Position numbers and translations under genes: made by a program
The notes under the pieces: generated by a model
Told to the model about the DNA's origin: nothing
Databases searched by the model: none
Seen by the model: only the letters and a program-made list of their open reading frames with translations
In this document: piece after piece, positions 1-64,000 of the stretch
Layout of the letters: each line of letters opens with the position of its first letter
Numbering within the stretch: the stretch's first letter is position 1
Source: Chloroflexota bacterium
GTDB lineage: Bacteria; Chloroflexota; Dehalococcoidia; Bin125
Reading direction: 5' to 3'
Assembly: GCA_003228175.2 (NCBI GenBank)
Contig: QGNQ01000003.1
Coordinates: forward strand, 28,360-92,359
DNA length: 64,000 nucleotides

Positions 1-140
1 TGGACCGCGATACGGTGGGGCTGGTTGAGGCCGTGGGCCTCGTGATCGACGAGGTGCTGCCCGTGCGGGGGCTACCGCGCTTGCTGCCCGCGCGGTTGAT
101 CTGCGCCCGGGCGCCGCGAGGCGATGCGGATCGGGCCTGA
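1..140 (+). CDS. 3' end of a CDS, possibly a class I SAM-dependent methyltransferase (partial)
   Basis: Frame 3 is open from the window edge: DRDTVGLVEAVGLVIDEV...DADRA, TGA at 138-140. 'LDRDT..LVE..G' resembles methyltransferase C-termini. Confidence 0.4.
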   Translation, partial: DRDTVGLVEAVGLVIDEVLPVRGLPRLLPARLICARAPRGDADRA

Positions 141-170
141 GGCCAGGCGACCCCTCGCCGATGATCGTTC

Positions 171-929
171 ATGCGGAACTCGTTCCTGCAGCGTCTGCTG
201 CATGTACGCCGATTCGTGTGGGACCGCCGCCCACACCTCATCTGGCTGCTCGTCGCCGGCGTGATCGCCGTCGACCTGCCGTCGGGGGCGCTGCATGCGC
301 CGCTGACGATCGCGGCGGTGTTCCTGGCGGCCGGGTGGTCCCATGCGTTCCAGCGGCGACGGATGAATCATTCCTTGCGCTGGGCCCGGATCGAAATTGG
401 GAAGCTGCGCAATCGGTCCGACACGTTCGAGCGGGCCGCGACGATCGATCCGGTGACGGGGCTGGCCAACCGACAGGCGTTCTACTCGAAGCTGTCGGAG
501 ACACTCGCGAAGCCGTTGCATGGGGTTGAGGCCCCGGCGCTGCTGCTCATCGACCTGGACCGCTTCAAGGTAATCAACGACACGTACGGACACGCGGCGG
601 GCGACGCAGTGCTGATGCACATGGCGCGGGTGCTGCAAGAGGAAACACGACCAGCGGATCTGGTGGGGCGGCTGGGTGGGGACGAGTTCGGGGTGCTGCT
701 GCATCGGACGACGGCGGATGCGTTGCCGCGGATGCTGCAACGCATCCAGCGGGCGGCGGGCGCGCGTCCGCTGCACACGATGCGGAACGGCGTTGAGATC
801 TTCGGCTCGCTGAGCGTTGGCGGGGTGATGCTCTGGGAGTACCCCGACATTGACGCGGCGCTGATGGCGGCTGATCGCGGCCTCTACGCGGACAAGGAAC
901 GCCTGGGCGCAAACCCACGATCCGCGTAG
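171..929 (+). CDS. Membrane-anchored diguanylate cyclase (GGDEF)
   Basis: Two N-terminal hydrophobic segments; DPVTGLANR, DLDRFKVINDTYGHAAGD, I-site RPAD, intact RLGGDEF. Confidence 0.9.
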   Translation: MRNSFLQRLLHVRRFVWDRRPHLIWLLVAGVIAVDLPSGALHAPLTIAAVFLAAGWSHAFQRRRMNHSLRWARIEIGKLRNRSDTFERAATIDPVTGLANRQAFYSKLSETLAKPLHGVEAPALLLIDLDRFKVINDTYGHAAGDAVLMHMARVLQEETRPADLVGRLGGDEFGVLLHRTTADALPRMLQRIQRAAGARPLHTMRNGVEIFGSLSVGGVMLWEYPDIDAALMAADRGLYADKERLGANPRSA

Positions 930-933
930 GGAG

Positions 934-3597
934 CTAGGCCCGGCTCGGGCGAGCCGTGACCTTCAGCGGACGCGGCGCGGCGAGCGGGATGAGCGGCGGC
1001 GGCGCACTCCGATCGACGCGCAGCCGCTGCAAGCGCAGGGAGTTGGCCATCACGCTGAGGCTGGAGAGGGTCATGGCGAAGCCCGCGACAATCGGCTCCA
1101 GGAAGCCGCGGTCGCCGAAGAGCCACTCGAGCCCCCCCGGCACGGGACCAATGACCTGGAAGACCTGGTAGAAGAGCCCTGCCGCTACGGGGATCAGCAG
1201 CAGGTTGTATCCGAAGGCCCAGATCAGGTTCTGATGAATCGTGCGCAAGGTCGCGCGACTGACGGTGAGCGCCTGCGCAACACCGCGTGGGTCGTCACGC
1301 ATGAGGGTCACGCCGGCGGCTTCGATGGCGACATCCGTGCCGCCGCCCATGGCGATGCCCACGTCCGCTTGCGCGAGCGCCGGGGCGTCGTTGATGCCGT
1401 CGCCGACCATGGCGACGACGTGCCCCTGCGCCTGCAGCCCCGAGACGACAGCCGCCTTCTCGTGCGGTTGGACCTCTGCGATGGCTTCGTCCAGGCCGAG
1501 CGTCGCGCCGACCGCTCGCGCGGCCCGATGATCATCGCCGCTCAGCAGCACCGTGCGAAGCCCGGCATCCTGCAGACGCCGCACGGCCTCCGCGGCGGCG
1601 GGCTTGATCGTGTCGGCGAGGGCGAGGACGGCGACGACTTCCCCGTCGACGGCGACGTAGACAGGTGTCGCGCCTTGGGAGGCGAAACGCTCCACGTGGG
1701 GCGCGGCCCCGGCGAGATCGATACCAGCCGTTGCCATGAGGCGCGCGTTGCCGACCTGCACAAGGGCCCCGTCGACAGTGGCGTGAGCGCCCTGTCCAAC
1801 GACGGCCTGGAATCCGCCAGCCTGGGGAAGGCGAAGAGCGGCAGCGCGGGCGGCGTCCGTGACGGCTCGCGCCAGGGGATGTTCGGAGTCGCGCTCGACG
1901 GCGGCGGCGGCGGTGAGGACGGCGTCACGCGTCTGCCCCGAGAGCAGGGCGACATCGGTCAGGGCGGGGGCGCCGCGCGTAAGGGTGCCGGTTTTGTCGA
2001 AGATCACGGTATCGACGGCGGCGAGACGCTCGATGGATTCGGCGGAGCGGAAGAGCACGCCGAGTTCGGCCGCACGACCGCTACCCGCCATGATCGCCGT
2101 GGGGGTGGCGAGGCCGAGCGCGCAAGGGCAGGCGATGACGAGCACGGCGATGGCGTTGAGTGTCGCCAGGGTGAGGGAAGGCGAGGGTCCCAGCGCGAAC
2201 CAGAGCCCGAAGGAGGCAGTCGCGATCAGCAGGACGGCCGGCACGAAGACGGATGCGATGCGGTCGGCGAGGGCCTGGACAGGGGCCTTGGACGCCTGCG
2301 CCGACTCGACGAGGGCGATGATCCGGGCCAGCACGGTGTCCGCGCCCACCTGGGTGGCGCGGATGCGCAGGGATCCGCCGCCGTTGATCGTTGCGCCGAA
2401 TACGGGCTCGCCGGGCGCCTTGTCGACGGGCATGCTCTCGCCGGTCAGCATTGACTCATCGACGGTGGTGCGGCCATCGACCAACGTGCCATCGACGGGG
2501 ATCTGCTCGCCGGGCAGGACTCGCATGACGTCACCGACGGCAAGCTCGGAGACCAGCAGCTCGACCTCCTCACCGTCGCGGAGCACACGGGCGGTCTTGG
2601 GTCGCAGGTCCAGCAGACGCCGGATCGCGGCCGAGGTGCGTCCTTTGGCGCGCGCTTCCAGATAGCGGCCCAGAGAGACGAAGCCAATGATGATCAGGGC
2701 CGTCTCATAGAAGGTCTCGCGCTCCAGGCTGGCGTCCCGGAAGGGGCCTGGGGCGAACGTCGCGACGATGCTGTAGGTCATCGCGGCGGAGGTACCGAGC
2801 GCAATGAGGACGTTCATGTCGGCGCCGCCATGGCGAACCACGGTGAGGGCGGCGCGGATGATGCGACGGCCGCTGAAGGCGAAGACCGGCATGGCGACGA
2901 CGAAGAGCGTGAGAAAGAGGGCGTCCTTGTCGAAGTTGAGGTCCGCCCAGCGATTGATCTGCAGGGCGATGAACGCCGCCCAACCGAGGGCGAGCGCGGC
3001 GGCGGCATCGATCAGCAGGCTGCGACGTTCGGCCGCTTTGCGGCGCTCCTCGGCCTCTCCGGCATCCAGCGCCGTGTCGGTGTCGGAGAGGATCACTTCG
3101 TAGCCGACGGCGGCGACGGCGACAGCGAGCTTTTGCGGTGAGACGGCGCCGCTGACGAATCGCACGGTGGCGCGTTCGGTCGCGAGGTTGACCGTGGCCG
3201 ACTCGACGCCATCCAGGCGCGTGAGCGCCCCCTCAACTTTGGCGACGCAGGAAGCGCAGTGCATGCCGGCGAGCGCGAGCGTGACCTCATCGACTGGGAC
3301 GTTGTAGCCGGCCTGTGCGACGGCGGCCGTGAGTTCGGCCTGGTCTGGAGACGCGCCGGAGAAGCGCACGGTCGCGCGCTCCGTGGCGAGGTTGACGGCG
3401 GCCGAGTCGACGCCGGGGACCGCGGCCAGGGCCTTCTCCACACGGCCGACGCAAGCCGCGCAGTGCATGCCCGCGATCGGCAGATCCAGCGTGCAAGCGT
3501 CGCCCCGCTCGGACGCGGCACCCGGGTCAGGCTCCGGGGCGAAGCTCTCCGGCGGCGGTGATGTATCAAGCATGGGGAACAAGGTGGTGTCGGGCAC
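934..3597 (-). CDS. copA: Heavy-metal (Cu+-type, P1B-1) P-type ATPase
   Basis: Two HMA domains (GMHCAAC, GMHCASC), [25 protein letters not shown], plus YN and MxxSS transmembrane motifs. Confidence 0.92.
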
Positions 3598-3600
3598 CAG

Positions 3601-4053
3601 CTACTCGCTCTCGCCGGTCGCGGGCAGGGCCGCGGCCAGGGCCCGCTCGTGCAGGCCGCGCTCAATCACGGGGCAGTGGTAGTGGCCGGTGCTGCGCTCG
3701 CTCTGGAGGCGCGCGCCAGTCTCGGCGATTGTTCGGTCGAGGACATCGCGCAGAGCGACAGCCTCGGTGATCCAGCCGTCGATTTGATCGCGCTTGCTGC
3801 GCAGCAGTTGGAAAACGTGGTCGCAGTTGACCGCGTCGCCATCGGAGGCCTGGAGGATGTCGGCGATCTCCGAGAGCGAAAACCCGAGCGTCTTGGCCTT
3901 CGCGACGAAGTCGAGCCGGTCCCGGTCGGCGCCGCCGTAACGACGGTAGCCCGACGCTTCTCGGGCGGGCGCGGGCAGCAGGCCCGTGCTCTCGTAGTAG
4001 CGGATCGTCTTGGCGGGAATCCCGCTCCGCTTCGCGAGCTCGCCAATACGCAT
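3601..4053 (-). CDS. MerR-family heavy-metal-responsive transcriptional regulator
   Basis: Likely start ATG 4053 (MRIGELAKRSG..TIRYYE..GLL...SGYRRY) after a GGAGG RBS; C-terminal HYHCPVI; 3 nt upstream of copA. Confidence 0.88.
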   Translation of the reverse strand: MRIGELAKRSGIPAKTIRYYESTGLLPAPAREASGYRRYGGADRDRLDFVAKAKTLGFSLSEIADILQASDGDAVNCDHVFQLLRSKRDQIDGWITEAVALRDVLDRTIAETGARLQSERSTGHYHCPVIERGLHERALAAALPATGESE

Positions 4054-4077
4054 CGATCTGCCTCCATCCGTGCTCCT

Positions 4078-4109
4078 ACCGTAAACCCTCCCCTCGGCAG
4101 GAAGGTCAA
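4078..4109 (-). promoter_or_regulatory. MerR-type promoter/operator for the merR-copA operon
   Basis: The minus strand reads TTGACC-N20-TACGGT, with the dyad ACCTTCC-N8-GGAGGGT overlapping the -35 and spacer. It resembles CueR/ZntR-type long-spacer promoters. Confidence 0.75.
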
Positions 4110-4151
4110 ACCGGGCCCAGGCCTGAGGAGGCGCTCGATACACTTGCGCCC

Positions 4152-5405
4152 ATGCCACGCGTGCTGCTCCTGATCCCCAGCGCCAGCTATCGGGCGCACG
4201 ACTTCCTGGCGGCGGCGGGGCGGTTGGGGCTGGATGTTGCCGTGGCGTCGGACGTGGGCCAGCCGCTGAACGCCTTCCCGGAGCGATCGCTGACGGCCGA
4301 TTTCAGCGACGTGGAGGCCGGGGCCGCCACGATCGCGCGCTACGCGGACAGCTATCCGGTCGACGCGATCGTGCCGGTGGACGATGGCGGAACAGCGCTG
4401 GCGGCACGTGCATCGGAGCTGTTGCGGCTGCCCGCGAACGCGCCCACGGCGGTGGGCGCGACTCGCAACAAGGCGGAACTGCGTCAACTGCTGGCGGAGG
4501 CGGGGCTGCCCTCGCCGGCGTTTCGGGTGTGCGCGTTCAATGAGGACGCAGCGGCGGTTGCGACGGAGCTCTCGTTCCCGGTGGTGGTCAAGCCGCTGGC
4601 CCTGGCGGGCAGCCGGGGCGTGATGCGGGCGGACGATGCAGGCGCGTTCGTGGCGGTCGTCGAGCGGCTGCGGCGGATGCTGGAACAGCCGGCCACCGCG
4701 GCCGCCTGCGGGGCGACCGCCGACCGCTATCTGGTGGAGGGCTACCTGCCGGGAGACGAAGTCGCGCTGGAGGGGCTGCTGTTGGACGGGTCGTTGCAGG
4801 TGCTGGCGCTATTCGACAAGCCCGATCGCCTGGAGGGGCCGTTCTTCGAGGAAACGATCTACGTGACCCCTTCGCGACTGACGGCCGAGCGGCAGGCGGA
4901 GATTCGCGAGGTGTCGGCGCGGGCGGCATTGGCGTTGGGGCTGACGCGGGGACCGCTGCACGTGGAGTTGCGCCTGAATGACGCGGGCGCGTTCCCGATC
5001 GACATCGCCTCGCGGACGATCGGCGGACACTGCGCGCGATGTTTGCGATTCGACGTCGGCGAGGGGGCCGGCGCGGCAGCGTCGCTGGAAGAAATCGTGC
5101 TGCGACAGGCGGTCGGGCTGTCGCTGGAGCGGCTGGAGCGAGAGACGCCGGCGAGCGGTGTGATGATGATCCCGACGCCCGGCGCGGGGCGGCTGCATGC
5201 CGTGCACGGTCTGGAGGAGGCACGAGGGGTGCCGCTGGTGTCCGAGGTGACGATCGCGACGCCACTGGGGCACTTGTTCGTGCCGTTGCCGGAGGGCGGC
5301 GCCTACCCGGGGTTCATCTTCGCGCGGGCGGAAACGCCGGAGGCGGTGGTGGGGGCGCTGCGCGCGTCGCACGCCCGGCTGCGCTTCGAGCTGGAGCCCG
5401 TGTAA
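4152..5405 (+). CDS. ATP-grasp domain protein (peptide/amide ligase-like)
   Basis: RNKAELR, FPVVVKPLALAGSRGV, YLVEGYLPGDEVALEG, GPLHVELRL, IDIASRTIGG. Confidence 0.85.
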   Translation: MPRVLLLIPSASYRAHDFLAAAGRLGLDVAVASDVGQPLNAFPERSLTADFSDVEAGAATIARYADSYPVDAIVPVDDGGTALAARASELLRLPANAPTAVGATRNKAELRQLLAEAGLPSPAFRVCAFNEDAAAVATELSFPVVVKPLALAGSRGVMRADDAGAFVAVVERLRRMLEQPATAAACGATADRYLVEGYLPGDEVALEGLLLDGSLQVLALFDKPDRLEGPFFEETIYVTPSRLTAERQAEIREVSARAALALGLTRGPLHVELRLNDAGAFPIDIASRTIGGHCARCLRFDVGEGAGAAASLEEIVLRQAVGLSLERLERETPASGVMMIPTPGAGRLHAVHGLEEARGVPLVSEVTIATPLGHLFVPLPEGGAYPGFIFARAETPEAVVGALRASHARLRFELEPV

Positions 5406-5458
5406 GCGCGCTAGCTCTTGTCGGGCGCCGGTCGATGATCGCGGTAGGGAGTCGCGCG

Positions 5459-5926
5459 ATGCCTGCCAACGATTCGAACCCGCACGCATACGATGCCGGC
5501 ACGCCGGTGCAGGCGGTGATGAGCCGGGACGTGTTGTCTGTCGACGCGGACACCACGCTGGGTGCGGCACGGGAGCAGATGCGCCTGGCCGGCGTGCACC
5601 ACTTGCTGGTCTACGACCGCAGCCGACTGGTGGCGGTGATCTCCGACCGGGATTTGCTGGCGCATCTGAGCCCGCGTCTGGGCACGATGGCCGAGCAGCG
5701 GGACGACACGAGCACCCTGCTGCGTCGGGTGTTCCAGGCCGCGAGCTACCAGCCGGTCACGATCCCCTGCGGGGCGACGATCGCCGCGGCCGCCGCGATC
5801 TTGCTGCGGCACACGATCTCATGCGCGCCGGTCACGGACGCGCTGGGAGAAGTAGTCGGCGTGTTGACGTCGCGAGACCTGCTGGGGGCGCTCAGCCGCA
5901 TGGCGCCCGAGCGTCGCGCGAGCTAG
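5459..5926 (+). CDS. CBS-pair domain protein
   Basis: VQAVMSRDVLSV...HHLLVYD..LVAVISDRDLL and ISCAPVTD..GEVVGVLTSRDLL; AGGGA upstream of ATG 5459. Confidence 0.8.
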   Translation: MPANDSNPHAYDAGTPVQAVMSRDVLSVDADTTLGAAREQMRLAGVHHLLVYDRSRLVAVISDRDLLAHLSPRLGTMAEQRDDTSTLLRRVFQAASYQPVTIPCGATIAAAAAILLRHTISCAPVTDALGEVVGVLTSRDLLGALSRMAPERRAS

Positions 5927-5933
5927 CGAGCCG

Positions 5934-6713
5934 CTAGTCGGACGCCTGCGCCGCCAGCAGACGCGACTCAAAGGCGCGAGCGATGTCCGGCAGGGCCTCG
6001 CTGAGCACGCTGGAGTTGGCCTGTATGAGCTGCAGGGTGCCCAGCACGCGGCCGCGCGGGATCTGGTGCATTTGCAACTCGAACTCGAAGGGCAGACCAG
6101 AGATCTCGATGCTGATGAGCACGCCGAAGGCGACGCTGTCGGCGAGGAGGGCCTCGGCGTCAACGAGCTCGACGCTGGTCAGCGAGATCGAGGGGCCGTC
6201 CGGGTCCGCGCCGCCGAGCGAGCTCTCCATGGCGTCGGCGAAGCACTGCTCCAGCACGGTGGACTGCGTCAGCAGCTCCTGTGCGGCCAGGCGGCCGGCG
6301 CTGACGTCGAGGTCGCCTTCGTAAACCTCCACCTCGGAGCCAACCTGAAGGAACTCCAGGCCCCCACTCTGCTGGAAGTCGCGCTCGCGCTCGACGAGGG
6401 AATCGTTGTCGTCGCCCTCGCTGAAGGCCTCTGCCAGGGCGCGCAGGTCTCGGCATGACTCGGAGGCGAGGAAGTCGGAGTCGTCGTCGTCGTCGGAGCT
6501 GCTGCCGGAGTCGGTGTCTTCTTCGACCTCCCAGTCGCCATCGGGCAGATCGGCGAGTTGGAGCAGGCCGGCGGCGGCGATCGTCTCGGCGTCGGCGAGG
6601 CTCTCGGCGGCGGAGGGCCCGTCGTCGCCACCGCAAGCGGCGAGGGCGAGGGCGCCGAGGAGGAGGAGGGGGAGGAGCAGGAGGGATCGAGATTTCAGGA
6701 GGGTGGGTGGCAT
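5934..6713 (-). CDS. Hypothetical lipoprotein
   Basis: Hydrophobic signal peptide with lipobox LAAC-GG; acidic mature region. Confidence 0.75.
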   Translation of the reverse strand: MPPTLLKSRSLLLLPLLLLGALALAACGGDDGPSAAESLADAETIAAAGLLQLADLPDGDWEVEEDTDSGSSSDDDDDSDFLASESCRDLRALAEAFSEGDDNDSLVERERDFQQSGGLEFLQVGSEVEVYEGDLDVSAGRLAAQELLTQSTVLEQCFADAMESSLGGADPDGPSISLTSVELVDAEALLADSVAFGVLISIEISGLPFEFELQMHQIPRGRVLGTLQLIQANSSVLSEALPDIARAFESRLLAAQASD

Positions 6714-6797
6714 GGTCGGACCTTCCGGGTGCGGTCGAAGTGTTTCACGGGCAGGGGTTAGGCGGGAGAGGAGGGACCGACCACGGATCGCCAGTGC

Positions 6798-7748
6798 TCA
6801 GAAGACGATCACGCAGCGACCACGGGTGCCGCCGGCTTCGAGGCGGGCATGCGCGTCCGACGCCTTGGTAGGCGGGTAGGTGGCGGCGACACGGAGGGCG
6901 ATGCGGCCGTCCTCGGTGAGGCGGCGGAGTTCGTCCAGCAGGTCGGCGCGATGGTCGTAGGTGGTGACCATGGTTCGATGGAAGGCGATCTCGCGCTCGC
7001 CGGTGCCGCGCCAGCCACGCACGGAGACGAATGCGCCGCCGTCGCGGAGGGCGCCAACGGCGAGTTCGTTCTGGACGGCGCCGTCGGCGAGGGCATCGAC
7101 GCCGTCGGGCGCGACCTTGCGGATCTGGGCCGCGATATCGTCGCCGCGTGGCACGACGATATCGGCCCCGAGGTCGCGGACGAGGGCTTCATCGGCGGGA
7201 GAGGCGTCGGCGATGACGCGCACGCCAGCGACCTTGGCGAGTTGCACGACGTAGCCGCCGTAGCAGCCGGCGGCGCCGGTCACGGCGATGGTCTGGCCCG
7301 GCTGCAGGGTGAGCTGGTCGAGCGAGAGCCTGGCCGTGAGGCCGTTCATGGGCAGTGCGGACGCTTCCGGGTGGGTCGCGCCGGCGGGCGCGCGCGCGAC
7401 GGAGTCCGCGGCGAGGACGATGCTCTGTCGGTATGCGCCATGGCTGCCGCTGGGGACGACCATGGCCATGACGGGATCCCCGATGGCGAGATCGGTCGTC
7501 GTGCCGGGGCCGATCTCGTCGATGACGCCGGCCGCGTCCATGCCGGGGATATAGGGCGGCGGGTCCTTGCGCAGCGTCTCCGCGCGGTCGCCGTTGCGAA
7601 CGAACGTGTCGGTTGGGTTGACGGCGGCGGCGTGGACCCGCAGTCGGACCTCGCCGGTCGCGGCGTGGACCTCCGGCAAGTCGACGACTTGCAGCGCTTC
7701 GGGGCCGCCGAACTCGATCACGCCTACGCCTTGTGTGGCACCTTGCAT
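6798..7748 (-). CDS. NADPH:quinone reductase-like MDR-family oxidoreductase
   Basis: FGGPEAL, AVNPTD, PGMDAAG, VTGAAGCYG; likely start ATG 7748. Confidence 0.85.
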   Translation of the reverse strand: MQGATQGVGVIEFGGPEALQVVDLPEVHAATGEVRLRVHAAAVNPTDTFVRNGDRAETLRKDPPPYIPGMDAAGVIDEIGPGTTTDLAIGDPVMAMVVPSGSHGAYRQSIVLAADSVARAPAGATHPEASALPMNGLTARLSLDQLTLQPGQTIAVTGAAGCYGGYVVQLAKVAGVRVIADASPADEALVRDLGADIVVPRGDDIAAQIRKVAPDGVDALADGAVQNELAVGALRDGGAFVSVRGWRGTGEREIAFHRTMVTTYDHRADLLDELRRLTEDGRIALRVAATYPPTKASDAHARLEAGGTRGRCVIVF

Positions 7749-7844
7749 GGGATCCTGCTTCCTTTTCGCCGGGGGGGGGCCGGCCCGATTGATCGTCGCT
7801 GCCGACAAGTGTGATTGATCGGAGGCGGACTCGCACGCCCGGGC

Positions 7845-7946
7845 TCAGCTCGTAGCGGGGATCGTGTCGTCTCCGCCGACGCAGGCAGCGAGGGCGACCG
7901 CGCCGATCAGGAAGACACCGAAGATCAGGAGGAGCCGTCGGGGCAT
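7845..7946 (-). pseudogene. 33-codon ORF consisting of little more than a lipoprotein signal peptide (remnant or mini-lipoprotein)
   Basis: MPRRLLLIFGVFLIGAVALAACVGGDDTIPATS then TGA; same LAAC-xGGDD style as other lipoproteins in the window. Confidence 0.5.
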
Positions 7947-8001
7947 GTGATTCTCGGGAGCCCCTGGAGGAAGGATCGCAGGGGGACGGTTGATACGACG
8001 C

Positions 8002-9105
8002 TCAGTCATCGTCTGATCGGGGAACGATCTCGATTCCAGGCGGGGCGATGTCCGCGCGCTGCCTGATCGCTTTCTCCGCCCTTGCCTTCAGCTCTTCAAC
8101 TGATACGTGCTCGCGCGGAACCCCCGCAGCATCAAGTTCACCCAAAAGGTCCTGGATGATCAGACTGGCTAGCCCTGGAGCCGTCGCAGTCACGATTTCG
8201 CGCGGGTGGTTGAGGCCAAACGGATAAATTCCTCGTCGAATTAGATCTTCAATCTCGTCAGGTGAAACGGTCTCGGACCGAATGTCTTGTTCCACGGCCG
8301 CTCCGAAGGGCGTACGGGGGCGCCGCTGTCGCGGAGCATCAGGCTCGACAACTCTCTCAAGCTCGCGGATCACTGCAACATGGCCGTTGAAGAGGTTCGT
8401 GACGTCGTCATAGTACGAAAGCGCATGAACAAGGAGGTACGACATAGCCTCGTACTGGCCGCGCCGCGGAGTGAGCTCGGCGAATAGTGTCGCCCACCAG
8501 TCGCCCATCGGCGTATTGCTGTCGACCGGGAATGCACGCATATCGGACAGAAGGAGCGAGAGCGTTTCGTGGAGATGACTGGGACGGGTCGATCCATCGG
8601 GCGCAACGTCGAGGAAAGCGCCGCTTCCGACCGCATCCGACAATGCCCCGATCTGAAGGCGGTCCCCAGTGACGTGGCGCATCAACCCCATAATAATCAG
8701 ATCGCGTTGGGCCTGAGAGACAGGAATCTGACTCGTGGGATCCGCTTTAGGATCCAACTGCAGGGATTCCCGTACCTCGGAGAGCATTGTGTGACGCGCG
8801 TGAGCGGAGTCATGGTATCGAGACACCATGTGGCTTAAGTTCGCCGTGAACTCACTGACAAGACGGCGGCGTCTCCGCGCCTCCGCTTCGGCACGCTCCC
8901 GCGAGCGACGTAGGTATTCGACCAGCCCGACTGTGACGTACGTGCCGAGGACGACACCGAACGCTTCGGTTGCGATATTCACGGAGGCATCATCACTCGG
9001 CCCGAGAAACGCGAGCAGGAGGAAGCCCGCAACGAGCACAGCAGCACCTGCTGTCCATAACTGGAACGTAGTGCTAGCGAGGACCGCTAGGAGGGAGTGC
9101 TTCAC
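8002..9105 (-). CDS. Hypothetical protein with two N-terminal TM helices
   Basis: 367-aa ORF, visibly more AT-rich than its neighbours; no motif recognised. Confidence 0.65.
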   Translation of the reverse strand: MKHSLLAVLASTTFQLWTAGAAVLVAGFLLLAFLGPSDDASVNIATEAFGVVLGTYVTVGLVEYLRRSRERAEAEARRRRRLVSEFTANLSHMVSRYHDSAHARHTMLSEVRESLQLDPKADPTSQIPVSQAQRDLIIMGLMRHVTGDRLQIGALSDAVGSGAFLDVAPDGSTRPSHLHETLSLLLSDMRAFPVDSNTPMGDWWATLFAELTPRRGQYEAMSYLLVHALSYYDDVTNLFNGHVAVIRELERVVEPDAPRQRRPRTPFGAAVEQDIRSETVSPDEIEDLIRRGIYPFGLNHPREIVTATAPGLASLIIQDLLGELDAAGVPREHVSVEELKARAEKAIRQRADIAPPGIEIVPRSDDD

Positions 9106-9115
9106 CTCACACCAA

Positions 9116-10543
9116 CTACGACATGTTCAGAGGAGCCAACTGCTCCTCGGTGGGCTCCGCTCAACAGAACCAGGCTTCGGAGAGGCCGGGGACCCAGCCC
9201 GCGGGCGGCGACTCAGGTCGTGGCAAGGGCAGGCCGGCCGCCAGGGCGGCGTCGGAGCGGATGCGGGTGAAGACGCGGGCGTTGTCGGTGGGCTCGTCGT
9301 GCTTGCAGGAGACGCGAGCGACGAATTCGGCGAGCTTGGCCTGCAAGGCGTCGACGGCGGGGTCTGGGTTGCGCCAGGTGTGCGTGAGACCGTCGGGGTC
9401 GAAGCCGGTCAGGTGGCCGTCGGTTTGCGCTTGGGCGATGAGCGGGGAGCCGGGGGGGAGCAGCAGCCGCAGCCCATATTGCACGGGGGGCACGCTCTGG
9501 ATGAGGTCGTGGCGGGCGATGAAGTCCAGGATGGCGTTGAAGTCATTGAGGGTGGTCCAGGGCGTGAAGGGCAGCCAGGTGGGGCGAAGGGGGAGTCCGG
9601 CGTCGCGGGTGAGGGTGAGGGCGCGCTCCATGTCGGCGGCGGTGTGGCCTTTGTCGAGGCGCTGGAGCAGGGCGTTGTCGACCGACTCGAAGGCGCTGGT
9701 CACCCAGGCGACGCCGAGGCCGGGGAGGGCGCCCGCCTCCTCTTCATGCTCCAGCAGGTGCTCGACTTTAATCGTGACGTCCAAGCTGAGGCCGGGGTGA
9801 CGCCGCGCGAGGATGCGCAGCAGCGACATGGCGTGGGGCACGGCGTTGAAGAAGTCCGGGTCGCCGAAGGTGATGTGGCGCGCGCCCAGCGCGAGTTGGG
9901 CGTCGATGTCGGCGAGGACGATTTCGGGCGGGACGAGGCGCAGGCGACCGGCGTACGTGGGCGTCAGGGGGCAGTGTGTGCAGCGGTGCGCGCAGCCGCG
10001 CGTTGCTTCGACGTAGCCGGCGAGTCGTTCTTGGGGGGCGCCGTCGGGCAGGACGATGGTGGCGCGGGCGTATTCATCGAGCGAGGGCAGGCCGCTGCGA
10101 TCGGGCAGGGGCATCGCCTCTCGGGGGAAGAGCGGCTGCGGGCCGGCGCCTGCGACCGCCAGTGGAGTGCGCGTCTTGATGGCGTCCGCCGTCGCGACCA
10201 GGGGGCCTTCGTACTCGCCGCCGATGACCGCGCTGACGGGGGAGTCGTCGGGCAGGTGCGCCGCCAGCTGTGAGGCGTAGAGGCCGTAGAGCACGATCGG
10301 CGCTTCGAAGTTCTGCTCGCGCAGTTGCGCGGCGAGTCGCAGGGCGAGTCGCGAGGCGGTGTGCATGGGCACGGAGATGGCGAGGAGGTCGATGTCGGCG
10401 AAATGGGAAGCCGCGGCGGGCTGGACGGCGAGATCGAGCGTGCGCACGTCGTGGCCGGCGTCGCGCAGCGCGGCGGCGGGAGAGGCGAGACCGAGCGGCT
10501 GATGGCCTTGCTCGTAGGCGGAGACGAGGAGAACACGGGTCAC
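9116..10543 (-). CDS. CUAEP-tail radical SAM (seleno)protein with B12-binding-like N-terminus; Sec predicted at TGA 9161-9163
   Basis: CAHRCTHC radical SAM motif. The end reads TGG TTC TGT TGA GCG GAG CCC ACC GAG GAG CAG...TCG TAG = WFC-U-AEPTEEQLAPLNMS*. Confidence 0.85.
9130..9148 (-). promoter_or_regulatory. SECIS-like hairpin for the radical SAM UGA
   Basis: GAGGAGC-AGTTG-GCTCCTC, a perfect 7-bp stem starting at +13 after the UGA. Confidence 0.7.
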
Positions 10544-10641
10544 GGCCCCAGCGTAGACGCCAGGGGACGGCGGGGCGGGTAGTATGTGGCGGCTTTGGGA
10601 GCGGGTGAACGGATCCAGGCCAGGGAGCCGGGGGGTGGACT

Positions 10642-12828
10642 ATGCGACGCATCTTCACGATTCCAGTGCTGGCTGTGCTGGTGGGGCTGTTCGGGCTGCT
10701 GGGGCAGGGGGACTCGCGGCTGGTGGCGAGCAACGCCCCCGGCGGGGTGGGGGTCGCGCAGGTGCCCGATCAAGCGCCGCAGACGCGCGAGGTGATCCTG
10801 CTGGACGGCTGAAATCTGGTGGGCTGGACCGGCGGCGACGTCGCGACGAGCGTTGTGACGAACGCGCTAGGGGGCGTGTTCCGCAGCATCCACGCCTTCG
10901 GCGGAGAGACACAAGCGTTCGAGACGGTCACGGCGACGGGGCCGGCGTTCCTGAACAACCTGTCGCAGGTGGACGGCGGGGATGGCCTCTGGCTCTTCTC
11001 CCACGGCGACACGTTCTGGGAGCAACCGGTGATCACGGGGGCACGATCCGTGGCGCTGTCGGCGGGCTTCAATCTGGTCACGTGGACGGGCCTGCACGGG
11101 ATGCCGATCGCGGACGCACTGGCGTCGCTGGGCGAGGCGGTGGAGAGCGCGTTCACCTATGAGGAGCTGTCGGACACGTTCCTCAGCTTCGGCCCGGCGC
11201 TGCCGCCGGCCTTGAACACGCTGGCGGCGCTGGCCTACGGGGAGGCGCTGTGGCTCCGGGTCAGTGAGGCGCGGACGTGGGAGCAGCCCGCGCCGCCGGC
11301 GGGCAGTGTGGCAGTGAGCGCGGACGGACTGGCCTCGGTGACGGTGCCGGTGGGGCAGTCCGCCGACCTCGTTGTGCGGGCGATTCCCGCGGAGGAGTGG
11401 CCGGCGGAGATCAACGGACAGCCGGTCATCGCGGGGTACACGGTTGCCCCGGCCGCGCTCGAGCTCGCGAGCGGACTACGCACGTCCAACGGCCCGTTCA
11501 CGTCCGAATCGGGCTTCTGGGAGTTCGAGGTGACGCCGGACGGTGATCCGGCCCCGATTGTCACCCTGACACCAACCGGGTTCACGGTTTCCCCACCCCC
11601 CCGCCAGTTCTATGACGGCACGGCGGACGGCGATTTCGTCCGGACGCCTATTGAATACGGCGTCTCCGAGGCCAACCGCGTGAGTTATCGCCGGCCGTTC
11701 ACATTCGCTGATCTGTCACAGGAGGAAGTTCTGATCTTCCTGACAGACGCTCCAGCCGTGCAGGGGCTGTTCGAGTTCAACCATGAAACGGGCCATGCGA
11801 CCTTTTCGGACAGCCCGTTCGGACCATTCAGGTTCACGTACGGTCCAAATGATTCGCGCCAGACGAACTTCGATGTGCAGCCCGGCGCCGACGTCCCGAT
11901 CGCGCCGCCGAATGGCTTCTGCGCGAACGAAGCAGCACGCGGAAGCCTGGAATATCTCTTCGATACCTCCTGGGGTGACCACACCTTGAAGTTCGAAGTG
12001 ACGGACGCGGAGCTGTGCCCCGGCGGCAGCGGCGATCCCGGTGGTGGGACCTGCATGCCCGACGTACTCATCCTCGATTCGCTCTTCGATCTGATCGATG
12101 ACCAGCTGAACCCCGGGATTCTGGGATTCGACGGCCCGTTCCTCGAAGAGTTCGGTGACCGGGTAGATCAGACGCGCATCGTGGGCAGCTCGTGCCCGCT
12201 CACCGAACAGCAAATCGAGGACTGGATCGCGCCCCTCATTCCGGCGTCGCCGAGCGCAGATGGCGTCTTCGCTCCCGGCGGAGACGCCCCGCTCGGCCAG
12301 CCGTTCGATGTCTTCAACGACGATCTTGGCCTGCTGGATCACCTTCACGTCGCGCAGGCCGACGCGACGCCATACGTCATCGTGGCCATGGAGCTCGTCG
12401 ATGCGGTCCCCCTCGCCAGCGAGGACCTCTTCTTCGTCTACGCGGCCGTCTTCGATCGGGACGGCAACCCCACCAACAACTTCGTACCGCTACCGCAGTT
12501 CCCCGGGGACTACTTCCTGGGCACGGACCTCTGGTACGAGGCGAAGTACAGCCCGATCAGCGGCGAGTGGGCGCTGTCGCGTCGGATCGTGATCGGTGGC
12601 GCCCCTCGCTTCTTCCCCACCGACGCCCTGGTCCTGATCGCCGGCAACGTCATCTACTTCGTCATCCCCCAGGACGAGTTCACTGTCGGCAGCGGGGAGG
12701 ATCTGCCGTTCCGCATGACCGCCTTCACTTACGACAAGACCGACCCGTTCGGCTTCGGGGCCGGCCTGGCGGCAGGCGACACGACGCCCTTCGTGCTGGA
12801 TCCGCTGGCGTTGCTGCCGCTGCCGTAG
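10642..12828 (+). CDS. Large secreted/surface protein interrupted by an in-frame TGA at 10810-10812 (nonsense allele or recoded)
   Basis: ATG 10642 gives the signal peptide MRRIFTIPVLAVLVGLFGLLG. The frame continues ...EVILLDG-TGA-NLVGWTG into ORF 10819-12828, which contains the repeat SVALSAGFNLVTWTG. Confidence 0.7.
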
Positions 12829-12862
12829 GGCGGGTGGGGACGAGAGTGGGCGAGAGGGGCCG

Positions 12863-13477
12863 CTACTTGCTGGCGGCGCCTTCCTTCTGGGGCTGGTAGT
12901 AGGGGTTGGTGCCGGCGGCGTGGTCCGTGGTATCGACGACTTCGACGATCTCGGGGATGTGTTCCTTCACCGCCACTTCGATGCCCTGCTTGAGGGTCAC
13001 GTTGGCCATGCCGCAACCGGCGCAGCCCCCGCCCATCTCGATATAGGCCTTGTCCCCCTCCACGGCGAGCAGCGTGACAACGCCGCCGTGTGAGGCGATG
13101 CCGGGGTTGACGTACTCGTCGAAGAGGATCTGGACGCGCTCTTCCAGCGGGTTGTCCCAGACGGAGTTGGGGTTATCGAACTCCAGGCCGCTGGCCTCAG
13201 GCCCTTTGTATTCGTAATGGATGGCGACGCCGTTGAGCTTGTCGGCGTTCTCGCGCTCGACGAAGACGTGGAAGCCGTTGGCGTCGACGGTGGTGTCGTC
13301 CGGCTCCGCGCCCTGCTCGACAAGGGTGATGACGTGGTCGAATCCCTGACCGCCGCGACCGACAATCTTGAGTCGCAGGCCAACGACCGTCTCGGGATAA
13401 CCCGCGATCGCGGCGCTGAGCGCGGAGACCGCGGCCTCTGAGAAGGCAAGTTTGATCTCGCCGGTGGCGTCTGTCAT
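12863..13477 (-). CDS. nfuA: NfuA-type Fe-S cluster carrier (A-type-like domain + NifU-C)
   Basis: N-terminal degenerate HesB/IscA-like domain (GLEFDNPN); C-terminal VNPGIASHGG...MGGGCAGC...TLKQGIE...VDTTDHAAGTNPYY. Confidence 0.88.
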   Translation of the reverse strand: MTDATGEIKLAFSEAAVSALSAAIAGYPETVVGLRLKIVGRGGQGFDHVITLVEQGAEPDDTTVDANGFHVFVERENADKLNGVAIHYEYKGPEASGLEFDNPNSVWDNPLEERVQILFDEYVNPGIASHGGVVTLLAVEGDKAYIEMGGGCAGCGMANVTLKQGIEVAVKEHIPEIVEVVDTTDHAAGTNPYYQPQKEGAASK

Positions 13478-13624
13478 GCCGCAGCCTCCTTCGTGTGATC
13501 CGTGATCGCATCGTAGCGCAGGCGTCGTGTGTGGAGGGCGGGCGTGATCCTGGGCACGGGCGGCGGTCGTCTGCGCCCGTATGCTGGCCGCGATAGGCGT
13601 GGCGGACTGGAGGAGGAGGGGCGG

Positions 13625-15076
13625 ATGCGCAAGCCCGACTACGACATCGTGGTGATCGGTGGGGGCCCGGCGGGGTTGGCGATCGGTCGCTTCGCACCCA
13701 AGCTGGGAGCGCGTGTGGCGATCGTCGAGGAGGGGCGGCTGGGCGGCGACTGCACATGGTCGGGCTGCGTGCCCAGCAAAGCGTTGATCGCGAGCGCGCG
13801 GGCCGCGTCGGCGGGGCGCAACCGGGCCGCGCTGGGTCTGCCGCCGTTGCCGCCGCCGGAGCGAGTGGAGATTGGGCCGGTGCTGACGCGCATCAAGGCG
13901 CTGCAGGAGCAGATCTACGAAGAGTCGGACCGGCCCGACTTGCTACCGGGTGTCGATGTGATCTCGGGGCGGGGACGCTTCGTATCGGCGGACGCGATCG
14001 AGGTGGACGGGCGCCGGATCACGGCGGCGACGGTCGTGATCGCGACGGGGGCGGGGCCCGTGGTGCCGCCGATTCCGGGACTGGCGGAGTCCGGCTATCT
14101 GACGAACCACAGCATCTGGGAGATCGCGCGACTGCCGGATCGGCTGACAGTGATCGGGGGCGGGCCGATTGGCCTGGAGCTGGGGCAGGCGTTCCAGCGG
14201 CTCGGGTCGCAGGTGACAGTGGTGGAGATGGCGCCGCAGATCCTGCCGCGGGCGGAGGCGGACGTCGCGCAGGCGCTGAGCGTGGAGTTGGAAGCCGAGG
14301 GGATGATCATCCACACGCGCACGGCGGCGACGGAGGTGCAGTGCGAGGGCGATCAGCATCGGCTCATGCTGCGCGGACCGGAGGGGGAGTTGACGGCGGA
14401 GGGCGACGCGTTGCTCGTGGCGGTCGGTCAGCGACCGAACGCGTCGGATCTGGGGCTGGAGGCGGCGGGGGTGCGGACGACGGACGGGGGCGGGGTCCGG
14501 GTCGACGCACAGTTGCGGACCTCGAACAAGCGCGTGTACGCCTGCGGCGATGTGATCGGCGGCTATCAATTCACGCACACGGCCGCGTACGAGGCGAGCG
14601 TCGTGATGCACAACGCGCTGTTCCCCCTGCGCAAGCAGCGGGCCGACTACTCCACGACGCCCTGGGTGGTGTTCACGGATCCGGAGGTCGCCGGAGTGGG
14701 GCTGACCGAGGCGGAGGCGCGGGCCAAGCACGGGGACGGGGTGCACACCTATGAACGGTCGTTCCGGGAGCTGGACCGAGCGCTGCTGGATGGTCGGTGC
14801 CCGGGGTTCTTGCGCATCGTGACGGTGGGGCGGCGGCGCAAGATCGTGGGGGCGCAGATCGTGGGACCGTCGGCGGGCGAGCTGATTCAGGAGCAGGTGC
14901 TCGCGATCTCGCAGGGCATGAACGCGATGGAACTGGCGATGACGCACCACGCCTACCCCACGCTGAACGAGGCGTCGCGTTGGGCGGCGGTGGCGGCGGT
15001 GGACGACATGCTGCGTTCGCGATCGGTGCAGCGGGTGGTGGGGATCGCGCGGGCGCTGAACAAGCGGCCTTGGTGA
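13625..15076 (+). CDS. Class I pyridine nucleotide-disulfide oxidoreductase (MerA/LpdA-like)
   Basis: GGGPAG, GGDCTWSGCVPSKAL, GGGPIGLE, YACGDV, HAYPTLNE; GGAGGAGG RBS before ATG 13625; no MerA C-terminal CC pair. Confidence 0.88.
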   Translation: MRKPDYDIVVIGGGPAGLAIGRFAPKLGARVAIVEEGRLGGDCTWSGCVPSKALIASARAASAGRNRAALGLPPLPPPERVEIGPVLTRIKALQEQIYEESDRPDLLPGVDVISGRGRFVSADAIEVDGRRITAATVVIATGAGPVVPPIPGLAESGYLTNHSIWEIARLPDRLTVIGGGPIGLELGQAFQRLGSQVTVVEMAPQILPRAEADVAQALSVELEAEGMIIHTRTAATEVQCEGDQHRLMLRGPEGELTAEGDALLVAVGQRPNASDLGLEAAGVRTTDGGGVRVDAQLRTSNKRVYACGDVIGGYQFTHTAAYEASVVMHNALFPLRKQRADYSTTPWVVFTDPEVAGVGLTEAEARAKHGDGVHTYERSFRELDRALLDGRCPGFLRIVTVGRRRKIVGAQIVGPSAGELIQEQVLAISQGMNAMELAMTHHAYPTLNEASRWAAVAAVDDMLRSRSVQRVVGIARALNKRPW

Positions 15077-15201
15077 CCGGGGTGCAGGATCGACGGGAGC
15101 GATCTGTGAGGGCTTCCGGGTCGTAGTTGGTAGAGTGCGACCAGCCGCGAATGTGTGCGTTGTACGTCACGTCGCGGCCAGCGGGGATGCGGGGGTGTGG
15201 A

Positions 15202-15510
15202 GTGCGGATCAACTTTTCGGAGGAGGCGCTGACGCTGGCCCAGGAGCGGGGCGGCGTGATGGCGATCGACTACATCCCGCCGATCGGTTGAGGGGGCTCC
15301 CCGGAGGTGTCGGTCGACACCTATCTCAAGGGCAAGAACACCAGCCAGTACATGCGGGTGGAGCAGGACGGGCTGCAGATTCTGGTCGCGGGGGGGCTGC
15401 AGCGCTTCGCGGAGCGGATTGAGCTGGACGCGAAGAAGTTTCTCTTCTGGCGCTCGTTTGACGTGTGGGTGGAAGCGAAACACGCGCACGGCCCCACTTG
15501 AGCGCACTAG
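15202..15510 (+). CDS. Small HesB/IscA-like candidate selenoprotein with two in-frame UGA codons (codons 30 and 100)
   Basis: GTG 15202 (or in-frame ATG 15187): MRINFSEEALTLAQERGGVMAIDYIPPIG-U-GGSPEVSVDTYLKGKNTSQYMRVEQDGLQILVAGGLQRFAERIELDAKKFLFWRSFDVWVEAKHAHGPT-U-AH*. TGA at 15289 and 15499, TAG at 15508. Confidence 0.75.
15305..15322 (+). promoter_or_regulatory. SECIS-like hairpin for UGA 15289
   Basis: AGGTGTC-GGTC-GACACCT, a perfect 7-bp stem starting at +14; the GGUC loop recalls the E. coli fdhF SECIS apical loop. Confidence 0.7.
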
Positions 15511-15515
15511 GTTGT

Positions 15516-15534
15516 GACCCGCCGTGCGCGGGTC
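15516..15534 (+). promoter_or_regulatory. SECIS-like hairpin for UGA 15499
   Basis: GACCCGC-CGTGC-GCGGGTC, a perfect 7-bp stem starting at +15; no U-tract follows. Confidence 0.6.
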
Positions 15535-15624
15535 TGTTGGCAGCGGAGCGAGGCTGGACGCATCACCCCGCTGCCGGCCCCCTCTATCGCAGCTCTCGCG
15601 ACCAGGGGAGGTGATGAGGGAGGG

Positions 15625-15699
15625 TGGAGCGGGGGACGGGATTCGAACCCGCGGCCTCCTGCTTGGAAGGCAGGAGCTCTACCACTGAGCTACCCCCGC
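15625..15699 (-). tRNA. tRNA-Gly(TCC)
   Basis: GCGGGGGTAGCTCAGTGGTAGAGC...CCTGC-CTTCCAA-GCAGG...GGTTCGAATCC...CCCCCGC-T-CCA; full cloverleaf, U discriminator, encoded CCA. Confidence 0.96.
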
Positions 15700-15784
15700 T
15701 CGCGGGCCCAGCCTACCAAGGCCATCGGCTAGTATGCCGCCGAGATCGCCGGCCCGGTCCGGCGTCGCAAGGCAGGAGGCGCGC

Positions 15785-16924
15785 ATGCAGGTCACGGGCT
15801 TCAAGACGATGGTGGTGGAGGCGGAGGAGCCGTACATCGGCGGGCGGTATTTCCTCTTCCTAGAGCTGCACACGGACGAGGGCATCACCGGCCTGGGCGA
15901 GCGCATTGCCGGGTACTAGTACTCCGGCGAGCCCGGCGCGCTGAAGGCGCACATCAGCCTGCTGGAGGAGCTGGCGGAGACGTTCGTGGTCGGTCAGGAC
16001 CCGCGCAACATTGAGCGGATCTGGGACCAGATGTACGGGTCGCGCCACGACCTGCGCCATCCCAGCCTGTACGCGACGCCGGCGATCAGCGCGATCGATA
16101 TGGCGCTCTGGGACATCGCGGGGAAGGCGGCGGGGCAGCCGATCTACAACCTGCTCGGCGGGCAATACTGGGAGAAGCTGCGCGCCTACGCCTACATGCC
16201 CAGCGAGGGCCTGGACACGCATCCGGAGAAGGCGGGCGACGTGGCCGCCCAGCTACTGGCGGAGGGAAACTCGGCCTGCAAGATTGACCCGTTCATGCCG
16301 ATCCAACCGGTGCGCGACATTCCCCTGTGGGAGATGGAGCACGCCGGCAAGATCTTCGAGAGCATCCGCAAGACGGTGGGCAACAAGATTGAGGTGGGGA
16401 TTGGCACGCACGGCCAACTGACGACCTATAGCGCGATTCGGGTGGCCAACTACTTGGAGCCGTATCACCCGTTCTGGTTCGAGGAGCCGGTGATGCCGGA
16501 GAACATTGAGGAGATGGCGCGGGTAGCGGCGCACACGAGCATCCCCATCGCGACGGGGGAGCGCCTGGTCACGAAGTACGAGTTCGCGCGGCTGCTGGAG
16601 AAGCAGGCGGCGCAGATTCTGCAGCTCGACGTGGGGCAATGCGGCGGCATCACGGAGGCCAAGAAGATCGCGGGCATGGCCGAGGCGCACTATGCCGTGA
16701 TCGCGCCGCACATGTACTGCGGACCGGTGGCGGCGGCGGCGGCGATCCAGATCAGCACCTGCTCACCGAACTTCATGATCCTGGAGGCGAACCAGGGCCC
16801 GCTGCACAAGACGATCTTCAAGCAGCCGCTGATCTTCGAGAACGGCTTCATCGTTCCGCCAACGGGACCGGGGCTGGGCGTGGAGTTCGACGAGGACGTG
16901 CTGCAGGCGCACTTAGTGAGCTAG
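15785..16924 (+). pseudogene. Mandelate racemase/muconate lactonizing (galactonate dehydratase-like) enzyme with in-frame TAG at 15917-15919
   Basis: AGGAGG RBS, MQVTGFKT...LHTDEGITGLGERIAGY-TAG-YSGEPG continuing in frame into SAIDMALWDIAGK, WFEEP, ATGERL, PTGPGLGVE. Confidence 0.75.
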
Positions 16925-16969
16925 CGGGCGGCGTTGGCCCGCGGCGGGGCGGCGACGGGGTGGCGGCGG

Positions 16970-17512
16970 CTAAATGCCGTCGCGGTAGGTGACGAAGTCA
17001 GACCCGACACGGTTGTAGGCGCGCTCCAGGGCCAGGTCGGCCTGCTCCAACAGGCGGCCGGCGGGGATGTGTGGCGGCGAGGTCACCGCGAGGCCCGCTT
17101 TGATCACCGGGAGGAAGCTGTGGCCAGCCGCGACGAGCGGGACGTGACCGGACTCCAGCATGCGCGAGACGGCGATTTGGGCGCCGATCATGTTCGAGGT
17201 GTCTTCCAGGATGATCGCGAGCTGTGTCGCGTCGAAGACGGCAACGGTGTCGCTGATGCGCAGGGGCTCCGTGACGCGGGCCGCGAGTTCGGCGCGGAGT
17301 GTGGGATCAGACTGGAGGAGCGAGGCCGCCTCCGGCGGGGCAGCGAACTCCATGAGGACGACGGCGAAGACCTCAGAGCGACGTTCGGCGCGGGCGCGGG
17401 CGTGGCGCAAGCGGTCCTCGAAGATCGCACGGCGGGGCAACCCGGTGGTGTCATCGTGTAGGAAGCGCCGAATGTCGACCGGTGGCTCGGAGGGGTTGCG
17501 CTCGCTGACCAT
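16970..17512 (-). CDS. Stand-alone degenerate GGDEF-domain protein
   Basis: HDDTTGLPRRAIFEDRL...FAVVLME; the GGDEF position is replaced by FDATQL; ends ADLALERA. Confidence 0.65.
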   Translation of the reverse strand: MVSERNPSEPPVDIRRFLHDDTTGLPRRAIFEDRLRHARARAERRSEVFAVVLMEFAAPPEAASLLQSDPTLRAELAARVTEPLRISDTVAVFDATQLAIILEDTSNMIGAQIAVSRMLESGHVPLVAAGHSFLPVIKAGLAVTSPPHIPAGRLLEQADLALERAYNRVGSDFVTYRDGI

Positions 17513-17750
17513 GCTTGCTCGCTTTCGATCGGCGGCGCGCCGTGCGACATCCGGGCGGCCGCCCCATCTTGCCTCGATCATCGGCGGCCCTAGGCACGTC
17601 CCGCAGGGGGCCGGCGCGACGTCGTTCTCGCGGTCGCGGAGGCGCGGGCGCGACGGGCTTCTGGGGGAAACCCCTACGGAAGCAGCGATCCGGTCCGATG
17701 ATCACGCTACCTGGTGCGCCATCGATCGCCGGGCAGCGAGGGAGCACGCG

Positions 17751-17960
17751 ATGCCGAATCATGACTTTCTCCCGATGTCGGACCGGCTGGCGGTGACCGC
17801 CGCCAGCGAGAACGAGACGGCCGTCATCGCGCGCGAGCTGCGCGCCGTGGCGGCGACGCTGCCAGATGCGGCGGCGATGACGCTGCCGCGCAAGCGTGTC
17901 TGGGATCGACTGTCGGCCGAGATGAAGAGTGGCGAGAGTCGCGCCCGGGGCGCGGCCTAG
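17751..17960 (+). CDS. Small hypothetical protein (69 aa)
   Basis: GAGGGAG RBS, MPNHDFLP...RKRVWDRL...; directly upstream of the sigma-like ORF. Confidence 0.5.
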   Translation: MPNHDFLPMSDRLAVTAASENETAVIARELRAVAATLPDAAAMTLPRKRVWDRLSAEMKSGESRARGAA

Positions 17961-17986
17961 TGGGCGCGGCGCTGGGGTAGGTCACG

Positions 17987-18493
17987 ATGGCGCTGCAAGA
18001 TCCGGCCGCCTTCCGCCAGTTCTTCGATCGCACGTTCGATCCGGCCTACCGCTTCGCCTATGCGCTGAGCGGTGATGCGGAAATCGCGGAGATGGCGATC
18101 GCGTCGCTGTATGCGGACGGTTGGCTGAGCTGGCGGCGGATGCCGAAGTCGGACGACGAAGTGCGTGAGCTGCTGGACGACCTGTTCGCCCAGGGGTACG
18201 AGGCGTTCCAGCAACGAAATCGGCTGGTGAGCAACGCGGACGAGATCGCGCGGGTGATGGCGGGAACGATTCAGCAGCGCTGGCAGCAGACATCGAACGA
18301 CTTCCGCTCTGGCCAGCGTACGGTGCCGACGGGAACCCGACCCAAGCTCCTGGGCAACGCGGAGCCGCGGTCGGACCCGGACGACCCGGGGGAGCTCGAC
18401 GAGGCCGCTGTGGCGCCGACCGCGGTCGGTCCGGCGGGCGGCACGGAGGGCGGTCCGGGCGAGATGGCGAACTGGCGGCGGGTGCGCTGGTAG
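17987..18493 (+). CDS. ECF sigma factor region-2-like protein lacking a recognisable region 4
   Basis: DPAAFRQFFDRTFDPAYRFAYALSGDAEIAE resembles ECF sigma-2 N-termini; the C-terminus is low complexity. Confidence 0.55.
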   Translation: MALQDPAAFRQFFDRTFDPAYRFAYALSGDAEIAEMAIASLYADGWLSWRRMPKSDDEVRELLDDLFAQGYEAFQQRNRLVSNADEIARVMAGTIQQRWQQTSNDFRSGQRTVPTGTRPKLLGNAEPRSDPDDPGELDEAAVAPTAVGPAGGTEGGPGEMANWRRVRW

Positions 18494-18824
18494 CGCGGCG
18501 GGCAGCTTTGCGTGAACGCCGCGGTAGCCGGTCGTATCGGCGGCGGGTGCGCGCCAATCGCACTACGGGCCGATCGCACTACGGGATTGACGAAGACGTT
18601 GGCTTCCGCGCCGGCCGAAGCGTCGAAAGAGCGCAACGACGGGCGGTCCGGACGCGCTCGCTCGCCCGATCCCTTCCCAGGATTTAATACATAATGCCTT
18701 CGCTTAGGGGAAATCCCTTACTACGATCAGAGCAGGTCGCAATTCCACAACGCGCCCGCGCGGGTCCCTGATGGTTCGCGACTGCGAGATCGGGCCGTGG
18801 GAGCGTTCGGCGAAGGGATAGGCC

Positions 18825-19565
18825 GTGGCGATCCGCGTGCTCATCGTGGACGACAACGCGGCGCTGCGAGGCGCCGTGCGCGCGCTGCTGGGCGGGACTG
18901 AGGGCTTCGAGGTGGTGGGGGAGGACGACGACGGCCCGGCGGGGGTCAGCCGGGCGATCAGCCTGCGGCCCGACGTCGTGCTGATGGATGTGGACTTGCC
19001 CACGCAGAATGGGATCGAAGCGGCGCGGGAGATCGGCAATCACTTGCCGACCTCCCGAACGTTGCTGTTCACCGGCGGCACGCTGGAAGAGGGTGATTGC
19101 CGACGGGCCGGCGCGGTGGGAGTGCTGCCGAAGACGGCCCGTAGCGATGAACTGATCGCGGCGATTCGTCGTGCGGTGGCGCCGTCGGCGGCCGCGGGCA
19201 CCGCGAGCGCCGATATTCCGAGGCTGACGCTGGCGTCGACCCGACCCGCGGGCGAGGTTGTGGAGGCCGCCGCTGCGGAGAGCCTGGCTGCGACGGCCAC
19301 CAAGCCCGCAGCCAGACGGGGCACGTCGGTGCGGGCGCTGTCCGGCGTGGTGGTGGAGCTGAGCGACCTCGTAGTCGGTGCGTCGGCGCTGATCGCGGAT
19401 CTCGCGGAGGACGGCGCCCCGCCGAACCCGAAGGCGCTGCGACAGTTGCCGGCGCTCTTGCAGTCGGTCGCGAGGGCGGAGCAACGCCTGGCGCACGCGC
19501 TCCTGGATGAGGCGGCGCTACTGGACGCGACCGACGACGCGCCCAACGAGCCGCCGCCCGACTAA
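18825..19565 (+). CDS. Response regulator receiver domain protein with non-HTH C-terminus
   Basis: IRVLIVDD, PDVVLMDV, FT, GAVGVLPK; Ala-rich linker then a helical tail. Confidence 0.8.
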   Translation: MAIRVLIVDDNAALRGAVRALLGGTEGFEVVGEDDDGPAGVSRAISLRPDVVLMDVDLPTQNGIEAAREIGNHLPTSRTLLFTGGTLEEGDCRRAGAVGVLPKTARSDELIAAIRRAVAPSAAAGTASADIPRLTLASTRPAGEVVEAAAAESLAATATKPAARRGTSVRALSGVVVELSDLVVGASALIADLAEDGAPPNPKALRQLPALLQSVARAEQRLAHALLDEAALLDATDDAPNEPPPD

Positions 19566-19574
19566 CTGCCGGGA

Positions 19575-20129
19575 CTAGACACCGTTCGGTGCGTCAGAGC
19601 TGTCGTCCATGGCAGGCTCGCTCGCTGTGGACTCGTCGGGAGTTGCCTGGGTAGGGGTTGCCTCGCTGGGGGCCGCTTCGTCCTTACGGAACGTGACGAG
19701 GAACTTGTCGGGCTTGAGGACGCGGTCCGCGGCCTGCTTGGCGACGGCGACCGTGAGCCCGTCGGGCAGGCGACGCTTCTCCGGGACCGTGGCGGTGGTC
19801 TCAACGCGCCAGCCATGCTCGGAGGCGGCCTGGATCCCCAGACGCATGCTCTCCTGGTCCGGGTACCCGGCCGTGTGGACGGGACCGGATTCGTCACGGA
19901 ACCAGGTCTCGCGGGCTTCTTGCTTGGCCTTGCGCTCGTCGAGCTTGGCGTCGACGACGGCGCGACCGCGCCGGGCCTGCTGCTGAACGGCGGGCTTGGC
20001 TTTGTCGACGGCGTCCCGCAAGGCCGGTTCGGCTTTCTGCCGGACCTCCTCAACTTTGACGGCGGCCTGATGCACGCCTTCGCGAGCGGTGTCCTCGGCG
20101 TGCTTGAGGCGTTCCTGCCAGGTGGGCAT
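19575..20129 (-). CDS. Hypothetical protein
   Basis: 184-aa ORF with GGAGG RBS and an amphipathic helical N-terminus. Confidence 0.65.
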   Translation of the reverse strand: MPTWQERLKHAEDTAREGVHQAAVKVEEVRQKAEPALRDAVDKAKPAVQQQARRGRAVVDAKLDERKAKQEARETWFRDESGPVHTAGYPDQESMRLGIQAASEHGWRVETTATVPEKRRLPDGLTVAVAKQAADRVLKPDKFLVTFRKDEAAPSEATPTQATPDESTASEPAMDDSSDAPNGV

Positions 20130-20158
20130 GGTGGTGGCCTCCAGTGGTGAAACGAGCG

Positions 20159-21148
20159 TTAGTTGATCTGCACCAGCGTACGCCCTCGGACGCCACCTTG
20201 GAGGATCGAGGCGGCAGCGGCGGCGACGCCGTCCAGATCGGTGTGGACGGCGATGGAGTCGAGCAGGGCGTTGGGCTTCCAGTCGCTGCCGAGATGCCGC
20301 CAGATCTGGGTACGCAGATCCATGGGGCAGTAGACCGACTCGATGCCGGCCAGGGAGGCGCCGCGCAGGATGAAGGGCATGACCGTGGTGCTGAGGCCGG
20401 CGCCCCCGGTGAGACCGGAGAGGGCGCTGACGCCATCGCGCTTGAGCGTGCGCAGAATGTAGGCCGTGGTCGTGCCACCGACGGGGTCGACGGCGCCGGC
20501 CCAGCGTTCCTTCTCGATCGGGCGCTTGTTTTCCTCGCTGACCTCCTCGCGGGTCAAGATCTCGCTGGCGCCGAGCGCGCGCAGGTAGTCGTGCTCGTCG
20601 GCCTTGCCGGTGCTGGCGGCAACGGTGTAGCCGAGCTGGGCAAGCATGGCGACGGCGGTGCTGCCGACACCACCCGTTGCGCCGGTGACCAGAACGGGGC
20701 CGGAGTCGGGCGTCACGCCGCCGTGCTGCAGAGCCTGCACGGAGAGGCCGGCGGTGAACCCGGCGGTACCCAGCGCCATGGTCTCTTCGAGGCTGAGGCC
20801 GTCCGGCAGGGGGACGATCCAGTCGCCGGGCACGCGCGCGAGCTCGGCGAAGCCGCCGAAGTGCCCGATCCCCAGGTCGTAGCCGGTGACAAGCACCGGC
20901 TGGCCGGCCTGGAAGTGAGCGTCGTTGGACTCACGCACGGTGCCGGCCAGGTCGATGCCGGGAACCATGGGGTAGCTGGTCACCACGCGGCCCTTGGGAA
21001 GGGTGGCCAAGCCATCTTTGTAATTCACGCTGGACCACTGCACGGTGATCGTGACGTCGCCCTGCGGGAGGTCTGTCTCCTCCAGCGATTGGACGCCCGC
21101 GCTGAAATTGTCGTCCTGCAGGTCAACAACGAACGCGCGGAAGCTCAT
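20159..21148 (-). CDS. acuI: Acryloyl-CoA reductase, AcuI/YhdH family
   Basis: SSVNYKDGLA, PGIDLAG, GTAGFTA, VLVTGATGGVGS, TTVMPFILRG. Confidence 0.85.
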   Translation of the reverse strand: MSFRAFVVDLQDDNFSAGVQSLEETDLPQGDVTITVQWSSVNYKDGLATLPKGRVVTSYPMVPGIDLAGTVRESNDAHFQAGQPVLVTGYDLGIGHFGGFAELARVPGDWIVPLPDGLSLEETMALGTAGFTAGLSVQALQHGGVTPDSGPVLVTGATGGVGSTAVAMLAQLGYTVAASTGKADEHDYLRALGASEILTREEVSEENKRPIEKERWAGAVDPVGGTTTAYILRTLKRDGVSALSGLTGGAGLSTTVMPFILRGASLAGIESVYCPMDLRTQIWRHLGSDWKPNALLDSIAVHTDLDGVAAAAASILQGGVRGRTLVQIN

Positions 21149-21193
21149 GTCGTATCTCCTTTGGCGAAGGTCCTGGCGATTGGAGGGGCTCGG

Positions 21194-22063
21194 TCAGCGA
21201 GCTGGGGCCTCGCCGCGTTCGAGCGCGTCGAACAGGATCGGCTGCACGTTGACCCCGTGCGGTTGCAGGTCGACGAGCGTGAAGCCCTTGAGCAGCCCGG
21301 GCGCCCCGGAGTAGAAGGCGGTGGTGCCGGGCGGCCCCGTCTGGCCGTGTCGGTCCAGGTGGCCCAGGGCGACGTAGTGCGCTTCCAGGTCGGCGAGGTG
21401 CTCTTCCTCGATGCGGTAACCGAAGGAGAGCCGCCCGTCGAAGCCCACGGCGGAGCCGTGCGCCATGGCGATGCGCCAGAAGGGGCGCTCCGTGTCGCCC
21501 CGCCAGGCCGGCGAGGCGTCGGCGGGGGAGAAGTCGTCATAGCTGGCGTGCGCTTGGCCCCAGATCTGCACCCCGATGTCGTCCAAGCTGAAGAGTGTCC
21601 CGTCCGGGCTATCGAAGATGTGAACGTTGTCTGCGAAGTGATGCGCGAAGCGCTGATACATGGAGCCGGACATGAACGGATCGTGGTTGCCGGGCAAGAT
21701 CACGACGGGCTTTTCGGTGGCGCTGATAATCTCGGCGGTCGCCTGGACGAGGGGCTCTTTGACGCGGTTGTTGTCGAAGAAGTCGCCGGCGATCACAACA
21801 AGGTCGGCATCCAAGTCGGTGGCCGCGTTCACGATCGTCTCCATGAAGACGAGCGCCTCTTCGCGACCGGACTCGTCGAGGGCGAAGCCCGTGCCCACGT
21901 GCACGTCGGAGGTATGGATCATGCGCACGCTGTGCGAGTGCGCCGAGGCCGGGAGGCGCTCGGAGGCGTCGGACACCTGGAGCCCAGCGTCCGTCGGCTG
22001 GGAGCCGGTGCTGGCGGACGGTGTGCCGACTCCGTTGGCAAGGGGATCTGGCATCGCACCCAA
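21194..22063 (-). CDS. Metallophosphoesterase (SbcD/Mre11-like); start uncertain
   Basis: HTSDVH, IAGDFFD, PGNHD, MAHG, ALGHLD, YSGAP. Confidence 0.8.
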   Translation of the reverse strand: MGAMPDPLANGVGTPSASTGSQPTDAGLQVSDASERLPASAHSHSVRMIHTSDVHVGTGFALDESGREEALVFMETIVNAATDLDADLVVIAGDFFDNNRVKEPLVQATAEIISATEKPVVILPGNHDPFMSGSMYQRFAHHFADNVHIFDSPDGTLFSLDDIGVQIWGQAHASYDDFSPADASPAWRGDTERPFWRIAMAHGSAVGFDGRLSFGYRIEEEHLADLEAHYVALGHLDRHGQTGPPGTTAFYSGAPGLLKGFTLVDLQPHGVNVQPILFDALERGEAPAR

Positions 22064-22276
22064 CTTCGCATGTCGCGTCGAACGGCGTGACGCGGTGGAT
22101 CACTGGTTGGCGCGTCGATCAGAGTGACGCGCAGATCAATCATCGCGCGTCCACGGGCAACGCAGCACAATCGATAATGGCGTTCAGCCTAGCGGAGGCG
22201 TCGGTGAGGCGCTCTCCGCTCCCTGGCAACGGAGGAACAGGCCTGATTTCTTCGAGGCCCGTAAGATAGAGGGGAA

Positions 22277-23815
22277 ATGACCACTAACGCCTCTCCCCGC
22301 ATCGCCTCAGAATCCCCCTCCGTCGAGAGCCGCAGCGACGGGTCGTCGCACGCGGACGATTTCGAGACGGTGATCGGCCTGGAGGTGCACTCGCAGCTCA
22401 AGACCGAGAGCAAGATGTTCTGCCGCTGCCCGGCGAATTACGCGGACGCGCCCCCCAACACCCACGTCTGCCCCATCTGCCAAGGCATGCCGGGCATGCT
22501 GCCGGTGATCAATGAGACGGCAGTGGAATGGACGATCCGGGCGGCGCTGGCGCTGCATATGGAGATTCCCGAGGTCTCCAAGTTCGACCGCAAGAACTAC
22601 CACTACCCGGACCTGATGAAGGGCTACCAGATCAGCCAGTTCGAAGAGCCGCTGAGTCAGAACGGCTATCTGGACGTGATCGTCGAAGGGGAGTCGCGGC
22701 GGATCGGTGTGACCCGCATCCATCTGGAGGAGGACACGGCGCGGCTGATGCATCGGGAGGACGAGGCGGGCGAGGGCTACTCCCTGCTGGACCTGAACCG
22801 CTGCGGGGTGCCGCTGATGGAGTGCGTCTCTGAGCCGGACATGCGCAGCCCGGAGGAGGCGCGCGCCTACTTGGTGGCGCTGCGCCAGATCTATCGCTAC
22901 TTGGACGTCTCGACGGCGGACATGGAGAAGGGCTCCTTCCGCTGCGACGCGAACGTCTCGTTGCGGCCCTGGGGCCAAGAGGCCTTCGGGACCAAGGTTG
23001 AGATCAAGAACATGAACTCGTTCCGGGCCGTCTACAAGGCGCTGCAGTACGAGCAGCGCCGGCAGGCGGAGGCGATTCGCAACGGCGAGCCGATCCGGCA
23101 GGAGACGCGCGGCTGGGTAGACGATCGCGAGATCACGGTCTCGCAGCGCTCCAAGGAGGAGTCGGACGACTATCGCTACTTCCCGGACCCCGATCTGCCG
23201 CCGCTGCGGACCGGTCGCGAGCGGGTGGAGGCGATCCGGGCGGCGCTGCCCGAGCTCCCGTTCGCGCGCTTCCAACGCTTCCAGTCGCAGTACGGGCTGG
23301 GAGAGTTCGAAGCGAACCTGCTCACGGAAGATCGGGCCAAGGCCGACTATTACGAGGCGGCGGTGGAGGCGGTGGCGGAGGCGCGGTCCGAGAAGACGCA
23401 GAAGGCCGTCGCGAACTGGGTCGTGGGCGAGATGGCACGATTGATGCACGAAGCGGGGCACGATCTCGGCGCGGTCAAGATCCGGCCCGCACAGATCGCG
23501 GCGCTGGTGACGCTGATCGCGGGCGGGACGATCAGTAACACCCTGGCCAAGGACGTGTTCGAGTCGATGTACGCCAGCGGCGCCGACCCGAAGGCGATCG
23601 TGGAGGCGTCCGGGCAGACGCAGATCAGCGACAGCGACGAGCTGGCGGGGGTGGTGCAGGGGGTGATCGATGCGCAACCAGCGGCGGTGGCGGACTATCG
23701 GGCAGGCAAGCAGGAAGCGCTGAAGTTCCTCATGGGGCAGGTCATGCGGGCCACCCGTGGTCGCGCGAACCCGACCGTGGTGACCGAGATCCTGCGGCGC
23801 TCGCTGGACGCCTGA
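22277..23815 (+). CDS. gatB: Asp/Glu-tRNA amidotransferase subunit B
   Basis: VIGLEVH, FDRKNYHYPDLMKGYQISQ, RCDANVS, RSKEESDDYRYFPDPDL. Confidence 0.97.
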   Translation: MTTNASPRIASESPSVESRSDGSSHADDFETVIGLEVHSQLKTESKMFCRCPANYADAPPNTHVCPICQGMPGMLPVINETAVEWTIRAALALHMEIPEVSKFDRKNYHYPDLMKGYQISQFEEPLSQNGYLDVIVEGESRRIGVTRIHLEEDTARLMHREDEAGEGYSLLDLNRCGVPLMECVSEPDMRSPEEARAYLVALRQIYRYLDVSTADMEKGSFRCDANVSLRPWGQEAFGTKVEIKNMNSFRAVYKALQYEQRRQAEAIRNGEPIRQETRGWVDDREITVSQRSKEESDDYRYFPDPDLPPLRTGRERVEAIRAALPELPFARFQRFQSQYGLGEFEANLLTEDRAKADYYEAAVEAVAEARSEKTQKAVANWVVGEMARLMHEAGHDLGAVKIRPAQIAALVTLIAGGTISNTLAKDVFESMYASGADPKAIVEASGQTQISDSDELAGVVQGVIDAQPAAVADYRAGKQEALKFLMGQVMRATRGRANPTVVTEILRRSLDA

Positions 23816-24014
23816 CCGCGGTCGCGGGATGCGCGGTACGGAGCCGTAACGCGCAATGCGCTGCGGGCGTCTACGGAGTGCGGTGCCCACTGCAATGGAA
23901 CTGAGCAGGCCCGTCCACCGTCGTGCGAGTGGAACGCGAGGGAGTGGACCGGGGGATCTAGGGAGCGGTGATCGGTGTGGTCGTAGCGTCGTCCCAGCCC
24001 TATAGTGCCGACCA

Positions 24015-25376
24015 ATGAGATGGGTCCGCGATCCGGACACGCGCAAGTGGCTTCTGCCCGGGATGGGTGTGAAGCGCTGGTTCTTCCTGCTCTTTCTGGG
24101 TATGGCGTTCCTGGGGCTCGGCGTATCGTTCTTGGCGCGCGAGGCTTACCTGACGCTTGAGCTGCCCGACGCGTTCTACTACCTGACGCTGCAATTCATC
24201 CCGCAGTTGCTCCGCGGCGGTCTCTTCATGGGCGTTGCCGTCCTCTTCGTAGTGATCGGCGTGTGGAAGTTCAACGCGGGCCTGCTGGCGGCGATGCGCA
24301 CCCCGGCCCGTAGCAACGCCAGCGGCGAGCCGGAGAGCCTGGTCAATCTGGTCTACCGCCACCGCTTCGCCGGGCGGGGACCGCGCATCGTGACGATCGG
24401 CGGCGGCACCGGGCTATCGGTCTTGCTGCGCGGGCTCAAGGAGTACACGGACAACCTCACGGCCGTCGTCACGGTGGCGGACGACGGGGGCTCGTCGGGG
24501 CGGCTCCGGGCAGACATGGGCGTGATTCCGCCCGGCGACGTGCGCAACTGCATCGCCGCGGTGGCGGACGCGGAGCCGCTGATGACGCGGCTCTTCCAGT
24601 ACCGCTTCCCAGCGGAGTCGGGCGAGGGCCTGTCCGGGCACTCGTTCGGGAACCTGTTCATCGTGGCGATGTCCGAAGTGACTGGGTCGATGGAGCAGGC
24701 GATCCATGAGACCGGCCGCGTGCTCAACGTGCGGGGGCAGATCTTGCCTTCCACCCTGGAGGACGTGAATCTCGTGGCGCGCACGACGGACGGGCGCACG
24801 ATCCGGGGCGAATCCGCGATCACGGCCGCGCACACCGAGATTGAGACCGTGGGACTGGAGCCCCAACGGCCGGGGGCGCACCCGGACGCGGTCAACGCGG
24901 TGCGCAACGCGGACCTCATCGTGGTGGGGCCCGGCAGCCTCTACACCAGCGTGCTGCCAAACCTGCTGGTCCCGGAGCTGCGCATCGCCTTCCAAGAGTC
25001 GCAGGCGATGCGGATCTTCGTGAGCAACGTGGCGACCCAACACGGCGAAACGGACAATTACTCCGTGCAGGACCACGTGGCGAGTATTGAGTCGCACCTC
25101 GGCGGGGCGCCGTTCGAGTTTATCGTCGCGAATAACAACGTCAGCGCGCGGCTCCCGGAGCGCTGGCAGTCCGAGCCGGTGCGCGCGGGCGGGGCGGAGA
25201 TCGGGGGGCAGGTGATCCTGGCCGATGTGATCGATGAACGCAACCGTTACCGCCACGACGCGACGAAGCTAGCCGATGCGATCCTCACGATTTACCATGA
25301 GCGCGGCGAAGCGGCCCCCCGCTCCGCTCGTGGAACGGGCGCCGAGGACGTGGAGCGCATGCTCAGCGGCTCCTAA
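24015..25376 (+). CDS. yvcK: YvcK/GlmR (CofD-related) family protein with N-terminal TM segments
   Basis: IGGGTGL, VTVADDGGSSGRLR, PPGDVRN, GHSFGNL, GPGSLYTS. Confidence 0.92.
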   Translation: MRWVRDPDTRKWLLPGMGVKRWFFLLFLGMAFLGLGVSFLAREAYLTLELPDAFYYLTLQFIPQLLRGGLFMGVAVLFVVIGVWKFNAGLLAAMRTPARSNASGEPESLVNLVYRHRFAGRGPRIVTIGGGTGLSVLLRGLKEYTDNLTAVVTVADDGGSSGRLRADMGVIPPGDVRNCIAAVADAEPLMTRLFQYRFPAESGEGLSGHSFGNLFIVAMSEVTGSMEQAIHETGRVLNVRGQILPSTLEDVNLVARTTDGRTIRGESAITAAHTEIETVGLEPQRPGAHPDAVNAVRNADLIVVGPGSLYTSVLPNLLVPELRIAFQESQAMRIFVSNVATQHGETDNYSVQDHVASIESHLGGAPFEFIVANNNVSARLPERWQSEPVRAGGAEIGGQVILADVIDERNRYRHDATKLADAILTIYHERGEAAPRSARGTGAEDVERMLSGS

Positions 25377-25422
25377 TCCGGCATCGAGCGGCAATCCGGC
25401 GTAGGGCCGGTCGAAGGATCTG

Positions 25423-25647
25423 ATGAACGCCAGCGATATCATCAACGTCTTTCAGATCTTGGTCGCGCTGATTCTCATCGCGGCCGTGCTGATGCAGGCC
25501 AAGGGCGCCGGCATGGGTAACATCTTCGGCGGCACCGGCGGCGAATCGTTCCGCACGCGGCGCGGGGTGGAGCGCGTGCTGTTCCGCGCCACGATCGGGC
25601 TGATCGTGGTCTTCGTGGGGCTATCGATCGCGGCGATTCGCGTTTAG
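25423..25647 (+). CDS. secG: Preprotein translocase SecG
   Basis: Two TM segments, VLMQAKGAGMG..FGG...FRTRRGVE. Confidence 0.92.
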   Translation: MNASDIINVFQILVALILIAAVLMQAKGAGMGNIFGGTGGESFRTRRGVERVLFRATIGLIVVFVGLSIAAIRV

Positions 25648-25660
25648 CTGCAGCGCCCCG

Positions 25661-26500
25661 ATGCCTGGCGCCGTGTCCGGCATTGTCACACTCACCACGG
25701 ACTTTGGCCTGGACGACGGCTACGTCGCGCAGCTGCATGGGACCCTGCTAAACGTCAGTCCGACGCTGCGGATCGTCGATCTGAGTCACGCTGTGCCGCA
25801 CTCCGATGTCGCCGGCGCCCTGACGACCAGCCTGTTCCTCACGGAGAGCGTCTGGCCGCGCTTCCCGGCTGGGACGGTGCATGTGGTCGTCGTCGACCCG
25901 GGAGTGGGGAGTGCGCGCAGCCTGGTGGCAATCGAGACGCCGGGCGCGTGGCTGGTTGGCCCCGACACGGGCGTGCTCAGCAGTGGCCTGCCCGACGCCA
26001 TCCGCCCGGTCAACGGGATCGCGCGGGCCACCCTTCCCTTCGGGCACCGGGCCCGCGACATCCAGTCCACTCCGCTCGCAGGCGATACGGTCTCGCGAAC
26101 GTTTCATGGGCGCGACCTGATCGCCCCCGTCGCTGGCGCCCTCGCTTTGGGCGGGGCGCTGGAATCGACCGGGCCGTCCGTACGGGACGTTGCCGTGGCG
26201 GCGACGCTGGCCAGTCCGATTCTGGAGGGCGCCGGGACAGGCCGGATCCTGCACGTGGATCGATTCGGCAACGCGATCACGAGCTTCCGTGCAGCGGCGG
26301 CGGGGGAGTCGTTCGAGATCGTGGTTGCGGGACAGGTGGTCTCTGGTCCCGCGTCGAGCTATGCGAGCGCTGGGGCCGAGATCGTGGCGCTGCCGTCATC
26401 GAACGGATACCTGGAGATCGCGCTGGCGAATGGGAGTGCGGCGGCGGCGTTGGGCCTTGAGCGCGGCACGCCGGTGGTGCTGCGACGCGGGGCAGCCTGA
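25661..26500 (+). CDS. SAM hydroxide adenosyltransferase (DUF62 / chlorinase-fluorinase superfamily)
   Basis: LTTDFG, VVVDPGVG, GPDTG, SRTFHGRD, VDRFGN, GYLEIA. Confidence 0.88.
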   Translation: MPGAVSGIVTLTTDFGLDDGYVAQLHGTLLNVSPTLRIVDLSHAVPHSDVAGALTTSLFLTESVWPRFPAGTVHVVVVDPGVGSARSLVAIETPGAWLVGPDTGVLSSGLPDAIRPVNGIARATLPFGHRARDIQSTPLAGDTVSRTFHGRDLIAPVAGALALGGALESTGPSVRDVAVAATLASPILEGAGTGRILHVDRFGNAITSFRAAAAGESFEIVVAGQVVSGPASSYASAGAEIVALPSSNGYLEIALANGSAAAALGLERGTPVVLRRGAA

Positions 26501-26513
26501 GTATGCTCGCCAC

Positions 26514-27506
26514 ATGACGAGTCCCCGCGTCGCGTTTTTCGGGTCGCCCGACTTCGCCGTGCCCACGCTGCAGGCGCTCACCCACAGCGCCTACCGGCCG
26601 GTGGTGGTGGTGACGCAGCCGGACCGTCCGGCAGGACGCGGGCGGGCGCTGCGACCGCCGCCGGTCAAGGTCGTCGCGGAGGCGGCGGGGATCGACGTGC
26701 TCCAGCCGGCCCGTCTACGCGCGCCTGCGGCCACGTCGGCGCTGGCGGCGTACGCGCCCGATCTGCAGGTGATCGTGGCGTACGGCCAGATCCTGCGCCC
26801 CGACGTGCTGTCGCTGCCGCGCTTCGGCACGCTGAATGTGCACGCCTCGCTGTTGCCGCGCTGGCGCGGGGCGTCGCCGGTCACGGCGGCGATCCTGGCC
26901 GGCGACGCGGAGACCGGAGCCACGATCATGTGCGTCGACGAAGGGGAGGACACCGGCGATATTCTGAGTTCGCGCGTAGAACCGATCCGTCCCCAGGACG
27001 ACGCGGGCCACCTGAGTGAACGACTCGCCGCACTGGGCGCGGCGCTGCTGCTGGAGACGATCCCGCGCTGGCTGTCGGGCGAGATCACGCCCCAGCCACA
27101 GGACGATGCCCTGGCGACGCGGGCGCGGCGGCTGGAGAAGGCGCAGGGGCGCATCGACTGGACGGAGCCGGCCGCGAAGATCAGCCGTCAGGTGCGCGCC
27201 TTCTCGCCCTGGCCCGGTGCGACGACGGATCTGCACGGGGCGGGTCTGCGGATCTGGCGGGCGAGCTCGTCCGAATTGGAACTGGGCGAAGTGGAGCTGG
27301 GCGAGTTGGGCTTGGACGAGGCGGCGGCGGCGCCCGTAAAGCCGGGGACGGTGCTGGCGGTGGGAACGACGATCGATGTCGCGACGGGGGACGGGCGATT
27401 GCGTATCGAACGGCTGCAACGGGCCGGGAAGCAAGCCCTCGACGCTCGCGCGTTCAGTAACGGAGAGCCCGATCTGGTTGGGCGAATGCTGGGAGCGTCG
27501 GCATGA
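26514..27506 (+). CDS. fmt: Methionyl-tRNA formyltransferase
   Basis: FFGSPDFA, VVTQPDRPAGRG, VAYGQIL, NVHASLLPRWRGASP. Confidence 0.95.
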   Translation: MTSPRVAFFGSPDFAVPTLQALTHSAYRPVVVVTQPDRPAGRGRALRPPPVKVVAEAAGIDVLQPARLRAPAATSALAAYAPDLQVIVAYGQILRPDVLSLPRFGTLNVHASLLPRWRGASPVTAAILAGDAETGATIMCVDEGEDTGDILSSRVEPIRPQDDAGHLSERLAALGAALLLETIPRWLSGEITPQPQDDALATRARRLEKAQGRIDWTEPAAKISRQVRAFSPWPGATTDLHGAGLRIWRASSSELELGEVELGELGLDEAAAAPVKPGTVLAVGTTIDVATGDGRLRIERLQRAGKQALDARAFSNGEPDLVGRMLGASA

Positions 27507-28654
27507 GCACAGACACCACACGGCCACCGTCGTTGCTGGACCTGGACGACCACGCACTTGAGCAGAACGTGGCGGAGCTGGGGTCGCCGTCCTATCGCGC
27601 GGGGCAGATTCGCCGGGCAGTGTACCGCCGATTCGCGCTCGATTTCGCGGAGATGACCGATCTGCCACAGGCGCTGCGGACCCAGCTGTCGCAGCGCCTG
27701 CGCGTGGGACCGGCGGCGGTCGTGGGCCAGCAAACGAGCGGCGACGGCAGCACGACCAAGCTGCTCTTGCGCCTGGACGACGGCGAACTGATCGAGACAG
27801 TGCTGATGCGCTACGACCCGTTCGGCAAGCGCCGCCCTCGCCAGACGGTGTGCGTCTCCACGCAGGCGGGCTGCGCGATGGGCTGCACGTTCTGCGCGAC
27901 CGGGGCGCAGGGGTTCCGGCGGCAGTTGTCGGCGGGGGAGATCCTGTTACAGGTGCTGACGATTGCGCGGATCGCGGCGGGGGAGGCTGTCGCCGACAGC
28001 GACAGCCTTGCAGACGAGAGCGCGGCGGCGGCCGACGGCTCGGCGGGGCCGAGCGGGCTAACGAACGTGGTCTTCATGGGGATGGGCGAGCCGCTGGCCA
28101 ACTACGAGGCGACGTCGGCAGCGCTAACACGCCTCAGCGACCCGGAGGCGTTCGCGATGAGTCCGCGTCGCATCACGGTGTCCACCGTGGGGCTCGTGCC
28201 GGGAATGCGTCGCCTGGCCGCCGACCACCCTCAGGTCAATCTGGCGATCAGCCTGCATGCCTCCGACGAGGCGCTGCGGAACGCGCTGGTACCGGTGCCG
28301 TCGGCGTCGCTGGCGGCGATCGTGGCGACAGCGCGGGAGCACGTGAGGCGGACCGGCCGGCGGGTGTCGCTGGAGTATGTGCTGCTGGCGGGGATCAACG
28401 ACGCCCCGTCGCAGGCGAGCGACCTGGCGCGGCTCCTGCGGGGGCTGAACGGCCACGTGAATCTGATCCCGATCAACCCGTCGCCCGGCGTGGTGGGTGC
28501 GCGGCCCAGCCGGTCGGCGGTGCTGCAGTTCCAAGCGGCGCTGGAGACGGGGGGCATCTCCACGACGGTACGGGTGGAGAAGGGGCGCGACATCGCGGCA
28601 GCCTGCGGGCAGCTGCGTGGCGACCGGGCGCCGGCTGCGAAGGCGGGGAGTTGA
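27503..28654 (+). CDS. rlmN: 23S rRNA m2A2503 / tRNA methyltransferase RlmN
   Basis: CVSTQAGCAMGCTFCATG, VFMGMGEP, AISLHA, DIAAACGQL. Confidence 0.95.
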   Translation: MSTDTTRPPSLLDLDDHALEQNVAELGSPSYRAGQIRRAVYRRFALDFAEMTDLPQALRTQLSQRLRVGPAAVVGQQTSGDGSTTKLLLRLDDGELIETVLMRYDPFGKRRPRQTVCVSTQAGCAMGCTFCATGAQGFRRQLSAGEILLQVLTIARIAAGEAVADSDSLADESAAAADGSAGPSGLTNVVFMGMGEPLANYEATSAALTRLSDPEAFAMSPRRITVSTVGLVPGMRRLAADHPQVNLAISLHASDEALRNALVPVPSASLAAIVATAREHVRRTGRRVSLEYVLLAGINDAPSQASDLARLLRGLNGHVNLIPINPSPGVVGARPSRSAVLQFQAALETGGISTTVRVEKGRDIAAACGQLRGDRAPAAKAGS

Positions 28655-28660
28655 GGCGGG

Positions 28661-29350
28661 CTAGGAGTCGCTGCCGTCCGAGGCTGCGCCGTCGGCCGAT
28701 GCGGCCTCGCCGTCCTCGCCCTCGCCGGGTTCGCCTTCGGCGCCCTCTTCGTCGTCCGCTGCCTTGACCTCGTCCTCCTCGGGCAATCGGGGCGCAACGA
28801 TGGTCGCGAGCTGGGCGGTGGGATCGGTGAGGGCGCGAACGCCCTCCGGAAGGTCCAAGTCCGAGACGTGGATGCTCTGACCGAAGTTCGCCAGGATGGA
28901 GACATCGATCGTCAAGTCCGAGGGCATGTCGGCGGGCAGCGCTTCGAGCATGACGGAGTCGAGTGCGTGGATCAGGACGCCGCCCAGGGCCAGGGCTTCA
29001 GCCTGCTCCGCGCCCACGAGGTGCACCGTGGCCGTGGAGTGAATCAAGCGGGTCATGTCGATGTGGTAGAAATCGACATGCTGGACCTCCCGGCTGACCG
29101 GGTGGCGGCGGACGGAGCGCAGGACGATCGGGCGCGTCTCGGACTCGCCCGCGATCTGCGTGGTGACGACGGCGTTGCGGTCGACGGAGCGGAAAATGCG
29201 CCGGAGCTCCACGAGCGGCGCCTGAACGGCAACGGACTCGAGCCCACGGCCGTAGACGTTGCCCGGCACGATGCCCTCGCGGCGCAGCCGCGCGACCTTC
29301 TTGCCGATCAGCGCGCGAGGCTCCAGTTGCAGCGTCAGTTCGTCGGCCAT
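28661..29350 (-). CDS. rplY: 50S ribosomal protein L25/Ctc
   Basis: RLRREGIVPGNVYG, HVDFY, C-terminal beta domain and acidic tail; start ATG 29350. Confidence 0.93.
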   Translation of the reverse strand: MADELTLQLEPRALIGKKVARLRREGIVPGNVYGRGLESVAVQAPLVELRRIFRSVDRNAVVTTQIAGESETRPIVLRSVRRHPVSREVQHVDFYHIDMTRLIHSTATVHLVGAEQAEALALGGVLIHALDSVMLEALPADMPSDLTIDVSILANFGQSIHVSDLDLPEGVRALTDPTAQLATIVAPRLPEEDEVKAADDEEGAEGEPGEGEDGEAASADGAASDGSDS

Positions 29351-29530
29351 GGTCTGTGTCTCCGCGGGGCGTACGCCGCACGCCATGGGGGCGCGGGCCG
29401 GTGATGTTCTGGAAAGCCAGGAATCGACCGTACCGGCGGGTTTCCTTGGGGGTCAAGCGGTCGCATTACCGACGGGGACCAACGAGCGCGGACTGGCGTA
29501 TGATTCGCGACGATCGTGACAGGCGAGGGC

Positions 29531-30400
29531 ATGACACACGCTGGGCCACCAACGCACGCGCTGACCGCTACGCAGGCCGAGAAGCTGGACACCCTGCGCC
29601 GGGTCGTCTCCGGCTATGAGCGGGTGGTGGTAGCGCTGAGCGGGGGCGTCGACAGTGCGCTGGTGGCGGCCGTGGCGGCGGAGCGACTGGGGGCTGGGGC
29701 GCTGGCTGTGACGGCGCAATCGCCGTCGCTACCGGCGGCGGAGCTCCAGGCGGCGGACGATCTGTCGGCCAGGATTGGGATTCAGCATCGGGTGGTGCGG
29801 ACGGATGAGATGGCGCGGCCAGCATACGTCGCGAATCAAGGGGACCGCTGCTACCACTGCAAGACGGAGCTGTATTCGCACCTGACACCGATCGCGGCGG
29901 AACTCGGGGCAGTGGTCTGCAACGGCACGAATCTGGACGACTTGGGCGACTACCGGCCCGGGCTGCGCGCCGCGCGCGAGCGCGAGATCCGCAGTCCGTT
30001 GGTGGAGGCGGGCTGCGGCAAGGCGGACGTACGGGCGCTGGCCCGCCATCTCGGCCTGCCCGTGTGGGATAAACCCGCCGCCGCCTGTTTGGCCAGCCGC
30101 GTGCCGGTGGGGACGCCTGTCTCGGTGCCGGTGCTGGGCGAGATTGAGGCGGCGGAGGCGTTGCTGCACTCGCTGGGCGTGTCGCACGTGCGCGTACGCC
30201 ATCACGGTGAGATCGCCCGTATCGAGACGGACGCTGCGGGCATCGAAATCGTTGCGCGGGAGCGGGAGACCGTCGAGCGGCGCTTGCGCGCGCTCGGGTT
30301 TCGCTTCGTCACGCTGGATTTGGGAGGCTACCGCAGCGGCAGCCTGAATCCCATCGCGACCCACCCCTCCGGCGCGGCCCAACCAATCGAGGAATCATGA
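29531..30400 (+). CDS. larE: ATP-dependent sacrificial sulfur transferase LarE-like
   Basis: PP-loop SGGVDS, RCYHCK, GTNLDDLGDYRPG, WDKPAAACLASR, GYRSGS. Confidence 0.9.
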   Translation: MTHAGPPTHALTATQAEKLDTLRRVVSGYERVVVALSGGVDSALVAAVAAERLGAGALAVTAQSPSLPAAELQAADDLSARIGIQHRVVRTDEMARPAYVANQGDRCYHCKTELYSHLTPIAAELGAVVCNGTNLDDLGDYRPGLRAAREREIRSPLVEAGCGKADVRALARHLGLPVWDKPAAACLASRVPVGTPVSVPVLGEIEAAEALLHSLGVSHVRVRHHGEIARIETDAAGIEIVARERETVERRLRALGFRFVTLDLGGYRSGSLNPIATHPSGAAQPIEES

Positions 30401-30741
30401 GTGTGCTCGACCAGTTCCGGCTCGATGGGCAGGTCGCGCTGATCACGGGGGGCGGGCGCGGCCTGGGCCAGGCGATCGCCGACGCGTACGCGGCGGTGGG
30501 GGCGGAGACGGTGATTGTGGGGCGGACGGAATCGGAGCTGCGCTCGACCGCCCGCCTGATCGAGCGGCACGGCCATCGCTGCATCCCGATCGTCGCTGAC
30601 ATCACCCGGCCGCAAGAGCCGGCGCAGGTCTTGCAGCCGGCGCTCGATCGCTGCAACCAAGTCGACATCCTGGTCAACGGCGCGACGTTCACCCTGGACG
30701 GTGGCGGCTATCTGCCGCGCGCGCTGGAAGCCGCGCCTTAG
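30397..30741 (+). pseudogene. SDR-family oxidoreductase with a large in-frame internal deletion
   Basis: TGGGRGLG and DILVN are joined directly to the C-terminal GATFTLDGGG motif; no YxxxK. Confidence 0.75.
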
Positions 30742-30744
30742 CGC

Positions 30745-32763
30745 ATGGCGAGGCGGCAAACCCGGACGCGTGCGCCGGCCGGGCGACGGCTGCTGGGCGT
30801 GGACGTGGGCGGCACGTTCACGGACTTCCTCTACTGGGACGGTGTGGCGCTACAGCTGCACAAGCGGCTCTCGACGCCGGACGACCCGGGCCGGGCGATC
30901 CTGGAGGGGCTGGCGGAGCAGGGTTGGCGGCCGGGCGAGGTCGTACACGGCTCGACAGTCTCGACGAACAGGCTGCTGACCCGCAGTGGGGCGCGCTGCG
31001 CGCTGATCACGACGCGGGGCTTTCGCGACACGTTGCTGATCGGCCGGCAGGCGCGTCCTGAGCTGTACGCGCTGCATCCGGTGCGTCCTGATCCGCTGAT
31101 CCCGGACGCGCGGCGGTTCGAGGTGGACGAGCGCGTGGCCGCCGACGGCAGCGTGCTGCGGGCGCTGGATGAGGCAGAGGTCAGCGCCGCGCTGGATCGG
31201 GTTGAGCGCAGCGGCGCAACGGCCCTCGCGATCTGCTTGCTGTTCTCTTTCGTGAATCCCACGCATGAGCAACGCATCGCGTCGCTGGCGCGCGAGCGCG
31301 GACTCGCGGTCTCGGTGTCGCACGAGGTGCTGCCCGAACACCGGGAGTACGAGCGGATGAGCACGACCGTCGCGAACGCATACGTCGCGCCAGCGATGAC
31401 GCGGTATCTGTCGGGGCTGGAAGCGGGCCTGCGCGCGACGGACGCCACAACCCGCCTTCGCGTGATGCGCTCGAATGGGGGCAGCATGGGCGCCGCGGAG
31501 GCCGGCCGCGACGCGGTGCGCACGGTGCTGTCTGGGCCAGCGGGCGGAGTCGTGGGGGCGCGGGCGGCCGCGGAAGCATCGGGCATCGGGCAGGTGATCA
31601 GCTTCGATATGGGCGGCACGTCGACCGATGTCAGCCTCTGCCCCGGCCGGCTGTTGGAGCGATCGGACCTGCAGGTCGGTGGCTTGCCGATCCGGACCCC
31701 AGCCGTCGACGTGCACACGATGGGCGCGGGCGGTGGATCGATCGCAACACTGGACGCGGGCGGCGCCCTGCGGGTCGGCCCCGAGAGCGCCGGCGCCGAT
31801 CCTGGGCCCGCGGCATACGGTCGCGGCAATGCGCCCACCTTGACCGACGCCCACGTCGTCCTGGGGCGGTTGCGGCCGGACCGCTTCCTGGGCGGCACGA
31901 TGCGCTTGGATGTCGACGCTGCCGAGCGGGCGGTAGCAACGCTGGCCGGGACGTTCCAAGGCTCGCTGCGACGAACCGCGCAGGCGATCATCGAGGTGGG
32001 GAACGCGAACATGGCCCGCGCGCTGCGCGTGATCTCGGTGGAACGCGGCTTCGATCCGGCCGATTTCACGCTGGTTGCCTTCGGCGGCGCGGGGCCCCTG
32101 CACGCCTGCGATCTGGCGGTGGAGCTGGGAATCCCAACGGTGCTCATCCCGGCGACCCCCGGCGTGCTCTCCGCCGCGGGGATGCTGCGCGCACCGGTCG
32201 TGAAGGACGCGGAGCAGGGGATGGTGCTGCGCGTGGAGCCCGACGCGCCGGGCCGCGACGCGACGCTGGAGTCGACGTTCAAGCGGCTGGAGGAGGAGGC
32301 GCGGGCGGGGATGCGGCAGGACGGCTACGCGCGCAGCCGCATCGAACGGTCCGCCGATCTGCGCTACGCCGGGCAATCCCACGAGCTGACGGTGCCGCTG
32401 CGTTCGACATCGCGGGCGGCGATCCGTGGGGCGCTCGCGAAATCCCACACGGCGCGCTTTGGCTACGCGTACCCGGATCGACCGCTGGAGGTGGTCGTGG
32501 CGCGGGTCAAGGCGATCGCCCCGGGCGCGTCGTATGCCGGATCGATCGCGACCGCGTTGCAGGGGGATATCGCAGGGGAGCAGCGCGCAACGGTCGTGTG
32601 GGAGCGGCCGCGTCGCACGCAGGTGCTGGATCGGGCCGGTCTCAAGGGGCCAATCGCCGGGCCGGCGATCCTGACGCAGCTGGATAGCACGATTCTGGTG
32701 CCACCCGGCTGGCGGGCGAGGCCGCACGACTCCGGCAATCTGATCATCCGCCAGGAGGCGTGA
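30745..32763 (+). CDS. Hydantoinase/5-oxoprolinase subunit A family
   Basis: GVDVGGTFTD, HGSTV, EYER.STT, LSGPAGG, DMGGTSTD, GAGGGS, FGGAGPLHA, RYAGQSHE. Confidence 0.92.
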   Translation: MARRQTRTRAPAGRRLLGVDVGGTFTDFLYWDGVALQLHKRLSTPDDPGRAILEGLAEQGWRPGEVVHGSTVSTNRLLTRSGARCALITTRGFRDTLLIGRQARPELYALHPVRPDPLIPDARRFEVDERVAADGSVLRALDEAEVSAALDRVERSGATALAICLLFSFVNPTHEQRIASLARERGLAVSVSHEVLPEHREYERMSTTVANAYVAPAMTRYLSGLEAGLRATDATTRLRVMRSNGGSMGAAEAGRDAVRTVLSGPAGGVVGARAAAEASGIGQVISFDMGGTSTDVSLCPGRLLERSDLQVGGLPIRTPAVDVHTMGAGGGSIATLDAGGALRVGPESAGADPGPAAYGRGNAPTLTDAHVVLGRLRPDRFLGGTMRLDVDAAERAVATLAGTFQGSLRRTAQAIIEVGNANMARALRVISVERGFDPADFTLVAFGGAGPLHACDLAVELGIPTVLIPATPGVLSAAGMLRAPVVKDAEQGMVLRVEPDAPGRDATLESTFKRLEEEARAGMRQDGYARSRIERSADLRYAGQSHELTVPLRSTSRAAIRGALAKSHTARFGYAYPDRPLEVVVARVKAIAPGASYAGSIATALQGDIAGEQRATVVWERPRRTQVLDRAGLKGPIAGPAILTQLDSTILVPPGWRARPHDSGNLIIRQEA

Positions 32764-32803
32764 TGGGCCGTCGAGCGAGAGCTGATGTCGCAGAGGAGAA
32801 CGC

Positions 32804-33274
32804 ATGACGGCTTTCATCACATTGCAAGGAGCGGAGGCAACGCCTGAAGCGGCGGCGGCGGTCGCGCAGCGGCTGACGGGGCCATGTGTCGTGCTGCCGT
32901 TCGACGCGTTGCGCCGGGACTGGATCGCGAAGCCCGGCGCCGACGACGCCACCGTCGCCGCGCAACAATTGAAGCTGCTGGGCGCGGGCTATGTGAAGGC
33001 GGGGTACCACGTCGTGGTGCATGGGGAGGCGTTGGCGGAGGGGCAGGCAGGCAACGACGTGCTGCGGCTGATGCGGATGGTGCCGGGCGTGTACGCGCTG
33101 TCGGTCGCGGTTGGCTTGGGAACCGATGGCTTGGGAGCGGATGGGTTGGAAGCAGGGCGAGAGGTCGACTTGCGGTTGCCGGCCGGGCAGTCCCTGTCCG
33201 AGATCGCGCAGGCGGTCTGGGAGGCCCTGCCGGTCGATGCTGTTGGGCCCGATCGGCGGGTGTCCGATGCCTAG
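32804..33274 (+). CDS. Hypothetical protein, degenerate P-loop kinase-like fold
   Basis: AGGAG RBS; FITLQGAEAT...AAVAQRL...DALRRD pattern of small nucleotide kinases but without GKT; overlaps the next start. Confidence 0.55.
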   Translation: MTAFITLQGAEATPEAAAAVAQRLTGPCVVLPFDALRRDWIAKPGADDATVAAQQLKLLGAGYVKAGYHVVVHGEALAEGQAGNDVLRLMRMVPGVYALSVAVGLGTDGLGADGLEAGREVDLRLPAGQSLSEIAQAVWEALPVDAVGPDRRVSDA

Positions 33275-34880
33275 CCGGCAGGCCAGCATCGATCCGGCGC
33301 GACTGGCGGTCTTCGAGTCGCTGGCGACGTCGATCGCGGAGGAGATGGGCGCGACCCTGCGGCACGCGGCGCTCTCCCCGAACATCAAGGAGCGCGCCGA
33401 TTACAGCTGCGCCGTGTTCGATGCGGAGGGGCAGCTGCTGGCGCAGGCAGCGCACATTCCGGTGCACTTGGGCGCGATGCCGGCCTCCGTCTCGGCGGTG
33501 GCGGGGCTCGCGCCATGGGCGCCGGGGGACATCGCGATCTTGAACGATCCTTTCCTGGGCGGTACGCATCTGCCCGACGTGACGATGGTCTCGCCGGTCT
33601 TCCGGACGAGCGGGCGTCGGCGGCGATTGGTGGGCTTCGTCGCGAGCCGGGCGCATCAGGCGGACATTGGCGGCATGGCGCCGGGGTCCATGCCGGTCGC
33701 GCAGGAGCTGGTGCAGGAAGGCTTCATCATCCCGCCGGTGCGGCTGTACCGGGCGGGGGCGCTGGTCCCGGAGACGTTGACGTTGTTCCTGCGCAACGTG
33801 CGGACGCCGGAAGAACGTCAGGGCGACGTGGACGCGCAGGTGGCGGCACAGCGGGTGGGCGAGCGGCGACTGGCGGCGCTCGCCGATCGGTTCGGGGCTG
33901 GAGGATCGGGACGGACGGGGTTTCAGGCGGCGGCAACGGCGCTCTTGGACTCGGGGGAGCGGGCCGCGCTGGCCGGCATGGCGACGATCCCCGCTGGTAC
34001 GTACCGCTTCGAGGACTTCCTGGACGACGACGGCACGAGCGATGAGCCCGTCCCGATCCGCCTGCGGTTGACGACCAGCGCGCGGGGTTGGGAGCTGGAC
34101 TTCACCGGGTCAGCGGGGCAGCGGCCCGCGTCGATCAACGCGGTGGCGGCGGTGACACGGTCGGCGAGCTACTACGTGCTGCGTTGCCTGCTGCCGCTCG
34201 GCGCACCGACGAACGCTGGGCTGTTCCGGCCGCTGCGCTTCATCCTGCCGGAGCGCTCGGTGGTCAATGCGGCGCCGCCGGTGGCCGTCGCGGCGGGCAA
34301 CGTGGAGACGAGCCAGCGCATCGTCGACGTGGTCTGGGGGGCGATCATGCAGGCGCTGCCGGGGCGCATTCCGGCCGCGTCGGCGGGGACGATGAATAAC
34401 CTGGCGGCCGGTGGGACTGATCCGCGGACTGGATCGGCCTGGGCCTACTACGAGACCAGCGGCGGTGGGCTGGGGGGAGGCCCGGACGGTCCCGGTCTGT
34501 CGGCGGTGCAAAGCCACATGACGAACACGTTGAACACGCCGGCGGAGGCGCTGGAGCTCGCCTACCCGATGCGCGTGCTGGAGAACAGCGTGCGACGCCG
34601 GAGCGGCGGGCGGGGCAGGCATCGGGGTGGGGACGGTCTGGTGCGTCGGACAGAGTTCCTCGCCGCGTCGACGGTGACACTGATCACGGACCGCCGCAGA
34701 CTGGGGCCCTGGGGGGCCGCCGGCGGCGAGGCGGGGAAGCCCGGTCGAAACCGGCTGGAACGCGCGACCGGGACGCGACGGACCCTGCCGGGCAAAACGA
34801 CGATCCGCGTCGGGGCGGGGGATGTGATTCGGGTGGAGACGCCGGGCGGCGGCGGCTGGGGGGTGGCGGGGTCGGGCTGA
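33267..34880 (+). CDS. Hydantoinase/5-oxoprolinase subunit B family
   Basis: SPNIKERADYSCA, HIPVHLGAM, NDPFLGGTHLPD, HMTNTLNTP.E, TPGGGGWG. Confidence 0.92.
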   Translation: MPSRQASIDPARLAVFESLATSIAEEMGATLRHAALSPNIKERADYSCAVFDAEGQLLAQAAHIPVHLGAMPASVSAVAGLAPWAPGDIAILNDPFLGGTHLPDVTMVSPVFRTSGRRRRLVGFVASRAHQADIGGMAPGSMPVAQELVQEGFIIPPVRLYRAGALVPETLTLFLRNVRTPEERQGDVDAQVAAQRVGERRLAALADRFGAGGSGRTGFQAAATALLDSGERAALAGMATIPAGTYRFEDFLDDDGTSDEPVPIRLRLTTSARGWELDFTGSAGQRPASINAVAAVTRSASYYVLRCLLPLGAPTNAGLFRPLRFILPERSVVNAAPPVAVAAGNVETSQRIVDVVWGAIMQALPGRIPAASAGTMNNLAAGGTDPRTGSAWAYYETSGGGLGGGPDGPGLSAVQSHMTNTLNTPAEALELAYPMRVLENSVRRRSGGRGRHRGGDGLVRRTEFLAASTVTLITDRRRLGPWGAAGGEAGKPGRNRLERATGTRRTLPGKTTIRVGAGDVIRVETPGGGGWGVAGSG

Positions 34881-34977
34881 GCGGTCTTGATGGGCAAGGG
34901 CGGTTGGGCAAGAGATGGGCGCTGCCCCAATCCTTTTGATGGCCCCCGTTCGTTAGACTGATTAGAGGAGTTCGCTG

Positions 34978-35394
34978 ATGGCCGACCGCCTGGAACGCGA
35001 CGTCGAAGACGTGCTCGAGAAGATCGAGGATTTCGAGTGGCACCGCCGCCAGCGTCGGGCGCCCAGTCGTGCCCGGCGCGCGTGGAGCGGCTTCTGGCAG
35101 CAAACGAGCGACCGATTGGGATCGCTGTTCGTCCGCTTCTCGTCCGGACATCTGATGCTGGCCGGATTCCTGCTCCTGGTCGCGGGCCTCGTCTTGCGCG
35201 CGCGCGGGCTGGGCACCTGGTTCGTGCTGGCGGGCATCATTCTCTTCCTGATCGGGCTGGCCTGGAACATGCGCGCTCCGCGCTCCGGGCCGACACCCGA
35301 TGGTCGCGGGGGCTTCTGGCGCGACCGCTACATCCACTACGACGAATCACAACCGGGCGGGGTGCGCGGTTGGTTCAAACGGTGGCGACGCTAA
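34978..35394 (+). CDS. Small membrane protein
   Basis: GAGGAG RBS; MADRLERDVEDVL, two TM segments, FWRDRYI. Confidence 0.7.
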   Translation: MADRLERDVEDVLEKIEDFEWHRRQRRAPSRARRAWSGFWQQTSDRLGSLFVRFSSGHLMLAGFLLLVAGLVLRARGLGTWFVLAGIILFLIGLAWNMRAPRSGPTPDGRGGFWRDRYIHYDESQPGGVRGWFKRWRR

Positions 35395-36968
35395 TTCTGT
35401 CCTCCTTCGTTCTTCGATCCGCACCCGTCGCAGGGCTGGGCCTGGCGCTCGTCGCGCTGGTTCTGGCCGCGTGCGGCGGATCCGATGCGGCATCCCCCGC
35501 CGTCGCCGGCTCGCCCGCGACGGCTGAGTCGAGCGAGGAGGCGATCGTCGAGCAGGCGGCTGCGCCTCCGGAGGAGTCGGCCGCCGGCCAAGCGGCGCCC
35601 GCCGCGAGCGACGCGGCGCAGGCTGGCGAACAAGCTGGCGAGCAAGCGCCTGCGCAGTCCGAATCCACGGAATCGGCTGCAGCCGAGCCGCCGGCCGCCG
35701 AGGAACCCCCCGGCGACGATCCAGGCGTCGAGGCGCCATCTGACCCACCGGCGCTGCCCAGCACGCCGCTGCCCTACGACAACGACAACGCGCTGCGCAT
35801 CCTGGAGACCCTGACGGTGACCATTGGCCCGCGTGTGCAGGGCACGGAGGCCGAACGCGACGCGGCGGCGTTCTTGGCGGCGGAGTTCACGTCGGCGGGC
35901 TATGTGGTGGAGTTGCAGCCGGTGCCACTCGAAAGCCGGCGGGTGGCGGAGCTGGCGTTCAACGTCGATGGCGAGACAATCGATGCACAGGCCTTCGACG
36001 GGTCCGGCGCCGGCGACGTGCGCGGACCGCTCGTCGTAGTACCGGGCCTGGGGGCGGCGTCGGACTTCGCGCAGGTGAACGTAGAGGGAGCCGTAGCGTT
36101 GATCGAGCGGGGGGTCCTGTTCTTCGTCGACAAGATCGCCAACGCGGAGGCGGCGGGGGCAGCCGGCGTGGTCATCTTCAACAACGAGGCTGGGTCGTTC
36201 TCGGGGACGCTCGGCGAGGCAGCGGCGATCCCGGCGCTGGCGATCACCCAGGAGGACGGGCGCGCGCTCGTCGCGCAGGCGCAGGAGGCCGCGCTGGTCG
36301 CGGATCTGCTGGTCCGCTTCGACCCCCTCTCCGGCGAGTCGCAGAACGTCGTGGCGCGCAACCCGGGTGGCGCCTGCACGATCTGGGTGGGCGGCCACTA
36401 CGACACGGTCCCCAACGTCCCTGGGGCCAACGACAATGGCAGCGGCACGGCACTGGTCGTGGAGTTGGCACGGGCCTACGCGGGGAGCGCGACCGCTCAG
36501 CAGGCGTGCTTCGTGGCCTTCGGCGCGGAGGAGGCCGTGGGAGGCAGCGTCGGTATCGAGGGCTCGCGGGTGTTCGTTCAGGGCCTGATCGCCAGCGGTG
36601 AGATCAACGGGGTCACTGCGATGCTCAACCTGGATGTCGCCGCCGTCGGCACGGATCTGTTCCTGATCGGCGACACCGATCTGGTCGACGAGACGGCCAG
36701 CATTGCGGAGGCGATCGGCGTCGACGCCAGCCCCGGTTCGCTGCCCGCCGGCAGCGGCTCCGACCATCTCAATTTCGCGCAGGCCGGCGTGCCGGTGATC
36801 TTCCCCACCCTGGACGGCGGCCCGATCCACGATCCGTCGGACAACTTCAGCGCGGTGCAACCAGAACGGGTCGCGGCGGTGGGCGAACTGGCGCACGCGC
36901 TGCTGGGCTGCCTGGCCAGCAGCGCCGACGCGCAGGCCGCGCCTGACTGCGTCTTGGGGGCGGAATGA
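35382..36968 (+). CDS. M28-family aminopeptidase lipoprotein with PA domain
   Basis: Lipobox LAAC; PA domain (ALIERG...F.DK..NA..AGA.GV); GGHYD, GANDNGSG, AEE, NLD, SDH. Start GTG 35382 is tentative. Confidence 0.85.
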   Translation: MATLILSSFVLRSAPVAGLGLALVALVLAACGGSDAASPAVAGSPATAESSEEAIVEQAAAPPEESAAGQAAPAASDAAQAGEQAGEQAPAQSESTESAAAEPPAAEEPPGDDPGVEAPSDPPALPSTPLPYDNDNALRILETLTVTIGPRVQGTEAERDAAAFLAAEFTSAGYVVELQPVPLESRRVAELAFNVDGETIDAQAFDGSGAGDVRGPLVVVPGLGAASDFAQVNVEGAVALIERGVLFFVDKIANAEAAGAAGVVIFNNEAGSFSGTLGEAAAIPALAITQEDGRALVAQAQEAALVADLLVRFDPLSGESQNVVARNPGGACTIWVGGHYDTVPNVPGANDNGSGTALVVELARAYAGSATAQQACFVAFGAEEAVGGSVGIEGSRVFVQGLIASGEINGVTAMLNLDVAAVGTDLFLIGDTDLVDETASIAEAIGVDASPGSLPAGSGSDHLNFAQAGVPVIFPTLDGGPIHDPSDNFSAVQPERVAAVGELAHALLGCLASSADAQAAPDCVLGAE

Positions 36969-37045
36969 GCGTGGGCCCTGGGCTGGTGGGTAGACTGGCC
37001 GTGAGACGGGGACAGCTGGCGATTGCTGCGACGGGAGTCAGAAGC

Positions 37046-37654
37046 GTGCGCGTCCCCTTGATCTTGTCCGTCCTGATGCTCGCGACGCTGGCCGCGGCCT
37101 GCGGCGGCAGTGACGACCCGACGACGCCGTCCGATGCGGTCACGGCGAACCCGGATCCCGAGACGATCCCCACTGAAGCGCTGCCCGAGGTCCTGCCCGA
37201 ACCGTACATTTTCAGCGGCGACGAGCTCTTCGGCGGGGAAGTGGTGGAGGAACTGCAGGAGGAGCTGTACATCGTCCAGCCCGGGGACACGCTGGCCCTG
37301 ATCGCGGAGTTGGCCGGCGTTACGACGGAGGAGCTTCAGCGGTTGAACGGGATCGCGGATCCGTCGGTGCTCTCGGCCGGGGATGAGCTGCGCATCCCAG
37401 TGCGAGGGGAGCGCATCGCGGCGACGACGGAGGCGGGAGCCGAGGCCGAGGACTTCGCCGGCCAGCCCCCCGGCGAAGAATACGCGGTGCAGCCGGGCGA
37501 CACGCTGATCGGAATCGCCGAATCGAACGGGCTCAACTACCTCGACCTGCAGTCGTACAACGGTCTGAGTGACTTCGAGGCCGGCAACTTGCTGGTCGGT
37601 CAGATCCTGATCATCCCCCCGCCTGCGGAGGAAGCGGCAGAGCCGCCGGGATAG
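37046..37654 (+). CDS. Lipoprotein with two LysM domains
   Basis: AAAC lipobox; YIVQPGDTL..IA...L..LNGI and YAVQPGDTLIGIA...GQILIIP. Confidence 0.85.
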   Translation: MRVPLILSVLMLATLAAACGGSDDPTTPSDAVTANPDPETIPTEALPEVLPEPYIFSGDELFGGEVVEELQEELYIVQPGDTLALIAELAGVTTEELQRLNGIADPSVLSAGDELRIPVRGERIAATTEAGAEAEDFAGQPPGEEYAVQPGDTLIGIAESNGLNYLDLQSYNGLSDFEAGNLLVGQILIIPPPAEEAAEPPG

Positions 37655-37799
37655 CATTTGGCGGGGCCTACGGGCGTCGGGGAAATTGTTCACCCTGGGC
37701 GCCTGTGATAGCCTCCGGCCCGATCTTGCCGCCGATCCGAGAATCCTCACGTGGGGGCAGATCTAGCAGCGAAGTCCGTGTTCGCAAGCCCGGAGAACC

Positions 37800-39371
37800 A
37801 TGACGGTCGAAGAGTACGGCGTACAGCGGGACACGGGCCTGCAAGAGTTGGCGCGTCGCCGCGCGGAGAGCCTGGAAGCCGGCGGCGAGGCCGCCATCGC
37901 GCGGCAGCACGAGCGCGGCAAGCTGACCGCCTACGAGCGCTTGGCGGTCCTCTTCGACGAGGGCACCTTCCAGGAACTCGACCCGTTCGTCACGCACCGC
38001 GCGACGCGCTTTGGCCTGGCCAGCCGGCGGCCGCCGGGCGACGCCATTGTGACCGGACACGGATTAATCAACGGACGCACGGTGTTCGCCTACGCGCAGG
38101 ACTTCACCGTCTTCGGTGGCTCGCTCTCGGAAGTCGTGGCCGAGAAGATCGTCAAAGTGCAGGACATGTCGATGAAGGTGGGCGCCCCGATCGTCGCGCT
38201 CCAGGACGGTGGCGGGGCGCGGATCCAGGAGGGCGTCTCCTCCCTGCGGGGCTACGGGGACATCTTCCTGCGCAACACCCTGGCATCGGGTGTGGTGCCG
38301 CAGATCTCGGTCAGCTGCGGGCCCACAGCGGGCGGCGGTGTCTACTCCCCCGCGATCACCGACTTCGTCTTCATGGAGTCGGGCAGCGGCCAGATGTACA
38401 TCACGGGCCCGGACGTCGTGCGGACGGTGACGCATGAAGATGTGACGCACGAGGAGTTGGGCGGGGCGCAGGCACACGCGACCAAGAGCGGTGTCGCGCA
38501 CTTCGCGATCGATGGGGAAGAATCGACGCTGTTCGCCGTCCGGGACCTGCTTTCGTATTTGCCATCCAACAACATGGAAACGCCGCCGTGGGTCCTGCCT
38601 CGGGACGACCCCGACCGAAGTACCCCAGAGTTCGCCGAGCTGGTGCCCAGCGCGCCCGACGAGCCCTACGACATCCGCGATGTGATGCGCGGCCTGGTGG
38701 ACGATGGCGACCTGATGGAGGTGCACGAGCACTGGGCGCGCAATATCGCGGTGGGCTTCGCGCGGATGGGCGGCTACACGGTGGGCTTGGTGGGCAACTC
38801 GCCCAACGTGCTGGCCGGCGTGCTGGACATTGACGCCTCACGCAAGGCGGCGCGATTCGTCCGCTTCTGCGACTGCTTCAACATTCCGCTGGTCACGCTG
38901 ATCGATGTGCCGGGCTATTTGCCGGGCACTGTGCAGGAGCACGGCGGCATTATCACGCATGGTGCCAAGCTGATTTACGCCTACGCGGAAGCGACGGTGC
39001 CCAAGATCGCCGTGACCCTGCGCAAAGCCTATGGCGGCGCCTACGTAGTAATGAGCAGCAAGCACCTGCGGTCCGATATCAACCTCGCCTGGCCCAACGC
39101 CGAGATTGCGGTGATGGGCGCGGAGGGCGCGGTGAACATCATCCAGCGCCGGCAAATCGCCGCGGCCGAGGATCCGGAAGCGGAGCGCCAGCGACTGATC
39201 GCCGAATACGAGGCGGAGTTCAAGAACCCGTACCAGGCGGCGGAGCTGGGCTACATCGACGATGTGATCGACCCCAAGGACACCCGCCGGCGGGTGATTC
39301 GCTCGTTGGAGATGTTGAAGAACAAGTCCGATCAGAGCCCGCCGAAGAAACACGGCAATATTCCGCTCTGA
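37800..39371 (+). CDS. pccB: Acyl-CoA (propionyl/methylmalonyl-CoA) carboxylase carboxyltransferase subunit
   Basis: GKLTA.ER, QDFTVFGGSL, GGARIQEG, DVPGYLPG, RKAYGGAY, KKHGNIPL. Confidence 0.92.
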   Translation: MTVEEYGVQRDTGLQELARRRAESLEAGGEAAIARQHERGKLTAYERLAVLFDEGTFQELDPFVTHRATRFGLASRRPPGDAIVTGHGLINGRTVFAYAQDFTVFGGSLSEVVAEKIVKVQDMSMKVGAPIVALQDGGGARIQEGVSSLRGYGDIFLRNTLASGVVPQISVSCGPTAGGGVYSPAITDFVFMESGSGQMYITGPDVVRTVTHEDVTHEELGGAQAHATKSGVAHFAIDGEESTLFAVRDLLSYLPSNNMETPPWVLPRDDPDRSTPEFAELVPSAPDEPYDIRDVMRGLVDDGDLMEVHEHWARNIAVGFARMGGYTVGLVGNSPNVLAGVLDIDASRKAARFVRFCDCFNIPLVTLIDVPGYLPGTVQEHGGIITHGAKLIYAYAEATVPKIAVTLRKAYGGAYVVMSSKHLRSDINLAWPNAEIAVMGAEGAVNIIQRRQIAAAEDPEAERQRLIAEYEAEFKNPYQAAELGYIDDVIDPKDTRRRVIRSLEMLKNKSDQSPPKKHGNIPL

Positions 39372-39621
39372 TCGACTCGCCGCCGAACGGCCGCTTGCGC
39401 CGATCGGCCGGCGATCAGACACACGACGGCGCCGCGAGACGCCCCGCGCCCGGCGCGGCTGTGCGTGGGTTAGGCCTGTGCGTGAGGATGCACTGCGTAG
39501 ACGCACGGTTGGTAGAATGCCGGTGGTCGCGCTCCCAGCCCTTGCTGGACGACGCTCGTCGACGCCGGCGGACGTGCCGCGGCGGGGGCATGCGCGAGCG
39601 CCCAGCGGCCGAGGAGTACCC

Positions 39622-41907
39622 ATGCCCATCTACGAGCCGGACACGGTTGAGCGAATCGGGCGCGCCTACGAGCGCGCGACGGCGTCGATCGCGATCGCAC
39701 GGCAGCGGCTCCAGCGCCCCCTGACGCTGGCGGAGAAGATCCTCTTCGCGCACATGTCGAAGCCCGAGACGCAGGGACTGGAGCGGGGGGACGACTACGC
39801 CGATCTGCAACCGGACCGCGTGGCGCTGCAGGACGCGACGGCCCAGATGGCGCTGTTGCAGTTCGATCTGGCCGGGCTGCAGCGGGTACAAGCGCCAACG
39901 ACGGTGCATTGCGACCACCTGATTCAGGCTCGCATTGGCGCTGAGTCCGACCTGCTGGCGGCCGTGGACGAGAACAAGGAGGTCTATGACTTCCTGGAGA
40001 GCGCCGCCGCACGGTACGGGGCGGGGTTCTGGAAGCCGGGCTCCGGCATCATTCACCAGGTCATCTTCGAGAACTACGCGTTCCCCGGCGGACTGATGAT
40101 CGGCACCGACAGCCACACCCCCAACGCGGGCGGCATGGGCATGCTGGCGATCGGCGTGGGCGGCGCGGATGCCGTGGACGTGATGGCCGGGCTCGACTGG
40201 GGCGTGACGATGCCGAAGCTGATCGGCGTGCGCTTGCTGGGGGAGCTCTCTGGCTGGACATCGCCCAAGGACGTGATCTTGCGCGTGGCGGACGAACTGA
40301 CCGTCAAGGGCGGCACGGGTGCGATCGTCGAATACTTCGGGTCCGGGGTCGCCTCGCTGAGCGCGACGGGCCGCGGCACCGTAACGAACATGGGCGCCGA
40401 GATCGGCGCGACAACCTCCGTGTTCCCGTTCGACGCGGCGACGGCGCGCTACCTGCGGGCTACAGGCCGAGAGGCGGTCGCGGACTTGGCCGAGGCGAAC
40501 GCCGCCAATCTGACCGCGGACCCCGAAGTGGACGCGCAGCGCGAGGCAATCTTCGATCAGGTGATCGAGATCGACCTGAGCACGCTGGAGCCCGCCTGGG
40601 TGGGACCGCACACCCCCGACCTGCGGCACACCGCGTCCGAAGTGGGCCCCTGGGCCGAATCGCAGGACTACCCGCTGGCGATCAAGGACGCGCTGATCGG
40701 CTCCTGCACGAATAGCTCCTACGAGGACTTGAGCCGTGCGGCGAGCCTGGCGCGCCAGGCGGCGGCGGCGGGCCTCCGGGTGCAAGTGCCGCTGCTGGTC
40801 ACGCCGGGATCGGAGCAGGTCCGCGCGACGGTCGAACGCGACGGCCAGATCGCGGCCTTCGAAAGCGTGGGCGGCACCGTGCTCGCCAACGCCTGCGGTC
40901 CCTGCATTGGCCAGTGGAAGCGCGAGGACATCGCCAAGGGCGAGAAGAACACGATCGTGACCTCCTTCAATCGCAACTTCCCGGCCCGCAACGACGCCAA
41001 CCCCCAGACGCTGGCCTTCATTGGCAGCCCCGAGATGGTGGTCGCGGCCGCGTTTGCGGGGCGCCTGGGCTTCGACCCGCGCACGGACTCGATCCCGCTC
41101 AACGGCGACAGCTTCCGCTTCGATCCGCCCCAGGGCGACGAACTCCCGCGCGACGGCTACGAGCTGGGCGACGCGGGCTTCGTGCCACCCCCCGCGCACG
41201 GCGGCGACGTGCAGGTCGTTGTGGGGGAGAACAGCAGCCGGCTACAGCGGCTCACGCCGTGGCAACCCTGGGACGGCAAGGATGTCGAGAATTGCGCGAT
41301 TCTCTTGAAGTCCGTGGGCAAGACGACGACGGACCACATCTCGCCCGCCGGGCCCTGGCTGCGCTTCCGTGGCCACTTGGACAACATCTCCGACAACACC
41401 TTTACGGGCGTGAACAACGCCTTCGCGTCGCAGGCGGGGACGGGCAACAACGTGCTCAACGGTGAGCAGGGGATGCTGCTGCCGGACATCGCGCGCGCCT
41501 ACAAGATGGCCGGGCAGTCGTGGGTGGTGATCGGCGACGAAAACTTTGGCGAGGGGTCGAGCCGGGAGCACGCGGCCATGCAGCCGCGGCACTTGGGCGC
41601 CGTGGCGGTCATCGTGCGCAGCTTCGCTCGCATCGCCGAGACGAACCTCAAGAAGCAGGGGCTACTGCCGCTGCGCTTCGCGGACCCGGCGGACTACGAC
41701 AAGTTCGGCCAGGACGACCGCGTCAGCATCCGGGGCCTGCAGTCGCTCGCGCCGGGAACGCCGCTGACGGTCGAGATCCGGCGCCCGGACGGGAGCACAG
41801 AGAGCATCGAGGTGACGCATTCGTTCACGGAGCAACAAGTCGGCTGGTTCCGTGCCGGTGGCGCTCTGAACGAGATCGCGACGGCGCAGCAGGCAGCGAC
41901 GCAGTAA
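39622..41907 (+). CDS. Aconitate hydratase (mitochondrial-like type)
   Basis: DRVALQDATAQMA, HCDHLI, GTDSHTPNAGG, IGSCTNSSYED, NACGPCIGQW, TTDHISPAG, GSSREHAA. Confidence 0.95.
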   Translation: MPIYEPDTVERIGRAYERATASIAIARQRLQRPLTLAEKILFAHMSKPETQGLERGDDYADLQPDRVALQDATAQMALLQFDLAGLQRVQAPTTVHCDHLIQARIGAESDLLAAVDENKEVYDFLESAAARYGAGFWKPGSGIIHQVIFENYAFPGGLMIGTDSHTPNAGGMGMLAIGVGGADAVDVMAGLDWGVTMPKLIGVRLLGELSGWTSPKDVILRVADELTVKGGTGAIVEYFGSGVASLSATGRGTVTNMGAEIGATTSVFPFDAATARYLRATGREAVADLAEANAANLTADPEVDAQREAIFDQVIEIDLSTLEPAWVGPHTPDLRHTASEVGPWAESQDYPLAIKDALIGSCTNSSYEDLSRAASLARQAAAAGLRVQVPLLVTPGSEQVRATVERDGQIAAFESVGGTVLANACGPCIGQWKREDIAKGEKNTIVTSFNRNFPARNDANPQTLAFIGSPEMVVAAAFAGRLGFDPRTDSIPLNGDSFRFDPPQGDELPRDGYELGDAGFVPPPAHGGDVQVVVGENSSRLQRLTPWQPWDGKDVENCAILLKSVGKTTTDHISPAGPWLRFRGHLDNISDNTFTGVNNAFASQAGTGNNVLNGEQGMLLPDIARAYKMAGQSWVVIGDENFGEGSSREHAAMQPRHLGAVAVIVRSFARIAETNLKKQGLLPLRFADPADYDKFGQDDRVSIRGLQSLAPGTPLTVEIRRPDGSTESIEVTHSFTEQQVGWFRAGGALNEIATAQQAATQ

Positions 41908-41953
41908 TCGGCAGAAAACGGCGATCGGCGGTCCTCGCCAGCGCCATCAATAG

Positions 41954-43042
<1,089 letters not shown>

Positions 43043-43106
43043 TCACGGCCCGACACCGCGGCGGGACTGATTGTTGGTTGCCGCCGCCCGGCCAGAAGGA
43101 TCTGAG

Positions 43107-44495
43107 ATGAGCGACGTCCGCATCGAATCCGACACGATGGGCCAGGTAGAGGTGCAGGCGGACCGCTACTGGGGCGCGCAGACCCAACGCTCGCTGCAGA
43201 ACTTCAAGATCGGCGGCGAGCGCATGCCGCGGCCGATCATCCGTGGGCTGGGGATCGTCAAGCACGCCTCGGCGTCGGCCAACGAGTCGCTGGGCAAGCT
43301 CGACGCGGAGCGCGCGAACGCGATCCGTCGGGCAGCGCAGGAGGTGATCGACGGGACGCTCGACGAGCACTTCCCGCTGGTCGTCTGGCAGACCGGCTCC
43401 GGCACGCAGAGCAACATGAACGGCAACGAGGTCATCTCCAACCGGGCGATCGAGCTGCTGGGCGGGGAGCGGGGCTCGAAGGACCCGGTGCACCCCAACG
43501 ACCACGTCAACATGTCGCAGTCCTCGAACGACGTGTTCCCGGGCGCGATGTCAGTCGCGACGGCGGAGCAGGTCGTGAACGAGCTCGTGCCGGCGCTGAC
43601 CAAGCTGCGCGACGCCCTGCACGCGAAGGCCGAGGCGTTCGACGCCATCGTCAAGATCGGTCGCACGCACCTGATGGACGCCGTGCCGCTGACGCTGGGC
43701 CAGGAGTTCTCCGGCTACGTGCAGCAGGTGACATACAGCATCGCGCGCGTCGAGGGGACCCTGCCGCGGCTGTACGAGCTGGCCCTGGGCGGCACCGCGG
43801 TGGGCACGGGGATCAACTCGCACCCCGACTACGCCGTCAAGGTGGCGGAGGAGATCAGCACGATCACGGACCTGCCGTTCGTGACGGCGCCGAACAAGTT
43901 CGAGTCGCTGGCCGCACACGACGCCCAGGTCGAGCTGGCCGGCCAGCTGACCACGATCGCCGCGTCGCTGATGAAGATCGCCAACGACGTGCGCATGCTG
44001 GGCTCCGGCCCGCGCGCGGGCATCGGCGAGCTAATGCTGCCCGCCAACGAGCCGGGCTCGAGCATCATGCCGGGCAAGGTCAACCCCACGCAGTCGGAGG
44101 CCATGACGATGGTCTGCGCGCAGGTGATCGGCAACGGCACGACGGTCGCCGTCGGTGGCGCGACGGGCCACTTCGAGCTCAACGTCTTCAAGCCGGTGAT
44201 GGCCTACAACAATCTGCAAAGCATCCGCCTGCTGGCCGACGCGGCGGTGTCGTTCACGGACAACTGCGTGGTGGGGATCGAGCCGAACCGGGCGCGGATC
44301 GACGAGCTGATGCGGCAGTCGTTGATGCTGGTCACGGCGCTGAACCCGCACATCGGCTACGACAACGCGGCCAAGATCGCGAAGGCCGCGCATGAGTCGG
44401 GCGGGATGCTCAAAGAGACCGGCGTCGAGCTGGGCCTCCTCACCGCGGAGCAGTTCGACGAGTGGGTGCAGCCGGAGAAGATGACCAGGCCGTAA
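43107..44495 (+). CDS. fumC: Fumarate hydratase class II
   Basis: [40 protein letters not shown]. Confidence 0.97.
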
Positions 44496-44553
44496 CCCCG
44501 CCTCGCGCGCTACGCTCTGCCGACCGAGTCGGACGTAGCGCAAGGAGCGAGCG

Positions 44554-45648
44554 ATGGGCACGCAGGCACGAGTGGTCGTACTCCCCCCGGGGACGCAAGA
44601 ATTGCGGGTGGAGGATCTAGAGCTGCCGGAGCCCGGTCCGACGCAGGTGGTGATCAAGCAGTTCGCCTCGGGCGTCTGTCACTCGCAGCTGCATCAGATG
44701 CACCGGGAGCGAACCGCGCCGACCGTGCTCGGTCACGAGTCGACGGGCGTCGTCCTCCAGACCGGATCCGACGTTAGCCACGTGCAGGAGGGCGACACGG
44801 TCCTGGTGACCTGGGTCCCCCGCGACGCCGCTTCGGCGGACACCCCTCCGGCCCCGCTGGAGATCCCGGTCATCGGCAGCCTCGCGAGAGCACAGGGCGT
44901 CTTCACCTGGGCCGACCACACAATCTGCGACGGCCAGTACGTCGTCAAGGTCGATGCCAGCACGCCGCACGACGTGACCGCGATCATCGGTTGCGCGGTG
45001 ATGACGGGCGCGGGCGCCGTCGTGAACTCGGCCGGCGTGCAGCCGGGCGAGAGCGTCGCCGTCTTCGGGGTGGGCGGCGTGGGGCTGTCGGCGGTAGTGG
45101 GCGCGAAGGTGGCGGGCGCGGACCCGATCATCGCCGTCGACTTGGACGAGGCAAAGCTGGAGTTCGCCAAGCGCTTCGGGGCCACGCACACGTTTAACGC
45201 CTCCAAAGTCGACCCGGTCGCGGCGGTGCATGATCTGACGCCACATCCCGGTGAGTTCACGATCTCGCAGCACCCCGTCTCCGGCGCCGACTTCGCCTTC
45301 GACTGCATCGGTGTCCGGCAGACGATGGAGCAGATCGTGCCGGCGGTGCGGCCGGGGAACTTCGGCGTCCGGGCGGGCGGGACGGCAGTTCTCGTGGGGG
45401 TGCCGAGCACGCCGGTCGAGCTCGTCGCGGGCGACGTGCTGGTCAGCGAGAAGCGCTTCATCGGCAGCATCGGCGGCTCCTGCGTGCCTGAGCGCGATTT
45501 CCCGATGTTCCTGGAGTGGCATCGCGACGGGCGGCTGGACCTGGAGGCAATGGTGACGGCACGCTACGGCATCGACGAGATCAACGAGGCGACGCGGGCG
45601 CTGGCCGCCGGGGAGATCAGCGGCCGGGCGATCCTGGAATTCGCCTAG
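44554..45648 (+). CDS. Zn-dependent alcohol dehydrogenase (MDR)
   Basis: GVCHS, LGHE, IGCAVMTGAGA, FGVGGVG. Confidence 0.88.
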   Translation: MGTQARVVVLPPGTQELRVEDLELPEPGPTQVVIKQFASGVCHSQLHQMHRERTAPTVLGHESTGVVLQTGSDVSHVQEGDTVLVTWVPRDAASADTPPAPLEIPVIGSLARAQGVFTWADHTICDGQYVVKVDASTPHDVTAIIGCAVMTGAGAVVNSAGVQPGESVAVFGVGGVGLSAVVGAKVAGADPIIAVDLDEAKLEFAKRFGATHTFNASKVDPVAAVHDLTPHPGEFTISQHPVSGADFAFDCIGVRQTMEQIVPAVRPGNFGVRAGGTAVLVGVPSTPVELVAGDVLVSEKRFIGSIGGSCVPERDFPMFLEWHRDGRLDLEAMVTARYGIDEINEATRALAAGEISGRAILEFA

Positions 45649-45688
45649 GCGCTCGGCCACTTCAAACACTGGAGTCAGTCTCTGACGA

Positions 45689-45910
45689 CGGAGAGCGCCT
45701 ATGAACAGGGCGTTTTCAGATTCGGTACCTCTTTATGTCGTGTCCTTACGCGAACATTGCACGCGAGGCGGAACCGGCTTTCCGGGCCCAGCGTTTTGTT
45801 GTCAGGAGGGCCATCGAAAGCGGGACCGATCAGTACCGTCACCCCGCCCGCCTTCCTCCGGCTCCCCGGCTGGAGGAAATGCCGATTCGGTCTCGCCGCT
45901 CTCCGGACCA
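45689..45910 (+). ncRNA. Candidate structured non-coding RNA, class and strand unassigned
   Basis: 9-bp end-to-end complementarity CGGAGAGCG/CGCTCTCCG followed by GACCA; internal 10-bp hairpin; strong terminator immediately after. Confidence 0.35.
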
Positions 45911-45912
45911 TT

Positions 45913-45952
45913 ACGAGCCGTTCGACTTCGGTCGAGCGGCTCGTTTTGGTTT
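45913..45952 (+). terminator. Intrinsic terminator
   Basis: ACGAGCCGTTCGAC-TTCG-GTCGAGCGGCTCGT, a 14-bp stem with cUUCGg loop, then TTTGGTTT. Confidence 0.75.
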
Positions 45953-46050
45953 GCCCCTTGGGGGGTGTTGGTATTTGAGGGAGATTCCCCCTCGATCTAG
46001 GCTGGGGCCGACGCGGCCAACCGGGCCGCAACTTGCGACAGGGGGCGCGC

Positions 46051-46881
46051 ATGACCACCACATCGATCGCTGCTAGCTACGAACGCGACGGCTTCGTCTC
46101 GCCGATCGAGTTACTGAGCGAGGCGGAAGCGGTCGCGTTGCGCGCCGATCTGGAGGCGGGGGAGGCCGAACTCGCGGATCAACCCGACAAGCTCGCGCTG
46201 CTGCGCGGGAACCTGCCGCAGATCCTGCCTTCCTTCGCGGCGCTGGTCCGCCAGCCGCGTCTGATCGACATGGTCTCGCAGGTACTGGGCCCGGACCTGC
46301 TGGTCTGGGGCACGAACACGTTTATCAAAGAGCCGCGCACGCCCAATCACCTGAGCTGGCACCAGGACCTGACCTATTGGGGCCTGGACGACGAACAGGA
46401 GCTGACCGCCTGGGTGGCGCTCTCCCCGGCGACGACGGCGAGCGGCTGTATGCGCTTCGTGGCGGGCAGTCACGCCCGCCCCATCGTGCCGCACGTGGAC
46501 ACCTTTGCGCAGAACAACATGCTCACGCGCGGGCAGGAGATCGCCGTCGATGTGGATGAGGCGGAGGCGACGGACGTGGAGCTGCGCCCGGGCCAGTGCT
46601 CGATGCACCACGGCCACCTCTTCCACGCCTCCGGCCCTAACAGCAGCGACGACCGCCGCATCGGCATCGCGGTGCGTTACATCACCCCGGCGATGGCGAT
46701 GCAGGGTGGCGAACGCCCACTGGCGTCGCTGGTCAGCGGAGAGGATCGCTACGGGCATTTCGAGCTGATGCCGCCGCCGGCGGGGCGGCTGCAGGAGGCC
46801 GACTTTGCGCGCGTGCGCCGGCACCAAGCGATCATGCGCCCGATCCTCTTCCAGGGCGCCGACGAGTCGAAGCGGGGTTAG
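46051..46881 (+). CDS. Phytanoyl-CoA dioxygenase (PhyH) family Fe(II)/2OG oxygenase
   Basis: YERDGF, WHQDLTYW, TAWVAL, GCMRFVAGSH, HASGPN..DRRIG. Confidence 0.9.
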   Translation: MTTTSIAASYERDGFVSPIELLSEAEAVALRADLEAGEAELADQPDKLALLRGNLPQILPSFAALVRQPRLIDMVSQVLGPDLLVWGTNTFIKEPRTPNHLSWHQDLTYWGLDDEQELTAWVALSPATTASGCMRFVAGSHARPIVPHVDTFAQNNMLTRGQEIAVDVDEAEATDVELRPGQCSMHHGHLFHASGPNSSDDRRIGIAVRYITPAMAMQGGERPLASLVSGEDRYGHFELMPPPAGRLQEADFARVRRHQAIMRPILFQGADESKRG

Positions 46882-46954
46882 TGGACCTCGCCGGAGCCGC
46901 ATACTCCGCGGCGGCGCACTCGGACCAACCGCGCTCCCGGCGCGGCGCGGCCGG

Positions 46955-47830
46955 CTAGATGCCGGCCTTTTCGAGCAGCGGCTTGGTGTTGACGACGTGG
47001 CGGTTGAGGCCGAGCTTCTCCGGCTCGATACCCATGGCCAGGCCGATCAGCTGCGGGATATGCAGGATCGGCAGGTCCAGCTTGCGCTTGATCACGCGGG
47101 CGGCGTCGGCCTGCTGGGCGTCCAGGTTGAGGTGGCAGAGGGGGCAGGGCGTGACGAGCGCGTCGGCGCCTTTGTCCTGCGCCTCACCCAGATGCGTCCC
47201 CGCCATGGTCAGCGAATTCTTCTTGTTGGTGGTCAGGATGGGGAAGCCGCAGCACTTGGTCATGCCGTCGTAGGTGACCGATGTGGCGCCGACCAGTTCG
47301 ATCGCGGCCTCCAGGCTGCGACGGCGGTGCGGCTGCTTGTCGAAGCCCAGGACGCGCTCGGGACGCAGGATGTAGCAGCCGTAGAACGGGCCCAGGTTGA
47401 GCTCGGTGAGGGGGGTGGTGATGAGGTGGTTGAGCTTGCCCGCCTCCAGGTCCTCCAGAAGGATCCAGAGCAGGTGTCGCGGCTCCACACTGCCCTCGTA
47501 CGACAGCCCTTCAGGCGCCAGACGCTGGTTGATCTGTGCACGGTAGTCGGCGTTGCCCAGCTTCTCTTGGGCAAGGCTGTGCACACCGACGCAGGTGGAG
47601 CAGATGTCCATCAAGGGCAGGTCCATCTGCTCCGCCATGGCCAAGGTGCGGGCGTTGAGCGTGTCGGCCAGGAAGGGGTCGCCGTCGGAGATGATGCCCG
47701 CCCCGGTGCAGGCGGCCGCGTCCAGTTCGACCAGCTCGATGCCGATGTGCTCGGCCACGGCGAGCGTGGACTTGTAGAGCTCGGGTGCGGCCCCGCGCGC
47801 GACGCAGCCGGGCCAGAAAGCGTATTTCAC
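46955..47830 (-). CDS. CCG-domain (HdrB/SdhE-like) subunit of succinate dehydrogenase/fumarate reductase
   Basis: FWPGC, ACTGAG, ICSTC, FYGCY..RP, KCCGF, TPCPLCHLNLD. Confidence 0.88.
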   Translation of the reverse strand: MKYAFWPGCVARGAAPELYKSTLAVAEHIGIELVELDAAACTGAGIISDGDPFLADTLNARTLAMAEQMDLPLMDICSTCVGVHSLAQEKLGNADYRAQINQRLAPEGLSYEGSVEPRHLLWILLEDLEAGKLNHLITTPLTELNLGPFYGCYILRPERVLGFDKQPHRRRSLEAAIELVGATSVTYDGMTKCCGFPILTTNKKNSLTMAGTHLGEAQDKGADALVTPCPLCHLNLDAQQADAARVIKRKLDLPILHIPQLIGLAMGIEPEKLGLNRHVVNTKPLLEKAGI

Positions 47831-47838
47831 AGGGGCTC

Positions 47839-48879
47839 CTAGCCTTCCAACGCTTCGGCGTAATGGGTGCTAAACGCCGCACGGTTGACGTCGTGATGGT
47901 GCTTGGCGTCTTCAACCTCGTCGAAGATGCGCTTGATCTGCTGCTTGCCCTCTTTGCTGGCCCCGTGCCGCCTGGCCGCGACGAGCAGCTTGCGCGACTT
48001 GAGCAGGCGGATCGCGCCGGGCGTGTAGCCCAACATCTCGGGGATCGCGCCGGGTCGCACCCCGGCCGAGAGGATCGGTAGCGTCGCCTCGTCCAGGCGG
48101 CCACGCTTCTTGACGCCACCGGCGAAGGCCTTGGAGTGGCGGCTGCCGTGGTTGTTGGTGACGCCCGCTTTGATGGCCTCGGTGCGCAGCTCCATGATGG
48201 CGTCCATGGGCAGGACATCCTTGGGGCAGGCCTCGACGCACATGAAGCAGCGGGTGCAGTCCCAAATGCCGCCCTCCATGCGGGAGAGCTTCTCCAGCCG
48301 CTCCTGCCGCTGTGAGTCGCGACTGTCCATCACAAAGCGATAGGCCTTGGCCAGCGCCGCTGGGCCGAGGAACTTTGGGTCGACGGAGGCGACGGTACAG
48401 TCCGAGTAGCAGGCCCCGCAGTGGATGCAGGTGGAGGCGTGCTGCCAGTGGTCGAAGTCGTCCTTGTCCTGGCGATACTCGCGCGCGGGCGGCTCCTGGC
48501 CCTCGAACGGCTTGAGCCAGGTCTGGGCGCGGTCGAATTGCCGCATGAACTTGTCGGTGTCGACGACCAGGTCCTTGATGACGGTTTGATTGCCTTGCGG
48601 GCCAATGTGGATCGGGTTGCCGCGCTCGGCGGCGGCCGGCACTTGGGTCTGGCAGGCCAGCCCGGAGCGGCCGTTGATCTTGATCGCGCAGGAGCCGCAG
48701 ATCGCGTGTCGGCAGGACATGCGCAGCGAGAGCGTGCCGTCCTGGTCCCAGCGAATCATGTTCAGGCAGTCGAGCACGGTTTCGCCGGCCTCGTAGTCAA
48801 CGCTGAACTCTTGCTCATAGGCGCGGTCTTCGACCGGGTCGTACCGGTCAATGACGAACGTCTGCTGCGGCATAGCCAT
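47839..48879 (-). CDS. sdhB: Succinate dehydrogenase/fumarate reductase Fe-S subunit
   Basis: SCRHAICGSC..LAC, CIHCGACYSDC, CTRCFMCVEACP. Confidence 0.92.
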   Translation of the reverse strand: MAMPQQTFVIDRYDPVEDRAYEQEFSVDYEAGETVLDCLNMIRWDQDGTLSLRMSCRHAICGSCAIKINGRSGLACQTQVPAAAERGNPIHIGPQGNQTVIKDLVVDTDKFMRQFDRAQTWLKPFEGQEPPAREYRQDKDDFDHWQHASTCIHCGACYSDCTVASVDPKFLGPAALAKAYRFVMDSRDSQRQERLEKLSRMEGGIWDCTRCFMCVEACPKDVLPMDAIMELRTEAIKAGVTNNHGSRHSKAFAGGVKKRGRLDEATLPILSAGVRPGAIPEMLGYTPGAIRLLKSRKLLVAARRHGASKEGKQQIKRIFDEVEDAKHHHDVNRAAFSTHYAEALEG

Positions 48880-48930
48880 CCTCCATCGCGTCGCTGGCGG
48901 TCGCGGCGCGCCCCTCGGTCGAGGGGCGTG

Positions 48931-50661
48931 CTAGTACTTGCGCTCCTCGGGCGGGTAGGCCGCGCGGTGGCGCGGGCTCATGTTGACCTCGGAGTAGGTC
49001 AGACGCGGGCCATCAGCCTCGCGATAGGCGAGCGTGTGCTTGTACCAATTGTCGTCGTCCCGTGTGGCGAAGTCGCGCCGAGCGTGGCCACCGCGGCTCT
49101 CCTGGCGATTGAGGGCGCCGGAGACGATGACTTCAGAGAACTCCAGCATGTGCCCGACTTCAATGGCGTCCAGCAGGTCCGTATTGAAGGTGGTGGTGCG
49201 GTCGTCGATGCGGGCCTTGGCGAAGCGGGCCTGAAGATCCTTGACGGTGCTCAAACACTCCTGCAGCGCGCCCTGCTCCCGGAAGACGCCGCACTTTTCC
49301 ATCATCACGTCGCGCAGGTCGGAGCGAATGGCGCCGACGTTCTCGCTGCCTTCGCCCTGAAGGAAGCGATTGACTTCGTCGATCGCGGGCTGCATCTCGC
49401 CCTCGGTGATGCGCGTGGGATCCAGGTCCTTGACGTGCTCGCGGATGTTCTTGCCGGTGCGGCGGCCGAAGACCACGGCCTCCAGCAGCGAGTTGGTGCC
49501 CAGCCGGTTGGCCCCGTGCACGGAGACACAGGAGCACTCACCGGCGGCGTAGAAGCCGGTGATGGGGGTGTTGTCCTGGTCTTTGAGCCGCACCTGGCCG
49601 TCGATGTCGCAGGGGATCCCGCCCATCGAGTAGTGCGCTGTGGGCTGGATCGGGATCGGCTCGACGAGCGGGTCCAGCCCGGCGAAGTCGCGCGCCAGGT
49701 GCATGACGGAGGGCAGGGCGTAGCGGATGCGTTCCTCACCAATGGGGCGCAGGTCCATGAAGACGGAGTCCCCCTTGGCGGTGACGCCGCGTCCGTTGTC
49801 GACCTCGGTTTGCTCGGCCCGGGCGACGATATCGCGCGGGGCGAGCTCCATGGCCCCGGCGGCATAGTCCTCCATGAAGCGCTTGCCGTCGGCGTTGACG
49901 AGGTGGGCGCCCTCGCCGCGGGCGGCCTCGCTGAGCAGGATGCCGGAGCCCTGTAATCCCGTGGGATGGAACTGCACGAACTCCATGTCCTGCAAGGGGA
50001 TACCGGCGCGATAGGCCATGACGACGCCGTCGCCGGTGGAGGCGAAGGCGTTGGTCGTGATGCGGAAGGTGCGACCGTAGCCACCGGTGGCGAACATCAC
50101 GGCCTTGGCCTGCACGGCTTCGATCTGGCCGGTCAGGATGTCGTAGGCGATGAGCCCTTGGCAGGTGTTGTCGCGCACGATCAGATCCAGCGCATACCAC
50201 TCGCTGTAGACCTTGACGCCCTTCTTGAGCAACTGCTCAAAGAGGACCGTGAGCAGGGCATGACCGGTGCGGTCGGCGGCGTAGACGGCGCGGGGCTCAG
50301 AGTGTCCGCCGAAGCGGCGCTGGGCGATGCGCCCGTCCTCCATGCGCGAGAAGGCGCAGCCCATGTGCTCCAACTCGAAGATGTTCTCCGGCGCCTCGCG
50401 GCCCAGAATCTCCGCCGCGTCCTGGTCGACGAGGAAGTCGCCACCTTTGACGGTGTCGTACATGTGCAGTTCCCAGCCGTCCCCGTCGGAGGAGTTGCCG
50501 AGCGAGGCCGCGATTCCGCCCTGGGCGGCGCCGGAGTGGGATCGCAAAGGGTGGACCTTGGTCAGGATGGCGACATCGATGCTGGGGTCCTCAGCCACTT
50601 CCAGTGCGGCGCGCATACCCGCCAGGCCGGACCCCACTATCAAGACATCGTGTTCCAGCAC
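48931..50661 (-). CDS. sdhA: Succinate dehydrogenase/fumarate reductase flavoprotein
   Basis: GSGLAG, RSHSGAAQGG, QFHPTG, SEAARGEG, HYSMGG, HGANRLGTNSL, ESRGGH. Confidence 0.95.
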   Translation of the reverse strand: MLEHDVLIVGSGLAGMRAALEVAEDPSIDVAILTKVHPLRSHSGAAQGGIAASLGNSSDGDGWELHMYDTVKGGDFLVDQDAAEILGREAPENIFELEHMGCAFSRMEDGRIAQRRFGGHSEPRAVYAADRTGHALLTVLFEQLLKKGVKVYSEWYALDLIVRDNTCQGLIAYDILTGQIEAVQAKAVMFATGGYGRTFRITTNAFASTGDGVVMAYRAGIPLQDMEFVQFHPTGLQGSGILLSEAARGEGAHLVNADGKRFMEDYAAGAMELAPRDIVARAEQTEVDNGRGVTAKGDSVFMDLRPIGEERIRYALPSVMHLARDFAGLDPLVEPIPIQPTAHYSMGGIPCDIDGQVRLKDQDNTPITGFYAAGECSCVSVHGANRLGTNSLLEAVVFGRRTGKNIREHVKDLDPTRITEGEMQPAIDEVNRFLQGEGSENVGAIRSDLRDVMMEKCGVFREQGALQECLSTVKDLQARFAKARIDDRTTTFNTDLLDAIEVGHMLEFSEVIVSGALNRQESRGGHARRDFATRDDDNWYKHTLAYREADGPRLTYSEVNMSPRHRAAYPPEERKY

Positions 50662-50802
50662 TGGCGGCCTCCCTGAAATTCACGGGCCCTGATGAACCGG
50701 ACCCGGGCAAGCGCGCGCGGGGTGGGGCGGCATCCAGACGCCGCAGCATCACGCCGGGCCGCAAGTGGGCAGGCAGGATCGTACACCCGGGCTCTGGGCC
50801 GT

Positions 50803-51219
50803 TCAATTTCGCGAGACGCCGGCGGTCGGATCGGTGGTCGGTTCGTCCAGGAGGCGGAACCGCACGATCACGGCGTCTGGCCGGGCAGCCGCCGCGGCCA
50901 GGACGCTGCCCTCGAAAAGGTCGGGCAGGGAGGACTCGGCAGGCAGGATCTCGGCGTGCGCCGGATACTCGAGACCACGGAGCCGCACTCGGATGGGGGC
51001 GACGAGGCGGAGATTGCGCCACCAGAGGCGATCGCGACGCGAGAGAACGTAGAGATCGGGCTCGGCGGGGATGTACTGCACCGGCGTCGCTCGCCAGTGA
51101 CCGCTCCGACGACCCGTGGTCTCCACGATTATGACCGCGGGCAGGAGTCGCCAGAGCGGGGATCGCAGGAGCAGTCGGACCAGGGGGTTAAGGCCAAAGC
51201 GCGTGAATCGCCCGAGCAT
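50803..51219 (-). CDS. Deazaflavin (F420)-dependent nitroreductase-like split-barrel protein
   Basis: NPLVRLLLRSPL, TTGRRSG..R.TPV.Y, WWRNL. Confidence 0.7.
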   Translation of the reverse strand: MLGRFTRFGLNPLVRLLLRSPLWRLLPAVIIVETTGRRSGHWRATPVQYIPAEPDLYVLSRRDRLWWRNLRLVAPIRVRLRGLEYPAHAEILPAESSLPDLFEGSVLAAAAARPDAVIVRFRLLDEPTTDPTAGVSRN

Positions 51220-51274
51220 GCGCGAAGGCTAGAGCGCTGGAGGAGGGGCCGCATCAGGGCAACGCTGGAGGTCG

Positions 51275-51595
51275 CTACACGCTGGCGGGTCGACGTCTGG
51301 CGCGCTTCTGCTGCGCTTTGGCAAGGTCGTAGGATGTCTGCAGGTTCATCCAGGTTTTTGGCGACATCCCAAGCGCCCTCGAGAGATCGAGAGCAGTCTC
51401 TGCGCTGACACTTCTCCGCGCCTGACAGAGGTCATTGACCAGCCGGGCGGGCCGGTCCATGAGCTTCGCTAGCTTGGCTTGCGTCCAGCCGCGTGCCTCC
51501 AGCTCCTCACGGATATACGCGCCTGGGTGAATCGGCGTATCGGGTCCGTCGTATCGGTACGGTCCGGGCTTGGTCCTTTTCGAGCTAGTCGTCAT
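51275..51595 (-). CDS. higA: HigA-family antitoxin (HTH XRE)
   Basis: IHPGAYIREEL...TQ..LA, SAETAL.L..ALG....WMNLQ..YDL. Confidence 0.9.
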   Translation of the reverse strand: MTTSSKRTKPGPYRYDGPDTPIHPGAYIREELEARGWTQAKLAKLMDRPARLVNDLCQARRSVSAETALDLSRALGMSPKTWMNLQTSYDLAKAQQKRARRRPASV

Positions 51596-51880
51596 AGTGG
51601 TCGCTCACCTCCTCAATGGTCACAGCGGCGTCACCCTGAATCGACACGATGAGTCGCCATCGTTGACCCAGATCGATGGCATGCTCCGCCCTTCGGGCTC
51701 CCTTCAGCGGATGCGCTCGCCAGGACCGCCGTTCGAATGCTTCCGCCCAGTGATCCAGGCTCGCGAGAGGTTTACGGTTAGAACGTACTTGCGCCCAACA
51801 GCGGGTCCCCATCGCCGGATAGCGAGATTCTCGCTGTCGGCGGCGCTCTTGAGCGCGCGGGTTCGGAAGTAGATCTCGAT
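51585..51880 (-). pseudogene. higB: HigB/RelE-family toxin, inactivated (no canonical start, frameshift near 51768)
   Basis: One frame gives ATC-EIYFRTRALKSAADSENLAIRRWGPAVGRKYVLTVNL. Another continues LASLDHW...HPLKGARRAEHAIDLGQRWRLIV..EEVSDHYDD. Confidence 0.78.
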
Positions 51881-51918
51881 GCCGCGTGACCTGTCTCACG
51901 AGCCTGTTCAATGAGGGT

Positions 51919-51951
51919 ATGCTACGTCATCTGGTGACCATCTGACCAGAT
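51919..51951 (-). promoter_or_regulatory. Putative higBA promoter with inverted-repeat operator
   Basis: ATCTGGT-N9-ACCAGAT (51929-51951) adjacent to a minus-strand TAGCAT -10-like hexamer. Confidence 0.5.
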
Positions 51952-51963
51952 CCGAGGGTCGCT

Positions 51964-52590
51964 TCACTCCCCCGCGTAGAAGCGGACCACCTTCGCGCCC
52001 AGGGGACCCACCGCCCGCAGCGCGACGGCCTGCAGGCAGATGATCGTCTTGGCGTCCTCGATCTCGGCGGCGGCGACCATGTCCATGGCTTCGCCGAGGG
52101 TGTGGTACTCCACGATGATGCGCTCATCATCGTCCGCGGCGAGGCGGGAGGGTTCGCAGTCGCGGGCCAGGAAGCCGTACAGGTATTCGTTGGTCCAGCC
52201 GGGCGCGACGTAGAAGCGCGGCAAGGGCAGCAGGGAGCCGGGCCTCAGCCCTGCCTCCTCCTGTAGTTCGCGAGCCGCACTGAACTCCGGATCCTCGCCC
52301 TCTTCCATGACGCCGGCGGGCAGCTCCAGCAGCGGCCGCCCGACTGGGGAGCGCCACTGACGCACGAAGGCAATGCGGCCGCGATCGTCGAAGGCGACGA
52401 TGACGACCGCTGGCACATGCTCAACGACTTCACGGCTCGCTTCACTGCCGTCGGCGAGGCGCTGGGTATCGCGCCGCAGGTTGACGATGCGGCCTTCGTA
52501 AAGGCGCTCGCTGGCGATCGTTTCCTCCCGCAGTTCGGCGGGCACATCGGCGGGCACATCGGTGGGCTCAGGGGCTGGGTCGGGGCTCAC
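51964..52590 (-). CDS. NUDIX hydrolase (ADP-ribose pyrophosphatase-like)
   Basis: REVVEH, VRQWR, ELPAG...GE....A.RELQEEAG, DAKTII. Confidence 0.9.
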   Translation of the reverse strand: MSPDPAPEPTDVPADVPAELREETIASERLYEGRIVNLRRDTQRLADGSEASREVVEHVPAVVIVAFDDRGRIAFVRQWRSPVGRPLLELPAGVMEEGEDPEFSAARELQEEAGLRPGSLLPLPRFYVAPGWTNEYLYGFLARDCEPSRLAADDDERIIVEYHTLGEAMDMVAAAEIEDAKTIICLQAVALRAVGPLGAKVVRFYAGE

Positions 52591-53129
52591 GCGGAGGGCC
52601 CGTCGCGCAGGAGCCCGTCGCGCAGGCCCTTGTCACGCAGGTCAATGGAGACGGCGACTTCGTCGCAGTTGCTGTACTTGGGGCAGCGGAAGCACTCGTT
52701 CCAGACCTTGCGGGGGAAGGACGAGACGGCGGCCTGCTGGAAGCCGACGCGCTCGAAGAAGGCGGGCGTGGTGGTCAGCGCGAAGACGGTGCGCAGGCCC
52801 AGGCGCCCTGCCTCGTCCAGGAGCGCCTCCACGACGACGCGGCCCAGACCGCGCCCTTGTTGCTTGGGGTCGACGACGAGGGATTTCACCTCGGCCAGAT
52901 CCTTCCACTCGATGTGCAGGGCGCCCGCCGCGACGATCTGCTCACGCCCATCCTGCACGTCCCGCAGGACCATGAAGTCCCGCAGTGTGCCGTAGATCTC
53001 CCCCTCGCTGCGGGGCAGGACATCGCCGGTCTCATCGGCCCAGTACTGGATCAGGCGGTGGATGGCGGGGACGTCGGCGAGGTGGGCGTGATCGTTGATC
53101 AGGCCGGGGGATCGCTCAGTAGTGGTCAT
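52587..53129 (-). CDS. Short GNAT amino-acid N-acetyltransferase (ArgA-like)
   Basis: LPRS, LAEVKSL.V....QGRGLG, VFALT, KVWNECFRCPK..NCDE. Confidence 0.85.
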   Translation of the reverse strand: MTTTERSPGLINDHAHLADVPAIHRLIQYWADETGDVLPRSEGEIYGTLRDFMVLRDVQDGREQIVAAGALHIEWKDLAEVKSLVVDPKQQGRGLGRVVVEALLDEAGRLGLRTVFALTTTPAFFERVGFQQAAVSSFPRKVWNECFRCPKYSNCDEVAVSIDLRDKGLRDGLLRDGPSA

Positions 53130-53288
53130 GACGCTCTTGGTCCGATATGAGGAGCCCGACCGGCGGCGACACCCGATCCGATCGGGGCGCTGCGGGACGG
53201 GAACGCACCTTTATCGTAGCCCAGGGATCGGGCAAGGCGCTGTTGTGAGCGGGATCGCGATCGGCTCCCAGATCGGGCGATGATCGGC

Positions 53289-54215
53289 CTACGGAACCCG
53301 GTTGGGGATGTCCAGCGACGGCTCGGCGTCGCCAGGCTGGCCGGCGCTGGCGTGGAGCGCGGCGAGACGGCGTTCATCGAGCCAGGCGAGCCGACGGCCG
53401 AGCTGGGCGAAGAACGGCTGTTGGTCGAAACGGATCAGGCGCGCGACATGCTCGCTGCAACGCACCTCGACGCGGCTGTGCGCAACGGCGGGGAACTCGC
53501 CTTGCCCGTCGACGCTGAAGGCCACACCACCGCTCGCCGCCGGGCTGAGGGCGACGACGGAATCGTGCGGGAGGACGAGCGGCGCGGCCGCGGCGAGATG
53601 GGGGGCAACCGGGGTGACGACGATGCTACGCGCGACGGGGTCCAGGATGGGGCCGCCGGCGGAGAGCGAGTAGCCGGTGCTGCCGGTGGCGGTCGCCACG
53701 ACGACGGCGTCGGCCCGGATCACACCGATCAGGTCGCCATTGACCTCGACGTTGATATAGACGGGGCGGCCCAACGAGGTGCGCCCCAGGATGACGTCGT
53801 TGAGGGCGTGCCGCGGAGCGTTGGCCTCCGCGTCTTCGGCGTCGAAGAACCGCACATCGAGCATCGTGCGCTCTTCGACGCGGTAGCGACCGGCCAGCAC
53901 GTCGTCGAAGCGGTCGCTAAGGCCCTCGGGCGTGAGCTCCGTGAGGAAGGCCAGCCGCCCCATGTCGACGCCGAGGATGCGGGTGGGATTGGGCACGACG
54001 GCGCGCGCCGCGCGCAGGACCGTGCCATCGCCCCCCACGCAGACGAGCAGCTCGGTGCCTTGCAGGTCGCGCGTGGAGCGATCGGGGTCCCAGGCGGAGG
54101 AGACCCAGACGTTGGGAACATGCGCGCGGAATCGATCGTGCAGCTCGGCGGCGTACACGCGGGCAGCCTCGAGCTGGGGATGATGGTAGATGCCCACCTT
54201 GGTGAGATCGCTCAT
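53289..54215 (-). CDS. nadK: NAD(+) kinase
   Basis: GGDGTVL, GRLAFL, ALND, ATATGSTGYSLSAGGP, VDGQ. Confidence 0.92.
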   Translation of the reverse strand: MSDLTKVGIYHHPQLEAARVYAAELHDRFRAHVPNVWVSSAWDPDRSTRDLQGTELLVCVGGDGTVLRAARAVVPNPTRILGVDMGRLAFLTELTPEGLSDRFDDVLAGRYRVEERTMLDVRFFDAEDAEANAPRHALNDVILGRTSLGRPVYINVEVNGDLIGVIRADAVVVATATGSTGYSLSAGGPILDPVARSIVVTPVAPHLAAAAPLVLPHDSVVALSPAASGGVAFSVDGQGEFPAVAHSRVEVRCSEHVARLIRFDQQPFFAQLGRRLAWLDERRLAALHASAGQPGDAEPSLDIPNRVP

Positions 54216-54979
54216 TGGTCGAGTATGCCCGGGTTGGACGCTTGGGCGTTAGGGGCGCGCAGCCAAACGAGAAACTCGTGGTTGCCCGCCGGGCCGCGCA
54301 GCGGCGAGATGCGGACGCCGCCCAGCCGCCAGCGGCGCTGCCGGGCCCAGTGGAGCAGCAGCGCGACGGCGCTGGCGTGCCCCAGCGGATCCGTCACGAC
54401 GCCACGCGCATCGACCTGCGCACGAGGGAGCTCAAACTGCGGTTTGACGAGCACAATGGCGTCTGCGCCCGGCTCCGCACGAGCCGCGGCCGCTTCCAGG
54501 GCCACCCGCGCCGAGAGGAAGGAGACGTCAACCGTGATCAGCGAGGGCGCCGGATCGAGTGACGGCAAGTCCCGGACGTGCGTGCGCTCCATGACGATGA
54601 TGCGTGGATCGTCGCGCAGTTGGGAGGAGATCTGCCCGTAGCCCACGTCAACCGCGTAGACGCGTGCGGCCCCATGCTGGCGCAGGCAGTCGCTGAAGCC
54701 GCCGGTGCTGGCGCCGATGTCCAGGCAGACGCGGCCGGCGATCTCGATCGGCCAGGCGTCCAAGGCGGCGACCAGTTTCTCGCCGCCGCGCGAGACGTAG
54801 GCGGCGGCGGCGCGCACCTTGAGGGTGGTGTTGGGTGGAAGGCGCAGGCCGGGCTTGGTGTAGCGCCGTCCCTGGCCGCTGACGCGTCCGGCCATGATCA
54901 GCGCGCGCGCCTGTACGCGGTCGGCGGCGAGGCCGCGCGCGACAAGGAGGTGATCGAGCGGTTGCTGCCCCGTCGGCAC
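54212..54979 (-). CDS. tlyA: TlyA-family rRNA 2'-O-methyltransferase
   Basis: S4 domain, YVSRGGEKL, DIGASTGGF, VDVGYGQ, DVSF, LVKPQFE, GN.E. Confidence 0.93.
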   Translation of the reverse strand: MPTGQQPLDHLLVARGLAADRVQARALIMAGRVSGQGRRYTKPGLRLPPNTTLKVRAAAAYVSRGGEKLVAALDAWPIEIAGRVCLDIGASTGGFSDCLRQHGAARVYAVDVGYGQISSQLRDDPRIIVMERTHVRDLPSLDPAPSLITVDVSFLSARVALEAAAARAEPGADAIVLVKPQFELPRAQVDARGVVTDPLGHASAVALLLHWARQRRWRLGGVRISPLRGPAGNHEFLVWLRAPNAQASNPGILDQ

Positions 54980-55061
54980 CGACTCAGGCTAGCAGGGGAG
55001 CGGGGCGGTCCGTCTGCCTGGGACAGGCGCCGGATGGATGGGACGGTGGCGGCGGGTGCCG

Positions 55062-56435
<1,374 letters not shown>

Positions 56436-56480
56436 TACGCGCTCCTATGTGACCCCGACTGATCCGGTTGGCCCGATTCG

Positions 56481-57116
56481 CTAGGACGCTGCGGCGACGT
56501 CCGCGCTCTTTTCATCGACTGGTCCCTTGAGAACCTCGTCGATGATTCCGTATTCCTTGGCCTGCTCAGCATCCAGATAGAAGTCGCGGTCCGTGTCCCG
56601 CTTGATGACATCCAACGGCTGCCCCGTGTGCTTGGACAAGATGCCCCGGATGATCTCGTTTTCACGCAAGATTTCCCGAGCCGCAATTTCAATATCGGCA
56701 GCTTGGCCGCGGGCTCCACCCAGGGCCTGGTGCATGTGGATGGTGGAATTGGGCAACGCGTAGCGTTTGCCGGGAGTGCCGGCAGACAAAACGACTGTTC
56801 CGAAGGACGCGGCCATACCCACGCAAATGGTGGAAACATTGGCCGAAATGAGCCGCATGGTGTCGTAAATGGCCAGGCCCGCGGTGATCGATCCGCCGGG
56901 CGAGTGAACGTAAAGCTGGATGTCCCGCTCTGGATCTTCGCGATCCAAATAGAGCAGTTGGGCGACAATAACGTTGGCGACCTGGTCATCAATGCCCGTG
57001 CCGAGAAAGATGATGCGCTCGCGCAGGAGCAGCGAGTAGATGTCGTAGGCGCGCTCGCCGCGGTTCGTGCTCTCGACGACCATGGGGACGATCGCAGCGG
57101 GGTTGACCAGGGACAT
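56481..57116 (-). CDS. clpP: Clp protease proteolytic subunit
   Basis: [32 protein letters not shown]. Confidence 0.97.
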
Positions 57117-57224
57117 CGGGCCTCCTTGCGTTGGGGGTTGCGAGATGTGACTGCCCGGCGGGCGGTCTGTATGTGCTTCCTGTCACGCGCCGGAGGTGAC
57201 TCTGCGGCGCGCCGTAGTTTCAGC

Positions 57225-58619
57225 TTACTCGGCGATCTCGCCGTCGGAATCCGTGCTTGCCTGATCTTCGGGTGCGTCGCCCTCTGTCGCAGACGCTCCC
57301 TCAGCGTCCTCCTCCGACGGACCACCCGATTCACCCGTGCCGCCGAGTTCGGCGGCCGCGTTGGCCGCCGCAATTTCGTTGAGCCGGTCCATGATGCGAG
57401 TGTTCAGCAGGTTGCGCTGCAGCATCGCGCGGCCATTCTCGTTGTCGAACATGGCACGCACTTGCTCGGCCTGGGGACCATCGCCACCCATGCGGGTGAG
57501 TTCTTCGGCGACTTCCTCGTCGGCGACTTCGATTGACTCCGCAGCCGCCAGTCGCTCCAGGACCAGGCTGCGGCGGACGCGCTCATTGGCCTCGCCGCTC
57601 ATGTTCTCCCGCAGCTGCTGCGCGCTGGGCCCTGCGGCCTCGAGTATCGCCGCCGGATCCTGGCCCGTTTGCCGCGCGAGCTCCTGCAACATGTGCTCCA
57701 CCTCATGCTGGGCCAGCATCGGCGGGAACTCGATCGTGGCGCCGGCCAGGACGGCGTCCATGAGGGCCGTGGAGTGGGATTCGCGATCGCGCTGCTCGGC
57801 GCCGTCACGAAGATCCTCGCGCAGGCGCTCACGCATCGCCTCGAAGGAGTCGAACTCGCCAACCTCGGCCGCGAGATCGTCGTCGGCGTCGGGTAGGATT
57901 TCCTTCTTGATCTCTTTAATCGTGATGTTGAATTCGACCGTCTTGCCGGCGACGTCTTCATCGTCCCAGTCATCTGGGGCATCGATGCTGAAGCTGTGGT
58001 CGCCGACTTCCAGGCCAACCAGGGCCTCGCCGACGCCGGGCACGCCGAGGATCATCTCCTCGCGGACGTGGAACTCGGCGTCCGTCTCGTCCAGGGCGGA
58101 CTTCCCGTCGATCACAGCCTTGATGTCCGCTTTGAGGCGGTCGTTCAGCTCGACGGGCCGCTCCACGGGCTCGAGCACGGCGTGCTGGCGCTGCACATTC
58201 AGGACGGCGGTGTCGACATCGTCGTCGGTAATCGCGACCGGCTCTGCAAGCATCGTGATTTCGCGATACGGGCCCAGGTCCACTTCCGGCTCCATGGGCA
58301 GCCGGGCGCGAAAGCGCACGGGGTCGCGCTCAACCGATTCCACGTCGGGCGGGCCAATGGGCGTCAGGCCCTCGTCCTTGATCGCCTGTTCGTAGGCCTG
58401 AGGAATCAGACGTTCGATCGCCTCTTCGAAGACCGCGTCCACGCCGAGCGCCTGCTCCACGACAACGCGCGGGGCTTTGCCCTTGCGAAATCCGGGGATG
58501 CGGTAGCGCTGAGCGAGCCGCTGGGCTGCCTGATTGAGCGATTTAGTGACGCGCTCGTCGTCGATTTCGACCTCAAGGACCAACTGGGCCTCGGGGATGC
58601 GTTCTGTCGTGACTTTCAT
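57225..58619 (-). CDS. tig: Trigger factor
   Basis: IPGFRKGKAP signature; tig-clpP-clpX gene order. Confidence 0.95.
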   Translation of the reverse strand: MKVTTERIPEAQLVLEVEIDDERVTKSLNQAAQRLAQRYRIPGFRKGKAPRVVVEQALGVDAVFEEAIERLIPQAYEQAIKDEGLTPIGPPDVESVERDPVRFRARLPMEPEVDLGPYREITMLAEPVAITDDDVDTAVLNVQRQHAVLEPVERPVELNDRLKADIKAVIDGKSALDETDAEFHVREEMILGVPGVGEALVGLEVGDHSFSIDAPDDWDDEDVAGKTVEFNITIKEIKKEILPDADDDLAAEVGEFDSFEAMRERLREDLRDGAEQRDRESHSTALMDAVLAGATIEFPPMLAQHEVEHMLQELARQTGQDPAAILEAAGPSAQQLRENMSGEANERVRRSLVLERLAAAESIEVADEEVAEELTRMGGDGPQAEQVRAMFDNENGRAMLQRNLLNTRIMDRLNEIAAANAAAELGGTGESGGPSEEDAEGASATEGDAPEDQASTDSDGEIAE

Positions 58620-58698
58620 TGAGTTTTTCGGGCTCCCGTACCGAGCAGTATATCAACGGCAGTGGCTGCGCCCAGCGGCCCCGCGCGTATCGCGAAGG

Positions 58699-59871
58699 TT
58701 AGCGGCCCCTAGGGTTGACGACGTCATTGACGGCATCGCCGAGCAAGTTGAAGGCAAAGGTCAGGATAGCGACGACGATCGCGGGCACCAACAACAGGTG
58801 CGGGTGCAGATCGAACGTGCGAATGCCAATAGCCTCACTGATCATTTGCCCAAAGGAGGCCGTGGGCGCTTGCACGCCAAGGCCCAGGAAGGTGAGCGCG
58901 ACTTCAGCGCCCACGACGCCCGCGAACGTGGACGACAAGCCAATGATGACCCACGGCAGGATGCCCGGGAACAGGTGCCGCGACAAGATCCGCGGCGTCC
59001 GGGCGCCGATCGACTCTGCGGCCAGGATGAAATCTGACTCTCGCAGGGAGAGCGTTTGGGCACGCACGAAGCGGGCGGTGTCGACCCAGCCGAAGAAGGT
59101 CAGGGCCAGGATCAACAGGGAGAGATGGTCGATGCCCTGATCAATGAAGAAGTCCCAGCGCAGGAAATCGTCGAAGTCGGTGAACCAGCCCGTCCATTGC
59201 TCGCGGAAGGCGGCGCTGACGACGATGAGCACCAGCAGGCCGGGAATCGCCAGGATGACGTCGCCCACGCGCATGATCACCTGATCGACCCAGCCACCGG
59301 CGTAGCCCGCGAGAAGCCCCAGCCCCAGGCCCAAGAAGAGGCTGCCCAACGCGAAGACGAGCACCGTCAGGACGATGGCGGCGCGCGCGGAGAAGAGGGT
59401 GCGGCTGAACATGTCGCGGCCGGTGCGGTCGGTGCCGAACCAGTGCGCCGTGGAGGGTCCCTCGAGAGCCGCGTCGGCGCGAAGCACGAGCTGGGTCCCC
59501 GGGACGAGGATGGTCGCGGCGGTCAAGGCTCCCTGGTTCTCCACGACCTCCGGATTGAGCTGGGCCACGGCGTTGAGGGAGACATCGTGGCGCTCGGTGA
59601 AGGTGCCCAGCGTCTCCGCCTCCCGCGTGGGACGCCGCAGAGTGAGGTTGGTTTCGTTGGGGTCCTGGAGGCCGGTGGGCACGCCGAAGGCGTCCAAGAA
59701 TGTGTAGGCGCCGGCTCCGTAAATGATCAAGATCGCCAACAACGAGATCGTCGCGATGCGCTTCTTGAGCAGGGCCCGAATGCCTCGCCGCCAGGGGGAC
59801 TCGGACCGCTCCAGGGCCAGGCCGCGATCCTCGCCGGGGGCTCGCGCGGCGGCGCGGCCTGGGAGGCTCAT
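58699..59871 (-). CDS. Peptide ABC transporter permease OppC/DppC with LysM-like insertion
   Basis: HWFGTDRTGRDMFSR, EAA-like FILAAESIGA, EVALTFLGLG, FNLLGD. Confidence 0.9.
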   Translation of the reverse strand: MSLPGRAAARAPGEDRGLALERSESPWRRGIRALLKKRIATISLLAILIIYGAGAYTFLDAFGVPTGLQDPNETNLTLRRPTREAETLGTFTERHDVSLNAVAQLNPEVVENQGALTAATILVPGTQLVLRADAALEGPSTAHWFGTDRTGRDMFSRTLFSARAAIVLTVLVFALGSLFLGLGLGLLAGYAGGWVDQVIMRVGDVILAIPGLLVLIVVSAAFREQWTGWFTDFDDFLRWDFFIDQGIDHLSLLILALTFFGWVDTARFVRAQTLSLRESDFILAAESIGARTPRILSRHLFPGILPWVIIGLSSTFAGVVGAEVALTFLGLGVQAPTASFGQMISEAIGIRTFDLHPHLLLVPAIVVAILTFAFNLLGDAVNDVVNPRGR

Positions 59872-60851
59872 GCCGACCGCCGGGTGTAGCGGATGCGCGG
59901 GTCGATGAAGACGTAGGCGATGTCCACGATCAGGTTCGCCGTGATGAGCAACGTCGCGACGAGCATCGTGAAGCCCAGCAGCACGTTGAAGTCGCGCTGG
60001 GTGATGGACTGAAAGATGAAGGCGCCAACGCCTGGGATGCCGTAGAGCGTTTCGACAATGATGGAGCCACTAACGACGCCGACCACGCTGAGCCCCATCA
60101 CCGTGGAGAGTGGCAGCAACGCGTTGCGCAGCACGTGCCGGTACACGACGGCGCGCGGAGCCAAGCCCTTCGCATGCGCGGTGCGTACGTAGTCCTCGTC
60201 GGCCACGGTGAGCACGCTGACGCGGACGAATCTCGCCATGCCGGCCAGCGAGGGCACCACAAGGACCGTCACGGGGATGATGAACGAGGCCGGATCGCCG
60301 GGCGTCCAGACGGAGGGCACGTCGAAGCCAAAGATGCCGAAGAAGCTGTCCGCCTTGAGTACCAGGAACCAGGTGAGGACGGGCTGGATGACCAAGCCCG
60401 GGGGCGCCGTGAGCAGCATCAGCCCGCTGATCAGGGCGGGATCTTTCCATCTACCGCGGTTCATGGCGGCGTAGACGCCTAACGGAATGCCGATCAGGTA
60501 GATCAGGAAGAGGGCGATGATACCGATCTGCGCGGAGACCCAGATGCGGTCGCCCAGCAACTCCTGCACGGAGCGCTGGGGGCTGCGGTTGAAGTACGAG
60601 AGCCCAAGATCGCCCTGCACGAAACCCACCACGTAGTCGCCGAAGCGCTCCACGAAGGAGCCGTTGAGGCCGAACTCCTCGCGAATCAACTCCGCGCGCT
60701 CCGGGTCCGGCGTGCGCTGGCCGCTGATGATGCGAACCGGGTCGCCCGGCGCTACCTGGGTCAGCGCGAAGGTAATCAGCAGGACGGCGAACAGCGTGAT
60801 CGGCGCGATCGCGATGCGACGCGCGATGAAGGCCCAGAGACTGGAGCTCAT
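59868..60851 (-). CDS. Peptide ABC transporter permease OppB/DppB
   Basis: APGDP, GDLGLSY, DYVRTAHAKGL, RNAL.P, IDPRIRY. Confidence 0.92.
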   Translation of the reverse strand: MSSSLWAFIARRIAIAPITLFAVLLITFALTQVAPGDPVRIISGQRTPDPERAELIREEFGLNGSFVERFGDYVVGFVQGDLGLSYFNRSPQRSVQELLGDRIWVSAQIGIIALFLIYLIGIPLGVYAAMNRGRWKDPALISGLMLLTAPPGLVIQPVLTWFLVLKADSFFGIFGFDVPSVWTPGDPASFIIPVTVLVVPSLAGMARFVRVSVLTVADEDYVRTAHAKGLAPRAVVYRHVLRNALLPLSTVMGLSVVGVVSGSIIVETLYGIPGVGAFIFQSITQRDFNVLLGFTMLVATLLITANLIVDIAYVFIDPRIRYTRRSA

Positions 60852-60915
60852 CTGCCGTCACCCCTCCGACACGCGTCGTCCCGCTTGGATGCGCCGCCGC
60901 GCACGTGCCTCGGCG

Positions 60916-62721
60916 CTACTGCTCGAGGCCGATGTAGCGCAGATGCGGAATGATAGAGCGTGGCGGCAAATAGCCCGTCACGTACGGCTTGACCACCTGG
61001 TTCGCGGTGCCGAAGAAGAGGGGCACCCAGGGGGCGTCCTCCACGATCACGCGCTCCGCTTCGCGGTAGAGCTCAATGCGGCGCTCGGCGTCCAGCTCGA
61101 CCCGGGCTTCCTCAACAAGGGCGTCGAGTTCGTCGCTCTGGTAGGCCGGGTTGTTCTGCAAGGAGCTGCTGTGGAAGAGCAGGTCAATGATGTTCTCGGG
61201 GTCGGGGTAGTCCAGGATCCAGCCCAGGCTGAAGGCTTGGTACAGGCCCTGGTCCAACTCTGAGAAGAAGTTCGCCGCTTCGACCTGCTGAATCTCGATG
61301 TCGAGGCCCAGGTTCTCGCGCCACATGTCTTGAATCGCGACGATGACGTTGCCCGGCGTCGCGCCAGCGCCCGGCACCGTGATGCGGATGTTCTCCAGGA
61401 ATGGTGTGCCGGCGTACGAGGAGGCGTCCAGCGTCTCCTTAGCCAGCTCCGGGTCGAAGGGGAGGCCGCCGTAGGCCTCATCGAAAGCGGCGAGGCCGGG
61501 CGGAATGACGCCGTTGGCGACCGGTGCGATGGACTGCAGCACGACATCCGCGATGGTCTGCTTGTCGATCGCCATCGCGAGCGCGCGGCGCACGTCGCGG
61601 TCGTCGAAGGGGGGCTGCTGGGTGTTGAAGCCGACGTAGAAGATGGAGAGTTCGTTGCGACTGACGAACTCCGCGTTGAGGTCGGAGTTGGGGTCGCGCG
61701 CGCGTTCGATGTCGTTGGTGCCAACGTCGGCGATGTCAACTTCGTTGTTCTCGTACTGCGTGAGTCCACCGCCCGCGAAGCGCACCTCGACGCGCTCGAT
61801 GATGGCGAGCTCCAGGTGGTACCGATCCCAGCGCTCCAGCACCATGCCTTCGCCCAGGTTCCACTCGACCAGCGTGAAGGGGCCGGTGCCATTCGGCTGC
61901 GAGGCCCAGTTGCGGGGGTCGTTCTCGACCTGCTGCCGATCGACGACGAAGGATGTGGGGTAGGTGAGCTTGAAGAGGAAGTACGGCTTGGGCGCGTCGA
62001 TCGTGATCTGGATGGTGTTGTCGTCGACCACCTGGATGCCGCTGATCTCGTCGGCCCGGCCGCGCATGTAGTCGACGGCCCCAAGGATGTCGTTGAGGAA
62101 GTCCGGCGCGGTGGGCGAGAACGTGTCCGGGTGGGCGTGGCGCTCAATGCTCCACTTGACGTCGTCCGCCATGACGCGGCGGCCGTTGTGGAAGAGTGCG
62201 TCGCGCCGCAGGTGGAAGGTGTACGTCACCGTGCCGTCTGCGTTCTCGGTGAACTCGGGCAGGGTTTCGGCCAGGTCCGGAATAATCCGCAGATCCTGGT
62301 CGAGGCTGAGCAGGCCGCCAAAGATCTCGACGACGAAGCGGGCCGAATCGACGCTGGTGGTGAGGGCGGGGTCCAGGGTGAGGGGGGAGGAGAAGGCGAG
62401 TCGCAGGTCGCCGCTGGGGGCCGTCGCGGGGGAGCGGGAGGGTGTGCTCTGTTCTTCCGCTTGCGCCTGAGCCTGAGCCTGGGCCTGGGATTGGGATTGG
62501 GACTGCGACTGCGCCTGCGCCTGCGCCTGCTCCGATTGATCGGCCGGCGCGGCCTCGTCGTCGCTCTCGCGTTCATCGCGGGTCGCCGCTGTGCCGGGAT
62601 CATCAGCGGCGTCATCGCCGTCGCTGCCGCCGCCACAGGCGGCGCCGACCAGCGCCGCGACGAAGATCAGTGTCAGGATCGAGGCCCAGCGGCCTTTGGC
62701 GTTGGTCAACGCAGCGTTCAT
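60916..62721 (-). CDS. Peptide ABC transporter substrate-binding lipoprotein (family 5)
   Basis: Lipobox GAAC, PDLAE, YTFHLR..A.FHNG, PNGTGPF, PPFDD.DVRRA, GW..DYPDP; QA/QS low-complexity linker. Confidence 0.92.
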   Translation of the reverse strand: MNAALTNAKGRWASILTLIFVAALVGAACGGGSDGDDAADDPGTAATRDERESDDEAAPADQSEQAQAQAQSQSQSQSQAQAQAQAQAEEQSTPSRSPATAPSGDLRLAFSSPLTLDPALTTSVDSARFVVEIFGGLLSLDQDLRIIPDLAETLPEFTENADGTVTYTFHLRRDALFHNGRRVMADDVKWSIERHAHPDTFSPTAPDFLNDILGAVDYMRGRADEISGIQVVDDNTIQITIDAPKPYFLFKLTYPTSFVVDRQQVENDPRNWASQPNGTGPFTLVEWNLGEGMVLERWDRYHLELAIIERVEVRFAGGGLTQYENNEVDIADVGTNDIERARDPNSDLNAEFVSRNELSIFYVGFNTQQPPFDDRDVRRALAMAIDKQTIADVVLQSIAPVANGVIPPGLAAFDEAYGGLPFDPELAKETLDASSYAGTPFLENIRITVPGAGATPGNVIVAIQDMWRENLGLDIEIQQVEAANFFSELDQGLYQAFSLGWILDYPDPENIIDLLFHSSSLQNNPAYQSDELDALVEEARVELDAERRIELYREAERVIVEDAPWVPLFFGTANQVVKPYVTGYLPPRSIIPHLRYIGLEQ

Positions 62722-62841
62722 GGGTCAGTCCTCGCTCGCTCGCTCCGCCCGCCTCGCTGCGTGGCACGGTGCCCCGCCTGGCGTGGCGCAGGTTACCACC
62801 GGGATGACCGCGGAATTGCTAGCGCACTGCTAGCGGAGCGA

Positions 62842-64000
62842 TCACATGTCGTGAAGTACGGGCGGGGCCGCCAGGCGGATGCCGAGCTCGTCCAACTGAT
62901 CGCTGGCGACGGTGGAGGGTGCGCCGGTCAGTGGATCGGTCGCGGACTGGGTCTTGGGGAAGGCGATCACCTCACGGATGTTCTCCACGCCCATCAGCAG
63001 CATGACGACACGATCCAGCCCGACGGCGAATCCCCCGTGCGGGGGCGCGCCGTACTCGAAGGCGCGCAGCATGTGGCCGAAGCGCGCTTCTTGCTCCTCC
63101 GCACCGATGCCGAGCAGATGGAAGATCCGGGATTGGAGCGCCCGTTGATGAATCCGAATTGAGCCGGAGCCCAGCTCGTAGCCGTTGGCGATGCAGTCAT
63201 AGGCGCGGGCGCGGATCCGGGCGGGATCGCTGTCCAGCAGCGACTCATCCGCCCGCAAGGGCGCCGTGAAGGGGTGGTGCTGGGCGTTCCAGCGACCGCC
63301 CTGTTCATCGCGCTCGAACATGGGGAAGTCGGTCACCCAGGCGTACTGCAGGATGTCCGGGCTGGCCAGGTCCAAGCGCGACGCGATCTCTCGGCGCAGG
63401 CCGTCCAGCACCGTGTTGACCACGCCGTCCACGTCGGCGGCGAGCAGTACCAGATCGCCCGACTTGGCATCGCAGCGCGTGCCGATCGCCTGCACGGTCT
63501 CCAGACCGAGATGACGCAGGACCGGGGAGCGAACGTCGTCCTCCGTGGCGTCCGCGGGCGGGGCCGTGAACTGGATCGAGACGAGCCCTTTGGCGCCCAT
63601 CGTCTTGGCCAGCGCGGTGAATTCCTCGACCCGCTTGCGCGACAGCTCGGCCCCGCCTGGCATGACGATCGCGCGCACGCGTCCGCCGGACTCGATGGCG
63701 CCGCGGAAGACGCCGAACTCGCTGTCGCGCACCAGGTCCGAGCAGTCGGACAGCTCCAGCCCATACCGCAGGTCCGGTTTGTCGCTGCCAAAGCGCTCCA
63801 TGATGTCTGCATACGTGAAGCGCGGGAAGGGCGTGGGCACGTTGAGGTCCATGCGCAACGACCGTGTGAGGCCGATGAACATCTCCTCCAGCAGCGAGAG
63901 GATGTCCTCCTCCTCCACGAACGAGACCTCCAGGTCGAGCTGGGTGAACTCGGGCTGCCGGTCGGCGCGGAGGTCCTCGTCCCGGAAGCATCGCGCGATC
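62842..64000 (-). CDS. aspS: Aspartyl-tRNA synthetase, 3' part (continues beyond the window)
   Basis: FRDEDLRADRQPEFTQLD, GSDKPDLR, HHPFT, GSIRIH, GAPPHGG, VIAFPK. Confidence 0.96.
   Translation of the reverse strand, partial: IARCFRDEDLRADRQPEFTQLDLEVSFVEEEDILSLLEEMFIGLTRSLRMDLNVPTPFPRFTYADIMERFGSDKPDLRYGLELSDCSDLVRDSEFGVFRGAIESGGRVRAIVMPGGAELSRKRVEEFTALAKTMGAKGLVSIQFTAPPADATEDDVRSPVLRHLGLETVQAIGTRCDAKSGDLVLLAADVDGVVNTVLDGLRREIASRLDLASPDILQYAWVTDFPMFERDEQGGRWNAQHHPFTAPLRADESLLDSDPARIRARAYDCIANGYELGSGSIRIHQRALQSRIFHLLGIGAEEQEARFGHMLRAFEYGAPPHGGFAVGLDRVVMLLMGVENIREVIAFPKTQSATDPLTGAPSTVASDQLDELGIRLAAPPVLHDM

Follow-up and report, generated by a model that had tools for sequence, protein, structure and literature searches.

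The 15 kb at 934..15510 of the window, a stretch of 64,000 nucleotides from a Chloroflexota bacterium, probably hold four functionally separate units that are neighbours by chance in a marine Dehalococcoidia lineage. The evidence partly supports a true functional group, and limits it to nfuA, a radical SAM gene with a CUAEP tail and an ATP-grasp gene of the L-amino-acid-ligase type. The proximity to this module of a small protein with two selenocysteines (Sec), a flavoprotein disulfide reductase and a CopA ATPase is due to chance or lineage. An earlier note on this DNA had proposed that all of these genes form a single metal-handling system. The named genes were all located at 934..15510 by open reading frame calling and family profile searches, and the unrelated genes said to lie between the units are there (a CBS protein, a lipoprotein, a quinone oxidoreductase and two proteins without a family). 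In neighbourhood and co-occurrence counts, the proposal held for nfuA, the radical SAM gene and the ATP-grasp gene, and failed for the small Sec protein, the reductase and CopA/MerR.

The core of the module is a radical SAM selenoprotein of 475 residues, encoded on the minus strand at 9116..10543, with Sec461 at TGA 9161-9163. It belongs to the CUAEP/CCAEP-tail family NCBIfam NF040546, against which it scored 533.5 bits (cut-off 500) with residues 4-470 aligned on model positions 1-467 of 468; its CxxxCxxC cluster motif reads CAHRCTHC, and its C-terminus, ...WFC-U-AEPTEEQLAPLNMS, carries the CUAEP tail and ends in LNMS. The family is called uncharacterised in the accessible text of Haft's 2022 preprint. 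Of the class's 401 genomes, 49 matched it (G244 included), and within the window's family it was matched in all 25 remaining genomes. The tail is CUAEP in 40, CCAEP in 5 and unread in 2 of 47 genome loci; among 80 metagenome loci, at 40-57% identity, CUAEP was found in 38 and CCAEP in 35.

The nfuA-like gene (12863..13477, minus strand) encodes a two-domain Fe-S carrier. Its A-type N-domain lacks Cys (PF01521, Fe-S_biosyn, 30.0 bits, cut-off 26.3, residues 9-104) and is joined to an Nfu domain with a CxxC motif (PF01106, NifU, 71.2 bits, cut-off 27, residues 116-181); GGGCAGCG is present in the sequence, and the protein is of the two-domain NfuA type. The equivalog model for NfuA, TIGR03341, was rejected at 105.6 bits, under its cut-off of 269.35. 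This is the sole NifU-domain gene found in the genome, which is 84.7% complete, and in the window's genus an inserted gene of 669 codons separates it from the radical SAM gene. The ATP-grasp gene (4152..5405, plus strand) encodes a protein with matches above the cut-offs to PF13535 (ATP-grasp_4, 104.3 bits), PF18603 (LAL_C2, 48.1 bits) and PF18130 (ATPgrasp_N, 30.9 bits). The nearest solved structure is the L-amino acid ligase BL00235 (3VOT, E 4e-38, residues 43-393), followed by BacD (1e-13), and the ATP-grasp core with LAL C-terminal domain 2 marks the protein as a putative enzyme of the L-amino-acid-ligase type.

These three genes form a conserved module, found together across distant lineages despite reshuffling. 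Of the 47 genome loci, 40 have an nfuA-type gene beside the radical SAM gene, usually co-directional and 6-90 bp upstream of it, and 37 have the ATP-grasp gene; among the 80 metagenome loci the counts are 41 for nfuA and 44 for the ATP-grasp gene. Of the 60 loci with at least 3 kb of flanking sequence on each side, 45 had both partners within 5 kb of the radical SAM gene (33 of 42 from genomes and 12 of 18 from metagenomes). Five gene arrangements occur, in 44, 16, 3, 2 and 1 loci, and every other neighbour of the radical SAM gene is found in at most 27 of 128 loci. Full-length nfuA was found in 61 of the 401 class genomes, comprising 48 of 49 with the radical SAM gene and 13 of the 352 scored negative for it. 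This linkage supports two suggestions of the earlier note, that NfuA serves the radical SAM enzyme and that the radical SAM and ATP-grasp enzymes contribute to a joint product. Neither partner was found in 10 of the 60 well-flanked loci, so not every member of the radical SAM family has the module, and the 13 genomes with nfuA in which the radical SAM gene was not found indicate that nfuA is not strictly dedicated to it. No account of the nfuA-ligase context of NF040546 was seen among the papers found on CUAEP/CCAEP.

By sequence, the nearest characterised relative of the radical SAM enzyme, and its nearest named family by HMM, is ArsL, the RCCLKC-tail radical SAM enzyme of arsinothricin biosynthesis, with which it shares homology along the entire core and whose chemistry and arsenic binding by the Cys tail are described in the accessible text of 10.1101/2024.02.01.577332 and 10.64898/2026.04.29.721666. 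Assignment to ArsL itself (NF040542) was rejected at 283.2 bits, below the cut-off of 450, with a match to residues 4-403 that stops before the tail, which is CUAEP and not RCCLKC. Transfer of SAM's 3-amino-3-carboxypropyl (ACP) moiety is inferred from this homology below the ArsL family cut-off; as in ArsL, the group would pass to a soft atom X, which the tail would hold by its vicinal Cys-Sec (or Cys-Cys) pair. The product would be 2-amino-4-(X)butanoate, which the ligase may couple to a second amino acid to give a dipeptide, and NfuA would load or repair the [4Fe-4S] cluster of the radical SAM enzyme.

NfuA rebuilds the cluster of lipoyl synthase, and in an unlikely alternative to the above scheme no free metalloid would be alkylated. 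Either a sacrificial cluster would offer its sulfide or selenide as the acceptor, with NfuA rebuilding the cluster, or the Cys-Sec tail would be a redox centre like that of thioredoxin reductase, and the substrate an amino acid or peptide on which the ligase would act afterwards. Such tight linkage to nfuA is uncommon for radical SAM genes, and the predicted structure (pLDDT 89, pTM 0.90) is nearest in fold to AprD4, TsrM and OxsB, which use organic substrates, both points being in line with this alternative. The tail also offers two chalcogen ligands, against the three tail Cys by which ArsL binds its substrate As(III) (accessible text of 10.64898/2026.04.29.721666), a difference that in addition argues against plain As(III) as X. 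However, no auxiliary-cluster Cys motif is conserved in 12 aligned sequences, in which Cys is invariant only in the CxxxCxxC triad and in the pair of the tail, no adjoining precursor-peptide gene is conserved in the neighbour counts, and ArsL is still the nearest named family.

The copA gene (934..3597, minus strand) lies outside the conserved module. Its product scored 565.1 bits against TIGR01511 (cut-off 397) and has the Pfam domains E1-E2_ATPase and Hydrolase, two N-terminal HMA domains and a CPC motif, as a Cu(I)-type P1B ATPase does. Upstream on the same strand is the gene of a MerR-family metal-sensing regulator (3601..4053; Pfam MerR_1, MerR and MerR-DNA-bind), for which the best NCBIfam models all scored under their cut-offs (MerR 93.4 against 150.9, ZntR 86.3 against 168 and CueR 79.5 against 147.4 bits). 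The pair appears to be an ordinary Cu(I) efflux operon. An imperfect inverted repeat at 4085..4106 (7-nt arms, 6/7 complementary, 8-nt spacer), seen by eye in the 98 bp between merR and the ATP-grasp gene, where it overlaps a minus-strand TTGACC, is a candidate operator of the merR-copA promoter, which from its layout is presumably of the MerR type. It was not reported by the automated repeat search, and a promoter scan, covering 16-18 nt spacers only, found no promoter. Among the 47 genome loci, copA adjoins the module in 21, which all belong to the window's own family (f1), and among the 80 metagenome loci in a single one; this does not bear out its proposed place in a common system. In the 21 loci of that family copA divergently abuts the ligase gene, which could mean shared regulation.

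The three in-frame TGA codons, one in the radical SAM gene and two in the small gene, are genuine Sec codons, because the genome encodes complete Sec machinery (tRNA-Sec, selA, selB and selD, the last itself with a TGA), homologues have Cys at the same positions, and a conserved SECIS-type hairpin follows each codon. All three TGAs are identical in contigs from other public runs. These features are those of bacterial selenoprotein genes in the model quoted in the accessible text of PMC13188914, in which the SECIS element lies 16-37 nt after the UGA and has G in the first two loop positions; here, the hairpins lie 19-21 nt after the UGAs with loops AGUUG, GGUC and CGUGC. The hairpin of the radical SAM gene, predicted by folding at 9130..9148 on the minus strand (7-bp stem, loop AGUUG 19 nt past the UGA), agrees with the bSECIS description quoted there, and its fold z-score had no significance in this sequence of 70% G+C. 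At Sec30 of the small protein, the hairpin (15305..15322, plus strand; stem AGGUGUC/GACACCU of 7 bp) lies within the codons for E-V-S-V-D-T-Y. Among 76 distinct family sequences, all seven pairs are kept in 68, six in 6 and five in 2, the loop is GGTC in every one, and a G-C pair has become A-T by compensatory change in two; the share of cells that pair is 98%, and drops to 28-57% once the partner is shifted. The hairpin at Sec100, also found by folding (15516..15534, plus strand; 7-bp stem, loop CGUGC), stands directly past the TAG stop. A hairpin with a stem of at least 6 bp and G in the first two loop positions occurs at this site in 25 of 30 Sec forms versus 9 of 45 Cys forms.

The small protein of 102 residues is encoded by a stand-alone gene at 15202..15510 on the plus strand; homologues place its start at GTG 15202 and not at ATG 15187. 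Sec30 (TGA 15289-15291) lies within G-U-G-G and Sec100 (TGA 15499-15501) within H-x-H-G-P-T-U-x-H. In 80 related loci the first site is always TGA, and the second is TGA in 29 and Cys in 48, besides 2 loci with a variant tail and one cut by a contig end; full-length Cys forms of the family exist and are rare. The predicted structure (pLDDT 90.8) found IscA 1x0g, IscA 1r94 and SufA 2d2a as its best Foldseek matches, and VIA-align gave Z 9.2 to 8.4 for the top five chains (SufA, three IscA entries and DsrR) and values down to 5.7 within the first ten matches, all HesB/IscA-fold entries, before a drop to 2.5. The protein had no match in Pfam, PF01521 included, even at E 10, nor in a profile search of the PDB, and aligned with the genome's own A-type carrier at E 0.07 (hhalign). 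The only library family that it touched is NF041239, a CC/Se-motif family listed with one Sec in CxxU in the accessible part of PMC13188914. Of 76 family members, 74 matched NF041239 at E 0.01 or below (best E 8e-11), which makes the family a distant relative of NF041239; the window's protein scored 29.3 bits in its 102-residue reading and 27.9 bits in a 107-residue reading, under the cut-off of 40. The small protein is thus a member of a stand-alone selenoprotein family of about 100 residues, with a predicted IscA/SufA fold, on a distant branch of NF041239. It may bind a metal or cluster, or carry a chalcogen, at its Sec/His site.

The surroundings of the small gene are diverse housekeeping enzymes, with each neighbour family in at most 12 of 81 loci. 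The protein was found in 17 of the 401 class genomes, of which only 5 also have the radical SAM gene, and a profile search for NF040546 found no match in five Acidimicrobiia genomes with the small protein. In E. coli, A-type carriers work together with NfuA, and an improbable reading is that a facultative Fe-S link exists in Dehalococcoidia, in which the IscA-fold selenoprotein, with NfuA, would deliver or repair the cluster of the CUAEP radical SAM enzyme. The predicted fold and the Sec at a ligand position are consistent with it, and in 4 of the 5 class genomes with both genes they lie within about 11 kb of each other; this usual closeness leaves room for such a link. The small gene is found 0.25-11 kb from nfuA-radical SAM in the window, L015, L016 (G333), L037, L145 (G180) and L039 (G296), from at least three GTDB families; in L015 it and nfuA point away from each other across 253 bp. 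However, L037 and L145 have common flanking synteny and are therefore not independent, and a radical SAM match is missing in 12 of the 17 class genomes with the small protein, as is a small-protein match in 44 of the 49 with the radical SAM gene. The small gene and the radical SAM gene are near each other in only 3 of the 80 small-protein loci and, counted from the radical SAM gene, in 2 of its 47 genome loci and none of its 80 metagenome loci, and 76 of the 80 small-protein loci have no convincing match to any module gene within 10 kb. On another contig the genome encodes, in addition, a canonical A-type carrier, which, with the NfuA N-domain, was all that its own PF01521 scan found.

The reductase (13622..15076, plus strand; alternative start 13529) is a class I flavoprotein (pyridine-nucleotide) disulfide oxidoreductase with a CxxxxC redox pair and a C-terminal H-x-x-x-x-E. 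MerA is defined by a C-terminal vicinal Cys pair and an N-terminal HMA (NmerA) domain. The reductase was rightly said to lack MerA's C-terminal CC, its C-terminus being ...ARALNKRPW without Cys; it is not the mercuric reductase MerA, since it has Pyr_redox as its only domain, no HMA domain and 378.1 bits against TIGR02053 (cut-off 454.45). Against NF004991 it scored 449 bits (cut-off 620). The terminal TGA is a true stop, because the orthologue at L143 ends at TAA/TAG without a matching extension. The sole true orthologue, at 70% identity, is in the same-genus genome G138, and the reductase is a lineage-specific neighbour, inserted beside nfuA only in the window's genus.

It is extremely unlikely that the whole region is one selenoprotein metal-handling system, in which the dual-Sec protein would act in trans as the metal-delivery or redox arm of a MerA-like reductase, with CopA/MerR, NfuA, the radical SAM enzyme and the ATP-grasp enzyme in the same metal(loid) pathway. 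In keeping with it, the genes all lie inside 15 kb, the small protein has a Sec/His-rich site, and its gene follows the reductase, which lacks the Cys pair of MerA, by 122 bp on the same strand, so that the two could be co-transcribed. Against it, none of the 80 small-protein loci has an orthologous reductase. Four loci have a related oxidoreductase close to the small gene, and the two of these that adjoin it are dihydrolipoyl dehydrogenases (Lpd) of 2-oxoacid dehydrogenase, beside a lipoyl-E2 gene. The small protein was not found in G138, which has the reductase, and L015, the closest small-protein locus, has the small gene beside nfuA and no such reductase within 10 kb. The reductase also retains its His-Glu pair, which is typical of dithiol-disulfide reductases, and CopA adjacency is limited to one taxonomic family. 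The proposed partnership of small protein and reductase was abandoned on these counts, and separate units remain the preferred reading. A more elaborate chain is very unlikely: the module would make a new organo-chalcogen or organo-metalloid amino acid, through an ArsL-type enzyme forming a C-X bond on the Cys-Sec-held atom; the product would leave the cell or serve as a dipeptide, and the double selenoprotein of IscA fold, which the flavoprotein next to it would keep reduced, would hand X or a cluster to the enzyme. If true, it would be a selenium-based delivery chain in a Dehalococcoidia lineage.

Among known systems, thioredoxin reductase has a GCUG tail. The reductase resembles MerA and thioredoxin reductase as a class I flavoprotein with a CxxxxC pair, and differs in having no C-terminal CC, HMA domain or Sec extension and no conserved partnership with the small selenoprotein. 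The predicted fold of the small protein is that of A-type carriers (Z 9.2 to SufA 2d2a and 9.1 to IscA 1x0g). In a register set by eye and by the hhalign alignment, its Sec30 lies in the loop where IscA/SufA carriers have G-C-S-G, and its [U/C]-x-H tail where they have C-x-C; by this register its three ligand positions would hold Sec, Sec/Cys and His, with two more His before the third, whereas IscA/SufA use Cys. The HesB-like selenoprotein TIGR01911 also has Sec at a ligand Cys (table of PMC13188914), and was matched at E 0.01 by none of the 76 family members. Compared with NF041239, whose CC-motif relatives have G-C-C-G, the branch has Sec in G-U-G-G and a second Sec/Cys in H-x-H-x-P-T-[U/C]-x-H. 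The ATP-grasp protein carries the LAL_C2 domain, as do BL00235 and BacD, from which it differs in that no NCBIfam model scored over its cut-off and in its fixed place beside the radical SAM gene and nfuA. The radical SAM enzyme is a member of NF040546 and shows no difference from that family. It is like ArsL in its CxxxCxxC core, N-terminal Rossmann-like domain and conserved chalcogen-rich C-terminal tail; its tail is W-F-C-U/C-A-E-P with two ligands, whereas that of ArsL is R-C-C-L-K-C with three, and its partners are nfuA and an L-amino-acid ligase where those of ArsL are arsM/arsQ.

All of the genes named in the earlier note, which had proposed one metal-handling system for this part of the window, were recovered between positions 934 and 15510 as open reading frames (ORFs) and family matches. 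On the minus strand lie copA (934-3597; TIGR01511, 565 bits against a cut-off of 397), a MerR-family regulator (3601-4053), the gene of the radical SAM enzyme ending in WFC-U-AEPTEEQLAPLNMS (9116-10543; NF040546, 533.5 bits, cut-off 500) and an nfuA-like two-domain gene (12863-13477). The plus strand carries an ATP-grasp enzyme with an L-amino-acid-ligase C-terminal domain (4152-5405), a class I flavoprotein disulfide oxidoreductase (13622-15076) and, 122 bp past this reductase, the small ORF (15202-15510), with in-frame TGAs at 15289-15291 and 15499-15501. Between the named genes are those of a CBS-domain protein, a lipoprotein, a quinone oxidoreductase and two proteins, hyp367 and hyp669, for which no family match was found. 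The genome is a 2.45-Mb metagenome-assembled genome, 84.7% complete, and DNA of the window also recurs in seawater and marine metagenome runs. Neighbourhood and co-occurrence comparison was negative for a single system including the reductase and CopA, and the window contributes this negative test; units that are independent of each other can lie side by side and give a dense cluster of metal- and selenium-flavoured genes.

NfuA, the radical SAM enzyme and the ATP-grasp ligase do belong together and were kept as a module in both genome and metagenome loci. The module counts were obtained by tblastn; clustering of ORFs called de novo gives too low a count for nfuA, as antisense ORFs win out over it in DNA of high G+C. 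Among 47 radical SAM loci from genomes of the class, taken with about 9 kb per side, nfuA was found in 40, mostly 6-90 bp upstream of the radical SAM gene on the same strand, and the ATP-grasp gene in 37, downstream and on the opposite strand; the reductase was found in one, the small protein in two and MerR in one. In 80 metagenome loci at 40-57% identity, many of them on short contigs, the ATP-grasp gene was found 44 times and nfuA 41 times, with no small protein or MerR in any of the 80 and one meaningless 45-bit match for the reductase. Where at least 3 kb of flank was available on each side, 33 of 42 genome loci had both partners within 5 kb (nfuA only in 3, neither in 6), as did 12 of 18 metagenome loci, the rest having nfuA only (1), the ligase only (1) or neither (4). 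Genomes of one class are kin and the counts therefore overstate independence; the differing gene orders in the metagenome set are a better argument for the module, and five arrangements (44, 16, 3, 2 and 1 loci) occur among the 66 loci with both partners. Full-length nfuA was detected in 61 of 401 class genomes, that is, in 48 of the 49 positive for the radical SAM gene (the exception being genome G290) and in 13 of the 352 negative ones, where 'not found' in metagenome-assembled genomes of 84-99% completeness is not equivalent to absence. The nfuA-like gene is the sole NifU-domain gene found in the window's genome.

No other gene family was found near the radical SAM gene in more than 27 of 128 loci. 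Some lineages have additional neighbours of their own, namely an S15 peptidase, an MFS transporter, a deacetylase, a methyltransferase and DUF169. In a set of 48 loci, an S15 (CocE/NonD-type) peptidase gene is divergent from nfuA in 26 and an MFS transporter gene lies downstream of the radical SAM gene in 22, both in the window's family and in a second family (loci L124-L170, with examples at L151 2809-4593, L163 6144-7526 and L155 7695-8834); an HDAC-type deacetylase (18 loci) and a methyltransferase (19 loci) occur as well in the window's family. None of these four genes is in the window itself.

Insertion of hyp669 (10819-12828, plus strand; 669 codons) has broken up the usual nfuA-radical SAM operon in the window's genus. 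Ahead of hyp669, in the same frame, is an ORF of 56 codons whose start resembles a signal peptide, MRRIFTIPVLAVLVGLFGLL, and within the whole region (10642-12828) only a TGA at 10810-10812 parts the two (context LLDG-TGA-NLVGWTGG); a repeat further along hyp669 reads SAGFNLVTWTG. The TGA is identical in contigs of two other runs, is followed by a 9-bp hairpin after about 29 nt, and could represent a Trp-to-stop pseudogene, read-through or a third Sec. The gene hyp367 (8002-9105, minus strand; 367 codons), immediately downstream of the radical SAM gene, has no Pfam or NCBIfam match, about 60% G+C against roughly 70% for the window, and no relatives in any of 127 radical SAM loci; it was possibly acquired recently. 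An enolase-superfamily gene of the mandelate racemase type (15785-16924, plus strand) has an in-frame TAG at 15917-15919 (RIAGY-TAG-YSGEP), and its 44-codon head and 312-codon body share one frame. An Rfam search over 1-20000 at E 1 returned a tRNA-Gly alone.

CopA, which carries a CPC motif as well as two HMA domains, is found by the radical SAM gene in 21 of the 47 genome loci, all of the window's family, and in 1 of the 80 metagenome loci. The regulator scores about equally, and under all cut-offs, against the MerR, ZntR, CadR and CueR models. An imperfect dyad at 4085-4106, read by eye, overlaps TTGACC on the minus strand in a layout that we take to resemble MerR-type promoters, and on this by-eye reading it is a candidate promoter of merR-copA; the dyad was not reported by the repeat search, and a promoter scan of 3900-4300 returned no sigma-70 site and no terminator. 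The reductase falls under every equivalog cut-off (NF004991, 449 against 620; MerA, 378 against 454) and has neither a C-terminal Cys pair nor an HMA domain; judged from its sequence, it is a disulfide reductase and not MerA. A Sec extension of the reductase (read-through to W-U-P-G-C after its TGA) was considered and rejected, the TGA being a real stop because the 70%-identical orthologue ends in TAA/TAG without a matching extension.

The three in-frame TGAs, one in the radical SAM gene (Sec461) and two in the small-protein gene (site 1, Sec30; site 2, Sec100), are selenocysteine codons. The genome encodes tRNA-Sec, selD (with its own in-frame TGA), selB and selA. A 7-bp hairpin with a small loop and G in its first two positions lies 19-21 nt past each TGA, and such hairpins fit the bacterial SECIS model as given in the accessible text of the review PMC13188914. 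Their fold energies are not better than those of shuffles in this 70% G+C DNA (z -0.5 to +0.2), so comparison and conservation were used instead. The radical SAM tail reads CUAEP in 40 of the 47 genome loci and CCAEP in 5, with 2 lacking a clear reading, and in the 80 metagenome loci CUAEP in 38, CCAEP in 35 and CUSEP in 1, with 6 cut off. All three TGAs are identical in contigs of other sequencing runs, and a related strain keeps the first TGA with the residues after it changed. The contig that carries the two selenoprotein genes (C2 of the window's genome, G000) also holds selA (17037-18401), about 10 kb ahead of the window, and selB (98156-99238), about 6 kb after it.

All 22 database homologues of the small protein are fragments of 62-69 residues that start just after the first TGA, of which 11 end at the position of the second TGA and 11 go on with Cys-x-His. 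The 80 genomic loci compared come from Dehalococcoidia, Acidimicrobiia and Nitriliruptoria. All 80 have TGA at site 1; at site 2, 29 have TGA and 48 Cys, with a further 2 carrying a variant tail and 1 at a contig end. The site-1 hairpin lies in the codons of E-V-S-V-D-T-Y. All seven pairs form in 68 of the 76 distinct sequences, with six formed in another 6 and five in the remaining 2, and the loop is GGTC in every one. Pairing holds in 98% of cells and drops to 28-57% once the partner is shifted by 1-3 nt, and two sequences have compensatory changes from G-C to A-T at synonymous sites. Past site 2, 25 of 30 Sec forms have a comparable hairpin, as do 9 of 45 Cys forms. The SECIS of this family sits within, and freezes, the family's most conserved peptide motif, and this frozen-SECIS analysis is a second contribution of the window.

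Homologues place the start of the small protein at GTG 15202, giving 102 residues, and its AlphaFold2 model, from a 76-sequence alignment, has a pLDDT of 90.8. Foldseek ranked IscA (1x0g, 1r94) and SufA (2d2a) first (E 5e-5 to 1e-4), and VIA-align 2 gave SufA at Z 9.2 (rmsd 2.9 over 85 residues) and IscA at 9.1 and 8.9; its first ten rows reach down to Z 5.7, with the next at 2.5, and nine of the ten are HesB/IscA-fold or annotated Fe-S-biosynthesis entries. In a register set by eye, Sec30 stands in the loop where A-type carriers have G-C-S-G, and the C-terminal [U/C]-x-H where they have C-x-C; this register agrees with a non-significant hhalign alignment to the genome's own A-type carrier (E 0.07), and Pfam and PDB profile searches gave no sequence link to IscA. 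The sole library match is NF041239 ('CC/Se motif family (seleno)protein'), found in 74 of 76 family members, with the window's protein at 29.3 bits, under the cut-off of 40; TIGR01911 did not match the family, and an NF041239 scan of the window's own genome returned nothing at E 1. At E values of 0.001 or below, 117 representative clusters came out of an exhaustive profile search. Fragments make up most of them; a few are full-length proteins with Cys at site 1, and some are CC-motif relatives with G-C-C-G. Together, the fragments, the rare Cys forms and the CC-motif relatives indicate that the family is a divergent, mostly mis-called branch of the curated family, in which Sec is the rule at the first ligand position. 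NF041239 appears in the accessible text of PMC13188914 as a one-Sec CxxU family, and no G-U-G-G family appears there. The comparison points to a whole branch of IscA-fold proteins with selenocysteine at a cluster-ligand position, carried in databases almost solely as fragments of 58-73 residues cut at the UGAs.

The small protein has no conserved partner. In its 80 loci, taken with up to 10 kb per side, relatives of the reductase were found in 4, the radical SAM gene in 3, nfuA in 3, the ATP-grasp gene in 5, CopA in 1 and MerR in 5, and de novo clustering gave no neighbour family above 12 of 81 loci, the neighbours being aldo-keto reductase, IMP dehydrogenase, ABC-F, nitrilase and the like. 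Adjacent 'reductases' in two loci (L056 and L067) were discounted as dihydrolipoyl dehydrogenases, with a lipoyl-E2 gene next to them. In the same-genus genome G138 (93% complete) an orthologue of the reductase (70% identity) is retained along with nfuA and the radical SAM gene, and the small protein was not found there; at locus L015, 253 bp separate the small gene from nfuA and no reductase lies within 10 kb. Five Acidimicrobiia genomes with the small protein gave no NF040546 match. The idea that the small Sec protein acts as a trans arm of the reductase finds no support in the 80 loci, in G138 or at L015.

The small protein occurs in 17 genomes of the 401-genome sample, the radical SAM gene in 49 (including the unpublished G244) and both in 5. 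In 4 of these 5 the two lie within about 11 kb, as they also do at L015 and L037, and this tendency to lie close argues against full independence. It could reflect a facultative Fe-S link between the small protein and the radical SAM module, but we regard such a link as improbable; L037 and L145 are not independent, because flanking synteny is common to both. A loose, facultative nearness to the module in some Dehalococcoidia is what the window contributes on this point. L037 (8135-10318) and L145 (about 4450-6632), loci of two Dehalococcoidia genomes, have a redoxin (AhpC/TSA-type) gene divergent from the small gene and, after the redoxin gene, a gene of about 243 codons with no family; in L145 a glutaredoxin-like gene comes before the redoxin gene. 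This thiol-redox setting may be a better partner lead for the small protein than the window's reductase.

The radical SAM enzyme belongs to a widespread selenoprotein family, NF040546, which is curated and named as uncharacterised in the accessible part of Haft's 2022 preprint (10.1101/2022.07.06.499078). The full-text literature search returned no further relevant paper naming CUAEP or CCAEP, the accession is absent from the accessible text of the 2026 review PMC13188914, and a search pairing ArsL with L-amino acid ligase returned nothing relevant. The commonest phyla in the NF040546 Atlas clusters are Myxococcota, Actinomycetota and Acidobacteriota; here the phylum is Chloroflexota. The tail W-F-C-U/C-A-E-P-T-x-x-Q is invariant in 12 aligned sequences and was modelled with a pLDDT of about 80 up to the Cys-Sec pair. 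Over its whole core the enzyme is homologous to ArsL (283 bits), and the ligase is nearest to the L-amino acid ligase BL00235 and to BacD. ArsL, as described in the accessible text of 10.1101/2024.02.01.577332, converts SAM to methylthioadenosine and a 3-amino-3-carboxypropyl species, which is received by As(III) held by a C-terminal Cys motif. The CUAEP enzyme may catalyse an analogous transfer to a soft atom that two chalcogen ligands hold, with NfuA loading or repairing the radical SAM cluster and the ligase using the methionine- or glutamate-like amino acid so formed to make a dipeptide. The enzyme's fixed association with a dipeptide-forming ligase and an Fe-S carrier offers the testable idea of a second ArsL-like carbon-heteroatom bond former. 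In ArsL the arsenic binds to all three Cys, according to the accessible text of 10.64898/2026.04.29.721666, whereas the CUAEP enzyme has two chalcogen ligands only, and its acceptor is therefore probably not As(III).

Follow-up and report, generated by a model that had tools for sequence, protein, structure and literature searches.

Where does the product of a radical SAM gene end when its called reading frame stops at a TGA directly after a conserved cysteine, and what might any residues beyond that TGA contribute? The question is raised by a gene on the minus strand of a 64,000-nucleotide stretch of Chloroflexota DNA (the window), whose open reading frame, as called, runs from a GTG at 10543 to a TGA at 9163..9161 and specifies 460 residues, the last of which (...PGLSEAWFC) place Cys460 immediately before the TGA. 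The original prediction held that this TGA is read as selenocysteine (Sec), that the true C-terminus is WFC-U-AEP, and that the protein belongs to a recognised CUAEP/CCAEP-tail radical SAM family with no established reaction. The frame itself is confirmed by translation, since past the TGA it continues as GCG GAG CCC and onwards, giving AEPTEEQLAPLNMS, and is closed by a TAG at 9118..9116. The features relevant to the analysis are as follows.

9116..10543, minus strand: full coding sequence of the predicted CUAEP-tail radical SAM selenoprotein (GTG start, 475 codons and TAG; translated with TGA as U, which places Sec461 at the TGA)
9161..9163, minus strand: in-frame TGA, read as Sec461, right after the invariant Cys460; the codon column holds TGA or TGC/TGT in homologous loci
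9116..9160, minus strand: tail AEPTEEQLAPLNMS and TAG stop, from tail alignments of homologues
9130..9148, minus strand: SECIS-like hairpin, 7-bp stem GAGGAGC/GCUCCUC and loop AGUUG, from covariation and loop codon choice
9971..9994, minus strand: CxxxCxxC motif (C184, C188, C191) for the radical SAM [4Fe-4S] cluster, invariant in a 121-sequence alignment
10196..10528, minus strand: N-terminal Rossmann-type 'B12-binding' domain, residues 6-116 (Pfam PF02310, 39.6 bits)
4152..5405, plus strand: ATP-grasp protein of the L-amino-acid-ligase type, a conserved partner (Pfam ATP-grasp_4, LAL_C2 and ATPgrasp_N)
12863..13477, minus strand: NfuA-like Fe-S carrier with Fe-S_biosyn and NifU domains (Pfam; below the cut-off of the NCBIfam NfuA model)

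Reading frame, family and Sec machinery

The read-through protein matches the NCBIfam model NF040546 (CUAEP/CCAEP-tail radical SAM (seleno)protein) with 533.5 bits (E 4.2e-160), above the curated cut-off of 500 bits and over profile positions 1-467 of 468, and the match takes in both the U and the AEP residues after it, in line with the predicted family assignment. The domain order, the WFC-U/C-AEP tail and the alternation of Sec and Cys are the same in the family as in the window, and it is very probable that the gene product is an NF040546 member in which the TGA is decoded as Sec461. The radical SAM domain proper (Pfam PF04055) spans residues 179-319, and in the 121-sequence alignment C460 is the sole invariant cysteine outside the cluster motif. 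An AlphaFold2 model of the protein has a mean pLDDT of 93.2, which falls to 59-65 for the last 15 residues, and the C-terminal tail is accordingly a low-confidence and predictedly flexible part of the model. The nearest solved folds to the model are AprD4 and TsrM, both of which combine a Rossmann domain with a radical SAM core; a search of PDB sequences with the radical SAM protein gave remote matches only (best E 1.4e-4).

In the preprint by Haft (10.1101/2022.07.06.499078) the family is given as an uncharacterised CU selenoprotein, which agrees with the view that no reaction has been established for it, and full-text queries with 'CUAEP' and 'CCAEP' found the family named in no other paper of the searchable library. 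A review from 2026 that catalogues the selenoprotein families of prokaryotes includes two other radical SAM selenoproteins, and its main text contains no occurrence of the NF040546 accession or of the family name. The family and its Sec are thus already catalogued in NCBIfam, yet unstudied; what is new here is the comparative proof of the recoding element, together with a testable proposal for the function, drawn from kinship with the enzyme ArsL and from two partner genes.

The codon at the position of Sec461 was surveyed in 80 loci, on contigs from one genome per species, 78 of which were readable (in two, the contig ends before the tail). The codon is TGA in 63 of the 78 and a Cys codon in 15 (11 TGC, 4 TGT), and in none is it TAA or TAG, although homologues ending at WFC with such a codon had been named in the original prediction as the pattern that would speak against it. 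The alignment of homologue tails places CCAEP and CUAEP against the WFC-U-AEPT of the window, and AEPT..QLAPL is conserved across the family, with only the final NMS peculiar to the window. In-frame TGA is present in the window's own genome and in 24 of 24 genomes of the same taxonomic family, while the sole positive genome from another family of the class has TGC. Sec and Cys have been exchanged repeatedly: at least eight switches are found on a quick IQ-TREE tree of 78 rows, at least six of which are forced by well-supported branches (the tree left out one locus with a short frame, and the tail counts left out the two loci with contigs ending before the tail). An explanation in which the Cys forms belong to genomes without Sec machinery was rejected, as selA is present in four of the five Cys-form genomes checked and in four of the five Sec-form genomes checked; loss of the machinery therefore does not explain the choice between the two residues.

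A lack of Sec machinery was the other circumstance named as speaking against Sec decoding, and the window's genome in fact encodes the full bacterial set. Matches to selA (545 bits), selB (319 bits) and selD (358 bits) all lie above the respective cut-offs, and a tRNA-Sec gene (UCA anticodon, long variable arm) is located at the very start of a contig, whose end cuts the gene and leaves it with a score of 40.5 bits relative to a gathering score of 47. The selD gene also contains one in-frame TGA, so that Sec decoding in this organism, for which the radical SAM gene had been proposed as the strongest anchor, is supported, but not by this gene as sole anchor. The letters of the window across the TGA, the tail, the TAG and the junction beyond it are identical in contigs of three public runs, which cover window positions 9063-9172, 9085-9512 and 9022-9328 with 0 differing letters each; one of the three runs may be the source sample. 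Given this agreement between runs, the TGA is not a one-off assembly error.

It might nevertheless be argued that the TGA is a true stop, with a protein that ends at ...WFC and a downstream similarity that is a relic, since gene callers terminate there and since 73 of the best 120 database homologues also stop at ...WFC (the other 47 run on as CCAEP). However, all 63 TGA forms retain AEPT..QL in frame and the Cys forms have it as an unbroken continuation, the curated NF040546 model covers the tail, the genome encodes Sec machinery, and the hairpin described below both covaries and constrains the loop codons in TGA forms only. A true stop is, in our assessment, highly improbable. With the TGA decoded, the called gene gains 15 codons, and as 73 of the best 120 database homologues are equally truncated, the tail is absent from most records.

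The SECIS-like hairpin

The hairpin had been predicted to begin at +13 with a stem of 7 bp, and this description holds: GAGGAGC/AGUUG/GCUCCUC (9148..9130) has its first base at the 13th position past the TGA, after a spacer of 12 nt, and is present in the MFE fold. Folded as a single sequence, the 86-nt stretch is within chance (z = -1.18, with 28 of 200 shuffles folding at least as well), and the significance of the hairpin consequently comes only from the comparison of homologues. Across 64 TGA forms, 80.6% of the cells in the stem columns (16-22 with 28-34) are paired, as compared with 67.7 ± 1.4% in shuffles, and the stem contains 69 double-change cells where shuffled alignments contain 26.6 ± 5.1, a count of 69 being reached in 0 of 500 shuffles. 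In a control in which the partner was slid by 1-3 columns, pairing did not exceed 59.8%, and the core of the helix was also found by RNAalifold. The mean number of paired stem positions is 5.6 of 7 in TGA forms, in comparison with 3.7 of 7 in Cys forms.

A further test is the codon choice in the loop, which overlaps a conserved Gln-Leu pair in the tail. In 35 of 35 Sec forms this Leu is encoded by TTG or TTA, whereas TTR makes up 13% of all 3055 Leu codons in these genes, and in the Cys forms the codon is CTN in 10 of 11 and TTR in the remaining one. The loop Gln codon is similarly CAG in 63 of 63 Sec forms, relative to a background of 70%, and among the 14 Cys forms with Gln at this position three use CAA. 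As this synonymous bias is confined to the TGA forms, the constraint on the A-G-U-U of the loop acts on the RNA, and only where the TGA needs recoding.

Bacterial SECIS elements, such as that of E. coli fdhF, are hairpins that lie a short, fixed distance past the UGA and within the coding region, and that carry a G-U in the apical loop. The element described here is of this type, with a position close to the UGA inside the coding sequence and a loop in which G24 is invariant and U25 and U26 are nearly so. It differs in its short stem of 6-7 bp, and in that some relatives fit a shifted register with a bulged A; at the gathering score, a search of the whole window with Rfam returned a tRNA-Gly only and no SECIS family. 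By the standard bacterial mechanism, SelB together with Sec-tRNA(Sec) would bind the hairpin and Sec would be inserted at the TGA, giving a product that would be 15 residues longer than the called frame and would carry a vicinal Cys460-Sec461 pair.

ArsL kinship, partner genes and possible chemistry

Apart from its own family, the protein is most similar to ArsL, the arsinothricin biosynthesis enzyme and the nearest characterised family, with a match to model NF040542 of 283.2 bits (E 4e-84, profile positions 1-406 of 423); the family after ArsL scores only 39 bits. The ArsL cut-off of 450 bits is not reached. [quoted passage not shown] The window protein has the same N-terminal domain and CxxxCxxC core as ArsL, and likewise carries vicinal soft-ligand residues in a short C-terminal tail. 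In contrast to ArsL, it lacks the RCCLKC motif with its three arsenic-binding cysteines, having a CUAEP tail in its place (CU/CC-AEP in the family, with two ligands rather than three), and it is extended by about 55 additional C-terminal residues. The neighbours differ as well, being an ATP-grasp ligase and an Nfu carrier here and ArsM and ArsQ in the case of ArsL; no arsM, arsQ or other ars gene is present among the annotated neighbour clusters, and a generic methyltransferase found near five loci is not ArsM-like. Among 151 genomes of one class, none contains a match above the ArsL cut-off and 18 matches are sub-threshold. The six of these that were fetched all have a CC or CU tail (two TGA and four Cys codons), and the 18 are presumably members of the CUAEP/CCAEP family.

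The neighbourhood was analysed by clustering all open reading frames within about 6 kb of the radical SAM gene at 79 loci. The dominant neighbour, in 51 of the 79, is an ATP-grasp protein of about 410-440 residues; it is missing from 28 loci, in 11 of which the downstream flank is shorter than 2.5 kb. In Acidobacteriota the start of the ATP-grasp gene often lies no more than about 50 nt from the stop of the radical SAM gene, and in the window's lineage the two genes are convergent. Across 41 relatives, the set of genomes with a strong ATP-grasp match (E ≤ 1e-165) is exactly the set with the radical SAM gene, namely the window's genome, 24 genomes of the same family and one genome from another family of the class, with one match partial at a contig end. 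The other 15 genomes of the class have no strong ATP-grasp match, and one of them has a weak match at 1.8e-34. As these genomes are kin, the co-occurrence amounts to approximately two independent lineages. A strong copy is found elsewhere in the genome in nine of ten further genomes that carry the radical SAM gene without an adjacent ATP-grasp gene (one of the ten is flagged as unpublished).

No NCBIfam equivalog model reaches its cut-off for the ATP-grasp partner. The best solved relative of its profile is BL00235, an L-amino acid ligase of Bacillus licheniformis (PDB 3VOT, E 5e-70, over positions 19-408), to which it corresponds over the full length and in the same three LAL domains. BL00235 yields Met-Gly and Met-Met, as described in a review (PMC6920838). 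The N-terminal substrate of BL00235 is thus methionine, a 2-amino-4-(X)butanoate, and a product of ACP transfer would have this skeleton.

Of 78 other loci, 29 have a homologue of the second partner, the Nfu-type carrier, close to the radical SAM gene, and in many Chloroflexota it lies directly upstream. These homologues are of two architectures, A-type with NifU and Nfu_N with NifU, and the NifU domain was confirmed in all six of the neighbours that were checked. Genes of the YggX/Iron_traffic type lie near 23 loci and DUF169 genes near 11. The proposed module of radical SAM, ATP-grasp and Nfu genes was found in Chloroflexota, Acidobacteriota, Actinomycetota, Gemmatimonadota, Planctomycetota, Methylomirabilota and others. 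The family is large, spans many phyla and is for the most part a selenoprotein (in 63 of 78 species-level genomes), and in print, within the searchable library, it has received no more than a passing mention.

Because of the ArsL kinship and the conserved ATP-grasp and Nfu partners, we tentatively propose an ArsL-like chemistry, by analogy, in which the Cys-Sec tail would hold the accepting atom and the product would then be ligated. In this scheme the [4Fe-4S] cluster would cleave SAM and, if the C-gamma-S bond is the one cut, yield an ACP unit; this unit would pass to a soft atom (a metalloid or chalcogen) on the mobile Cys-Sec tail; the methionine-like amino acid so formed would be converted to a dipeptide by the co-inherited ATP-grasp L-amino-acid ligase; and the Nfu-type carrier may supply or repair the cluster. 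A more far-reaching form of the proposal, which we regard as rather unlikely, is that the selenoprotein, the LAL ligase and the Nfu carrier would make up a widespread module, in which the enzyme would be the second ACP-transferring CxxxCxxC enzyme after ArsL, the Cys-Sec pair would hold As, Sb, Se or a similar element as acceptor of the ACP group of SAM, the methionine-like organo-element amino acid so formed would be made into a dipeptide, and the selenium would serve to grip the substrate and not as a redox centre. Were the ArsL-like chemistry confirmed, it would provide a second case in which a canonical radical SAM fold carries out non-canonical ACP chemistry, and an unusual instance of Sec holding a substrate atom, and the combination of ArsL kinship, a Met-type L-amino-acid ligase partner and an Nfu carrier makes the function directly testable.

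Several observations do not sit easily with an ArsL-like reaction. The score of 283 bits is well short of the ArsL cut-off of 450, the family conserves two soft ligands (Cys and Sec) where ArsL uses three cysteines, and the annotated neighbour clusters contain no ars gene. Furthermore, a gene present in 24 of 24 genomes of the taxonomic family is more readily reconciled with housekeeping than with an antibiotic pathway. A redox-active tail, too, would be expected to show a vicinal Cys-Sec pair, as illustrated by mammalian thioredoxin reductase with its redox-active C-terminal Cys-Sec. The main rival explanation is that Cys460-Sec461 acts as a redox-active selenenylsulfide arm, giving or taking electrons or a hydrogen atom in a reaction of the canonical 5'-deoxyadenosyl radical type, with a small amino acid as substrate and no metalloid held. 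It is consistent with the location of the pair on a tail that is predicted, with low confidence, to be flexible, with the repeated interchange of Sec and Cys, as is seen among redox selenoproteins, with the canonical CxxxCxxC motif, with AprD4 and TsrM as nearest solved folds, neither of which is an ACP transferase, and with the same absence of ars genes from the annotated neighbour clusters. However, ArsL is by far the closest sequence family (283 bits compared with 39), and the Cys tail of ArsL was shown to serve in substrate binding and not in redox (10.1101/2024.02.01.577332; 10.64898/2026.04.29.721666). CU motifs, moreover, are described in the Haft preprint as recurrent among metal-handling proteins (10.1101/2022.07.06.499078). 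A redox arm is considered possible rather than probable, and about as likely as the ArsL-like chemistry.

The Nfu neighbour can be read in more than one way, as a dedicated Nfu carrier is equally compatible with a chemistry that consumes the cluster. Radical SAM enzymes which sacrifice a cluster, for example LipA, depend on NfuA or NFU1. The enzyme of the window might accordingly be one that consumes or damages its cluster, or one that inserts sulfur or selenium with the tail as a chalcogen relay, and the Nfu neighbour would then be its key partner, as could be suggested by the two architectures of Nfu-type carriers near 29 of 78 other loci and by the YggX/Iron_traffic genes near 23. Only the three cluster cysteines and the tail cysteine are invariant, however, with no second cluster site evident, and an Fe-S carrier beside any Fe-S enzyme is unspecific; a cluster-consuming or chalcogen-inserting role is judged to be improbable.

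A window-specific segment at the end of the tail

The DNA immediately downstream of the hairpin differs between the window and its same-genus relatives. Alignment with same-genus DNA ends at 9129, one base past the 3' arm of the hairpin, and resumes at the ATP-grasp gene. The intervening 3.7 kb (5413-9129) is specific to the window, contains three open reading frames and has a GC content of 59-61%, compared with about 70% in the surrounding sequence. PADLOC gave no match for four window-specific open reading frames, and for the one at 8002-9105 no other relative was found among the candidates scored. It is this frame that bears on the predicted distance of 10 nt between the extended stop and the start of the next gene, which stands for the GTG at 9105 of the longest open reading frame, but not for the only database gene call, a protein of 345 residues that starts 22 codons past that GTG. 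As a result of the insertion, the last residues of the tail have been swapped, such that the window protein ends in NMS where those of its same-genus relatives end in D[AL]AL[ST][VI], and the whole hairpin has been spared.

Further neighbours of the module

The module formed by the radical SAM gene, the ATP-grasp gene and the gene for an Nfu-type carrier is accompanied in the window by these genes:

934-4158, heavy-metal P-type ATPase (CopA-like, two HMA domains) and MerR-family regulator; head-to-head with the ATP-grasp gene
13529-15076, MerA-like FAD disulfide oxidoreductase; adjoins the NfuA-like gene

DNA alignments show that same-genus relatives share the synteny of both the ATPase/MerR and the MerA-like genes with the module, and a CopA-like ATPase lies beside the module in five more Chloroflexota loci, for a total of seven. 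The MerA-like oxidoreductase, at 378 bits, falls short of the 454-bit cut-off for MerA.

Segments without alignment to same-genus relatives

Two segments of the window lack alignment to same-genus relatives, one reaching from the ATP-grasp gene to the radical SAM gene (5413-9129) and the other lying between the radical SAM and NfuA-like genes (10546-12862). The alignment breakpoint at 9129 falls one base beyond the 3' arm of the SECIS-like hairpin. The first segment holds three ORFs, all on the minus strand, and the second is represented here by one:

5934-6713, minus strand, ORF without a family
6798-7808, minus strand, ORF of zinc-ADH/quinone oxidoreductase type
8002-9105, minus strand, ORF of 367 aa without a family
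10819-12828, plus strand, ORF of 669 aa

Neither the 367-aa nor the 669-aa product was matched in Pfam, NCBIfam or PADLOC, and the sole match to the former, among 8000 candidates scored out of a 5.8-billion-protein database, was itself; judged by eye, it has a membrane-like appearance. The region around its ORF (7900-9100), with a GC content of 0.59-0.61 against ~0.70 in the surroundings, was probably acquired recently. GC also falls, to 0.61-0.65, in the second half of 10546-12862.

Selenocysteine machinery elsewhere in the genome

Outside the window, selD was located on another contig of the same genome (C8, 27124-28056) by a 358-bit model match, and because this match contains one in-frame TGA, SelD is probably a selenoprotein as well. 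A tRNA-Sec with a UCA anticodon and a long variable arm lies at the extreme start of a further contig (C61, 2-81), where its 5' end is missing; it was called by ARAGORN only with the contig handled as circular.

Related loci in other genomes

At five Chloroflexota loci (L053, L058, L062, L063 and L065), the radical SAM gene is separated from the ATP-grasp gene by two others, one encoding an amidohydrolase of the histone-deacetylase family and the other an MFS transporter, with a generic SAM methyltransferase gene upstream. This arrangement looks like a small-molecule cluster, although the five loci are close relatives of one another. The Acidobacteria locus L107, a Cys form with TGT, still carries a hairpin-like sequence (CGGGACC AGTTG GTTTCC) and retains the TTG Leu codon, both of which are compatible with a recent change from Sec to Cys.
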